Shown: positions 1-64,000 of the stretch, one piece after another
Layout: each line of letters starts with the position of its first letter
Position numbering within the stretch: the stretch's first letter is position 1
Assembly: GCA_002633005.1 (NCBI GenBank)
Contig: NMRA01000521.1
Span: 69,446-133,445, forward strand
Length of the DNA: 64,000 nucleotides
Reading direction: 5' to 3'
Source: Phoronis australis
Lineage: Eukaryota; Animalia; Phoronida
Notes under the pieces: model-generated
Told to the model about the DNA's origin: nothing
Seen by the model: the letters and a program-made list of their open reading frames with translations, nothing else
The model's database searches: none
Position numbers and translations under genes: made by a program

Positions 1-607
1 AAGAAGTTTAGGAATCAGTGGGCAAGAGAGAGTACCTAAATCGCCGATCTGTGCGCAGTGACAGAGTAGCTCGCTGAAATGCTTGTGCGGCAGTAAAATA
101 GTTCTGGTATTTAAACGGAGGGATCTACAACTCCTGTCTTCCACGAGAACCGGTGAAGAAGACCAAAATTGCTGCAAAACTCCTTAATCTTCTTTTTCCG
201 TAATTATTCATTATCATTATTAACAAAGTACTTATGAGAAAAAAAACGTAGTCATTTGCAACACATTAGGTACCTATGACCCGAGTCACTCACAGATACC
301 TAAAGTTGAAAATCAGTTGTCACTACAGCTAAATGGCAACGTTATTGCATTTGTAAAACGGAAATGGTCTATACCTCTAATCCTGGAAACTGATCAGACT
401 ACCCTAACCGAAACGAAAGCATGGAGTTTTCTATTATGTCTTGAGTTGTGATTTTGGAGTCTGAAGATGGTCTCCTTACATCCAGAAAGTCATTATCACC
501 ATCGATATGCCGAATCACTGAAAACAGAGGACTTTAAATTTTGTGCCTTTAAAATAATAATCTGACATGTGAGCTCTTGGGTGAAAAAGCTATTCGATGT
601 TACTCAC

Positions 608-832
608 GTTTGGGTCAAGCTCTTCTGCACTCGGCATATACCAGAAGCTTCCTTCCAGTCCATCAACATTAGATATAAGTTTGTCGTCGGTGAAATTAGG
701 GTCACTCCCAGCAAGATTTCGTAAAACATCTTGAATAGCTGTGAGCGTATTGCAAAATGCAACAAAGTACACCCCCTCCTCTCTGGAAAGCCCAGTTTCA
801 GATATCCCGTAGGGCAGTGACTGACGATACAG
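608..832 (-). CDS. Paralog exon F (LYRQSLPYG...GSFWYMPSAEELDPN)
   Basis: tttaag|CTG ... AAC|gtgagt on the minus strand. Confidence 0.9.
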
Positions 833-3800
833 CTTAAAATGTACAAAAGAATCGAACACGCATGATTATTCTCAGATACAAATTCAGCATTCGCTGAACG
901 TTACGACATATAATTTAGAAATAAGCAACTGTTACATAAGACTAACAAATTTAGTTGATTGCAGAAATACATGCTCCTGAGTTTTAAAGCGACATTCATG
1001 CACCATTTAATATAAACTTAGGGACAATTTATGTACATCAGATACTCGGTTATTATAAGACAGTTTGTGAAGCCACTTCATTCTTGTTGGTATTATGGGG
1101 GTTTTCATTATTTTATAGCTTGATTGAACCCGACGGGAAGATGTTTCTCAAATGATAGAATGCCTGGCAAAGTATTTACAGGTAGAGTAATCATATTGGT
1201 TGCGATGCCATCGAATGACAAAAATGAAAGATATCCTTTCTGTAACTTTTACACGAGATATATAGAAATGGTGTACCTTGTGGGCAACTTGTCCTTTCTC
1301 GTTTAAAACACGTGCTCTTTTAATGTGACTTCTTTCATCGTTCATCGGAATAATGCAGCCATTGACTTTTCGTCCAATCATGTCTTCCTTTTCATTCATT
1401 TGCATGTCATTGAGCAGACTCCATGAGAACTTAAACTTCTGGGTGAAGCAATAGGTACCTCCTAAAATAAAATATAGAAGAACAAGAGGTACAGTGCATG
1501 AGATAATGAAGCGGAAAGAAATTTAGGTTTGATGTATATGCAGCGTGAGGTTTATTGACAAAAACGTGGGCCAATGCTCTTGCTCGATTCCTCTGCACGA
1601 AGCCAAACTCATACGGATAACACATGTTAGTTAACCACCTGTGTGGTGAGCGGTGGCGTTTTGATGATTCTGTTCGTTACAAACAACCAAATTTTCAGTT
1701 ATCCTTTCAAATACTAATATTTTAAGGAAATGAAGAAATAGCTTGGTGAGTAGACACGTAACTTAACGTACTGCTCGCGGAGATAGTAGGACCTACTAGG
1801 GCATTAGCAGTACGGCGGTTGCTGTTTTGTCGCAAACCATTGTGAAAGCCAATGTCTCGTGGGTACAGCGTGACAGAAGAGACTGTTGTTGCACTTAATT
1901 AAAGAGATTGGGAACTTGCAACAAATACACGTGTGTGGAGGGAGTACGACGATTACCTACGTGCAGATAAGTTGCCAAGATTTCCAAGCACAAAGCGGCC
2001 CTCTTGGTTATTTACAGGCGAAATGGTGCGATCATAGTCAATTAGGGGTCAACATGTATTATTTTAACAATGTAGGCAAAAATATTATCGAATTGCTTTG
2101 AATTTTGTCAACAATAACAAACAAGTGTAACTTAACTGAAGCCAACGAATTCAAGACACAGAGAAAATATCAGTACCAAAGCTACACTAGGTTATGCCTA
2201 CACGAGCATAGGTGTGCAGTGCCGTAACTGAATTCGTGAAAATCATCACAAAGCAATAATGATGGAATAAAATGACTTACCCAGGGCTCCATTTCGACCG
2301 GCTTGCGTTTGTGGTCCTGTAAGGATGTACCGCTCCAAAGACTCTACATCAAACGTGTTTTCCAAGCCATCTTGAAATCTTCCTTCAATAACTCGTGAAT
2401 TCTTTGCCACTGAGGGTAAGACCTGTTGACAGAAGGCAACCGATGTTGTTTACGTTATTATGGCAGAGTTCAGTGCAATTCTAGCATTTATTGCATACAA
2501 TGGGTCAATAACAGTGTCTCAGTGTGCGATGCGACCTCAACTGGCTGGCTGGTGTGCAAGTAAGTTGAGCAGGTGAGAAAATAAGAACACAATTTAATAA
2601 GCTAATCTTTACTTTACACGCCTTGACCTGAGCAGTCTATTTTTTACTTGCAACAGGCAGCTGAGCTGTTAACTCCCAAAACACTGGGCCTTTGAGTGGT
2701 GAGGTTTCCGTAGGCCAAGTTCCTTCTGAATAAAAGACATCTGTGTTTCGAAGTATACTAGGGAGGGGATTTAAGCTATCCCAGCAAAACTGCGGCCACT
2801 GACGAGTGAGACCTGGGGTGTTTTCACTCCAAAAGCAATACATTTGGCCGTAAGCCACACAGGCATGGCTGAATAGATAGTCATAAACGCGTGACAGTAT
2901 TTTAAGCTTGCTTTATTCGAGAAAAAGGCTGTGTAACTTTAATCCGTTGCAATGCATTCCTTATTTATCTCAAGCCCAATTTCCTTAACCTTTAACTGAA
3001 TTTCAGTAAATGATTGGTAATTGATATATAGTTGAAGAGAAAGAGGTTTCCATACATTGGCCAGGTGGCGCCTCTGGTGGCTACCCAGACAGATTGTTTG
3101 GTAGGTGAATATTCATAAAGCACTTTGCTCCGAGATATTAATTATTAGCTTACTTAATTTATCGAAACCAATATCTCTGTCCATTGTTTGAGTATTATCT
3201 AAATTCGATGAAACTACATTCGCTCTGGATCCGAACAGCATCAGTCCTACTGCGGGAATTTGTCATTAGGACCAGATTGGAAATGAACGGTAAGGTTTTC
3301 TAAAGTCAATGCTCCACTTCAAGGAAAAATGCCGTTCTCGTCTTTTCACGTTTGCTCTTAACAATAGGGCCATTGTCGTCGTAGCATGAGTGGTGTTGTT
3401 TTCCATCAAATGTGCGGAAATCTTGAGGATGTGCACGTATAACACAAGATTCATATATGGGCCCTGCAGAGAAGACAGGAAATCGTACAACAGAGCTTCC
3501 CTGCAGGTCTGTGGCAGCAAATACATGACAGAGTTGTTCAGTGGAAGATTAACAACCATGCTATGCAAAAAAGACGTTGCTCCGCAGCGTCACGTCAGCA
3601 AGATTTTTGAAACGACCATAACGATACGGGTATAACCTTACTTCATAGGAGATGAGCTTTCGTAGTTTTCCCAGGTATATATCGTGCATCTTTTTGGACA
3701 GTTTCTCGAGATCGTCATGGCTGTCGGACTTCAGATAGAAAAACACATCGGTGTTGCCGCCGTTCTTGAACTTGGTGGATCCATCGATTAAGTACGAGCT

Positions 3801-5376
3801 TTCCGGGCGCTGCTCCAAATTGTAGCCTTTGTTGGGAAACCTATCGGTAAAACCAAAACACATAAATACGTAAATATATCTCTCATTGCAATCTATCCAT
3901 TAAAAGATCGATGGATTTGATTGTTGTGATCGACAGGTCATAGCGATGTCTCCATGTTAACCGACATGTACCAACAATGCAATACATTGTGGATACAAAA
4001 CAACGAGTGAGTTACAATGTCTATTTTACCTGCATGTACATGTACATCTGGACAGACTATGGCTTAACTTTGCAAACTATTCGGCGAATAAAATATCAGG
4101 TTTTCCAACAGTCCTTAAGTTAAGCTACGTTGTATTCAAGACAAACTACAATGTTTTTAGATTCATTCGGAGCTGTGTTTGTTAAAATGTCTGACCTTGA
4201 CATAAGCCTAACGGTTATTAAAGCAGCGTTCTGGCATTCACATACATGTATCTGATCAGATAGCAAGATGACCTTCCTAGGTGAAAAGCTGAAGAAACTG
4301 TTTCAAATTGCCGCCTCAAGTGTCACCCAAAAACGCACTGTTGATACAACGTACTTTAGAACTGGAATGCACAACCTTACCATCCATCCCATAATTTAGG
4401 ATTGACCCCAACTAGAATTCTTGCCCTGGATTGGTCGGTGTCTAAACTTCTGCTATATTTCAACAGTTGCTGCATCTGCAAGTAAATATGTTAGGAAATC
4501 AAAACAAGACTCGTTGTTAGTGTAGTCAGATGAATATATCGAGACAAGGATGCAGTAAAGCTAAAACGAGTGAATTTACATGAAAAATATACAAACCAGC
4601 TTACATGTACATCTGTTCAAGATTTTGTCATTTGTTTCACTTTGAGCCAGTATTGTACTATCAATACTTTTGAGCAGCAAATCCCAATTAAAAATATAGT
4701 GTTATAAGCAAAACCTAGCAACAAAAATAACGTTTTGATACGTGTACATTTCTACGGAACAATGGCGACAGGTTGCATTGGAAATTACTGCGGTTGTCCA
4801 CTTGCGATTTAAAGCAAGGATAATTTAATTGTGTCCGATAAAACGTAATATATTAGTAAACTAGTTTTCCAGCTTCACACAATCTACTTCTGTTATCGTC
4901 CATTGTTATTCGGCAGCTCAAGTTCCGGGCATTCCGTGATATTTTGAGCTAAGATTTAGTTAAGACAGCAAAAGCATGCTCAGTCGTTGTCTTGCGAATT
5001 ACAACTAGCATATGCGTGTACATGTACATCTAAATTGTGACGTTTATAAAAAAATTCCTTGGACAGCTTTCGCTCAAAGCTTCAGTTCCTGAACTTATTG
5101 CATAACGTGGATGTTTGCGTTTGGCACAGCCGTTGCTGAAACACAACGGTACTCATCGACGAGGACGAATGTGTGCAAGCAAGGTGGAACACGTAATTGC
5201 ATAACAGTAGAACTTACAGAAGACAAGAAAAGCTTTCTAGAGTCGGTACTTGGGACAGCGTCTCCACGGAGGTCAACGGTGATGAACTTGCCGTAGGTGG
5301 GTTTATAAAAGAACAATCCAGGTTGACTCTTCGACATAGCATCCCCAGATTGAATCTTGCCATCTTGTTTACTGGC
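608..5376 (-). CDS. Second (inverted, divergent) paralog of the DyP(-GRE) gene; six DyP-domain exons, continuing or ending beyond the left window edge
   Basis: Exons 5218-5376 (159), 4381-4475 (95), 3642-3840 (199), 2281-2422 (142), 1277-1461 (185) and 608-832 (225) have the same lengths, phases and GT-AG sites as the + copy. Open frame with RFQDGLEN, SHIKRA and LYRQSLPYG intact. Confidence 0.88.
1277..1461 (-). CDS. Paralog exon E (GGTYCFTQKFKFSW...SHIKRARV...)
   Basis: ttttag|GA ... AAG|gtacac on the minus strand. Confidence 0.88.
2281..2422 (-). CDS. Paralog exon D (VLPSVAKNSRVIEGRFQDGLENTFDVESL...)
   Basis: aacag|GTC ... G|gtaagt on the minus strand; DyP Asp motif. Confidence 0.87.
3642..3840 (-). 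CDS. Paralog exon C (FPNKGYNLEQRPESSYLIDG...ISYE)
   Basis: gatag|G ... GAA|gtaagg on the minus strand. Confidence 0.87.
4381..4475 (-). CDS. Paralog exon B (MQQLLKYSRSLDTDQSRARILVGVNPKLWDGW)
   Basis: ttgcag|ATG ... TG|gtaag on the minus strand. Confidence 0.85.
5218..5376 (-). CDS. Paralog exon A (ASKQDGKIQSGDAMSKSQPGLFFYKPTYGKF...)
   Basis: ctcacag|GCC ... TCT|gtaag on the minus strand. Confidence 0.85.
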
Positions 5377-6675
5377 CTGTGAGACAAGCAATCGTTGCTT
5401 AAAATAACATTAAGAAGTCTATCTGAAATTTTACAAAAGCGTAGAAATAACAGGAGACCTATATGTAGGTATTATATTTCAAATCCCGATAACAAATAAT
5501 CTCTTTTCCTTGCCCCGACACCATAACAATCCCAACCCCACTAAATGTTACCGTAGACCGTACATGGTATAACGGAATTCAGTTTTGTTTATCAATGTGA
5601 ACGTTCGTAGCTGAGACCATACATTTACATGTAAGTGGCAATGGTGAACTTGCCTTGTAAGTAGAGTCCGTGACTATGGCCCCGAGCTAATCACATATAT
5701 CGCTCGCTCACGTGTTCTCTGCTCCCAAACGTCGACATTTTTCGAGAACTCTCAATCATGCGGGATGGGGGCATAGCCGCCACTTACATACATGTATGGG
5801 TCAGTGCTGCGCCACCCATGTATATGGGAGGCCCGCACCCCATAGGGCTGGGGCGATATAACCCCCTGAGTTATTTCAGTGCTGCGCCGCCCACTCAATA
5901 ACAGTCCAAAAATCAAAAGCAGTTGTTGCTTGAGTTTTGTCTTTGAGCTCAAAAGTATACATTTATTGTATTTGACCGAGATCACTATATAATAAGCGTC
6001 TTGTTCATTTTAAATAACTTTTAATACTCCCTGTCAGTAGTCAGCTTGTTGGCCTCCAACCAGAATTACACATACATGCACGTGTAATCTACGATCTATA
6101 ACGACTAGTTTTGCGATTTTTCGTGCGTTGTTTCACGCACTAGGGATGTCAGTAGGGAATACGCAACTGACCACACAACTCATCTGGACTACTGAATCTA
6201 ATGGGATGTTTAGCTTTGTCCTTTGTTTATTGTTCGAACGGCGATAGAATTCTACCACGAGGCAGCCTCATCGGTAAAAAGGAAACAAATATTTGCTTAC
6301 CGTTTGGAAAAATAAAGTTATATTAAAAGCCGCATGGTCGATTTCCCCTACTTACTCCATACTGAAAGAAAATCGGGTATACAGTACTTACTCAGTCAGA
6401 AACTTCATGCTTTTCAAAGCCCAGAGGCTTTTGAACACTGAGTTCGGCGAAAATGGTCTTAGGAAACAGTTTGTAGGCCTACATGTATATTTAGTGTTGT
6501 GAGGATAAAAAAGCGTGTTTCCCTTCATTCAGGTTATAGACGGGACAATCTGACTGGAACGAAATGCAAGTTATCTATATCCGCGAACCCTTTGAACATT
6601 CTTGTGCGAACAGAATTAACATTAAGCTGCCAAACAAACGTGATTTGGCAACATGACTTTCCTAAAGAAATTACA

Positions 6676-8673
6676 AACAAGAGCAACGCGGAGCGTTGAA
6701 ATGCGCCCACAATTGCACCGCATACGGTATCCTTCTAGGGTTGTTTATTGGTACCATAAAGTGGCCAGTAGAGGGCATACTTTGCAAAATGGAAAGGCAT
6801 GGTCCTTGTCTCCTCAATAGGCTAGGGGCAAAATGTGAGTAATCTTCATAATACAAGCACATCCTATACACCAGTTGCTTAAAGCACCACAGAAACATAG
6901 AATTAAAAACAAATTTACCAACATACGAGATTAGCACAGCATTAGAATGCCAGAAACAAATTTCTACTTGGAACTTTTCCTTCACAGTCACGAAGTAACA
7001 CAAAGTATACACCTGAAGACCTATGAAAATACAGAGGTCAATGTAAAATACTAAAATTGCCACTAGAGGCAAATACTAAAATTGCCACTAGAGGCATACC
7101 GGTAATCAGAATCATCCTAAAGTCGTCATCGTCCGTTGTCAACATCACATAAATACACTTGCTAAATTTAGTAAAGATCCTGCAAACGGTTTGGGAGATA
7201 CAGCCATGGGCGCAAAAAAACAAAACTGCCACTAGGAGGCGCCACAGTAGTCCAAATCGTCTGAAAATCATTGTCAGCTGTCTTCCTTATAGTAAGCACA
7301 TACACGCCAATTTTCACAATCATCCTTTGAGCGGTTTGGTTGATAGAGGGGTGGACGCAAAAATACAGACTCGAAAACAGTAAAAATGGCCACTAGGTGG
7401 CGCAAACTACGTCGAATCCATCTGAAAACAGTAGGATAGCGTCATCTCACTAATAGGTGCCTACATACCAAATTTCATGAAAATCCGTTCAATACTTTTG
7501 AAGATACAAAGGTAAGCGTAAAAAACTAAAATTGCCACTAGGGGGCACACCGGTAGTCGGATCCGACCAAAAGTCGTCATCTTCCGTTGTTAACATCATA
7601 TAAATATACTTACACAATTTGTAAAGATCCTGCGAACGGTTTAGGAGATACAGCCATAGGCGCAAAAAAACAAAACTGCCACTAGGAGGCGCCACAGTAG
7701 TCGAAATCGTCGGAAAATCATCGTCAACCATCCTCTACATAGTAAGCATATACATGCCAATTTTCACAATCATCCTTTGAGCGGTTTGGTTGATAGAGGG
7801 GTGGACGCACAAAAACAGACTCGAAAACACTAAAAATGGCCACTAGGTGGCGCAAACTATGTCGAATCCATCTGAAAACGGGAGGATAGCGTCATCTCAC
7901 TAATAGGTGCCTACATACCAAATTTCATGAAAATCCAATAAGGACTTGTGAAGATACAAAGGTAAGCGTAAAAAAATTAAAATTGCCACTAGGGGGCACA
8001 CCGGTAGTCGGATCCGTCCAAAAGTCGTCATCTTCCGTTGTTAACATGATATAAATATACTTACACAGTTTCGTAAAGATCCTGCGAACGGTTTAGGAGA
8101 TACAGCCATAGGCGCAAAAAAAACAAAACTGCCACTAGGAGGCGCCACAGTAGTCGAAATCGTCGGAAAATCATCGTCAACCGTCCTCTACATAGTAAGC
8201 ACATACATGCCAATTTTCACAATCATCCTTTGAGCGGTTTGGTTGATAGAGGGGTGGAAGCACAAAAACAGACTCGAAAACAGTAAAAATGGCCACTAGG
8301 TGGCGCAAACTATGTCGAATCCATCCGAAAACGGCAGGATAGCGTCATCTCACTACTAGGTGCCTACATACCAAATTTCATGAAAATCCGTTCAGGACTT
8401 TTGAAGATACAAAGGTAAGCGTAAAAAACTAAAATTGCCACTAGGGGGCACACCGGTAGTCGGATCCGTCCGAAAGTTTGCACATGCCGTCCCATTCATA
8501 AATGGAACATATGTGCCAAATTTCATGAACGTATGTCAAAGGGTTTTGGAGATAGAGCCGCGGACGCCGGACGCCAGACGCCGGACGCCGGACGCCGGAC
8601 GGACGGACGGACGGACGGACGGACAGAGATGACGGCATAATGCGTCCACATATAAATATGTGGGCGCATAAAA
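6676..8673. mobile_element. Non-autonomous Helitron/Helentron-associated (HINE/DINE-like) element with an internal ~451-bp tandem array and a (GGAC)n microsatellite
   Basis: Starts AACAAG; subterminal IR ATGCGCCCAC (6701-6710) vs GTGGGCGCAT (8660-8669); 3' hairpin ATGCGTCCACATAT-AA-ATATGTGGGCGCAT; tandem units starting at 7081, 7531, 7982 and 8434; GGACGCC/GGAC repeats ~8560-8625. Confidence 0.7.
7051..8480. repeat. Tandem repeat, ~451-bp unit x3+, each built of three ~150-bp subunits sharing GCCACTAGNNGGC
   Basis: ATTGCCACTAG(A/G)GG recurs at 7081, 7531, 7982 and 8434; sub-motifs at ~7228 and ~7390. Confidence 0.9.
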
Positions 8674-10338
8674 ACGCTGGAAAATGCCACTGTACGGATT
8701 GAAATCATAAATAATGAAAAATTCTGAGCCTGATTAGTCACGAAGTTCACAAAGACATTTTGTGAACACAGATTCTAAGGCAAGCTATTTGCAATGGCAC
8801 CACTAGGCCGACTGCTTATTGTATTGCAATAATATCATACACAGGTACCTTGTGCCATGGTTCAAAAATTATTTTTCCAATGTTAAATATGCTATGCCTC
8901 ATAGAAACCGTGGGATATTTTAATTTGTAGCAAGCGCCACCTTGTGACTTCAGCGAGAATTGTGTGTACAAGGTTAATCAGGTAAAGAAACAAGTTGTAA
9001 ATAAAATGCGGTTCTAAAGATAACACCACAACTGGTGCACTTTAGAAATATGCGTGAACACACACCCTAGTAATTCTAAATATTATGGAATGGATATTTG
9101 ATAGTGAAATGAACAAGTAATAACAACTGTGCCTTGTTGTACAGATTAACGATGGCATATTACTATACTTATTCCCGAGGTTGCAATGGTAAACGGTTCT
9201 CGGATGGTTCCTGGCACACCGAAAGACCCAGGGTTGTTTGTAAACTAGTACTTCATTTGCATATTCACAATTTAATGAGACATAACATTTTTAATTATTC
9301 GCTGCGGGCTTACAGCTCATCGAGCACCTGCATAAGACCAATGAAATAAATAGCTGCTATTTATCTCATTGCATAAGATAGCGTGACCACGTGCATCGCT
9401 TGTAATATAAGTACATAGTACGCACCACCTACGGTCGACCAGGCGAATCTGCACAAGAAGTTCTGAATTAAGGCTATGCAGGTCTCTATACAAATGTTCA
9501 ATTTTGGGCAAGTTCGGAACACCGAATAAAATATAGCCAACCGGAGTCACAATCAACTTTCCGATACGAAGTTTCATAGACGTTTATCTAAAACAATGAC
9601 AGGAAATCGACTTCAAAATGTTACGCTTTTCTATCAATCAAAAATAAGACATACATGTATTTGTTCTTCATGACAGAATGAAAGTTACAGAAAACGACAG
9701 TTTGGAGAACAATGGCATTGTTTTGATTTTATCTGGAAGATGTATTCCATACGAAATGTGGTAATGCTATTGGTTTTATACTGTCGTTTTGGTATAAATG
9801 TACCTTTCTTGTTTGCTAGATTTTCCCCTAAGTAAGGTCACGTGACCTATTCAGTGGGGCATTTGAGTCAAAAATCAAATTTTACGTAATCTTTATTTTC
9901 AAAAATATGTGCTTTTGTTGAATTAACTTCTATCTATTCTTCTACGGATGTGGACTGATCTCTGGCATGTTCTTTCACAGATCCTTTACGGGATTACACA
10001 CGACATTAGGAAATCCCTGGAGTGTTTTTAATGTTTTTGCAACGACAGAGGGCGCACTTGATGGTTAATCAAGTCCGTGAGAGAGTGCAAGGACGAAACG
10101 GCTGTACACCTATCATATCAGGGTACAGTCTTTAGTTCCAAAAGGATAATCACTTAATATTTTGATCATCTAAATTGAATCTAGCAATTTCTTCGACCTC
10201 ACCAGAAATAATCTTTACAAATAAAGCGTAAAACTACCTTGCGAACAGTTTGAATTCTGTCTCAGTGGTCGACAGCCATTAGTCTGTTTTTCACGTTCTT
10301 TGTCACTTTTATGTAGCCCTTAAACAAGTGCAGGCGTG

Positions 10339-10480
10339 CGTTCAGTAACGCTAGGACCTACGCTAGGACCTAGCTAAAATCTAGTCACGTGTTCTCACTA
10401 GTATAATACACGGCCATACATGTATCTCACCTAATCTCACGAAGTCTTGCTTTTTAGCGAGGTCCTAGCGTTATTGAACG
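10339..10480. mobile_element. Small palindromic MITE-like element
   Basis: CGTTCAGTAACGCTAGGACCT ... AGGTCCTAGCGTTATTGAACG inverted ends. Confidence 0.55.
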
Positions 10481-11060
10481 GGAAGCAGGACTCGCTTGAC
10501 TTGTAACGAGAGCTTGCTATATACTAGTACACGCTTGCACCATGCCGCTCACACTGTTGGAGAATACTCTACTCTTATTCTACACAAGTGTAGCTACATC
10601 TCTTCAAAACTGTAATAAAATTGCACCAGTACAACAACCTTAACGAATAATCGCAATGGAAGCTCAATCGACAAAAAATCAAATTGTTACAGGTATACGG
10701 TACTTGGTGCTTCACTTGGTAATTGTGTAGTAAGATTCGGGGTTAGAATTATGGTTACGCAACATCTAAGCCTAGACCTATGATTATGCAAGATTCGGGC
10801 TTAGAATTATGATTATGCAAGAATCTGGTCTAACCCTTTTGAATGGTTATACACAGACATCGGAGGAAAGTTTGTACCTGTGGAGATGAACCTGTTTTTT
10901 TCAGAACAAACCGGGCGGGTGTGCATGTACATGTAGCTTCAGCTGCCGTCAGTACTTCTGTTACCCAGCCAAAAATCGTCCACTGGGACAACAGCTCGTA
11001 ACGACATCTATAGGTCTGAGATATCTGCCATGGTTGGGGAAATTAGCACACTTTAGTGAA

Positions 11061-11352
11061 CATGCGCGCACCCAGCCTAAAATATGGGGGGGGCTCGAAT
11101 TCTTCGCTATGCGGACCTTTTACTGAAAAAATTAACAAGGACTAAAAAAAACGGGGCCACTAGGTTCAAGCCTGGCAATCGTGCATCCGCGCAGAATTCC
11201 AGTGTACTTTGTGGACTTTTTTCTCGTAACTCGGACTTCTAATTGTTTCACTGAGGCGGACCTTTTTGCCCAATTCGCCAAATTGGGGGGGGGGGGGGNG
11301 GGGGGGGGGGGCTCCTTTGAGCCCCCATCGAGCCCCCCTTGGTGCGCCCATG
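11061..11352. mobile_element. GC-rich MITE (family 1) with 5-bp TSD
   Basis: Ends CATGCGCGCACC / GGTGCGCCCATG, flanked by GTGAA on both sides (11056-11060, 11353-11357); related copies at ~16040-16322 and 27841-28087. Confidence 0.75.
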
Positions 11353-11770
11353 GTGAATTAAAAATTGTATCTTTATAGACTACTTCAATGGCTAGGTGCA
11401 AACTAAGGCTTGGCGATAAGTTCTATAAATTCGAACATCTGGTGTTTACTTTCGTGCAATAAAACGAGATACAACACGTACGCGGCCCAGACAGAAGTTG
11501 CATAATGAACAAAGGATCTGTTCTGGCCTCGGAAGAAAAAATGACTATATTGCTTATTGACGCCGTTTCTTAACGTTTACGACTTGCATACCAAATACAT
11601 TGCAGTAATTTCCAGTCCTTGATCTACAGTAATTATTGTAGTCTAGGCTCAAACAACCGTCACGGTGATCACTTTGGAGATGACAACTCCGTTGTGATTT
11701 CCATGAATAAGGCTATTAGTTCAGCTGCAGTGATACTGCAACACCGCTTCATTCCCTATGTCTTTAGGCG

Positions 11771-11932
11771 CAGGGACGGATCCAGTATTTTGAGTTGGGG
11801 GGAGGCCGGGGCAGGGCAGAGTTTTAGCCAAGATTTTGTCTGTGAGGCATTCGCACCCCCGAGCTGCCAAATGGAATCTGGAAGAATCTTAGGGGGGCAT
11901 GGCCCCTTTGACACCCTCTAAATCCGTCACTG
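11771..11932. mobile_element. MITE (family 2) with 5-bp TSD AGGCG
   Basis: CAGGGACGGAT ... ATCCGTCACTG; AGGCG on both sides; homologous to 14868-15024. Confidence 0.75.
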
Positions 11933-14350
11933 AGGCGTGCCTATTTTTACTAAGTTCAGCTAATACGCGTGAACCTATAATCATACGATTCTATGTCACA
12001 CTTGTTTTGCCATGAAAAATATTTTGCTGTTGCCAATATATTAACTGCCCATTGCCTTTTATTTGGCACTTCAATTCTAAATGTAAGCCAAGTTTAGCTC
12101 CTCCTTTCCTTAAAGCTTCCAGGGAAATCCTGTTGAGGACTAGTGTATATTAACACTTAGATTGCTGCATACCAAGCAGATGCAAAGTGTGGAAGATGCA
12201 AACAGGGTTCAAGAATGCAATCGACAAGGTGCCAACCGGCGGCGGCGAGTTAAGGTTACTCTTGCACTTTAGACAGGTTTGTGTAATTTAAGCTAAATAA
12301 TTACAAAAGTTATAGAGCCCGACTCCTTAAAACATCAGTTTTTCAAAATGTGAAAAGTATAGAATTATACTTCTTCCAATCTATGATTAACTTGGTCAGG
12401 TGACCATGTCTTTTAGTAAAACTCAACAAAACAAAAAAGGTGCATTGAAAAAATGATGTTCTAAATGGTCATTCCATTCCGATTTTATGCAAATGTTGAG
12501 TTTTTCATGTTAATGGAGCAAAAGTGGAAAATTTTAAGATCAACTTCCGACACTATGTTAGAGCACAGTGCGTAAAGCATAGTACCTGAAAGTTTCATAT
12601 GAATCCGACCAGCCATTTTTGAAATGTGATGTCCCGAAATTGACCGAATTTCGACATTGTCCTAGGGATCTACTACATGTACCATATTTAGTCCTTATCT
12701 CAAGTTCAAAAACTTGATAACATATACAACATTGAGTAATATGTAACACGGCATAATTTTTTCTTCCTTTCTGTTAACAAATCAAAAGCTCGCTTGAGCA
12801 CAATTTTGTACCTCGGCCGCGACCAGAAAGTCAGACTCTTACCGTCTATTTCTGCTACTTAAGATCCCTGTACATCAGTTAAGGAACGATTCACGAATGG
12901 CGGCCATGTTGCCCTTGAAAAGTTTTAACGTACACTGTACAGTTTTCACCGTGATCGTCAAAGTGTTGTTATTCTGTATGGTTGTTTTGATTGTCATTTT
13001 GTTTTTTTTTTTGTACAACTTTCCTTATTTGTTGTCCAATTGTTATACTGTATCGGTTCTTTGCGTATGCCGAGTGGCATTTAACCCAGTTATAATTTTG
13101 TGACTACATGTACCTCGCACCTCCCAAGAACAACGGGATATTCCAGACTCATCAGAGTAATCAGTCTCTGTACGTCAAATTTCAGCAACAGTACCAGATC
13201 TGATAATACATTAAGATGGAAAACCTGGCAAATGTATTTTTATCGCCATATCATGAAACTAATGTAATGCGCCTGCGCAATTGCCAGGTGAATACCTGAC
13301 GCGTGATCACCTTTTCGCCTAACTTGGAACCATGGTTCAGCAACTGGCCTCCGACTCGATCGCTCACGATAATTTTATGAGACGAATCATGAATTGGCAT
13401 GGCTACAATCACATCGACATAATTTTCGTTTTTGGGTGCGGTGTGTTTCGTCGTTATCATGAATTGACATGTTATCATTTTTATCAGAAGTTGTAGAGTG
13501 CCAGGTTACTTTTGGCGAGGGAATTGGCATGATAACTATCACATCGACATAATTTTCGTTTTTGGTTGTAGTGTGTTGCGTCGTAATCAGAAATTGACAG
13601 GCGAGGGTCTTTATCAGGCGTCATAATTTGCCAGGTTACGTTTGGCGTGTGCTGTCGGCGTTGTCAAATTGTACGCAAATCCTCAAGTTTTGTTGATTGC
13701 CCTTACCGATGATTGACTGCCATAACGATGATTGACAGCTTTACTACAAACATCCCCCACACAAGCAGATGCATTCATGTCAACAATTGACTTTGGTCAA
13801 TTTGTAATTGTTTTCTGATGGTTCATGAGTCTTGGCAATTGCGGCGGTTTTCAAGGATAGTGAACCAGTCGAGTGGGTGTCAACGTACGGTTCTTTCCAT
13901 GCTTAAATTAATGATTCTTTATGAATTTTAATGTCCCAGTAATTTTAAATGTATGTGATCGGTGTTTTTGAATACGAATAAACTTGCTGTGGAAATGAAA
14001 AATGGAAGAGTGGATGATATTTGAGTTGAATTTGCCATTGGAAATGTGTTTTATTACTATTTCCCACGATGCTACTTAGGCAGGCAACATTATTGTTGAG
14101 ATACAGAGACGATGGGAAGAACTGGAAAATTGCTGTTAAATGTAGAGTATGCCAGGAGCCAAATGCAGTTGTTTTTTAGAAAGGTGATCAATTTGAACAT
14201 TTGTTATTACAATAGATATTTATGGATTATATGTTCTAGCAGTTTAGACAAGCTGGTGCAGGACAGTCGCACGTACGCACGTGATTTTAATTCGGTGCAA
14301 TGTGAGACAGGCAGTGTCATAATACAGTATACGTTTAAACATAAATATGG

Positions 14351-14455
14351 GTGTGTGTGCGTGTGTGTGTGTGTGCGCGTGTGCTCCCGTGTGTGCGCGC
14401 GTGGTTGTCCGTGGATGTGTGCGTGTGTGCAAACGCATATGTGCGTGCGTGTGAT
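14351..14455. repeat. Degenerate (GT/GC)n microsatellite
   Basis: gtgtgtgtgcgtgtgtgtgt... directly visible. Confidence 0.8.
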
Positions 14456-14867
14456 CTGTGCATGTGCTGTACGTATTATCAGAAAGTCTTCCTGATATTA
14501 TATATTTATGAAGAATTCAGTAAACACGCGTCTCTTGTCGGTTAACGATGTCCATACATACTCGCTCAAACGCTGTTTACATGTAAGTGTTGATCAGCCG
14601 CAGGGCAACAATAGAGAAAACAGGGAAAAGAAACACAACAAGGATATTAAAATAACCGGTACTTCTGAAGAAAGGGCATATCTTACCTTCAGGAACGTCG
14701 TGTCACACCTTTAAACAACGATGCGTAACAAACGGTCACGACCACAAGCCGAGTGGGTGCCGTGGAAAGAAAAACAGACACAGCGTGCGGCATTCCCCTC
14801 GAGCTGCACATTCAACACAGGATTTACACAAGCAATAACCAATAACTCCAAAATCCTCTACCATTGC

Positions 14868-15024
14868 CAGGGGCGGATCCAGGATTTTGAGTTAGTGGGG
14901 CCAGGGCAGAGTATTAGCCAAGATTTCGCCCGCCAGACATTCGCATCCCCGCACTGCCAAAGGGAACCTGGGAGAATTTAAGGGGGGGCATGGCCCCCTT
15001 GGCCCCCCTCTATATCCGCCACTG
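14868..15024. mobile_element. MITE (family 2), second copy
   Basis: CAGGGGCGGAT ... ATCCGCCACTG; flanks ATTGC/ATTGT; internal sequence matches 11771-11932. Confidence 0.75.
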
Positions 15025-18000
15025 ATTGTCAAAACAATTCCATGTAGTTATTTTATTCCCATGGCAGTATAATGAATGGTCTGGTGTTAGACCACTCTAC
15101 AGATCAATGCATTGGCAGTCAGCCGTAAGGGCCGCGGAAAGGGTAAAAATAGGTTTGTTTTTTACCAGTTATGTTTGATTTTCCAAACACGATTGTTTTT
15201 TACGAATTAGGATTGAGTTTCCACACAGGATTGATTTTGATGAATTAGGCTTTATTTTCCTATTAAGTATTTTTGGCCTTTCTGGATAATAAATTCATTC
15301 TTGGGACTGAAAAATTGGACCACATAGATAGTCCCCGGATTGGTTTAGCAACACAAGAAAACAAGATTTAAAAGCTCAAACGCAGCAGGTCAGAAGTAGC
15401 TGTTTGCGCCATGATTATGTTATCGCAGGAAAACAGCAAACAAGAGTGGCCCTTGGTAGTGGCTTTCAACATTCGCCAGTACCCGCGGTATGAGGAATCT
15501 GTCTGTACTAGAGTAGCTTGACTTGAACACCATACAGTGTAGCTACGAACTGAGTTAACACGTGTTGGGAAGTTTTTAACGGCCTGTCTTGAGACGTTGT
15601 ACATGTGTATATTTTTCCGCAATCACTTACCATGTTTCTTTAACACTGTGGAAAAAATAATTTGCAAACGATATGAGTTGAAGCATCCCCAAAGCCCCGC
15701 CTATTTAAAACATTCAAAAATTAATTCTTTTATGCCTATCGATGTTTTAGAATGTATTTGTTTTAAGAAATATTACCTTACTGGGACCAGACGAAACTGG
15801 GTTTGCTCTTCTCTTCTGCGCAGAATGCATGGTGCAACAACACACACGGAGACGCTGTAAGTTCAAGGAGACGCGCTACCCTGAATGAGCGCAAGCTGAC
15901 ACCACAGAGTTCACTTAAGAGGTTACACAACAAAGACGCAGCATGTCGCAGTTTGCACCCAGACGATAAATAATAGACGCCTTCATGACTTCATAATGCT
16001 AAGTAGGTCAACTGTGCTGAGAAGCGTTCTTTTTTCAGGAGCGAAACTAGGAGCTTTAGGTGGGAAGGGGGTCAAATCATGCGGAGACTCAGGGGGGCTC
16101 GGGGGGCAGAACTAAGTCAACCATTCGGCAAAGTGGGCAAAAAGGTCCGCCTCAGCGAAACAAAACCTCCGAAAAAAGTATAAAACGAGACAAAAGTCGA
16201 CTGAAAAGGCAGGGACAACCTAAATTAGTCCAGTGCACTATTCACTGGTCTAAACGTACCCGGTATTAGATACGGGTCTACATTCTTACAGCCCAAAAAC
16301 TTTTAGGCTGGGTGCGCGCATGCAAGCGTAAATTGAGTTAACAAAAACACTTCGAAAATTCATTTGTGCTTACTTTGAACTAGGAAGTGCAACGCATTTG
16401 GTTTTAGTAGTTTTAAGTTTGCAAGACATGTGTTTCCTAATTATGAATTCGAGAAAACGATATAATTAATAGATTTTCAAACATACAATATGATGCATTC
16501 CCAGGGGCCCAAGCTATACTGTATAAAGGTGTGGGACCCTAGTCATTACAATTTCTAACTTTTGTCACAATTTTCAAACTGCCCTACATATGTAACTTGC
16601 CACAGCTTACGTGTGAGTCCTAGCTACGGCGACGCGGTTACGCAATTGGAAATCTCAGTGCTGGTGTACTAGTTAATACAAAATCGACAAAACTGAGAAG
16701 CTTTATCGGACTAGAAAGTCCAGAGCCGGTGTATATGATGAATATTGGCATCACAAAGTAATCCCCGCTACGTGTTGTTACACCATCTGTGTGTGTGTGT
16801 GTGTGCGTGCGTGCGTCAGTGCGTTTGCGTGTTTGTGTGCTTTGCCCGATACTGTGCAGTGCGGTGTGCGGACCTTATTTATTGTCACTTCGTCTCAAAT
16901 TGTCACATCTTTAATATTTTGACATTTAAGGTCATCGCTGCAGGCCCATGCGAAGTTTCGCAATTTGCTCAAATTGTTACATGTTTTGCGTGTAACAATT
17001 TGGGCCTGCGCCATACTACATACCTAAGTTGTCATAACAGTCTAATTTGTCACAATACAATAAAATGGGTTTAAACCGGCTCACAGACGATTTTCGTACT
17101 TCACTACTTCTGTAAATCAAGATAGTTCTAGTAAACTTTTTTTTTTCAATTCGGCGATGCTGCATTTTGAAACTGGGAAGGGTACGTACATGTACTATTA
17201 CGAAGTTACCTCAAAATCCCGCACATGCATGTACTGTAAGCCACTGGCCTTGGCTCTTACACAGTAGGCGAAATAAAGAATTATATGTAGAAGACTTTTA
17301 CAGTGCAGTGTAACGATTGCGAACAATGGCACACATTAAGTACATGGAAAAGTACAGTAAAAGGTCGCAGAAGTATGAAAGATTTGACAAAGCCACGGAA
17401 AAGAAATGTAGGTCCGCAGTGAGGGGATTAATGAAGGAGACATTGGCCAGAGGAGACATCGTCAAAATGTGCAGTAGGCTTACGACGCAGTGTGTGACCC
17501 GCCGGAACTAAGCTACGTTGATTCAAGGAGATCAAATGGTTTCAATGTGATAGAACGCTTCAGAAAACCAAGTGTACCTACTCCTTTATAACCCAGTCCT
17601 ATTGTTCACGTTTCATTAATCACGAGTTAGTCTGCACAAAAATAACATTTCCCATCTCCCATGTATGCATAGAGGTGGTGGGAAGAAATACATTATTTGC
17701 TTTTTGTGTGAATACTTATGGAAATTTCCGCTCGCTATAATGGTGCTAAAACCAAGGTGCACCGAATGCGTGTGTGACCCAGAACTACTTAAGGCTACGT
17801 ATGACGTTCTATAGTGTCTCGGATAAACAGTGAAACATCGCCCTATCGCTGCTGCGCCACCCGGCGGACTTTGACATAGATGACGATCGTATAATAACTT
17901 CCACTATTGTCAAGGGTCACGGGTGCGAAACAACATGACCGCCGGTCCTCTTAAATCAAAACATCGCCCAAAACAGGACCTCCGGGGATCAATGGGACCG

Positions 18001-18106
18001 TCCCACCAGAAAATGGGACTGCACACCTAATAACATATAACCGCCCCACCAGAAAACAGGACCGCCGGGGACTGATATGACCGCCGGGGATTGAAACCGC
18101 AATGAC

Positions 18107-19360
18107 AAACTAGAAAGATTATTGTCACGGCGTGACAATAACGGACTCTGCGCGTGCGTATTACTGGAATTATTATGTGAAGTTACTGACAGCAACCCGT
18201 TTACCAATATGAAAAGGAATTCTTAAAAAATGTAAGAGAAATTACATTTTAATATTTTGATGACCTTTCCACTAATTGACCTCTTCCGGTGCATTATGAG
18301 CCCCGATGAGGGAGTAATTGTTAACTCGATTAAAAGTGTGGTTAATGCTAATAATCACAGATGTTTTACTTGAAGCACTTCCGAATACAAGATGAATGAA
18401 GTGGTCAAACTTGCAGAAGAAAAATGCACCAAATGACCTGAAAATTTAGAATTCAAACTCAATCGCACTTGGTAAACACATACATAATTCTGAAGTCTCT
18501 AGCTCAAAATTTTAGTTTGCACTCAATGACCTTTGACCTATTTTTTCTGATTGGTTAGGCCTATTGCAAAGTAAAGTAGGGTATTCAATTGGCACGTTGA
18601 CTTACTCCAGTGTGCTGAAACCGAAAAGAATTCCTTAAAAAACGTAAGACATATAACATTTTGAATGTTACATGACCTTTGCACTAATTGACTTTATCCG
18701 GTGCATTTTAAGCATCTTTAGGAGAATTATTGCAAAGCCCATTGAAAATGTGTTTAACGCTGAGAATCACAGTTGTCTAACGGTTGACACCTCAGAATAC
18801 TTGCTGATTGAAAAGGTCAAATTTTCAGAAGAAAAATGCACCTAATGACCCCCATGTTTGCACTAAATGACCTGAAACTTTAGATTCCGATTTGATTTAC
18901 CTGTGGCAATCAGACCTGTCAATTTGAAGTGTCTGGCTCAAAATTTTAGTTTGCACCTAATGACCTTTGACCTATTTCACCTGATTGGATGACCTGATTA
19001 CTTAGAAAAGTAATTTTTTAAATTGTCATGTTGACTTATACCTGTGCACCGAATTTGCAAAAGATAGATTTAAAACTGAAGGAGTAGCATTTTGAAAATT
19101 ATATGACCTTTGCACCAAACGACCTCTTCCGGAGCAATATGGAATATGATTATATAACCAATCAAAATTTATATACTGTCAAAAGTCATATGCTGAGTTT
19201 AAAGACCGTACGTGTACCCAATTTGGAGTTATTAAGCCTCAAAGTTGGTCGGAAGAAGAAGAATAAGAATAAGAATAAGAAGAATAAGAATAAGAATAAG
19301 AATAAAATTGAAGAAAACCCAGTAACAACAATACTCTGCGCTTACACGCGCAGAGTAACA
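18107..19360. mobile_element. Second HINE-like non-autonomous element with ~410-430-bp internal repeats and an (AAGAAT)n microsatellite
   Basis: 5' AAACTAG plus palindrome TTATTGTCACG-G-CGTGACAATAA; subterminal IR ACTCTGCGCGTG (~18145) vs CACGCGCAGAGT (~19345); 3' hairpin ACTCTGCGC..GCGCAGAGT; repeats begin at ~18211 and ~18623; (AAGAAT)n ~19252-19305. Confidence 0.7.
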
Positions 19361-20358
19361 AGCTAAGATTTATTATCGGTAGGCCTACACAGATCATACA
19401 ATGGAGCTATATACGTAGGCATATGCAGGTCTTGTGCCAATTAATCCAACGAAATCTTTTGTGCGCTACAGGACACTTCGCTTTGTAACACGCGGCGCTT
19501 TTGTTTTAACCGCAAATCGACCCCGTTACACGCTTTTGAGCTAAATAATTATAACTTTATCCACTGCGTAAGTTTTAGAACAAAAGTAAAGTCGTTTTCC
19601 TCCAATGTGACGCTTTTGTCAAGAAAAAAAAATAAAACAGGCTTTCTGGTTCTCGGGTGAAGCATCATATAACTAGCCTTTGTCGCAGCTTGGCGCCGAT
19701 GTGGGTAAAACACTGCACATATAAAATCTTAGCCGAATTAGTGTTAATAACGACACTCTTCCTAGAGAAAAACTAAAATTATTTATCGGCGCTCGCCGGA
19801 AAAAAAATTGTCGTTCTGTCGTTATTCTGCTTGAGATGCGTTCTTTTAGGTCGGCTAACATTGACCAGTTCCTTTTTCACCGATTCTTCAGTCAGCTCTT
19901 CTTCTCTTCTACGAGGTTGCGAACATGGCACAACAAATTATCGGAACTGGTTTCATTTCGTCATAAGTTTTTAGTATTTTAATACCAGCAAACCCAATTT
20001 CAGAGCACATCGGTGCTGCTGCTCAGTTGAGTCATCATCTTCCGAAAGATGTCGAAAAATTTTAGGAAATGGCGCGTGCTCATGACGGTCACGAGCGCGA
20101 CAAACTTTTGTTAAAATAGGCAAACACATGGTGTACATTAGATTGTTTTTCACACAAGCGGCTGCAACCTGCTGACAAACGCAATCAAGGTCGTTTCATG
20201 AAGACCAATTCGGGTTTTGGTCATCGGTCTCAGACAAGAATTTAGTCGATCTTTGACGCAAGTGAGCTAAAATTCTACGCTTTCGTCATATGTTGCGATT
20301 CCAAAAAATAAGCCACGCATGTGTGAAGTACGGTTAAAACATTAATGTTGATCTTTAA

Positions 20359-21692
20359 AGGCGAAGGCAACCTTTTTTCATGTCACTTTTAACAAAAGTA
20401 AGGTTCGTTGATTATCCCAGACACATTTTTCACTTAATTACAGCTTTTCGCAATTTGATTAATTTCTCGTCCTCTACTCCGGAAGTGACGTTTTGGGAGG
20501 CAAGAGTTTCGCGCCAGTATCTTCTCATTATAGTCTGACTGAGAGCTGTCGAGTCAGTCATTGTTCTACCTCGGTTGTGATAAGTTCGGTCGTCGTTTGC
20601 TTTTGTTTGCAAGTCAGTCAACATGCCACGCTGTTGCTACGTGCCGGGATGTACTCATTATCGTCTCACACGCGCTTTGGGTACATTGCGTCGCTTTCCG
20701 AAGGATGACACACTTCGCCGTACTTGGCTAGCTCATTCATGTGAAGAACGCTGCCTTACCCGTCCAGGCAACGTACAAAGCAGTGGAGTGTTACCGAGTG
20801 TGTGGCAAGCATTTTCTGCCGTCAGATTACGACAGAGATATGTACGCTGAATTGATGAAAGTCCCTGCGTAACAACGCCTGAAGAAGGGTACTATAGCGT
20901 CACTGTTGATTCCCGGCATTGACCCGTTGCCAACCCCAAGAAGTGCGTTTTGAAGCGAGAAGCTTCGCGATCGAGCTGTGGCCACTATATACAGTGACTG
21001 GTGGCACTTCATCTACTGTCACCTGTGCCTCCGAACGTACCCCATTGCATGCACATCCGGAACTAGCAGTGATTCGCCCTGTGCTGTTGTCTCTAGCCCA
21101 GAGCCTGTAGGCAACCCTGCAGCGATGCTGAGTAGTGGGATCGAATACAGGCCCAGTTCGACTCCCAGTGAAGAGGACAGTTCGTCATCCAATGAACAGA
21201 TTGGTGAGCCTAAGTTTGATAAGCTTATTGCGTACTTGTATTGGAGCTATTTAGAAGGTGCCAGGTGTGTGGCGAGGGAGTCACACGGCGGGATGTAAGC
21301 AGTTTGGGTGCTCAGATCACCCTCCAGTGGGAGTGTGTCGCGGGACACTCGAGCAAGTGGGACAGTTCTTCCTCTGTACGTGAGACGGTAATGAGTACAT
21401 CCCAGTACGCAGCAACAGCATGGCATGTTGACTGACTCGTAAGCAAAAGCAAACGACGACCGAACTTATCACAACCGAGGTAGAACAATGACTGACTCTA
21501 CTGCTCTCACAGTCGGACTATATGAAAAGAAATTGGCGCGAAATTCTTGCCTCCCAAAACGTCACTTCCGGAGTAGACGACGAGTAATTAATTAAATTAC
21601 GAAAAGCAGTAAATAAGTGAAAAATATGTCTGGGATAATCAACGAACCTTATTTTTGTTAAAAATGACATGAAAAAAAGGTTGCCTTCGCCT
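20359..21692 (+). mobile_element. Kolobok-like DNA transposon derivative with TTAA TSD, ~310-bp inverted arms and a degenerate THAP plus transposase N-terminus
   Basis: TTAA|AGGCGAAGGCAACC ... GGTTGCCTTCGCCT|TTAA. THAP motifs MPRCCYVPGC..FPKD..RRTW and, after a frameshift, RVCGKHF...RLKKGTIASL. Downstream ELFRRCQVCG...G...LQWECVAGH..KWDSS is typical of the Kolobok transposase N-terminus. Contains stops and frameshifts; no DDE core. Confidence 0.8.
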
Positions 21693-21931
21693 TTAAACTC
21701 TTACTTCCTTTAAGAATAATCACCAGCTCACAATATTATGCTATACCATCAACTATGTAAATTAGTAACAATACATCCGTTTGAAGACACTCTTATTATA
21801 TTCTCCCCGAAAATACATCTAGGTTTTAAACAAGCAACTTTCACATTAAGTTCAAACAATTCCAACCCAGTTCTAATTTCTGATTAGCTGTGGGTGGTAA
21901 TCAGCCGTAGACTAAATCACAATTCGACAAC

Positions 21932-22086
21932 CAGTGCTGTAGTGGGGCATAGGCGCACTTAGGCGAAGCCAACCACCTTTTGGCATTTGGACGAAGCGCC
22001 TACGCATCGTACAAGTTGGCAGTGCTTAAGGTGATACGGTGGGCTTTCGGCGCCTACCTACCTTCAATTTTACCACTACACCACTG
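21932..22086. mobile_element. hAT-like MITE
   Basis: CAGTGCTGTAGTGG / CCACTACACCACTG ends; 8-bp flanks TCGACAAC / CCGACAAC. Confidence 0.6.
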
Positions 22087-23184
22087 CCGACAACGCACTG
22101 ATTTTAAGTTTAGAACTGTAATTTGGCTTTTGTCGAGACGCAGTTGCTCTTAGTCCCGAGCTAGTTCCTGTGTAAACTGCAATGTCCCAATTTTAATCGC
22201 TCAAAGTAGGCTGTCAAACAGGCTACGTCGGTGATCTTTTTGAGGTTTCCAACATGACATCAATCTGTATCGGTACCTCGTATCCAAATACCATTTTGTA
22301 AGGCGAGCACGCATTACTGTCATATGTCATGGACCTCACACATAACGTAAGGCTCGTGATTGTCCCAATACTGGCGATTCTATAGCCAAATGAACGTTGT
22401 AAGAAATTTGCCGGGCTGTTTGTTTAAATCATTCGACCATGCTTCTGTCCATTTACTGACTAATCGCCAACCTTGATTTGCTTCAAGAGGGTGCGTACTC
22501 ACTTTGGCCCAGGCTTATGGCGTGTGCACACGCTGCATTTCCGACACCATCACATGACACTGTGTAGACCTTGCCAACAGCAGCATGCACCTCACAGCTG
22601 TCGGGGTTCTCTTCATTCCCTGATAGTCTGCTGTTACGTTCTTTTTCATTCGCGCTATTTTATTGAGCGTATATGATAATCGACATCCTAGGAACAATCA
22701 AAGAAAAATATGTACATATCCATTTATTGCCAACATAAAACATTTTTTTTGCTGACGCTGCTATATTATCAAATTTATATGGTGGTGACAATGCACTTGA
22801 TTTCAAGTCCCTTGATTGTGTACAGAACCTCTAATTACCAACTCCAAGTATTTTGATGCAAAAGAAGTTGAGCAACTTCTTGAATGAAATAAAAACAATA
22901 AGTCTAACTGTGCAAAGTATTAAAAGTTCAATTATTCCGCGCAGAATTCATTTGATTTAAATCTTTCCTACACAGTATCCACTCTGAATAATTATATTTT
23001 GACATCATCATAATTAATACACGAATAATGCTTAACCACGACCATATAACCTTGATATAGTGCTTTAGTTAAAAGTTTGTTTTTTCAAACAGTATTACAC
23101 TTTGTCGGTTGCTCGCACTACCCCTAAAATGATTGAATGTGGCATTCACTGAAGAGCAGACGAAACGCTTACACTTAGTTGGGG

Positions 23185-25595
23185 AACGACATTTGTAACG
23201 TTGGTAAATCCTTGATTTGATTTGAATCGGTTGCGTTTTTTTCTTGTTTGGCTTTCAAACCTGCCGAATCGACTCTATTCGATTCCATAATCAAAGAAAA
23301 GCCAGCCGAGCTGGCGGCCCGACTCGTTGGTCCTGCAAGTCAGCGCTTGTCCATGCCCAGATCGAGTCGAGCTTGTGTAGATTGGGTTGAGGGGGTTTTG
23401 GGCTGTGGGTCGAGGATGTCATGGGTTTTGGGTTGAGGGTGTCGTGGGGTGTGGGGGTCGAGGGAGTCGAGGGCGTTTTGGAACATTCCAACATGCGATA
23501 TAATATACAGTTATCAACAATGGTGTACGAACAAAAATGTTATCCCAGAAAATCTTTTATAGTTAGTCAGTACTAAAACCAATAATCTATCCGAAATGGA
23601 AAGTTTATTCAACAACTACTTTACCCTAATTTTTCCATCCCTTTCTGAATCAATAACTATGACAAACAACTCAAACGGCAATCAATCTGTTTCCCTCCAA
23701 GACACCACTTCCACTTGCATACCAATTTTTAGCGAAGTTCCCAAAGGTTTTATTCTTGGCCCGCTTCTCTTCTTAATTTGCATCATTGATCTCCCATAAT
23801 CTTCTCCTGTGGACAATTTTCTTTATGCAGACGACACTTGTTTCGTCACACCTTAAAAGTTCACTAGAGCAAATTAACATCTTCCATTACACGCAAAAGA
23901 ATGTTGAAAATTGTCTTCTTCCCATCATTTATACAAGTAGCTAAAGAATCAGTCACCACTAAATTTAAAATACGTGGACTCTTGTGCATGTATATTAATT
24001 GAAATGCTATCTTCCTCTTTCAGCTCTCAAGTAAAAAATTCACCTGTCCTACCACATTTAAACTGTGGCATTATAGCTTAGGGTTTTTGCAACACTAAGA
24101 ACCTCCAGGCAGAATCCTTCGACATATATCTAATGTGCAGTATTCGCGCTTTACCCATATACCGTCTACAGTGTACTTCAAGACATTGTTAAAATGTCAA
24201 CTGCAAAAATTCTCTACAAATTCTTCAGTAATCAGGTACCTTGATAATTTTACATTAACAACTTCCTTAGTAGACCGATGCAATATAACAAACATTACTC
24301 CTACGTATCGGAATCAATATTCTGCTGCTATTTCGACAAGAAAACCTAAAATTTTCATTACCCCGTTCAACAAATTGTCATCAAGAGCGGTTGATCTTAA
24401 ATTCCTTGCCTTACTAACTACAACGAAATACCGGTCTCTGCTCTAAATAGAATAAAAACGTATTATTTGCAAGCATTCTCCGGGTTCCTAATCAATTTCA
24501 TGATTAGGAACTACCATCCAATCTGCCATATTTCCAACTGCTTCATACAGTGTAGTTGTATCAAGAAATTTGTGAACCAAAACTCCTACATGTATGTTAT
24601 GTCTGTCCACTTCTTTGTTCATGGCATGTCGCTTGTTTAGCGCTAATTCACTTTGTTCTCTTAAGAAATATCTCATAATTTCGCCTCTACCTGGTTTGAC
24701 TTTCTTATCTACTGTTTTTTCCATTTTTCCATTAATTTATTTTGAAAGGGGACCACGTTGTTAGCGGTCAAAAACCTTTTAGTTCGGGAGCCAGGAGGCT
24801 GAACCTTGATTTGCTTTGCCCGATTAAGTTTGTTCTTTTCTGTTGTTTTAAGCTAGGATTAAGTGACCGTGGAGTGACTCTTCGCAACCGTTGAGCATTT
24901 TCTAAATATTAAAAATATGCCCGCCATTAAGCAAAAGTCTATTTTTGCTTATAACTTCCTCACCACATACTGCAGGCAGATTATACCGAGATTTTCACCA
25001 ATGTTTTCGTAGTCAGCAAATTAAGTAGCGCAAGTGTTTTGGTGGATACAGCGTGAATTTGCGTAATTTATTAAAATTAAATCCGCCTGTTATTCAACAT
25101 TCTTCTTGTGCTTAGAGCTAGGGTACCATACACTGCAGTTGAACTATCATGACCTTTGCACCTATGTTCTTATGGTTAAATAGTGCATTGAATTCAGTTG
25201 CTTCACGAAAAAAATACACAATTATTGTAAAGTAAAGACGCTATTATTCAAAAGTTCTTGTTGTGTTTATATATGTACCTGATGATCATGATATTTGTAC
25301 AGATTGTTCTATACCACCCTCGACCCTCACGAGCCCTAGAGCCACGAGTCCCTCGACCCATGACCTACGACCCGTAACGCCCTCGTCGACCCAGTCTACA
25401 AAAGCTCTTCTGGATCTGAACATACATGTAGAACAAGCACTACTGTAACTTGCAGGACCAACGAGTCGGGCCATGAGCTCGGCTGGTTTTTCCCTGTTTT
25501 TGCAATTGAGATAATCAATCACCAAGTTTGAAGCCATCAACAGAAAACGCGACCAAATCAAATCAAAGACCTACCAAAGATACAAATGTCGTTCC
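23185..25595. repeat. Pair of diverged ~300-bp inverted repeats (23185-23490 and ~25300-25595); related fragment at ~28360-28480
   Basis: CCAGCCGAGCT..GGCCCGACTCGTTGGTCCTGCAAGT at ~23300 and its reverse complement at ~25447-25486; flanking TTTGTA..TTGGTA..TTGATTTGATTTG also mirrored. Confidence 0.7.
23674..23845 (+). pseudogene. LINE (CR1/L2-like) reverse transcriptase fragment
   Basis: NQSVSL..TTS...IFSEVPKGFILGPLLFLICIIDLP*SSPVDNFLYADDTCF = degenerate GVPQGSILGPLLFLIYINDL...YADDT. Confidence 0.85.
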
Positions 25596-26814
25596 AGGCA
25601 GAATGTAATAGACCTCTTTATAGATTGCCGCCATTTTAACAATTATGCGCAATAGCTTGTGGGGATATTTTTGGTGTTCGGAGGAGATTCCCCTGCAGAT
25701 TTAGTAGCGTGAATTAAGTGAATGTAAAATATTTTAATGTTCTGTGTTATAGTAAAAACGCACTTCGCCACAATCATAACATAGTTTCTAAAAAGGGCAT
25801 AAACGATTTTAGTGAAATAGTCTGAGTTTATCTGAGTATTTTTTCCAAGCAATGTCAGCTAATCTTTTGCACTTGACGTTATTTGGTTTTCCATTTAAGT
25901 TTAAACCCACGCCTGCTTTGATTTAGGAAATATGTGAAAGAACGCCCCTAGAGAGTATTCTTTTTTTCTGAAAATCGCTGATGGAAATAAGGCATTGTTT
26001 GGGAAGCAATTTAATTTTCGAACGCTAAGCATAACTGAATGCATTATGCAACAAATTCCGTTAACGATAAAAACGTGTATTGTCGTTCTGTCAACACAAA
26101 AACACAGCAATCGACATGAATAATAACATTATTTGAAACAACACAGAATCTTCATCATCGTAAATACAAAGGATACAACTCAGTCCAAAAGTTCAAATTC
26201 TTGTGGAAATATCCAGAGCAAATTTTAGTTCAAAGTCACTAAAAGCTTTTTAAAACCCAGCTCACGCAAATTTCTAATTTTCAATGAGCGTTCTTTCGGG
26301 TGCAATTTTCGGAAAATTTTAATAGACGATAAGTAAAGCCTACAATTTTCTACTGAAAAGGAAGCGTAATTGCTTGAACTCGATGTAAACTAATGAGCAA
26401 GCGCGTACGTGCATATATACGCACAAAAGGTCAGGTGTGCCAAACGAGCGTGTATCTTTCATTGGCAAGAATCGTCAATGCATTGGACGAACCGAATACC
26501 AGTGCATATCTTTTATTGAAGAGATGCGTCAGAGCAAAATTTTAAAACATTGTTTCACTCATTTACTTTGCGTATACGCGCTAGCACCTAATTTCGAATA
26601 TAAACATATTCTTTGAATATAGGAGCATGGCTCTAAATACGCGCATATACCGTAAAAAAACTTTGTTCTTATCAGTGATGGAATTCGGCAGAAATCTTTT
26701 CGGACTTATATTCATTAGGTCACGTGATGTGACAAAAAAGATGGCTTGCTGACGGGACAAAATAATCGCGACACTTTAAAACTTTTAGAATGCTCTTTCG
26801 CATTTTGAAGTGAG

Positions 26815-27290
26815 CGGTTATACTATCTTGGTAGGCTACATGTACTTCAGTGACTCCCGCAGTTATAATATCTTGGTAGGCTACTTTAGTGACTCCCGCG
26901 GTTATACTATCTTGGTAGGCTACTTCAGTGACTCCCGCAGTTACATGTATATCTTGGTAGGCTACTTCAGTGACTCCCGNCGACGGCCGGTCGTCGACCA
27001 ATTTCCGACCGGTCGGCCAAAAATTCGTGATGTGTGCTGTACTTCAGTGACTCCCGCGGTTATACTATCTTGGTAGGCTGCTTCAGTGACTCTCGCGGAT
27101 ATACTATCTTGGTAGGCTACTTCAGTGACTCTCGCGGTAATACTATCTTGTGAGGCTACTTCAGTGACTCTCGCTGTTATACTATCTTGGTAGGCTACTT
27201 CAGTGACTCCCGCGGTTATACTATCTTGGTAGGCTACTTCAGTGACTCTCGCGGTTATACAATCTTGGTAGGCTACTTCAGTGACTCTCG
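26815..27290. repeat. 39-bp minisatellite (CTTCAGTGACTCCCGCGGTTATACTATCTTGGTAGGCTA)n interrupted by an assembly N and a short insert
   Basis: About 10 units directly visible; N at 26980. Confidence 0.9.
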
Positions 27291-27840
27291 CCTTCAGGGA
27301 AATTAGTTAAACACTAGTTAACGTTAGCAATACTGCATTCTGTTACCGGATATATAGCAAACGTCAAGCATCAAACTTCACGAAGGTTTATAAATGGTAA
27401 TTTATATGCGAATCGAATTGCCGTCGCTTTTTGCTTTCCTCAGTTCCCGTCGGCTCTTGAACACTGTCGGCCGGGGCAATTACTTTTCGGACTCTCGGCC
27501 CTTAAAACTATCGTTCAAACCTTCAACAACTTTTTAGTTTTCGTGTACGCCACAGAGCACCCCTCAATCTTGAAATAATGTTTTAAGCCCGTGAACATCC
27601 ATTGAATTTAAAATATTGAATAACACATCGTCAACTACAATTTTCCCACAGTGAACTCCAAAATATAACCCATATTGCATTGCATGTCTGGAGGCGCCAC
27701 CCTAGCGAATGATTTACGAAATGCTATCAACAATAAGGTGTATCGTCCCGTCTGCCTCTCACTGAATGGCAGATTCAAACTTTTTGGGAGGCTTCGAGGA
27801 ATTCTTAAATAAATACAGTTTGAAAAAATGTTAACTTAAA

Positions 27841-28087
27841 ACGCGCGCACCCGGAGGGGGGGGCTCGGGGGGCTCGAACGAGCCCCCTCATTTGGCGAAA
27901 TGGGCAAAAAGGTCCGCCCCTGAGATGCAAAAAGTCCGACAAAACGGGACAAAAGTCCCTAAATAAGCGCAAACGCACAATTCCCAGTGGTGCTCCCGTT
28001 TTTTTTTAGTCCGCCGCTCTTTTGTTAGCAAAAGGTCCACGACGACTGGAATTAGAGCCCCCATGGTGAAGGCTAGGTGCGCGCATG
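27841..28087. mobile_element. GC-rich MITE (family 1), inverted copy
   Basis: ACGCGCGCACCC ... GGCTAGGTGCGCGCATG; shares TTGGCGAA.TGGGCAAAAAGGTCCGCC with the 11061 copy (reverse complement). Confidence 0.65.
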
Positions 28088-28796
28088 AATAAGTGTCTCA
28101 ACTTTATAAGCCAATAATAAAAATGTGAAATTCGGAACATCTACGTTAACGTACTACTCTCTCCCTAATTGTAGCAGGACGAGGTCATTGACAACGAGAT
28201 CACGCTCACAATCCGCTGTTTCAGATCACGTTCTCATGCCATTTTCAGTTTCTGACCACCAGACTTGAGCTAGAGCAGATTTCCGTGTCCGTATGTCTTA
28301 TGGGAAAGTCATTTAGCGGCGTAATATGATTATGAAGTGAGAAAAAAGCGCAAATATACATCTATTGCCACAGGTCGTGGATCGAGGGGATTGCGTGTCG
28401 TGGGTCGTATTGTTGTGGGTCGAGCGGATCGTGGGTCAAGGGGATCGTGGTGTATGGAAGTCGAGGGGGTTTTAGAACAATCCTTTTTGCAGCAATGTTC
28501 CTATGGTCAATTCGCTTGATGAAATCAGTTTGAAAGTTTTTCAAGGTACTGTTGCATAATCTATGTAAATAAAGGCAGCCATTACTAAAAATTCTGAAAA
28601 TTCTCTTTCTGCCCATAACTTTCGTATAGGGACGCTAAATGTCGCTAGTTGTGGTATTTGTACTAAATCTGCCATTACATCATTATTTTAATTACTTTGT
28701 AATTTACATCAAACATTTCAAATTCCAGTTTTTTCTGATACCTATGGTGGATCTAGTAGATGACCAAACTCTTTAATTGCGTAAACCCGGGACAAT

Positions 28797-28948
28797 AGCC
28801 TCTCCAGTAGGAGACAGTAGCCTCTCCAGTAGGAGGCAGTAGCCTCTCCAGTAGGAGACAGTAGCCTATCCAGTAGGAGACAGTAGCCTCTCCAGTAGGA
28901 GACAGTAGCCTCTCCAGTAGGAGACAGTAGCCTCTCCAGTAGGAGACA
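28797..28948. repeat. 22-bp minisatellite (AGCCTCTCCAGTAGGAGACAGT) x~7 with an internal hairpin TCTCC-AGTA-GGAGA
   Basis: Period of 22 (TCTCC at 28801, 28823...) with no spacers. Confidence 0.9.
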
Positions 28949-29865
28949 ATCACAAGGTGTTTGAAATTGCCAATTCAAGACTCAGAACACAAGCACACTT
29001 GCTGTGTAACATGCCCAAAATATTCTGCAGGCGAGACAATTGACGCTCCAGTTGCATCTACTTGAATCACATGCAGTCACACCTTATCATCTCCAGTATG
29101 CAAACGCAGTTAAGTTGGACACCACCTGGAATTGTAATTTCTAAGAGTGAATTGTTTATTAGAGAAGTACTCTACATATGGCGCCATCTTATTCACTTAG
29201 TTGTCCTGCAGATGGCGCTACTTTACCTATTGGGACGCTCGCTAGTCCCCTGCGTGCCTAGCCAGCACATATCACGCAGTGGCACAGGCTTTAGCATTGG
29301 GTGATGTAACCTCAGCAGTCATTGGTTAGCTTTACAAAACCGTGAAAAAGTGGCCGACTGTGAACGATTTTTAACCTTATCATGCAAGTGGCCTCGTAGC
29401 AACTACATGTACTTCGTTTCTGCAGTGATGTTTTATAGCCGCGTGCTTGAAGCACATACATGTGCAATAAACAGCGATTTAACAGGTGTGTTATTCATAC
29501 TGTATAAGTACAGGACCGTATCGTAAACAAAAGTCATCGACAGTAGAAAGATGCTTTCCGAAAAGGCGCAACCACAATTCCTAGGATTCACATTTCCTGA
29601 CTTTTAATTTTAAGCACCGATTTGTCTGTACAGCAGACCTTTCATTTCGACTTCAGTCCATCAGTCATGCCAGCATAGACTAAAGAGTATCTATGATGCC
29701 AGTTTGTTTGCGTAAAGCGCTGTCTTTTGAGAATTCTACTAGCCAATCAGAAACGCCGGTGTAAAAAAAAATTCCCGAGGTCATTCAACTTGCAATAAAA
29801 TTAAACTGCAAAAAGTACCTGAGGTTATTCTCTATGACCGCACAGCCACTGACAACAGACACACG

Positions 29866-32720
29866 ATGCCAGAATTCTGTCCCTTCCCTGGGTGTGTCTA
29901 CGACACTGGAAGTGTAGACACAACTCTGGCCATCGAGCTTCTCAAAATCCATGGTCTTACACATACAGTGTACAGTAGTCCCGGCTGTCACACCAGTACA
30001 GCAGCTAAGATTGAAAATGTCAGCCGACCTAAGATAAGCTCCGCTGACTGGAAATATTTTACTACGCGGTGCCAAGAGTATGTCGAAGCCACAGGCATCA
30101 CTGTAAACAAAGGACTGTACAATTTTTAGAATGCCGTGATGAGAAGTTACGTAAAGACGTCATACTCAAAACGATTGGACCAGTTACGGCACAAGACATG
30201 GGCAAGTTACATGTATGTCCACGATGTAGAAACTCGCAGTGCATGAGATAACCGGGGCTGACTTACACGCTTTACACAAGACTGCCGTGGAGCCTGTGCG
30301 CGCGTTTGCCGCCCAAGTGAGAGGCCAGGCAACCATATGCAATTACGAGATCGCTTGTCCCCAATGCAACCACCTGGTCGACTACACTGACGTGGCCATG
30401 ACCGATATCGTCAGCCAGGGACTCTCCGACAAGGACACACAACTTGATCCTCTTGAAGACTCCAGTCTATCACCTACCCACGAAGAAGTCCTTCAATTTG
30501 CTGAAAAGAAGGAGTCAGGCAAACATTCATTCAGCCGCTTTGCAGGATAAACCCTTGTTAATGCCTGTCAAGCACCTAAAAGAAGAGACAGTACAACTCA
30601 CGACCAACCAAACCTGAGGCCGAAACAACACCCAAGCTACAACTTATGTACGTACTGTGGCCAGGCTGGACACGGGTCAAAATGTCCCTCTAGAGTTCGT
30701 CGAACATCATGCCCGGTTTTTCAGCAAACGTGTGAGAAGTGAAGTGTAATTTGAAAAAAATCGTTTTGCCACTGTTTGCCGGGGTGCCACATTTGACACC
30801 TTCTACGGCATAACTGACATACCCTTAGACCATCACATCTTTGATCACGACAAAGCCATTTGGCAGAAACAGAGGTCCCTGCCTCAACCCACGATCAAAC
30901 TCAACATTAAGGTCATTGTGGATGACAACCCATTGCTCGGTGCCGAATCCAAGGCTAACCTGCTATCCAACGCAACAATAACTAAATACATCTCTGACAC
31001 AGGATGCCAGATTTGTCTGGAAGGTACCCACATTCTCACCGAACTCGGCTTGCGCATGTCCGACCTCCTCCCTGTGCACATGACTGTGAAGGCTGCCGAC
31101 AACTGTGAGACAAACATCCTCGGACCCGTCATTGCACAGTCCACACCTCTCCGGAACCACAACACCAAGCCGCAGCGCGAAAAAAGTGGTGTATGTATCT
31201 GATTCAACTATCAGCTTCTTCCTGAGCCGACAGGCGTGTCTGGATTTACGGATCATCAATAAGAACTTCGAGAGCGTTGGCGAGTGCGCAGCAACCACCA
31301 ACGACGCAAAGTTTTGCTCTCGTCCTCCTCGTGAGAAGCCACCTATACCACCAACGAAACTCCGTTCTCCGGCCACGCCCGATAACCGTGAACGTCTCCA
31401 ACAGTGGCTTCTTGACTATTACGTATCCTCTTTCTTCAACATATGCCAGCACACGGCACTTCCAGTTATGGATAGCAATCCCCTTCGTCTTATGGTCGAC
31501 CTCACAAAAGATCCGAAAGCATATGACACACCTATACCTATCCGTGTTAACTGGAAGGACCAGATCATGGCAGATCTCGACCGTGGTGTCAGCTTTGGGT
31601 TATTAAACAAGTCCTGGTTGGCGAACCTGTCACGTGCGGCCATTGGATGGTCATCTGTGCCAAGAAAAACGGGGTACTCAGATGCAGTGTAGACTTTCAG
31701 CTATTAAATGTGCAGAGCAGCCAGAGAGGCCCACCACACCCAGTCACTCTTCCACTTTGTGAGGTCCGTTTCCAGCAATACCCAAAATGTGTCTGCGGCG
31801 CTTGCAACGGGCTATCGCATCTAACTCCATTCATCACACTCTGGGGATGGTATCGCTACTGCGTCTTCCTCAAGGGTGCGTTGACTCTGGTGATGCCTAC
31901 ACTCGTCGCTTCGATGACCTCATAGCCCATCTCCCCGACAAGGTGATATGTGTTGGCAACATACTCTAATGCTTAGATTCGAATTCCTCCAGTTTCCATC
32001 AGACGACCCTCTTCTTGGAAACGTGCGGCAACAACGGTATAACACTGAACCCTGATAAATTCGGTTCACCAATTACTCTGTTGAATTTGTAGGGTTCTAG
32101 ATTACCATTAAACGTGTACAAACTAGCCAGAAGTACCTTGCTGTTCAACAAGACTTCCCAAGCCCCAATTCTACCACTGAGTTCGGCTCGTGCCTTGGTC
32201 TGCTGAACCAAGTTGGTAATGCATTTTCCATGGCAAGCGTGATGGCACAATTTTGTGAACTTAAGCCAAGAAAGAAATTTTACTAGAACGACACCCTTGA
32301 AGACAACCAAGGCATCCAAAGACAACATTATTGAAGAAATTTGCCGTCGGGTGCACATCTTCGACAAGAAGAGGCCAACGTGCGTTGCCAGTGACTGGAC
32401 GAAGGAAGCAATCGCCTTTTTTGCTACTACAACAACACTGCAGTCACAAGCCTGCGAAGACACTATTTTGCTGCACCGAGGGATGGAAAGTTCCACTGGT
32501 GGGAGGTCGATTCATTCACCCTGCTGAGTCGAGATACTCCCCAATAGAAGGTGAATCCCACGCTGTAGCGAACGCTCTTGACCGGGCTATGGATTTTGTC
32601 CTTTGTTGTACCCAAATTGTCGTTGCAGTCGATCATAAACCACTGCTTGGCGTCTTTGGTCCAAGACCACTGGACGAGATCAGCAACCCTGCGTTCGAAA
32701 TCACAACTCAGTTTCGGGAG
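29866..32720 (+). mobile_element. Degenerate Ty3/Gypsy LTR retrotransposon gag-pol remnant (no integrase or LTRs recognised)
   Basis: gag (CPFPGC...RPKI...WKYFTTR); zinc knuckle CTYCGQAGHGSKC ~30647; protease ISDTGCQICL; RT (KKNGVLRCSVDFQLLN, FITLWGWYRY, PQGCVDSGDAYTRRFDDL, decayed 'CVGNIL' for YVDDxL); RNase H (ASDW, RFIHPAESRYSPIEGE, VDHKPLLG); many frameshifts and stops. Confidence 0.9.
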
Positions 32721-35700
32721 CGTCCGATTGCATGGCACGATCGCCATCGGGCACCCGATTCTCCGCCAAGTACCACCTTGAAGACGATGGTGACTCCATC
32801 CAACCCGAACCCAATAAAGTTGAACTGCAAAGAAATATCTGAAGACTTTTTTTCTATTTATAACACCTTTCTTCCATACATAGTCCTCTGGGTGTAGTGG
32901 TGGAACTTACTTTAAACACTTGATGGAACTATGCTCAACCGCCATCTTGAGTTGGTCTCCTACTGTCCTTAACGGCTTCGTCCCTAAACCAAAACCATCT
33001 CTAGTAGGTGGGACAACAGAGCTGATCAGGCTCTGTCTGACGGTTGTTGGTGGTGTTGCTGTTGGTATTGCATCCAAATCCAACAAGATGCCTGTTCAGC
33101 TTCAGTAGCTACGTCGCGTAGAAGAGCCTTCTTTCCTGACACGGAGTCTCCAAGAGACCTAGCCATGGTAATGATCGAACTGGCCGTGACTAGTAATGCT
33201 TGTACCGACTGGCTTGACTTGTAATGGACTTTGTTTACATTCTCGGTCACAGTGTACACAGTTTGAGGGCAGGCGTATACATGTATCCCTTGTAGATTTT
33301 CTTTTCCATAGTAGTAGTCTGGTCCCAAACATCTTCCCCATTTTCTTCATTTCAATCAGACACATATAAATGTGGTGACTTGTTTGGCTACATGAGAAAA
33401 TTGTACACCAGCCTAACGACAGACAGGTCATGTCCAGCTTTCAATGTTTTAAAAATCTGGATCACTATCCAACTTCATTGTAGCATGTCACTGTGTCACA
33501 CGCTTACGGGGCATGGCCAGGGAGGAAACACTTCACAGCTTCGCTACACATTTCCACCGTCAACTTTACATCTACAACTTTTCTACGCTTACTAAGTGAT
33601 TCCATGGTTGTAGTATTTAAATGTGTTGATTTTCGTAGCATCATGTTTGCATTCACCCAGTCATATTTAATTTAATCTGCGTTTTTGCTGAACACACACT
33701 ACACAAACCATATGCTGAGCACACACTACACAAACCATTTGTTGAGCACACACTACACAAACCATTTTCTCCCTTCATCTTAAAAAAGGATTCTTCAAGT
33801 TTTTAATGCTAAAACGTGCAGCAGATTTCATTGAATTCATAGGCCTCAGAAACCTTGGTACCTATGTTAATATAACTACATAACTTATGGTGTCGGATGC
33901 AGCAGTAATAAGGACAATTAGAATTTTGAATATTGACAGTTCCAAATGTGTAAATTATCAATTATGCAAATTCATGATGACTACGAAAACATGAGATATG
34001 ATATACTAATAATAACGTATTACCTGTAAGTACGTTTTGAGCAGAAGCAATATTTCGAATAATGTTGGCGTTTATTTGCACAAATTAGGCAAATTGATCA
34101 TTCTAAAGCTTTTAAAGTGATTTCATTACAATACAAACAGAAGCATTAAAATAATTTACCCCCAGTGCCTGATAGTTCAGCAATAAGCACAATTATAAAA
34201 TTTTGAATAATGGTGGCCTGAATTTCAATAAATTATCCAAATTCACGATATTTTCACCATTAACCAAGCTGAATTGAATTCACTCCAAGAGGAAACAAAG
34301 GTGAAAACATTAAAATAACCTTCCAGTACGACTCTCTGTCTCTGTCTCCGTCTCCCTCCCTCTTCATCACTCCCTCCCTCCTAGCCTCCCTACACCCATG
34401 TTAAATAAACACGGAGTCAGCACAAATACGTTAGCCATCTCAGCCGGCTGCTCTCTTGCGTTGTTTATTCGGTAGCAATGTACAAATAAGACTTCAAGTT
34501 TTAAAATCTTGAATACCATTACGCCACTGTTCAGCACAAAATCGGTGGATAACTACTTGACTGTCTATGTTGGGCTTGTGAGCCTACGTGCTGATCTGAT
34601 CACAAATCAAAATTTGGAAAGCACTAGTTTATGCGCATCTCTTCTTGTTATCCTGATCTTCCTAGAGTCCTTCCAGAAGTCAGACTCACTCTGCTGAAAA
34701 ATGGCGGCTGCAAGAGCTCTTTTTAGCAAAAAAGTAAAGTACAGTAGACCAATAAGAATGCTTGCCAAATAATAAACTGACCAAACAGGGAGTCCTTTGA
34801 ACCGAAACGTTTACATACATGACTTCTGAGTTAGACAAAAGGGGATGGGGGGAAAAAACTTCGCTGTTATGCTAAGCACAAAGCCATGCACTGAGGTGAC
34901 TGGCATCTATACAAGACAATGGAACAGAGATTAAACTAACATAATTAAGAGAATATATTTCCGGGTTTCAAATAGTTACTTTCATCAGGGAAAACGACAT
35001 TTGGTTTTACTAGTAAAAACTGTTTGATATGGGCATCTCCAGGAGTCGGTACAGAAATGTTGTTGTGCAACTAAAGAAATCTCAATAAAGTAAACAAGTC
35101 AAAATAGCATGAACAATTATACATATCTTTTCATCCTTTGTAACATTTCGGTTTTAGGACGGATGCGGCAATTAGCCTTCTGAGAATGAAATCAAATATA
35201 GTGATGCTTTTTATTGATGCTTAAATTACTGTTTCCCTCGCGTTATGCATTATGATCCACCCGTTTCACATAGGAAGGAAGACATTCTTTCTTACTGGTA
35301 CTCTGGGTGTGAATGTGCGTGGCATTTACAATGTAGGTGTAACAATTCATGTAGATATCGATCGGATAAAGATAAAACTTGTGCGTTTTGTGCACTTTAT
35401 CATGTGGTCTTATGCACTGTGCATGTATCGGTACAATTAGCTTGCAACGCCGAATTTAGTTATTCGTTTACTTATTATAAGACCTCCTCAAGGGAGAAAG
35501 AGATAAAATAAAGTGAATAACTGAAAATAGACATACCCGTATTCAAAGTAAGTTAAAATGCTCTGGTCACGGTCTAATTAGACAAAACGTAGCCGACGCT
35601 GGATTAGAGATGTTATTCGAGCGAAGGAGAAGTTTGACAGAATCCACAATACCATTATTACTCTCAAATGACCTTGACCGGTGTGGGGCAGATGATATGA

Positions 35701-38700
35701 CAGACCAATAGGAGACAACCCAAAACCAATTATCATAGCGGGAGGGTCCCGGGAACAACCTCTCCGCAAGTGCATTGTCAGTAGATATGTGCACGGAAAG
35801 TCCACACGACAGATGCACCTAAATAAACCAGCAGTAGAATTATGTATAACCGACTGAACACTCGAGATGCCAAGGACTCTCGCTAACAAGGTACGGTGAT
35901 TTCTGTCACCAAATTCGCAAAACTGTTTAACAGCACTACCAGGAATTAATGACAGGAGAGAATATCTCGCGCATTAATTCACTAGTCTTTTGTTGAAGTG
36001 AGATTAATAAGTCGATCAACATGATTTAAAGATTTCTCTTTATTTCACACTTGCTGAATTTCATGGTACTGTTGTTGGGTGGATGCGGCAAATTATACAT
36101 TGTGAATGTAAATATTGGGCAAATGCTTTATTGTGAGTTATTAATTGAAAGGTGAAGAAATAACAGTATATTATGCTATTGACAACAAGGATGGTTACTT
36201 GTTCATTTTAACATTAGCTTACATGTAGTTGATTTTGGATGTCGCCTTGGACTTCGTTTGAAAGTTAAAATTTGGAATTGTATTGCATTGGGTTACTCAT
36301 AGATCATATTTTCGATACTTGTTTTTGATAAGAACCTATGTCTTATACAAAATTGAGAAAAACCTAATTAAACCGCCCTGCCTGACCAACATTAACAGAC
36401 TACAGGTAGTATCACCGTTGTTCTGACTTAGTCGTTTCTTATCTGTCGTTGCTCCGATTGCATACATGTACTGTAAATTTAGGGGAAAGCTAGCCGCAAA
36501 GAAACAAGACTAGCGTGAGATCGGTAGATTAGCGTCTCAAGTGTTTTCATTATTATCATAAAGACAATGGCAAGCCTTTATCGGCAACTGTGTGATGTAA
36601 GGCACAGGTACGCTGTTCATAACACTTGTATTTTTTGTATCGAACAAAAGCGTAACCAAGGGAATCAATATTTCGATAGGTGACAACCATGCTACCAGTT
36701 TACGTATGTAGCATGGCTCTCGCGACTTGCATGCTACACCATTTTGTCTTGGGTCAGACATCATCCTGCACACAAGGTAAAGGTTTAGCAGTACATGTCC
36801 TGTCATCAACTTCAAATTAGTCTGAACGCTCACCAGTGCGTCCTATATTCAGCATAACGAGCGGTTATTAGACGTGGACTACATGTCCGCTTAGTACACT
36901 GGAAACCAGTTTAGCCAAAAACACCCTTCAGTCGATTTGTTTGGCAATTTATGCGTAGAAATACCCCGTGTTTTTTATACCTTCAGTTGACCTTTGTTCA
37001 AGTGAACGTCGGTATGAGATCTACACTCAAATTTATTTACCCAAATAGCGCGCAATAAGACCTCCTGGCTCTCCGACTAATTTTATTTTCTCCTGCCTGT
37101 CGCAATACAAAAAAATTCACAAAAAACATGGATTTATTTTCTATAGTTTGTTAAAAAACGTAAAGAGCAAAACGTGAACACGGGGTTGGTCTTTTCTCTG
37201 GGTAAATGCAATCCACCATGGACAATATCCGTTGGACACCAAGACACGTGACTGTAGCTGGCACACATTGTAACAAAAAAACGACATTATTGGCCAATTA
37301 TTACCCAATCACGAATCGACATTTATGGATAAATACTGAGCCGCCAACATTCAGTAGGCACAGAAACTAAGCAGTGTATGATAGAGCATGGCAGCAAACA
37401 CAGGGTTGGGCTGTTCTAGTTGCGAAGAAATGAAAAAGGTGAGCAATCATTTCATCGTGTTAATCGTCAATTGGCCCTCGTAATCTGAGTATTATAGTTT
37501 TTTTGTTTGTTTGAACGTCATTTCTTTTTTCCGGTGGTAGCCTACAATGGGTTTTCGCCTACCTCTGCTAACCAGAGACGTGACTTCACAAACGGTAAAA
37601 GGGGGCGCTCTCTAGAATAAGTCTGTGACATCCGATTGATACCAACTCACATTCGGTGGACAGAAATTCAAGTAATGCATTGTGGATCATGAATATAAAA
37701 ATTACGTTCCACCGTATTGCCTCCAATTGTTTGATTAGTTTAAAGTTCACAGGATTTCACTGGCTTTGTTGCGGATACATCTTCGTAGTGGGAAATGTAT
37801 GTAATAGGATGTCCTTGCTCATCAATTGATATTTCAAGATACCCTTGGTAAACCCCACAGCACAGCAGTAGAATTTTGCTGTCATTACTGTAGCAGGAGG
37901 TATGTTAAAACGCTGTTTATTTCAGTAGGTTAAAACCTCCGGTCCGCATTAAATGGAATATGCAGGTGGCGTTGAACGCCAGTCTACCAAAGAGCTCATC
38001 GATTGCCGGATAGTGAGGGGGTTAGTGGATTTTTGTAGGGTGCGGGTATTTCGAAAATCAGCTATAAGGCTGAGGCAATTCGATGATTATTTCTAGGAGG
38101 AAATTGATCGTTTTCAAATTTAGTCATTACCTCTCTAATCTAGGCCACGTTGTAAAGCGTACGATTGGAGTAACAGTATTGTTAACGGACATGAACTAAT
38201 GGACAATTCTGATATGTTTATAACATTTTTCAAAGGGCGTTCATAAATTGTTAGTAATTTTATAACGACCAATAATGGACTTAGAGAAATCGAATGGAAT
38301 GGGTCTTTGTGTATCGACATGAAAATCGGTCGTTCCCGCATCGCGATTCAGTTACACTTCGATAACTGGTTGCACCCATCTTAACAAAACTCAGTCATGC
38401 AGTTATTTGAAAACGAGGGAGTTCTCACAAATGGTCAGCGGCCGATTGGAGCGTGGATAGGGAGTGCTGGTCAATCATTGAGGGAATGGATACTCAGTGA
38501 ATCTGGCCATCGCTTTATCAATAGTAACTAACATATCGGGTTTACGATGCTATATTGCAATTACGGGAAGGTGCTCAGGATGTGCATTTGAGACTTGAGG
38601 ATATTCGACGCGAGGTTAAGGGTAAACAGAGACGTTTTTCCTGGTGTGATTTGAAATCTGTGGAAACTGAAATTTTCATTAACTAGCTTTTTCCGGTATA

Positions 38701-41700
38701 CAATGACTATAACAAAGATTCATGTTATACGTTAAGTATCATTACACTTGACGTCAAAAATTGGAATATAATTTGGAATCTATTCAAATATAATACCAAT
38801 GCCTGCGCTTTAAGGTGTTGATCAAGCAGGATGAGCAAAGGCAGGTACCAGCAAACTTTTCAAAAGTTCATTACCCCAAAAGCAGCCTAAAGTGCAGTGT
38901 AGTATTCAAAGTGGTTTTCTGTCACTGCTACAGTTAATCATGTATTTTAACGTTGTTTTACTTTCAAATTAAAACAACGATCTGTCAGGTGCTCGTCACC
39001 TCGTCGGATTCACCCACAAGGAAAGGGTTTTCCTCTTTTCGCATCGCAAAACATAGAGGTAGCATGTTTCCATTGTTTGGACAGTATGACCTTTGACTTT
39101 GACGTAGACATAACAGAGGCGATGATGCACTATATTCGTATGGGCGGTAAATTTAAAAATTGTACTGTGATGAAAGTGTTTATATTTCGTCTGAGTTTCA
39201 AAAACAGTGTATCTGATGATTTTTCCGCAAATTGTTAGAGTTCTCAAGGTGAAAAACTTTCACGTTAAGATCCCCAAGCAGAGTGTCCACCACAGTCTAT
39301 ATTTTTATAGCTTTCGAGTTTCGGGTCTTTTTAAATGCATTTCTCTAATGCGGCAGTTACCACAGCCCTTCACCTTTACTCCTTAGAGCTGCCTTGGTGT
39401 GACTGGATCCATCAGTAACGGTTTCGGTCCAGCATCAAAGTCGGGGCATTTTAGCCCTCAAGTTCCCGCGATGTTTCAATGTTTTGGAATGACATTTCCT
39501 GAAAAACTAAACACAAAGAAAAACAATTATTGTGACACAATTAAAATTTTCTGATATTATATGAAAACGCACTATATATAGGCTCACCGCAAACTTGAGT
39601 TTCCTATGAATTTCATTTTTTGTCCTAAAAGAATCACTTTAGGTCCCACTTGGCCCTAAAACATACGCAGACTCTATGTCTGTTGCTAATCCTTGTAATA
39701 AATAATCACATTTTAGGTACATAACTACAATATAAATTTGCGCAACAACTAAACTATTAAAAAATGTAAGATGATCCGATAGAAAATCGTAGCCCCCTTG
39801 AAGTCACAGGTCAACTCCTGGACATCACAGTGCTTTACGACGGTCAGAGAAGTGCTAAAGGGTTTAAAGTAGTCGTCAAACGTTGCCGATTCAACTTTTG
39901 GATTCTGTTTTAACTTGCTGCTCAATACCATTGAACAAGATTTTAAAGCCCATAGATTACTCGTTATGTCCGAAATCGCGCACATAAAATTTGAACATCC
40001 GTCACACCCGCCCACGGAAATGCAGTTTTCAGATAATAAAAATGGGGGCGGGGATGCTAATGTGAGAGTTATTCACATTGAATGCTGCCAAAATTTCTCG
40101 AAGAAATCACCATACAATGTACTCGCTGTTTTTTTAACACAGATTTAATCTAAACTCTTTCACACCAATACAGTTTTCAAATGTTCTGCCCCTATTAATA
40201 TATTTGCGCGCATGGCTCAAAAAGTACACAGTGAACACTCTCCAAGAATAAATGTGCCACGATTGTTTTGTTTACGTCAAAGGTCAAAGGTAACATTTTG
40301 CATATGGCGGCGATGTGATACGCGTTGTCTTGCCGTAATGATTAAGAAGGCGACTGGTTTGTCTTGTGGAAGAAAAATGGATTAAGTGACTAGCAGTTGA
40401 CAGATCGTTTTGTTTTTAATTTCAAATTAAAGAAGAATTTAATTCCAAATCATTACGAACAAACCGCAAAACACAAGGTGAACAGTTTGACGTCTGTTTC
40501 AGTGGCGGAAAACCACTTTAAATAATGAATTTAGTCTTTTTTCTATTTACATCAGTTAAACTAAGACAGCTATAAAATCAAATGAAGAAGATAGATACGC
40601 ACTGGGCTTTCTCGGCATTTGTTGAGAAGTTCTAAGAACGTTGGTGATTCTCCATATACATGTATGTAGAAATCAGCATGTTAAAATTGGGCCACGCTCT
40701 AAGATAAATAAAACAACATGTAAATTAAACTACTTTTATGCATGTTTTTGTGTTGTTATCTCATATTTATGAAGAGACCCATTTATTTTGGAAAATTAGA
40801 GAAACAAGACATACAGGTATTATTACTTGAGCTTTCAGGGTCGACCAAAAACTAAATCAAATGGGTCATGTTTAGGAAAGTTTTGAGGTAGGCGTTGCAT
40901 GCACATCCAAAGAATCCGATTTGTTTTGATTTTTGAAAACGTTGGAAATGAGAAAATGGATGTACCACTTGTTTAGCTCTCGATTCAGTTTATCTTACGA
41001 TAACGGGTCTTGTCATCTTTGTGCGTTGTTACATGTGTATGTGACAACAGAAAGATTGGCTGCGATTTCGTGTATATCTCTCAAACAAGCCGGTAGTGTA
41101 AAAATCTATTGGTTGACAGCACTTTTGTACCGCATTGTTGGAATATGTATGAAATTTGCTTTCAGAATCTAGCGTTGGCTTATTATGCTTATCGACAGGG
41201 AAGCAGGTTTTTCGGAGTGAAAAGTGTCAAATTCGTCTTTTTGCCAGTTTACTTTCTTAACCTACTTTATTTTTTAGTAATTCTGAAAGGGTCAAACTAA
41301 AAGAGTAAAGTTTGTCTGCTTATCACTGAGGCTTTTTATGGGAAAAGACTTAAAACTTTCCATTTTTTTGCATATAGTTTGTGACAGAACGAACAAAAGG
41401 TGGTAGATCCACTGATTTTTTTTGGTTGGCACACCTCAGTGAGTGCTGGGTAAAGCTCAATAGCTCTCTCGAAGTGATGTCCAAGCGAGGTTCTAGTGTT
41501 ACTAAACCCAACCCTTGTCTGTGCCCCCTACGAGTAGATGTACCAGGATACCAATTCAACCGCCTCTATTAGAAACTAGCTGCTATTTCAGTGGCCAGTG
41601 GTGTTCGACTTGGATGTTAGAAGGGTCATATGAAACGGTTTATAAGAATTTCAAATGGGAGGGGCAGCACTAAAAAAGTGGAGGCTAAAGCCCCCTCAGC

Positions 41701-42066
41701 CCCCTTATGGTGCACCGCCAATACAGCACGTGCGGCATAGCACTGAAAAAAGTGGGGGGCGCCGCCCATGTTTCACTCCACCCTATCGGTCTCTACCGAT
41801 TTTGTGGTCACGCTTTATCCATGTGTGTGAAGGAAACCACCCAGTCTTAATACCTCTTATCCACTCTGTGGTCACCAACACGGTTTGAGTTGATTCTAGG
41901 TTAGCGTCTGTGAAGGAGCTATTCGCTGTGCAAACAGGCTATCCGCTCGCCACTGATAAAATGACGGTAGAAGAATGGAGGCAACTGTACAGTATCTGAT
42001 AAGCGTCACAGCAGTTTCAACGTCTAATCAAAAACTGTAATCGCCTATAAACATTATTTTTGACAG

Positions 42067-42225
42067 GTTCCCAACCAAGATGGTGAGATTCAACCTGGAG
42101 AGGCCATGTCGAAAAGCCAGCCTGGGTTGTTCTTCTATAAGCCTACCTATGGCAAGTTTATCACTGTTGACTTGCGGGGAGACGCTGTCCCAAGGACTGA
42201 CTACAAGAACCATTTCCTGACGTCT
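42067..42225 (+). CDS. Fusion gene exon A (VPNQDGEIQPGEAMSKSQPGLFFYKPTYGKFITVDL...), DyP N-terminal region
   Basis: tgacag|GTT ... TCT|gtaag; 159 nt, the same length as the paralog exon 5218-5376; possible in-frame ATG at 42106. Confidence 0.85.
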
Positions 42226-45200
42226 GTAAGTTCAACTGACATCCCTACTCTTAAATCTATTTGACATTATTGTCTCACTGTACCCATTCAGTGAGGAGTA
42301 ATGTTGTCTGTTTAAAGTAACTTGTCTCGACAGATTGTGTACGTATGCTGAAAATACATGCACGAACTGGCTACATCTGCAATTATGCGGTGGGTTCTTT
42401 GGGTACCTACTGAATGAGACAAATCACGAAGTGATACAATGGCCTATTTTTAAAAGAGCACTGTCTGTGTGGTGCGGCAGCATGACGATTAACGTCGCGA
42501 TTTCGCCTACCAACACACGTAAGTTATGGCGATTTATAGAAACTGGCATGATATCGATAAACGAACATCCAAACCGTTGCAAATGTTAACAAGATTGAGA
42601 TACGGCACAAACAAAACGGACTTCTACAGAAATCAGGTAGAAATTTCGTCACCTACCTCCCTACATGTACGTCGAACCATTGTCAAAGTTTGAAATTGAA
42701 GTTGTTTGATAACTACTGCACCATATATTTATACAAAACGAGCTATCCGTTTACTATAAGATAGAATATATAGCAAGACCACACCATTCAATCAGTGCCT
42801 TCTGTCATACCCGATCCGCAGAAATTACTTAAGCATTTCAGTTTGTCCATATTTCGACAAGGGCTGAATTTACTTGGATTGGGAATTATTACTACGAAAT
42901 TGCTTATACAGGTAATTTTAACCAATTCAAAGGCTCTTGAAAAATGCTTAACGGAAAGTAAAACATATACACAAAGCGTCTTTGAGTATGTCATGGCAGT
43001 CACTGGTTTCTGTAATACACTGATGACACTAACAATACTTCTTGGTTTGTATACCTGTCCAATACATTTATCTTCTCACAGGTGCAGCAAATGGTGGAAT
43101 ATAGCCGAAATTTAGATTCCAAGCAGTCTCGAACTAGAATTCTGGTAGGAGTCAATCCCAAATTGTGGGATGAATGGTAAGGACGGGCATAAGAGAAGAT
43201 ATACATTGCATCACAACAAAACACCCGGAATAAAAGAGCGCCTTTAGGTGGCACTCTAGGCTACATTTCGGTGCAATATATACATGTAATTGTTGTTCTC
43301 CGGACACTATTATTGCTACCGGCTAAGATTCTTCAGTGTTTGAAATAATTATTTTGCGTACGTCAAATTCTAACACTTCAAGGAACAAAACTGTTTACTA
43401 ATCGTTTACACAAACCATTCCATTTCACTCTTACCTGCAGGTATTTGCTATATTTCGACATTGTTATCACTCGGTGATTGTCAATATCGTAAATCGAACT
43501 ACATGTATATCCATACGCTTCGAAGAGAAAGTGAATAGTTACCTTTTTGGGCTTCGCTGTTAGGTTTCCCAACAAAGACTACAATTTGGAACAACGTCCA
43601 GAAAGTTCGTTTTTAGTCGATGGATCCACAAAGTTCAAGAATGGTGGCAACACCGATTTGTTTCTCTATCTCAAGTCTGACTGTCAAGAAGATCTCGAGA
43701 AACTATCCAAAATGATGCACGACATATACTTGGGGAAGCTTGAGGAGCTCATCTCATATCATGTAAGATTTTTAACTTTCCTGATGGTCCGTTAAACAAT
43801 TTTGACTAAGAAATGCTGTAGAATTACATGTAAGCTTAGCGCAAACTTTTGAGGTCTTGTTCCCCCAACGTTTAAGCGAGCCAAAGCCAAACTGTGGCTA
43901 ACCCGTCCTATTCGATTCACAAATTAATGCTCGTGGCTTAGCCGCGATGATGAAGAAAGTACTCGCTAAGTTCTCTTATAATGCATAGACGGCTACTGTT
44001 TAGTTTTTCATTTTAAAAGCAGTCGTATCATGAATGCCAGATTTACGTTGAAATCTAGACACTGACATCTTTGGAATAACAAAATCGACTAATTTCTGAA
44101 AACAGGTCATGTCGTCAGTGCCAAAAAAGTCTGGAGTTATCGAAGGTAGGTTTCAAGACGGCTTGGAAAACACATTTGATGTCCAGTCATTGGAGCGGTA
44201 TATACTTACAGGACCTCAAACTCAAGCCGGTCGTAATGGAGCCTTGGGTAAGAAAATGTGTTAGAGTCTCTCAGTTTGGAATATTTATCCACCAAACCTC
44301 CGCATGTTGAGTGATCACGTGCCTGGCATTATTAGGTCTATACCGGGGAAAAAGAAATAAAAAGTCACGTTACATTGCTAAACGCTTCCCGGATCCTGTT
44401 TTTTTTTCATTCATGTAATAAGGGACATTTATACACGTGAAACATTTACAAATCCGGATAATATGGTGTTCGCCGACAACTGTAATTGCACCTCTTGTAT
44501 GTTCCTGCGTAGTTGAGACTGACTAGTTGCAGAGGTCGATAAAAATTTTCAAAAGGGTTAGTAATGTATAGCGCTACACAAAACCTGGCCTAATTATTAA
44601 TGTGTATGATTTTGTTATTCTAATTTTATTTGACGGGGTCCAAAACATCAAAATAATGTCATAGTAAACAATCCCACACTAGTGATACACTTTTCGTGTA
44701 TATCAGGAGTAGATAACATCGCTGTATTCAATTTCTCTTAGACTTTAATGTTGACGAAATGCCAAGTGTTACCTGAAATAGAACGGTTTCAAAACACTAC
44801 ATTGGCCTTTATTTAACCGTGGTGGCATCAGAGCACATGAGTGCAACCAAAATGGGCGCATTTTTCTTAAAACTCTTGACCGTCATTCGCGGAAATTGTA
44901 CCCTCCACAAACGTGGCCAAGTTAGACGTGCACGTACTGATATCCGAGAACTTGGCTGTCAAAATTTTTTGTGGAACTCCGGTTCATTTTTTTCTAAAAG
45001 CCAAGTTCTCGGGGAAAGAACGTGACATAAAACCATGAGTTCACATTTGTACACCAGTAGCTTATATAAGGAGAACGAGTATTTACTATTTTAATTGTCT
45101 TAGGCAGTTATTCTACCATGTGACATCGATCAAAATCGGCAACTGAAAACACCCGAGTACTTAATTCGTCGACCGAAAAACATCCAAGTACTTTATTCGT

Positions 45201-48200
45201 GCCCAGTACGCCGCCTAGGGCTGAATTTCTGTGCTCATCCAGGTTTTTCATAAGTGAATTGTAATATTAGTTATTTGAGAAGTGAACTGAATAAACTCGA
45301 CCTGCTAGTATCTACCATCAACACGTTATCCAGGAGATTTGACGACTATATACATGTAACATGTGTGGTCAACATGAATTTGACTTCGCACAAGAGTGAT
45401 CGGACAAGAACATTACCACACAGTTGTGTTAATGAACACAAAACCTAAGTGCGGGGAATCGCTTTTATCTCTCAGTTCATATAGTTTTGTGTTTTATTCT
45501 AGGAGGTACCTATTGCTTCACGCAGAAGTTTCAGTTCTCCTGGAATCTGCTTAATGGAATGCACATGGGCGAAAAAGAAGACATGATTGGACGAAAAGTT
45601 AATGGTTGCATTATTCCACTGAATGACGAAAGAAGTCACATTAAAAGAGCACGTGTTTTGAACGAGGAAGGGCAAATTTCCCATAAGGTACTGGAACATA
45701 AATACTTCGCTCGCGAAAGTTATGACGTTACGCATACGGTTATCTTTTATGATTTTCGTTCGTGTCATCATGACCAAGATTGTTACTATATCATGTAGTC
45801 AGTTTGAAAACATTCTACCATTTGGCCAACTTCTTCTCAATATTCCCATTGGAAGTGTAAAATAAAGAAACTCCTCTCAATAACAACACGGATAAACTTT
45901 CGTCCCAAAGTGTTTCCACGAGTGCTGTATCTGATGTACATAAATCGTCATAACCGTTTATAGTAAGAGTTACGTGTACATGAATATGGTTTTAAAACAA
46001 AGGTACCTGTATTTTTGTGCAGCGAAATGACTATATTGCCCATGTGTTCTAAAAGTCTGTGTAAGAAGCAAGTACGCTGAAGATGACATTGTATCTAAGA
46101 AGAAAACTCGTGCAAATTTATCCTGAAGTACATTCACAGGGATTTAATCAATCCTGAAGTACATTCACAGGGATTTAATCAAGAGCTCAGATTCCAGATT
46201 ATTTCTAAATATTTAGTTGTTTGTACTGTTAGCGAATGCTGAATTTATATCCAATAATAATCATGCATATTTCATTCTTTTGTACATTTAAGCTGTATCG
46301 TCAGTCACTGCCCTACGGGATATCTGAAACTGGGCTTTCCAGAGAAGAGGGGGTATACTTTGTTGCATTTTGCAATACGCTCACAGCTATTCAAGATGTT
46401 TTACGAAATCTTGCTGGGAGTGACCCAAACTTCACCGAAGACAAACTTATATCTAATGTTGATGGACTGGAAGGAAGCTTCTGGTATATGCCGAGTGCAG
46501 AAGAGCTTGACTCAAACGTGAGTAACAGCAAACATGGGATTTTTAGTCAAAACTTCAATGGCAGTTAATAATAATTAACAACCCAAAAGGTAATTCCCCC
46601 ACCTGCTTTCAGTGACGTCACTTGTTGATGTTGGTATAGATTTTCCGGGTGGTCGTAGAAAATCCACTGTTCCCAAATTAGAACATAGACGACATTAATA
46701 AAGAACAAGCTGCTTCTCGTCAAGCTTATGGAAACAGATTGAGTCTATGAAGGGGCTATTTACACGACCGTATGTTATCTGAAACCAGATAATCATAAGT
46801 TAGAAGGTGGTGGCAATTGTTCTTCAAAGAGAGCTTCTTGCATAAGTATTTTAACCCTTATTGTTCCTGCTATATCCGGTAGGAGCCTAGCCGCGCTCAA
46901 ATTATTCGTCTAAGATCTTAAGTCACAATTTACAACCGTGGACAATAACACGATACTCAGTTGTGTTGCTGTGTATGGCTTAGATAACAGATAATTTCTG
47001 TGTTTTACCTCACTTAGGTATTTTCTCATATGTATTTCATCCCGTGATGTTGATATTTAATCAAACAAAACATTACGGAGCAAGATCGCGGAAGTTCGAG
47101 TCGAAGCATCCAGGAATTGGGCACCGCAAAACTTATCTTGAACTTCTCGGAAGCATTCGTGTTTTTGTCCGGGATAAATGAGCTTGTTTCACAAATTAAT
47201 TGAAAATTCTGTAAATTAACCACCGTATTTCAAAAATACGTTTACAATGAAATTTGGCGAAAGCGTGCCCCTGAGGAACATATTCAGGGAGTTGTAATTT
47301 TAAAGCCTCATGTGTTAGGTATTTCAGTAGTTATGTCAGTTTGCTATTACTCAGATTTGATTGTATTTGTTCAGGTCGGAATACAAGTACATAATATATG
47401 TAATTGGTTCATCATGCCGATCAACATCCCACATGGAATTAATTCCGCATTCAAATCAGTTTCAGCCCGATAAGGTTCCCGACCTTGACCTTTTGGATCA
47501 CTGGAACGTGAAACCAAAAACCAATCCGTACATGTTTTATAACTCGACGGAGTACATGCACCGTATGAGTACGGGGGCGTATGTTGATCAGGAAGATATT
47601 CCTTCTCCCCGGGTTCTCAAGCTCCTCCATAACACGTTTGCGCAGTGGAGAAATAGGTATGTTCTTGAACAACACATTTATCAGGTTTCATGAAATGAAG
47701 TCAAAGTATTTGTGCTCTACATGAGAAGTATCAGGAGTGCATGTAAGGGTTTCTGTGGTTTGTGGTTTGAAGTCCCATCCAAATAGCTCCCTTTATTCAC
47801 AGTTTTCTTATAAAAGCTTACATACATCGTTGAAGCCGTCCTTTCAGAATTTACAAGTTTTTCAATGTCTCGGCATACCCAAATCACACCCCGTCAACAC
47901 ATTCTTGGAACCAACTACTACAGTATAGATGTAGCACTAGACTGATTACCAAAGGTGCAGGTCATTGTAAAGCGAAATAGCTAAAGCGTTTTCAGTTAAT
48001 AGAAATTAAGCTCAGTGCCCATCTTATCACCCCAGTCATTAAAATTCCAGTTTCACCAAATTTTCGAGCAACCCTTCACTCAGTCTCTACAACTTCTATG
48101 GTCCCCTTTAGTAACAAGATGTGTACCAACTTTCACGTTCCTAATGGTTCTTCAAATAGTATGCCCTGTAATTCATTGCAAGTTTATATAATGATACAAT

Positions 48201-51200
48201 ATATTTTACTCATTCAGGTACGCAGTAATCAAATTCGCTCGTTGAGTGTAGCAAACTCTTGAATGTGATTGTATTGATACCGTGATCTGAAGACCAAACA
48301 ATTTCCGAAACTCGAATGGAACAAATTCCATAGCACGCTGTGAGTAAACTTCCGAACCAATCTCGAACAATGCTGCATGAGTGGTTAAATTACCCAATGT
48401 TAGTCCGTGCCTAGTTTGATCCCTTAGAATAGGTCCTGGAATGTGTTGTACTCAAGTTTGTAAATATCAGTACATGTACTTCGCTTTTCCTAATGCAGAT
48501 GGTACGTGAAGCCCGTTGTACCAGAGTACAGGCATTTAAAGAATTATGTGCACCGTTTTCTCGATGACCCTGACGACTTCTATCAGCTAAGCGTACCCCG
48601 CCGCAAGGGGTACGCGAATAAGATGACTTTGGGAGTTGCTATCACGGAAGAATACTACGGGAAAAAGGCTGACTTGTTTAGGATTTTCCCGGACGAAATA
48701 ATTGTGGGTGTAATGCCTCATTTTAGTCTGGGTCTTGGAAAGGTACGCGTGCACTTTAAACATTTTGAAGATATATGAGAGTTTTTGTAAATGTTTTGTA
48801 GCATCTGAGCAATAAAACATTAACTTCTAAGCTGCTATAATATAGCGACAAAAATTATTATGAATTGTCGTTTTTGATTTCCTCGATAAAGATTGCTGAA
48901 TTGATAGTACCGACGAACGAAATCAGAGTCTTGTCCATATAGTTTAAATGTCAGTCCTCTTGTATACTCCAAGCAAGATTTAGTTAATGGATTTAAACGT
49001 GGGTGGTGTTTTTTCGCGAAGTTGCTTCATAAAAAATATACGTTATCCAAAAATTAAACCTTTTCAGTTTTCGTTTTAACAAGCACACATACCTACCATA
49101 CAATTGATATGCCATGTGAAGAGCCACAATATTTAGAGACATTGCTACATTACAGGTTGTCATGCCTTATCTGAGCGAGATCGAGACGGAGGAGGCCTTC
49201 AGCGTGTATCTAAGTGAAGCAGGAATGATGGGGCACGTTGTACCAGATCACGGCGAACTTGTCACCAAAGGCATTGGGCAACTGATACAAGAGATTAAGC
49301 AGAATGCTCAAGTCGCAACCCTGGACCAGGATCAGAAAGAGTTTTACAACTCCGCATTGTCTTCCCTAGAAGGTGTTCAGATGTATATGACCAATTTCGC
49401 AGACTTGGCAATGAAAATCTCTTATGAGGATAACCTTCCCAAGAATCAGGTAGCGGTTGTTGTTTGATCAAAAATTTTATAGTTGGTTCTGGTCTGTACT
49501 TAACTTAGTTTGATACCATCGCTCCCTGACTAACACCACGATTTGCCAAGTGACCAGTAAAAACAAATAGCGCATCATTTTGCTAGTCTCGGGTGAAATT
49601 TAACAATTACTGTAAAGTAAAAAACAAGCCATAGTCAACCGTTTCTTTCGCCTTATTTCTTTTTATACAGTTTGCATATGTAATGACGTCATATGCGCAT
49701 TTACTTGTCGAAGGAAACATGTTAGCATAGTCATGAGATTGTTCCCTGTTTCGTTGCCATTTCGATGTACATGACAGGCACTTTAGCCTACTGAAAACCT
49801 ACCTTATCACGTCCACAGCTACCGCAATTCCTTCCCACACAATCAGCTACTAATCATCGCTCAAACCATTGATTTTTGTGAATAACATAGAGTTATCAAT
49901 GGTGAATTTCCGAAAGCACCGGCGACTCTGTACACTGAATGCAGATCTTGAACTCAAAACAAAAAAGGACACAATTCCAAGCACCACACATCACATACAC
50001 TCGCCACCAAACCGCAACAATGATACTCCAAGGAATGCTAAAAAATGAACATGGCCATCGCTTACCAGCACTTACTAAAGGCAGCTTAAAGAAGTAGATA
50101 ATTAATTTATATCACTTGCCGCTTGGAATGAGTCATTCTAATTTACGGACATGTATTCCAAATATGCACAGATACACACTAATGTACACAGATGATCACG
50201 AACCTGCCATCCAATTCAATCATCAAGTATCTTTAATTGCGGTTACATGTACAGTAATGCATGCATATTATATACAGGTACGCTGCATCACGTATAATTC
50301 TGCAAAATTCATTTACTTGGTTATGTGCGCTGCATATGGTCAACTGTTGATGACAGACTTGGTTGGAGTGCTTGTTGGCCATCTGGTTGAGTTTTTAAGA
50401 GACTCCAAACTCCAAAGACACCTAGCAGCATTCAGTTCAAATTAGCGTCGCATGGCATGTATTGGCGATCATGCTCTTCATGGTAAAAGGGTGCCTTTTC
50501 TTGTCATAGTGTGTTTTAAATTCCTCAGATTTGCATCTAAGTTTTGCTAAAAAATTAACCAACGTATTCGCTATCAATACAACAGCTCAAAACCGTTCAT
50601 TATTTTGTAGGTTGACAGCTTGCGACAAATTCACGAGCGTCTAAACAGGTTGTCGGTGAAGCCTCCTGTTACATTTACTGACGCAGTTCAACTCCTGTTC
50701 TCGTTCCACTGTTGTCTTCATAACATTGGCGAGCCTGTTGCTCTTGGAAGACTTGATCAGATTCTGCTACCATTCCTCGATAAGACTAACCCAGGGGTAA
50801 GAAAATAACTGCCATTATAGAACTCTGGCTGCTGTTAATACCACATACATGTATGAGTATTTGTCAGTTGGTTTAAGTAGAAGGGAAAATACCTTCAAGT
50901 GTCAGTAATGCAGCGTGCTTGAAGATTTCGAGAAATGTAGCAATACGTACACTTGCATTTTCTGAGACTTTATTAAAAAGAATGACTTCCTTTGTATAGG
51001 ATGTACCCCCGCAGGACGTGATCGATGCGTTTTGCTTGAAACTTAGTGAGCGCGTGGAAATGAACAGGCATTTTATCAAAGACCTGGTTTACCCGGGGGT
51101 TACTGCCGTTTTCTACCAGACTACTGGCAACTTTCCCCAAGGAGGAGGTTAGTTTTCTATACGTTCCTAATATTGAATTTACAATTAAAATATATCTATA

Positions 51201-54200
51201 CGTTGTATCTGTGCCATCGAGTGACAAGTTTTCGAATTCTATTTTATTTCTTAATAAATTCTGCAAAATGTTGCCCTTTGCATTGAAAATGTTTGGCTAT
51301 CAAAAGGTGTTGCATATACAGGCTAAAGTTTTACAAAGTTGCAAACCCTGAAAAACTAATCTTTTGGCTCTCGGATGTTTGTGTTCACAAACAACACTCC
51401 ACAACTCAATATCTCTCCAACAATACGACGCTCGATAGCATTGTGGTTTCCTTACAAGTAGTAACTTGATTAAAATAACTTTGGTTTCGTGAATCGATAT
51501 AATGGGTAATATCTTTACTTAATTGTTTATTCAACAAAATTTGTAAGGACGTGCAAACTTTGGTGGCGCTGCAAAAATGATTGCTGCGCGTTGTTGTTTA
51601 GGACACGTTTTGTTCTAGCATCAACTGTAACAACGCATATTAAGTGGAGGCGCACGTTTTCGAAACTGCTGAACCACTGTACTTTGGACTCGACAACACA
51701 GTTTCAAGCACAATTGCTATTTCGTGCAAGTTGTGAATAGTTATATAAACGAGTAAAACAACCTCTGCTTTTTATCTTTCGCTCACAAGGTACTTTTCTT
51801 TCATGTGGTAGGAATCAATCAATGGGTACAACAAGTAACTCTCGGCGGATACAAGGCAACTGACGAAGCAAAGCCGTCTCCGGGAATAAACGACCTAACT
51901 TTAATGTTTCTCAAAGCCACTCGCCGTCTTCCGTTGAACGCACCTTGTTTTTCTCTGCGCCTTTATAAAGGTATCGAGGATACAAAACTGGGGCAGGATA
52001 TCGTGAAGGAAACTGCAAAGGCTCTTCTCAGTGGTGGAGCTCATCCAATCATATTCAATGATGACCGGCTCGTGTCTGGCTTGCTGACGAGCGGCGTAAA
52101 ACCCTATCAGGTTAGAAAATGGGCCTTACAAACCGAAATGACGGTCCTCCTAACTATTAATTCCTATAACGAATCTTGTGATAAGTTTGTGCTTGCTTTC
52201 AACAGCTGGCAGCGCTCATGGACAGGTTAGATGCCATCAATATTTATTTTTGTAACCTACTGTGCATTTTGCCAAATTCGGCTCACAAAAGCCACCTGTA
52301 GACGCTAAAAAGCTCACTATCCACTACAATTAGACGATGTGAATGCCCTCTCATGGAGTTTCGTTGCCAGTGTTATTCATGTCACTGACTGTACGCGGTT
52401 CGGACTCGAAGAGTCATCCTTCCAGTATGATCACTTACATTAACCTTCCAGACCTTAATGTAAAACGATTCTTATCTGTTTTGCGATATTCACTTAGGTT
52501 CCGCTGTATGCCGCAAGGGATTACGCTTGTGACGGATGCTATGAACCAATGGTTGCAGGGGCCTCAGAATTTGCCTTCATTACTATTCCTTTACTGAACA
52601 TAGTGGAAATGGCTATTAACGAAGGCACTCTGTTCAAGATGGCTGGACCTGTGTTCTTACGCGGGAAGAAATCGTCATACAAAACTAAGCCTCCGGAAGA
52701 GATACAGGATTTCAAAGAACTAATGTCTATCTTTGGACGACATCTCCATCTCCAAATTGTTAACTCGTGTTTGTTTATGCTTCAGAACTACGGAAACATG
52801 TGGAAGGTACAGGAGATGTTATTTACTTAAGTCGGTTAACTTAATGAGCGAAAATGACAGGAGAGCTTTCAGCTCCAGATACACTTTCAAGCGAACTACA
52901 ATTAGTCTAATAATGTCCACAGCAACAAGCTGACAATGTGTCACGTGACGAAAATGTGAAAAATGTATACCATACCTATATATCTAACCGTATTTAGTTC
53001 GAATGGCGGTTCCATATATTTAGGATGATTCATTCCAAATAGGTAATTAACAGTTTTTCATGAACGTTATGCCGATTGAAAACAGGATCTTACTTTCTCT
53101 TGGACAGCTGAAATTACACTTGCTCATACTCTGTGAACAATTTCCCATTTCCCTCTCTGCACTTGTGAAGCAAATTGTAAACAGCATTATAAACACACAA
53201 ATTTAAATAGTGGCTATATTTCGAGGTCATGAAAGCATGTGAAGCCATTATTTTAAGTTGTTTTCTTGTAATGTCTTTGAAAGTCCTTTAAAGTGCACAC
53301 TGGAAGACCGGAAAGTGTACAGACAGCATGAGCGAGTGTATATCAAGCTATCCAACAGAAAATACAGTTGTGTTTTCAATCATATGTACGTCAAAACCAA
53401 AATATATTTGTCTGTAAAATAAACAAGAATGTTTAATATCTTTTTCTGGATACACACCTATATTTTTTTCTTTAAAGTGGTGCCCTTCTTCACTTTTGTC
53501 AACCATCATCAAAGGATGCAAAGAAACTGGAAGAGACTTGTCAAACGGAGGTGCACTTTACCATATTCTGGCCATAATGTTCGTGGGTGCCTCGAACGCT
53601 ATTGATTCTCTGTATCGCATTAAAAAAATGGTTTTTGATCCTTGCACAGCTATTACTGATCTCGTAGACCTCGTTAATTGTCTAAAGGTACGTACTGTTC
53701 CGTGTTGTGTGTAACTGTCGGTTGTCAAATGGGACATATTTGTCGGTGTACTAGCCTATGGCTAATGTTTTCTCGTTGTTTGACCAACCGACTATAAATA
53801 AAATGACCTGAATTGGTCATAGATGTTTAAATTGTTCGATTTCACGCTGTTGGGGTATACCGGAAAACAACCTTAACAAAGCCCCTTTCCCCAGCACAGA
53901 CTAGACGTTCATGTATCATGAATAAAACGCATATTCGGGCTGGGATTAACATTTTTCATCTAAAACGGAAGAAACTTGTTAAGTATTGACTTTTTATTTA
54001 GTTGGAAATACAAGTTAATTAAAACAGAAGTGGGCTATTACGTCCAAGCTAGAACCACAGACGGTTTATTCTTTTTAATGTAAGTAAGAATTTGCGTTAA
54101 ATTATCGAGCATACTCGTAGGTTTCATCCGTCTAGTGATATGCAGAGAAGGCTTTCGTGAGAAAAGATCTTAGCAATGTGTTTGTCGATAAAGTACTACA

Positions 54201-55323
54201 TGACTGAATCGTTGGTACATGGGCTGCACAGCACTGAAAAATGTGGGAGTATACCCCTTCCCCCAGCCCCCTATGTTGCGCTACGCACGTGGTACAGTAA
54301 TTTTTAACTCTGCCAAAATCCGTTAAACCTAAGTGCATGATATACATGTACGTCTTACTAGAACTATTTAGCAGTTTGGTCAAACACTTGTCGAAATTTG
54401 GTAGTTCTTTTAGACGAAAAACATTCATGCATGCGTTGCTATTCACTGAGTCATCGTTGTCTTGTATAATTCGAACACTATCGTATTTAGTTACACAAGG
54501 CTTCTTCGCAGTGGCTAGCAATCATAGTATTTGGTACTGAAAAGAGAAACATAACGATACATGTGTATGTGTTACCGAAAACAGTGATGAACAATGAGCT
54601 GAGGTGTACGGGGATTTCCGAAGGGTAAGCCAATGTGCCAAAACTTTCAGGCGTCTTAGTAACACCAAAAAGACAACCGTGCGTTTATTCGGGGAAGTCT
54701 GATGTGTAAACGAAAAGTCATATTTTCTTATTTTTACTGAAAACAGGTTTTTTTTTAATTTTTTGTTAGTTCGTCAACACTTTGTTCGTTTTCACGAAAG
54801 ATAAATGCGCCACAAAATTAAACTTATAACTAAAAGTTGACTCTGAATGAGCTTTTAAGAGGAAGTTTTCCAGATGAGCCCTCCACTTTCTGGACACTTG
54901 ATACCTGAAGTTGTAACCATCGAATAAAAGCTTATCGGCGTTTATTTGTCATAATTTTTCGAATAAACGCCCATGGGCGTTTCATCGGGTGGAGTTATCC
55001 ACGTAAAAAAGGTTTCGTTTTAAACCTGACAAGTTATCCTTGCATATGTATTTAAGTGTGACTGGGGATACGACATGAAGGAGCCTATGCAAGACATTAG
55101 AGCTGGAACAACAAGGTCTGTGGCCCATGGAGAGAAATACAAGAGATATCGACAAGTGGCCATGTCTTTCCCTAGGTTCGGGGAGGGAGTTGAAGATATC
55201 GATCAGCTGGGACATGAATTGATGAAGATGGTCTACGACGAAGTGAGAAACGTTGTAAACTGCGCACCAGTCAAGGTAACTCTCACCGAGTCCCGTTTAG
55301 ATCAGTACTAGCTGTATGGATAA

Positions 55324-55388
<65 letters not shown>

Positions 55389-57123
55389 TTCATAATCGAT
55401 AAAGTCTAGGAAGTCTGATGCAAAAATACACAGAAACATAGATGGCAAAATCACAAACGCAAGACACTATGTACATGAATGTGCGATGCGCAGCCGTAGG
55501 CAACGTTTATAACGGGAACAGTGGGTGCGGAATTGTTGTTTGCTAACAATTTGCATTGCTTTCCACTAATCAAATTAAATAAGAACCATTTTCGAGAGTC
55601 GGACGCGAACTAATTTTGGTCGATTACGTGAGCCGACCTGTCGCGCGGTTGGTGCCTTCACACTTGTTGCACCTCTTGGCTAAGGGCATGAACCTGCACC
55701 CTCTTTTGTTACAGACTCGAATGGAAAAACTGCGGCAAGAGTTCAACCTGTCTGGCTTCATCTTCACCCCTGGTACTGGTACGTTCGAAGGTTACGTAGG
55801 TGCAGGTTTGGACAACGGCGCGTCAGCTGATGGACGTCGAAGTGGTCAGCCGATTTGTTCAGATTTCAGTCCAAGCCCTAATCCACAAGACCTTGCGGCA
55901 GCTCCCATCTCGAGATATATATACAAGTAGGTAAAACCTTCTGACTATTGGCCCGTTACTTTTTGTTCATTTGTTGGTGCCACATGCATTGTAGTCAGTG
56001 TGACGCATATTTCAAATGACTCGCAATAGATAAAAGGAATAGTGCAACTGTCCTTATACGAAATCTTCCGAAAGAAGTGAACGGCTCGAGAGGGCAATGG
56101 CAAACTTCTGCGAGCATGAACAATATGCGGTTGCAAGGTTGGTCTGTCCGCGCGCAAAGTGATATATATCCGCAAAAGGTGAAAACTGGTTCGGGAGGCG
56201 AAATATGGGTCCTCACCGATGGAACATCGTGTTCTCCTAAAAATGTACCAAAAAGAATTAGAAATGTTTGAATCTGATTATTCTGCTGTTTTTTCCTCGA
56301 TTTTGGCAATACATAAAGGAAGCCTCGTCATCTAACCAACTGCGGAAGGTGTTAAACTGCTTATACATGTACATGGCTTTGCAGTGGCTTAAAAAGCTGG
56401 AACACTGAAGTGATCAACAGAGGATTCAGCAACGGCGCTCCAGTGGATCTGAACATAACAGAAAGAACCTCTCAAAATTTCCTGGAGACGTTCATAAAGG
56501 ACTTTGCTAATGAAAGAAATGGGATTGGTTCCAACCTGCTCACTCGTAAGTGGGTTGACACTTAAATAGGCCAGAGGCTTTCGCACTGTTCTCTCCTCAA
56601 TTATTTTCGGTCCAAAATGATTTACAACAGCTAATCTGGTAATTTCCCGAAATGGTTTTTAAAGCAAATTAGACCTTACTAATCACCGTGTGAGTTCCTA
56701 CTCTTCTCCAGTTAACAAAACATCCGAAGCCAATTGTAGTGATTTCTAGCTACGTAATTGCATTGGCATCTCACTATCTCATTATATTTTATACACTATC
56801 AGAATGCTAACTCACACCCGCCTTACCTTCAGGCTTCTGAAGCTGCACTGTCTTTCATTGTTGCAGTATCCTGTCACGATCCAGATACTCTGACTGCCGC
56901 ACGTGACGACCCTGAACGCTACGAACTCGTTCGCTGCAGACAAGGTGGCTGGACAGAGTACTTCTCAATTATGTTCCCTGAGCATCAAAAGCATCACCAG
57001 AGAAGAATCTACTTCGACGGCATCAAACGGGATGTGGGCAAAAGCAGACACCTACGCACAAAGCTGCAGTACAGAGATGACGGGGAGGACGTGGAAGATG
57101 ATATAGTGGACGCACTATTCTAA
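42067..57123 (+). CDS. Multi-exon gene (>=18 coding exons) encoding a DyP-type heme peroxidase-glycyl radical enzyme (PFL-like/Gly_radical) fusion protein, >=1244 aa
   Basis: Manual splice assembly: 42067-42225, 43082-43176, 43564-43762, 44106-44247, 45503-45687, 46293-46517, 47466-47656, 48499-48742, 49156-49449, 50611-50796, 51000-51147, 51812-52110, 52498-52806, 53478-53687, 55057-55275, 55715-55926, 56385-56545, 56867-57123. All introns are GT..AG with matching phases; total 3735 nt, one open frame ending at TAA 57121-57123. DyP motifs: GRFQDGLEN, GGTYCFTQKF, MIGRK, SHIKRA, LYRQSLPYG, GVYFVAF. GRE motifs: GHVVPD, PVTFTDAVQ, LGRLDQILLPF, QVTLGG, DGCYEP, GASADGRRSGQPICSDFSP, PERYELVRCRQGGWTEYF. 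First coding exon not located. Confidence 0.88.
43082..43176 (+). CDS. Fusion gene exon B (VQQMVEYSRNLDSKQSRTRILVGVNPKLWDEW)
   Basis: ctcacag|GTG ... TG|gtaag; 95 nt, phase 0/2; homologous to 4381-4475. Confidence 0.85.
43564..43762 (+). CDS. Fusion gene exon C (FPNKDYNLEQRPESS...TDLFLYLKSD...ISYH)
   Basis: ttag|G ... CAT|gtaag; 199 nt; DLFLYLKSD resembles the DyP 'DL.l.i.s' strand; homologous to 3642-3840. Confidence 0.87.
44106..44247 (+). CDS. Fusion gene exon D with the DyP distal-Asp motif (EGRFQDGLEN)
   Basis: aacag|GTC ... TTG G|gtaag; 142 nt; matches the DyP GxxDG(xxN) motif; not captured by the ORF track. Confidence 0.87.
45503..45687 (+). CDS. Fusion gene exon E (GGTYCFTQKFQFSW...MIGRK...SHIKRAR), DyP proximal heme His
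   Basis: ttctag|GA ... AAG|gtactg; 185 nt; canonical DyP GGsY...IGR...SHI.rA pattern. Confidence 0.9.
46293..46517 (+). CDS. Fusion gene exon F (LYRQSLPYG...GVYFVAFC...DKLI...GSFWYMPS), DyP distal Arg and C-terminus
   Basis: tttaag|CTG ... AAC|gtgagt; 225 nt. Confidence 0.9.
47466..47656 (+). CDS. Fusion gene exon G, linker (PDKVPDLDLLDHWNVK...PYMFYNSTEYMHRM...QWRNR)
   Basis: ttcag|CCC ... AG|gtatgt; phase 0 start matches exon F; an alternative in-frame acceptor lies 6 nt upstream. Confidence 0.8.
48499..48742 (+). CDS. Fusion gene exon H (WYVKPVVP...ADLFRIFPDEIIVGVMP...), start of the GRE-like region
   Basis: atgcag|A ... AAG|gtacgc; 244 nt; I.PDEIIVG matches the GRE N-terminal 'I..gElIVG' motif. 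Confidence 0.85.
49156..49449 (+). CDS. Fusion gene exon I (...GHVVPDHGELVTKGIGQLIQEI...EFYNSALSSLEGV...)
   Basis: ttacag|GTT ... CAG|gtagcg; 294 nt; GRE 'GH..PDy..ll..G...i' and 'eFY.a....l.gv' patterns. Confidence 0.87.
50611..50796 (+). CDS. Fusion gene exon J (KPPVTFTDAVQLLF...LGRLDQILLPFL)
   Basis: ttgtag|GTT ... GGG|gtaag; 186 nt; GRE 'P.tF.eAlQ' and 'GRlDQyL.Pf' motifs. Confidence 0.9.
51000..51147 (+). CDS. Fusion gene exon K (DVPPQDVIDAFCLKLSER...GNFPQGG)
   Basis: gtatag|GAT ... GGA G|gttagt; 148 nt; GRE 'AqElid.f.lK' helix; absent from the + ORF track. Confidence 0.83.
51812..52110 (+). CDS. Fusion gene exon L (INQWVQQVTLGG...NDLTLMFLKA...APCFSLRL...GGAHPIIFNDD)
   Basis: gtggtag|GA ... 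CAG|gttaga; 299 nt; GRE 'qnlTlGG', 'N.lsy..L.a', 'P.l.vR' and 'G.P.f.ND' motifs. Confidence 0.9.
52498..52806 (+). CDS. Fusion gene exon M with the GRE catalytic Cys loop (ARDYACDGCYEP)
   Basis: cttag|GTT ... AAG|gtacag; 309 nt; matches the GRE 'ArdYa..GCvEp' motif. Confidence 0.9.
53478..53687 (+). CDS. Fusion gene exon N (CPSSLLSTIIKGCKETGRDLSNGGALY...GASNAIDSLYRIKKMVFD)
   Basis: ttaaag|TGG ... AAG|gtacgt; 210 nt; GRE 'P.pflS....gCie.GkD...GGA.Y' and 'G.a...DSL.aIKklVfd' motifs. Confidence 0.9.
55057..55275 (+). CDS. Fusion gene exon O (CDWGYDMKEP...FPRFGEGVEDIDQLG...)
   Basis: tttaag|TGT ... AAG|gtaact; 219 nt; GRE 'PKyGNd...vD' equivalent. Confidence 0.87.
55326..55385. repeat. (AT)n microsatellite in an intron of the fusion gene
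   Basis: Pure ATATAT run of ~60 nt. Confidence 0.95.
55715..55926 (+). CDS. Fusion gene exon P (...GASADGRRSGQPICSDFSPSP...)
   Basis: ttacag|ACT ... AA|gtaggt; 212 nt; GRE 'gAtpDGR..g.plsdg.SP' motif. Confidence 0.9.
56385..56545 (+). CDS. Fusion gene exon Q (GLKSWNTEVINRGFSNGAPVDLNI...GIGSNLLT)
   Basis: ttgcag|T ... C|gtaagt; 161 nt, phases 2/1 fit both neighbouring exons; not in the + ORF track. Confidence 0.83.
56867..57123 (+). CDS. Fusion gene terminal exon R with the glycyl-radical loop (DPDTLTAARDDPERYELVRCRQGGWTEYF...QRR)
   Basis: ttgcag|TA ... TAA; aligns with the GRE C-terminal 'd.etL.dAq.hPE.Y.dLiVRVaGYsayF..L....Q..iI.R' motif. Confidence 0.9.
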
Positions 57124-59557
57124 TCCCTTGCACGAAAAGCCGATTTCTAAGTTGAAACGGCTTTATTCTGATCTTAGATTTGTATTTTTTCTGTGTAGGA
57201 TTCCGTCGTTTACGCTTTAGGATACTTACTAGCGTTAATGTAAACTGGTTTTCTTTGCTTGAATTTTTTGGTGTGACACAGCTTTAAATTCATGTTTAAA
57301 TAATGTATGGAGTTTTCCAATTTCTACTGTGTTTTTTTCGTAGTGCAAATCTGCAAAATGCTCTCAGAAATTATTTTTCCGTGACTACCGACTGAACAAA
57401 AGTATCTCTGGTAAATGTAAGAGTTCATGTGAAAATTACCTCTCAAAGTGGTGACTGAAATCTCTTTGAATACGGGATAATTCCCATGTACGATGCACAT
57501 GTACGCTTTAAAGTTACACGGATTTAGTATTTCTAATTTACTGCTTGCCATAAATTAACATTAGTCCAGTGTTTTTTTGTTTTTTTTTAGCTTCTGAGTA
57601 TCTCGATTATTGGCTTCTTCACAAATGTTTACATCATAATTTTTTGTTACGCTATCCTAAATCTGACTAACGGTTAATTCCCCTGCAATATTCTCTAGAA
57701 TTCTACTGCGTACAAAATACACCCTCACTTGCCTGACCCAAGCGTCGATCAAACGGGAGACCTAACAAGTCATGAGGGCAAATGGAAAATTGCAGTTAGT
57801 CACTCCAAAAGCGTTACGAACTCTGATTTTTTTCTCAGGATCAGAAACTTTCGCTCAGTCACAAGTTATTCTTTCAACAGATGGTTAACGTGAAGTGATT
57901 TTTTAGGTTTTGTGACAAACGTACGTAACTTCATGTTGCCAAAATAAGTCACGATTACTGTTTAACTCGGCATTAGTGAGCACTTTACCACCAGGTCGTG
58001 ATTCGAGCGTTGCTCTTCATATGTCGCTCCCGCCGTGGTAAGATGCGTGCAGATGAAATACTCTGAGATACATGTACGCCATGCAATTTTGTTGAAAACC
58101 TGTTGTTTGCGAACCACCACACCACTCGGTTTCGACATATTTTTGCCGTGCCAAACGCCTGGTAGTTCTTTTTGCTTCCGGTAAAAGTACGATTATGAGG
58201 GAATTGTGACAGTCCGTTGTATTTCATTCATATTTATAAAGTTTTATGAACTCTTCGAAATGAAAACTTTGTCCAAGCATTTAATGGAAGATATATGTTT
58301 CATGTTTCAATTCTCTGTATGCTTGAATGCGTGCGAAGATGTAATTCAAAACGTGCAACTCAGAACCGTGAAGGACGTCTCTTTCCTATACAGTTGTGTA
58401 GAAAAATAATTTGCGAGTGACTTTGAAATGATGTGTTATTTATGCATCCTGGACACAACGATGGCCGCTTATTTCTAGAGAACTTGGAGTCCGTCAGGGT
58501 TTTATATTTTTATAAAATTAAACAGACCTGAGATCGTGATTACAAGTCAAAAAGTGAAGGATGTGAATGAGGACGAAAACAAGAAATTAAAGGGATATCA
58601 AACTCAGTTTATGGGATAATAGGAGGTGGTTAAACTCATCAAAACAGGCTTTAGTATCCCTTTAACAGCTCTATGTATGTGGGTCACAGGTGGCTTCAGT
58701 GGCAGGGCTCTGCGCCTGGTTGAATGAAACATGATAATGGTTTGATCTGAATTACGGCTTTTGATCTTGCTTTCTGAAACTTGGCCAAATGTTTTGCGCG
58801 CGTTTTTTTTAAGTGAAAAACTTAGTTTAACAACTAATGCACACAATTAAAAGTACTTGGCTGACGAACTTTTATTTCATGTCAATGTCATTGAGTTCGT
58901 ACATGGGTTTCTGTATAAATTGATCTTACTCTAATAAACAAATAAACATATTGGGGCATGAAAATCATATTCTGTTCAACCTCCAGCTTTTGGCTAGAAA
59001 GTATTTAAGTTTATACCTATGCATTCTAGACTAGGCTTTTTGACGGAAACCAAAAAAGAGAGTCGAGAAGGTAATATGCTATCTGAAATCTAATAGATTG
59101 TTGTTTTGAGAAAAGGCGTGAATTTGCGAAACATCACTGAAAGACTTCGTCAAGAGATGTTTACACACATATTAAACGCATACGCACAAACACACGCACA
59201 CACGCAAACACTCACAGTCACACACGAACCATAAACAAAATAAAACCATAAACTCCTGCCTTTGGAATGCCAGAGGTAATCGTGAAGTACTTATTACGAA
59301 TGTCAAAATGGTTTCTCATTGAAACGTTTTCAACAATAACGTTATAAAGGTATTTGACTTTACCATAATTGACTGCGGGTTTGTTTAAAAGGTACATATC
59401 GTGCTATTGTCACACTTGTGTATTTTGATACTGAAATGCGCTTCATGTGTAATTTAAAAGTATATAAATTCACGAATTCAAGTAAAATGCATTCAGTCTA
59501 TATCGTCAGTTTGCCTTATGGTGAATCACGCGCTATCACGCACTGGTAAAGGTGCTA

Positions 59558-60208
59558 CTATTGATTGATCGTGTTACCATCTTTCGCACCATTTGTAGCC
59601 GGTAAGACTTCATTTCCTATGCTATACTGCGTGTCGTTACCTGTTTGGTTCACTTTATGATAGCCGTTGGTTTCATCAGCCAACTTTCCACTTTCTGTTT
59701 TGTCTGTTATGCATGCAGTCTGAAGACTCTTGGAATAAGCTAGTTTTATTGAACTTCCAACCGGACCGCTTAATGTCTTGTTAAGGCTCTGATCTATGTG
59801 TGTAGTGATCTTACTCATCAGCGCTTCTTTGGTTTTACTTCTTTCGTCTAACATCAGTTTTAGATCGCCCATTTCGAGCAACAAAAGGTCCATATCTTTC
59901 TCAAGTCGTATTCGCCTTTTCGTGTGCTGACTATGGTTCAAGATACACAATATCAACAATGCCAATGTCATCATTAAGAGCAGTGCTATGATGATAGCTT
60001 CGGTAATGATGCTCCTTTCATCTGAAAATGTAAAAGCATACGTACTATTACTTAACAAAACATCATTTCCATGAACGTACATCCCCTGACCGTGATTTTC
60101 CATTATAGACAATAGCCCTTTTGAATGACATGTCATTTCAGTTTGTATCAAACTGCAAATTCCCAGCTCAAGATACACCTGTAATTGCATGTTCTTGTCA
60201 GCCAACAA
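59558..60208 (-). CDS. Possible single-pass membrane protein (3' part of a gene or pseudogene), function unknown
   Basis: 216-codon ORF in AT-rich DNA; hydrophobic segment IITEAIIIALLLMMTLALLILCIL followed by basic HTKRRIR; the upstream frame is broken by a stop. Confidence 0.4.
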   Translation of the reverse strand: MLADKNMQLQVYLELGICSLIQTEMTCHSKGLLSIMENHGQGMYVHGNDVLLSNSTYAFTFSDERSIITEAIIIALLLMMTLALLILCILNHSQHTKRRIRLEKDMDLLLLEMGDLKLMLDERSKTKEALMSKITTHIDQSLNKTLSGPVGSSIKLAYSKSLQTACITDKTESGKLADETNGYHKVNQTGNDTQYSIGNEVLPATNGAKDGNTINQ

Positions 60209-62739
60209 AACACGACATGTAATAAGAGGTTCTTCGGTTTATTTTTTCGGTATTCTGAAGAAAGTAATCTCTGTATATTGGTTAAATCACATTACTCTGC
60301 GATAGAAACTATAGGTTTGGTTAATATTTTAGAGGAAGAGTTTGTTACTGTTTTCAACGCGGCGTAGGATCATGCTAAAATCAGATTATCTAGAACTTAG
60401 CGAGAGACTCAAAATGTAGTGAATGTCCTATTCCGTTCATTTCTCGGAGTGCTAAATATTGGCCAGTACAAGGATACAGGTTTTGACCCAGGGCACCCGG
60501 AAAGACTGACGTCAATGCATGTATGTGCCGCCATTAGAGAGTTTCCACAGAAACAAGAACGGAGGTAGACACACGATATCTGGAACGTTTACATCGTAAT
60601 ACAACTGAAAGTTAATGAAATTCAAACAATGTTCAAACAGCTGTTAAAAGGTCATTCTTGAGACGAGGAGTGAAATTTGGAGTTTTAAATTGTGCACATG
60701 CTTTTGGTTACCTTACAAATATCATTTCTATCTGGCGTGCAAAATTGTATTCTGCATATGATGGGGTTTTGAATCTCACAGTAAACATGCACAGTACACA
60801 AAATTAATGTTCTAATTAAGAAAAAGGTTTACTTGCATTTGATCTTAATGGTACCACACAACAACCTACAAATTGTGTTATAAAGTAGAAATTTTATTGG
60901 AATTTGATCATGCAGTGTTGTACCTACCGTGAGTGACACCCGTGACGAAGACTCGTGGTGTCACCCCTCACCCACTCAGCCCCAACTTGGTTTAAGAATT
61001 TAGAAAGTCATATGGCGTGAAACACAAAATGCAAAATTTACTGTGGTTCATAATACAAATGCTGCTGGTACATGTACAAGGCTTTAAAGGCATTGTAACA
61101 CTAGACCAAGGCTCACTTGTAAGCCTCTGGACCTAGAGACATAGTGCCCGGTTGCATGAAACAGTACGGTCCCAAAAAGTGTCCCCATTAAGTTCACTAA
61201 TTCTTTTGCTATTTTTTCGTTCTTCGCTCACAGATGCAATATTGTTTCGGTTAGTTTACCTTTATTATGAGCTCTTCTTTGTCTAAATGATATTTTCTTA
61301 TAAGATAACTAAAAACTGAGACGTTTTTTTTCAATAGTACATGTAATTCAACGTAGAGTTCCCTCTCAATTTGTATGAAAGCCAAACATTGTCTTATCTG
61401 ATTCAATGAATCTCAAACAACATCAGATAGGACAGTGTTTTCCCATTCCCAAAAATACGCAGTAGATTTAGGATTCCATCAGGCTTTTTTCCCAAATAAA
61501 CGTACTGGGCGTATCTGCGGAAAATTTTCATTATGGACAGGACTCAACTTTGTTAGGCCATCGTGTGTTAAGGACTCGGTGGCGAACAATTCTAACACCA
61601 ACCCGGGAAAATGGTGTGGAATTTGATGGCCCCTACTTTATGTATTATGCTGTCCAAATGAAATTTTCAGCTGACAGTTATTTTTCTTTGGTCTTTCCAC
61701 TTCAAAGTTCCTGATTCATGCGTTTTGTAGATTGCAGTTGCTGCTTCATTTCATGCCATTCTTTTCTCACTTGAATGAATTCAGCTTCAAGGTCGAACAC
61801 TTTGCTTCCCATAACCTCCATTGTTTCATTTTTGTTTTATGATGCCAAGCAAATCCTATCTCTCGTTTGTAAACACAGCATAGCTGGGAAAGGTCACTAC
61901 TGTCGCCATTTTCAGTAGTGGGGCTGTTGGTGTTGATTTTGCATTCTCCGCCTCTGGTTTCAGACATGTTCGGCTTTCTTGGATGATTGAACTTCAGTAT
62001 CTTTCGCAGTTGAATGCTAGAGGCGATAGTTTAAAGAGGAAATTGCGTCGGAATTTTGTTCACACACGTCTCTTTTCTGTCAATAAATTGTTCGCTGTAA
62101 ACGCAACGTTCCTTCTTTGGTTTGAATCGCATTGTTTTCTTTTCCTGGTTGTGAAAGTTAAAATACACTTGGAGATCGCCTAGAGGAGATTGTGCTAAGC
62201 GGAGTCAGCGTTTTTCTTCCGCTTTCCTGGAATGCGTTGCTCGAACCACAACCGATTCCATACATGTTGCTGAATTTATTGCACATAACGTTAACTAGTC
62301 GTGTTGTAAAGTGTCTCATTCTGTTTGCAATACATTGTCCGCAGTGAAAGATATTCTGGGTTGTATGTCAGTTTACCTGAAAACTGCACCATTCACAAGA
62401 GTAACACATTACTGGTACACCTGAGTTTTCCTTACACAACACGACATTTAATTGTCCAGAATTTCCACAGAATAAGAACAAGAAAACCACGAAACCGTTT
62501 CAGGGAAGTCATAAAATAACTAAATTTTGTCGTTTGCACCAACTAGACCGGTATCCCAGAGCTTTTTGAGCCTGAAAATATATTAAGCAATTTTGTTTGG
62601 TACCACTGTGGTCGATGGGTTTCCTCATGCTTGGAAATGACCGTCTGGCAGGTTCGCTCTGGTAGTTGTGGTCAGAGGAGTCAAGAGAAGATCACTCAAA
62701 ATTTGAGCTAGATCAACTTTTCTGGTAACCACTTCAAAC

Positions 62740-63310
62740 TGCCTTCGATACCTACTACGTAATCCACGGTATCAACATTGGTCATTGCCAGACAATTTCA
62801 GTGGTGGAGAGTAGCAGCCAGACAGTTATAAACAAGGTAAAAAATTGAGCTCGATCAATCCAGGAGGTAAGCGATAGAAACCAGTTGCAAAACATTCACA
62901 ATGAGCCCTGTTATCACGAATAAACACAGCCACACAAATATAGTGGTGGGTTAGCCCCGCCAGACACGCCAAATACCTGAGTTGAGCTAGATCGAAGTAC
63001 CCACTAGCTGACCGTATGAACCAATTGTACGATGTTCAGCATCACTGCACATAGCACAACAGTAAGATGCCAGACAATTTCAGCGGTGGGGTGTGCCTGC
63101 CAGACGACTAAACAAATGACTAAAATTTGAGGTAAATCAACTCAAGAGGTAACCTCATGAAACCAGTTGCAAAATATTCTACGTAAGCCCATGCATCATG
63201 AATAAACACTGCGAGACAAGTCACGGGTTAGTCCCGCCACACTCGACCAAATGCATGTATCTGAGTTGGACCAGATTTATCCGCCAGGTAACCGTTTGAA
63301 ACCATTTGCA
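62740..63310. repeat. Diverged tandem duplication, ~281-bp period
   Basis: GCCAGACAATTTCAG(T/C)GGTGG at ~62788 and ~63069; GAAACCAGTTGCAAAA repeated. Confidence 0.7.
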
Positions 63311-64000
63311 TAATGTCGAGCAACATTCTGCATGCAAAAAAAGGTTCATTTCCGGCCGTGGGGCAGTAGCATGCAGAGATCTGGTTGATGCAGGGGTGAC
63401 TTTTTATCGATCGCCTCTCTCTCTCAACTCAAGAATATATATCCTATTCAGGCCCGTAGCCAGCACTGAGCGGGGGGGGGGGCTGGTTCGTTCAAATTAC
63501 ATGAACGGTGGACCTTAGATATTTTGCCAACGTCGACACTAAAGAATTTTCGGCAAGGCTTTTACTGCAGCTTAATTAGGTGGACGGGAAATCTGTGTAC
63601 ACAACGATGACTTTCAGTTCTATGTTCATGAGATGAGACGGAATTTGTAATACCAGAATTGACGATTCTCTGACGGTTGCTCGCATAGAACGGGACACAA
63701 ATTAGGATGTGATTTGGTCCAGAAAGAGAACGTTCTCGCATTATCTCCAACCAAAGTTTCGAATATCAGCCATGCTTAAATGACTCATCACACCTCATTC
63801 CATACTCAGACGGAAACATGAAGATTAGTCGGCGAATGACTTAATTGACAATTTTTTTCTGGCTGCTTTTAGCGTGTTATTTAAGTTGCTTACCTCGCTG
63901 GGAATTAGAACAGCCCACCATTTCGAGGGTTTGTTGAGTAGTTAGTTATGTAACTGTTAGGTGGCGCTAGTGGAGGGAGTTGGAATAAAGATGGCTTCCG

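Follow-up and report, generated by a model that had tools for sequence, protein, structure and literature searches.

A spliced gene of Phoronis australis joins a DyP-type peroxidase to a glycyl radical enzyme and groups with homologs from other animals

The usual view of glycyl radical enzymes (GREs) is that they belong to anoxic microbes and need a radical-SAM activase. A gene predicted to join a complete GRE to a DyP-type heme peroxidase in the genome of the phoronid Phoronis australis therefore raises the question of whether it is a genuine animal gene and, if so, how its radical is started. We analysed a 64,000-nt window around this gene (copy 1). The sequence-only reading had described 18 exons with GT-AG introns and one 1244-aa frame, which was reproduced exactly with the acceptors 47466 (exon G) and 56385 (exon Q), giving exactly 1244 codons counted from 42067. 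All 17 introns (203-1369 bases) are GT-AG and all splice phases close. The acceptor at 47460 for exon G, equivalent to the site used in RNA reads of a second copy (see below), gives a single open frame of 1246 codons, or 1233 aa when counted from the Met at 42106. The latter is the first in-frame Met of copy 1; in both copies exon A has no in-frame stop codon from its acceptor onwards. No upstream first exon was found, an ATG-donor scan upstream of exon A gave no convincing candidate, and the upstream regions of copies 1 and 2 share nothing. Rfam gave 0 matches.

Features of the two gene copies in the 64,000-nt window
Feature	Positions	Strand	Content and evidence
Exon A	42067..42225	+	aligns to family N-termini; A-B joint not among RNA joints listed
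Exon B, DyP N-terminal half	43082..43176	+	matched in copy 2; alignment to family
Exon C, DyP N-terminal half	43564..43762	+	C-D joint in 4 copy-1-type reads
Exon D	44106..44247	+	distal Asp156 codon 44157-44159
Exon E	45503..45687	+	proximal His231 codon 45637-45639; Pfam Dyp_perox_C; E-F joint
Exon F, DyP domain end	46293..46517	+	distal Arg250 codon 46299-46301; Pfam Dyp_perox_C; F-G joint
Exon G, linker (W337, Y349, Y354) and GRE start	47460..47656	+	alternative acceptor 47466
Exon H, GRE N-terminal part	48499..48742	+	G-H and H-I joints
Exon I	49156..49449	+	His496 of GH motif; Pfam PFL-like
Exon J	50611..50796	+	Pfam PFL-like; RNA joints
Exon K	51000..51147	+	J-K and K-L joints
Exon L	51812..52110	+	Pfam PFL-like; L-M joint
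Exon M, Cys loop	52498..52806	+	Cys792 codon 52537-52539; Glu794; Pfam PFL-like
Exon N	53478..53687	+	Pfam PFL-like; M-N joint
Exon O	55057..55275	+	O-P joint; N-O as loose end only
Exon P	55715..55926	+	P-Q joint
Exon Q	56385..56545	+	joint 55926/56385 in 7 copy-1-type reads
Exon R, Gly loop	56867..57123	+	Gly1176 codon 56947-56949; stop 57121-57123; Q-R joint; aligns to solved GREs
Copy 2 exon A'	5218..5376	-	
Copy 2 exon B'	4381..4475	-	
Copy 2 exon C'	3642..3840	-	
Copy 2 exon D'	2281..2422	-	
Copy 2 exon E'	1277..1461	-	its letters present in RNA reads
Copy 2 exon F'	608..832	-	gene continues past left window end
Antisense spliced RNA, intron	44338..45819	-	joint 44337/45819, CT..AC; 9 and 5 opposite-strand reads

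The window carries a second copy of the gene on the minus strand (copy 2; 5376 to below 608), which the earlier reading did not mention. Intron positions are identical in the two copies, and because their differences fall at 95 third but only 36 first and 14 second codon positions, the pattern of substitution indicates purifying selection between them. Stranded RNA reads bridge at least 13 of the 17 introns, the joints listed being C-D, E-F, F-G, G-H, H-I, I-J, J-K, K-L, L-M, M-N, O-P, P-Q, and Q-R; N-O is present as a loose end only, and A-B, B-C, and D-E are not among them. A DNA run (X1) showed no exon-exon joint; the introns are present in the DNA and removed in the RNA. The splice from F to G, which links the DyP half to the GRE half, was found in 40, 22, and 6 reads, yet all listed F-G reads carry the letters of copy 2 and not those of the flagged copy. 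Exons F and F' differ at six sites, all six of which are present in the RNA reads. Copy 2 is the source of most reads, and copy 1 is spliced at a lower level (at five of the six sites that separate exons F and F', it accounts for ~5-15% of reads), with copy-1-type joints in both the DyP and the GRE half. Across its DyP half, copy 1 is also covered by a spliced antisense RNA. These joints confirm a real, spliced animal gene with both halves in one transcript, the F-G splice being shown for the sister copy.

Aligned with known DyP-PFL fusion proteins, the spliced model is colinear end to end at 40-46% identity, which excludes chance. The architecture, which the sequence-only reading had guessed might occur in fungi or bacteria, was already in print (PMC5041501, PMC9719856), and 748 relatives are present among the matches listed; the fusion was therefore not made in Phoronis. 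Animal homologs were found in RefSeq/GenBank for Branchiostoma, Patiria miniata, Porites, Hydractinia, Mytilus coruscus, Macrobrachium, and Halocaridina (five named phyla), where they bear only automatic annotations ('uncharacterized', 'sulfopropanediol dehydratase-like', 'PflD'). Best matches were Branchiostoma and Patiria (44-46% identity), and Branchiostoma shares with the Phoronis protein a Q in the Gly loop. A word-based search with exon M returned 7 proteins from 32 candidates, none of them named as animal.

The animal proteins formed one clade, with support of 98 (FastTree, 201 rows), 100/98 (IQ-TREE LG+G4, 36 rows, one long amoeba branch left out), and 94 (C20 mixture, 24 rows). Per-domain phylogenies, as proposed in the sequence-only reading, likewise recovered it from DyP alone (91) and GRE alone (81). 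The Phoronis protein is a long branch, and its position beside lancelets and the sea star is weak (55/91). Pelomyxa, when included, falls within the animal group, with animal monophyly still not rejected (p 0.135); anaerobic amoebae also carry the fusion. With LG+G4 and long branches present, three other groupings were rejected: eukaryotes as a single clade (p 9e-69), animals plus the choanoflagellate (p 6e-86), and animals plus the fungal group (p 0.022).

Could copy 1 instead have come recently from bacteria, be contaminating DNA or a duplicate in decay, or represent two separate genes? Its protein is barely closer to animals (46% identity) than to bacteria (45%), and the lack of its letters in the listed F-G reads, its small share of exon F reads, and the antisense RNA over its DyP half would all fit such an origin or fate. 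Against this stand the 17 introns removed in RNA, the open frame, the joints of its own type in both halves, the intron positions held in common with copy 2, the grouping with animals, and the rejection of a topology with the nearest bacteria as sister group (p-AU 3.9e-6), and we consider this explanation very improbable. Because the animal homologs form one clade and the bacterial sister position is rejected, the trees show the Phoronis gene to be old in animals and retained in a patchy way rather than recently transferred or a contaminant, and it probably came down from an ancestor early in animal history. Of the two origins offered before, patchy retention thus fits and recent transfer from the nearest bacteria does not, while splicing in RNA and the clade with other animals uphold the view that the locus is no contamination. 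The statement that DyPs lie outside the textbook metazoan repertoire needs correction, as many metazoans are reported with a DyP of subclass P1 (PMC9719856).

Both catalytic sets are intact. All five motifs named in the sequence-only reading are present in the frame of copy 1, comprising the DyP residues D156, H231, and R250 and the GRE Cys and Gly loops (C792, G1176). Of 178 full-length homologs with the fusion, all 178 have H231, C792, and E794, 176 have G1176 (the other 2 have gaps), 171 have R250, and 171 have D or E at position 156. Exon by exon, Pfam matched Dyp_perox_C (two exons) and PFL-like (five exons) above the curated cut-off; the PFL-like match of exon O lay below it, and 11 of the 18 exons were without a match. 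The third profile expected, Gly_radical, did not match exon R, and single-unit family members also score under its cut-off. Relative to the C-terminal GRE fingerprint RVXG[FWY] (PMC11528403), copy 1 has R, G1176, and W in place, aligned with solved GREs, and Q for V; in the family this position is Q, M, or T.

These features place the protein among DyP-type peroxidases by profile and Asp/Arg/His set, the two-ferredoxin fold being seen in the bacterial homolog P0006 only, and among GREs by a PFL-like barrel with a central Cys, judged from the five Pfam-matched exons and the fold of the homolog. A class P DyP N-terminal and a PFL-like C-terminal part in one chain correspond to DyP subclass P2. 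An AlphaFold2 model of P0006 reached a pLDDT of 91.8 and a pTM of 0.92 over the whole chain, which suggests that the DyP and GRE domains are held in a fixed arrangement. Two narrower assignments were rejected. Strict pyruvate formate-lyase has an adjacent Cys-Cys pair, whereas the Phoronis protein has a single Cys followed by Tyr-Glu, and animal homologs score at most 28.5 bits with TIGR01255 (cut-off 994). For the choline TMA-lyase CutC, His496 aligns where the GGD motif has Asp, and animal homologs score 130-139 bits with TIGR04394 (cut-off 1050).

The altered fingerprint and the low Gly_radical scores would fit a barrel that holds no stored radical and has another role, whether binding a substrate or an oxidant used by the peroxidase or acting, under peroxide stress, as redox sink or sensor. 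In line with this, the fungal fusion gene of Chaetomium, dyprx, is induced by peroxides, 3-fold by H2O2 and 18.5-fold by peroxyacetic acid (PMC5041501). However, Cys792, Glu794, and Gly1176 are near-invariant in bacteria, fungi, and animals at ~40% identity, which indicates radical chemistry, and we regard a barrel without a stored radical as unlikely.

Is the gene, then, accompanied by an activase? At 85 microbial loci, 74 of them single-ORF fusions, no GRE activase lies next to the gene. Only 12 of 1747 ORFs contained CxxxCxxC, and the sole one resembling a radical-SAM motif was MtaB on scanning. Weak activase-model matches (L010, L012) were set aside as other proteins, which we take to be MoaA-like and RlmN-like, respectively. 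At five of the 85 loci, a GMC oxidoreductase, which could supply peroxide, lies nearby; phosphoesterase and PLD genes are common neighbours in microbes. Five carrier genomes contain no PFL-like gene besides the fusion, and in none of them were TIGR02494, TIGR02493, or NrdG above cut-off, compared with three of 14 control genomes for each model. These five are metagenome-assembled with completeness not stated; one is titled a complete chromosome, and G005 is unpublished. In the genus of genome G003, the gene is present in 3 of 19 genomes and TIGR02494 in 0 of 19. A motif scan of the 64,000-nt window likewise revealed no activase. Because none was found beside or together with the gene, the earlier assertion that such an enzyme needs a radical-SAM activase is unsupported in the DyP-GRE family.

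We propose, tentatively but as the most plausible of the readings weighed here, that the heme domain uses peroxide to start the GRE radical and so replaces the radical-SAM activase. H2O2 would convert the heme, held by H231, D156, and R250, into compound I, and the oxidising equivalent would pass via conserved Trp/Tyr residues to Cys792 and Gly1176; candidates for this relay are Y312 (W312-region) and the linker residues W337, Y349, and Y354. Such a relay would parallel class I ribonucleotide reductase, which delivers a thiyl radical to a barrel of this type, and prostaglandin H synthase, which starts a tyrosyl radical. The thiyl radical would then take an H from a small substrate carrying a hydroxyl group and so set off an elimination of the dehydratase/lyase type, proposed because His496 and Cys-x-Glu match glycerol dehydratase. 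A route through W389, the most conserved Trp, was dropped, since 9 of 10 relatives that are unfused or belong to the second clade have this residue too, which makes it a structural residue and not the mark of a relay.

The peroxide-start model has difficulties of its own. O2 cleaves glycyl radicals, a property difficult to reconcile with aerobic hosts. The fusion in anaerobic amoebae also speaks against the model, as does the putative PFL activase reported from another place in the genome of Chaetomium (PMC5041501). Both are at home in another explanation, namely a conventional GRE served at low oxygen by an unlinked radical-SAM activase, with the DyP only removing peroxide for protection, as proposed in PMC9719856; peroxide induction in Chaetomium and the Gly loop kept in nearly all fused homologs fit it as well. 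Yet no activase was found at the loci, in the carrier genomes, or in the window, and a peroxidase does not remove the O2 that destroys the radical, so that we judge protection somewhat unlikely. If peroxide does start the radical, animals may have had a self-starting heme/H2O2 GRE since before the cnidarian-bilaterian split, free of a SAM/iron-sulfur activase and working in aerobic tissue; this wider claim is possible but doubtful.

Corals, lancelets, sea stars, mussels, and prawns have an expressed, often multi-copy GRE fusion whose microbial relatives were found without an activase. An architecture known from databases but unexplained thereby becomes a question open to experiment: where the radical comes from and what animals use the enzyme for. 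A peroxide-started, SAM-free GRE would be the first GRE chemistry in animals, a new route to start this radical family, and a useful biocatalyst; if the DyP merely protects, GREs would still be extended into animals.

Among the closest known systems is DyP subclass P2, the fused DyP B-PFL described for bacteria and ascomycetes in PMC9719856. It has the same architecture (~1200 aa), the same catalytic sets, and 40-45% identity end to end, whereas the Phoronis gene has an animal host, 17 introns, two copies, and a separate branch. We found no biochemistry of family members in the literature. The fusion in bacteria and ascomycetes is known already; new are the animal homologs as one clade with the Phoronis gene. 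The text of the papers names bacteria and ascomycetes, and animals appear in them as two full-length B. floridae rows only (1220 and 1214 aa) in a 2016 supplement. No discussion of an animal fusion was found in the mainly open-access literature searched; metazoan P2 members may be drawn in the supplement or figures of PMC9719856.

GRE eliminases (glycerol/propanediol dehydratase 1r8w and 5i2g, CutC 5fau, HypD, PflD) have in common with the fusion the whole barrel and the Cys and Gly loops (GRE part of P0006: Z 34.2, rmsd 2.5-2.8 A, ~700 residues). In contrast to them, it shows ~21-24% identity, scores far under all NCBIfam cut-offs, has no adjoining activase, and carries a fused peroxidase. 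Class P DyPs (KpDyP 6fks, YfeX 5gt2, DtpB) match in fold and Asp/His/Arg set (DyP part of P0006: Z 33.6, rmsd 2.1 A, 288 residues), but at ~22% identity and without the fused GRE. Prostaglandin H synthase and class I ribonucleotide reductase differ in the fold of the starter and, by a mechanistic likeness that we infer, illustrate how a protein radical could be started from a heme or metal centre via Tyr/Trp.

The DyP-GRE gene (copy 1), in which a heme peroxidase (DyP) half is joined to a glycyl radical enzyme (GRE) half, consists of 18 exons that form a single open frame after removal of 17 GT-AG introns of 203-1369 bases, with a GC content of 46% in exons and 38% in introns. The 1244-codon spliced frame proposed by the sequence-only reading was reproduced exactly with exon G starting at 47466; an acceptor at 47460 yields 1246 codons, or 1233 aa counted from the Met at 42106, from which residues are numbered here. 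Searching the exons one by one for the Pfam domains that the same reading predicted recovered Dyp_perox_C in exons E and F and PFL-like in I, J, L, M, and N above cut-off, together with a PFL-like match below cut-off in O, but left Gly_radical unmatched and 11 of the 18 single exons without any match. A first exon further upstream was not found in the window.

A tblastn search of the window with the spliced copy 1 protein revealed a sister gene (copy 2) that lies 36.7 kb from copy 1 in head-to-head orientation. Both copies share exon lengths, intron positions, and an open frame, and are 85% identical over 335 aa. Differences at codon positions 1/2/3 number 36/14/95, which on sequence comparison is a sign of purifying selection. 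Third-position differences drop to 5/75 in exon F, compared to 11/31 to 25/53 across exons A-D. Exon F, together with its flanks, differs much less between the copies than A-D do and was likely homogenised by gene conversion.

Coordinates of features in the window
Feature	Position	Strand	Details
Copy 1, exons A-R	42067-57123	+	
Copy 2, exons A'-F'	5376 to 608	-	cut by left end of window
Exon F and flanks, copy 2 vs copy 1	598-924 vs 46199-46527		92% identical
Antisense spliced RNA over DyP half of copy 1	41800-45967	-	joint 44337/45819; 9 and 5 reads
Element with inverted ends	20354-21697		ends of 319 bases; THAP-like ORF 20623-20847 (Pfam E 2.7e-4, below cut-off)
Decayed LTR retrotransposon-like element	29870-32900		RT_RNaseH match at 32304-32894
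Stop-free frame, probably last exon of a membrane protein	59558-60238	-	226 codons; one hydrophobic stretch, coiled-coil-like tail; no Pfam match
Tandem array	7071-8477		unit 450 bases
Tandem array	26814-27291		unit 39 bases
Tandem array	28791-28948		unit 22 bases

Expression was examined in three raw RNA runs from one study, matched by species label, of which ~18-19% each was scanned. At 90% likeness, the sense-strand joints listed included E-F, F-G, G-H, H-I, I-J, J-K, K-L, P-Q, and Q-R, while 96% likeness added C-D (4 reads), L-M, M-N, and O-P and showed P-Q and Q-R with clean ends. Together, at least 13 of the 17 introns were joined; N-O appeared only as a loose end, and A-B, B-C, and D-E were absent among the joints listed. 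The splice between the two halves (F-G), on which the sequence-only reading had staked the fusion, was covered by 40, 22, and 6 reads in the three runs, but these reads do not carry the letters of copy 1. At all six positions where exon F differs between the copies, the reads matched copy 2, and every F-G read listed began exon G with letters unlike copy 1; the DyP-to-GRE splice is therefore established for copy 2, the source of most RNA reads (or for another copy nearly identical to it), and inferred for copy 1. A DNA run (X1), which may derive from the window's own sample, contained no exon-exon joint and gave a contig identical to the window over 46482-48525. Antisense RNA was also present and could damp the weakly expressed copy 1. 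Spliced reads specific to copy 1 occur in both halves, at a lower level, and copy 1 is a real gene belonging to a known, uncharacterised fusion type; that it represents an artefact or a decaying copy is very improbable.

With a bacterial member as query, 748 proteins matched among 7999 candidates, and the named sources among the 120 of these listed were bacteria and ascomycetes; the full-length proteins among them are 38-45% identical to the copy 1 protein. Exon M matched 69 proteins among 50% representatives. Looking up 30 proteins and searching with a sea star protein identified animal carriers, namely Patiria miniata (7 records), Branchiostoma (8 clusters), Mytilus coruscus, Hydractinia, Porites (4 species), Macrobrachium (2), and Halocaridina, as well as the protists Phalansterium, Pelomyxa, Mastigamoeba, and Diaphanoeca. 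In blastp with the copy 1 protein, lancelet and sea star proteins took the top 12 places (44-46%). Bacterial occurrence is sporadic, with the fusion in 1/301 genomes of the family and 3/19 of the genus of one carrier (G003), in 2/301 genomes of the class of another (G001; one being the unpublished G005), and in 8/72,556 plasmid records. A viral-collection contig (L093) also carries it, at 39% identity. In four records (P0250, P0162, P0151, P0127) the fusion is repeated or joined to another domain: a Porites lobata entry holds three consecutive DyP-GRE units, probably merged tandem genes, and others carry C2 (Diaphanoeca), DUF2278 (Pelomyxa), or a C-type lectin (Mytilus), the last probably a merged gene model. 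Lancelet and sea star homologs (P0124, P0188, P0208-P0214) have short Lys/Arg-rich N-termini resembling classical nuclear localisation signals; the coral, prawn, fungal, and bacterial homologs compared are without this stretch.

In a FastTree analysis of 201 rows (200 of 232 hits at ≥60% coverage plus the copy 1 protein), all 19 animal rows and two unnamed rows formed one clade (support 98). A hand-picked 37-row set placed the long Pelomyxa branch within animals, with animal monophyly not rejected (p 0.135). Without Pelomyxa, LG+G4 recovered the animal clade (100/98) with Phalansterium as sister (97/98), and a C20 mixture on 24 rows supported it at 94. Single-domain trees likewise gave an animal clade (DyP, 91; GRE, 81), and their agreement indicates that the fusion came as a unit. 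Grouping the window protein with its nearest nine bacteria was rejected (p 3.9e-6), as were a single all-eukaryote clade and clades of animals with the choanoflagellate or the fungal group. We read these unrooted trees as suggesting that the fusion entered the animal stem once, or was retained there, before cnidarians and bilaterians split, and was later lost many times; animal-to-animal transfer is a possible alternative. Chromobacterium, Janthinobacterium, Collimonas, and Andreprevotia nested within the ascomycete group in FastTree, and were sister to ascomycetes in a smaller IQ-TREE set. Such nesting may reflect transfer from fungi to bacteria, opposite to the direction given in PMC5041501. 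A second DyP-GRE group (P0154, P0178), whose DyP is of another type (DyP_N), branches off among unfused GREs, so the two halves were likely combined more than once.

Across the 178 full-length homologs with the fusion, H231, C792, and E794 were invariant, G1176 was present in 176, and R250 as well as D or E at position 156 in 171 each. The Gly loop of the copy 1 protein aligns with that of solved GREs. We tentatively propose that the fusion would activate itself with peroxide, DyP compound I oxidising Cys792/Gly1176 via Trp/Tyr residues, and that the activated barrel would go on to catalyse an elimination, its substrate being a small hydroxylated compound. The weight given to self-activation comes from the residue conservation, the activase searches, and the structure model of a bacterial homolog. 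Counting against self-activation, glycyl radicals are O2-sensitive, and W389 is structural. A putative PFL activase encoded elsewhere in the Chaetomium genome, described in PMC5041501, also speaks against it. That DyP instead protects a GRE served by an unlinked activase is rather unlikely; H2O2 protection is proposed in PMC9719856. Searches for an activase bear on both readings. A six-frame scan of the window found no radical-SAM motif (one split by an intron would escape it), and in the 0-8 kb flanks of 85 microbial loci CxxxCxxC occurred in 12 of 1747 ORFs, none judged a GRE activase; the sole ORF of radical-SAM appearance was MtaB by scan, the other 11 being judged by eye. Five carrier genomes (one the unpublished G005), in each of which the fusion is the sole PFL-like gene, had no match above cut-off to TIGR02494, TIGR02493, or NrdG. 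A barrel operating without a stored radical is less probable still.

Among microbial neighbours, phosphoesterases recurred at 9 and 8 loci, PLD-like proteins at 7 and 6, and a GMC oxidoreductase at 5, with related contigs included in the counts. Genes for phosphoesterases, of which one is fused to DNase II, and for PLD-like proteins repeatedly adjoin the bacterial fusion (L002-L005, L058-L061, L071-L079), a hint of lipid head groups or a defence role.

PMC5041501 describes a fused, peroxide-induced DyP-PFL in Chaetomium, its significance termed elusive, and the supplement lists, without comment, two DyPs from Branchiostoma floridae that, at 1220 and 1214 aa, are as long as the fusion. In PMC9719856, subclass P2 stands for the unexplored combination of a DyP with a PFL, and metazoan DyPs are reported for subclass P1. 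Work on animal DyP-GRE members was not found in the literature searched, nor was an old, expressed animal clade of the fusion.

Compared to known enzymes, AlphaFold2 on the bacterial homolog P0006 (42% identical to the copy 1 protein; 62-row alignment) gave pLDDT 91.8 and pTM 0.92, and residues 9-312 of the predicted structure matched KpDyP (Z 33.6) and ~352-1196 whole GRE chains (Z 34.2). Four animal homologs scored far below all named NCBIfam cut-offs. PFL proper is ruled out by the single Cys. In the alignment, His496 falls on the position that is His in glycerol dehydratase and Asp in CutC.
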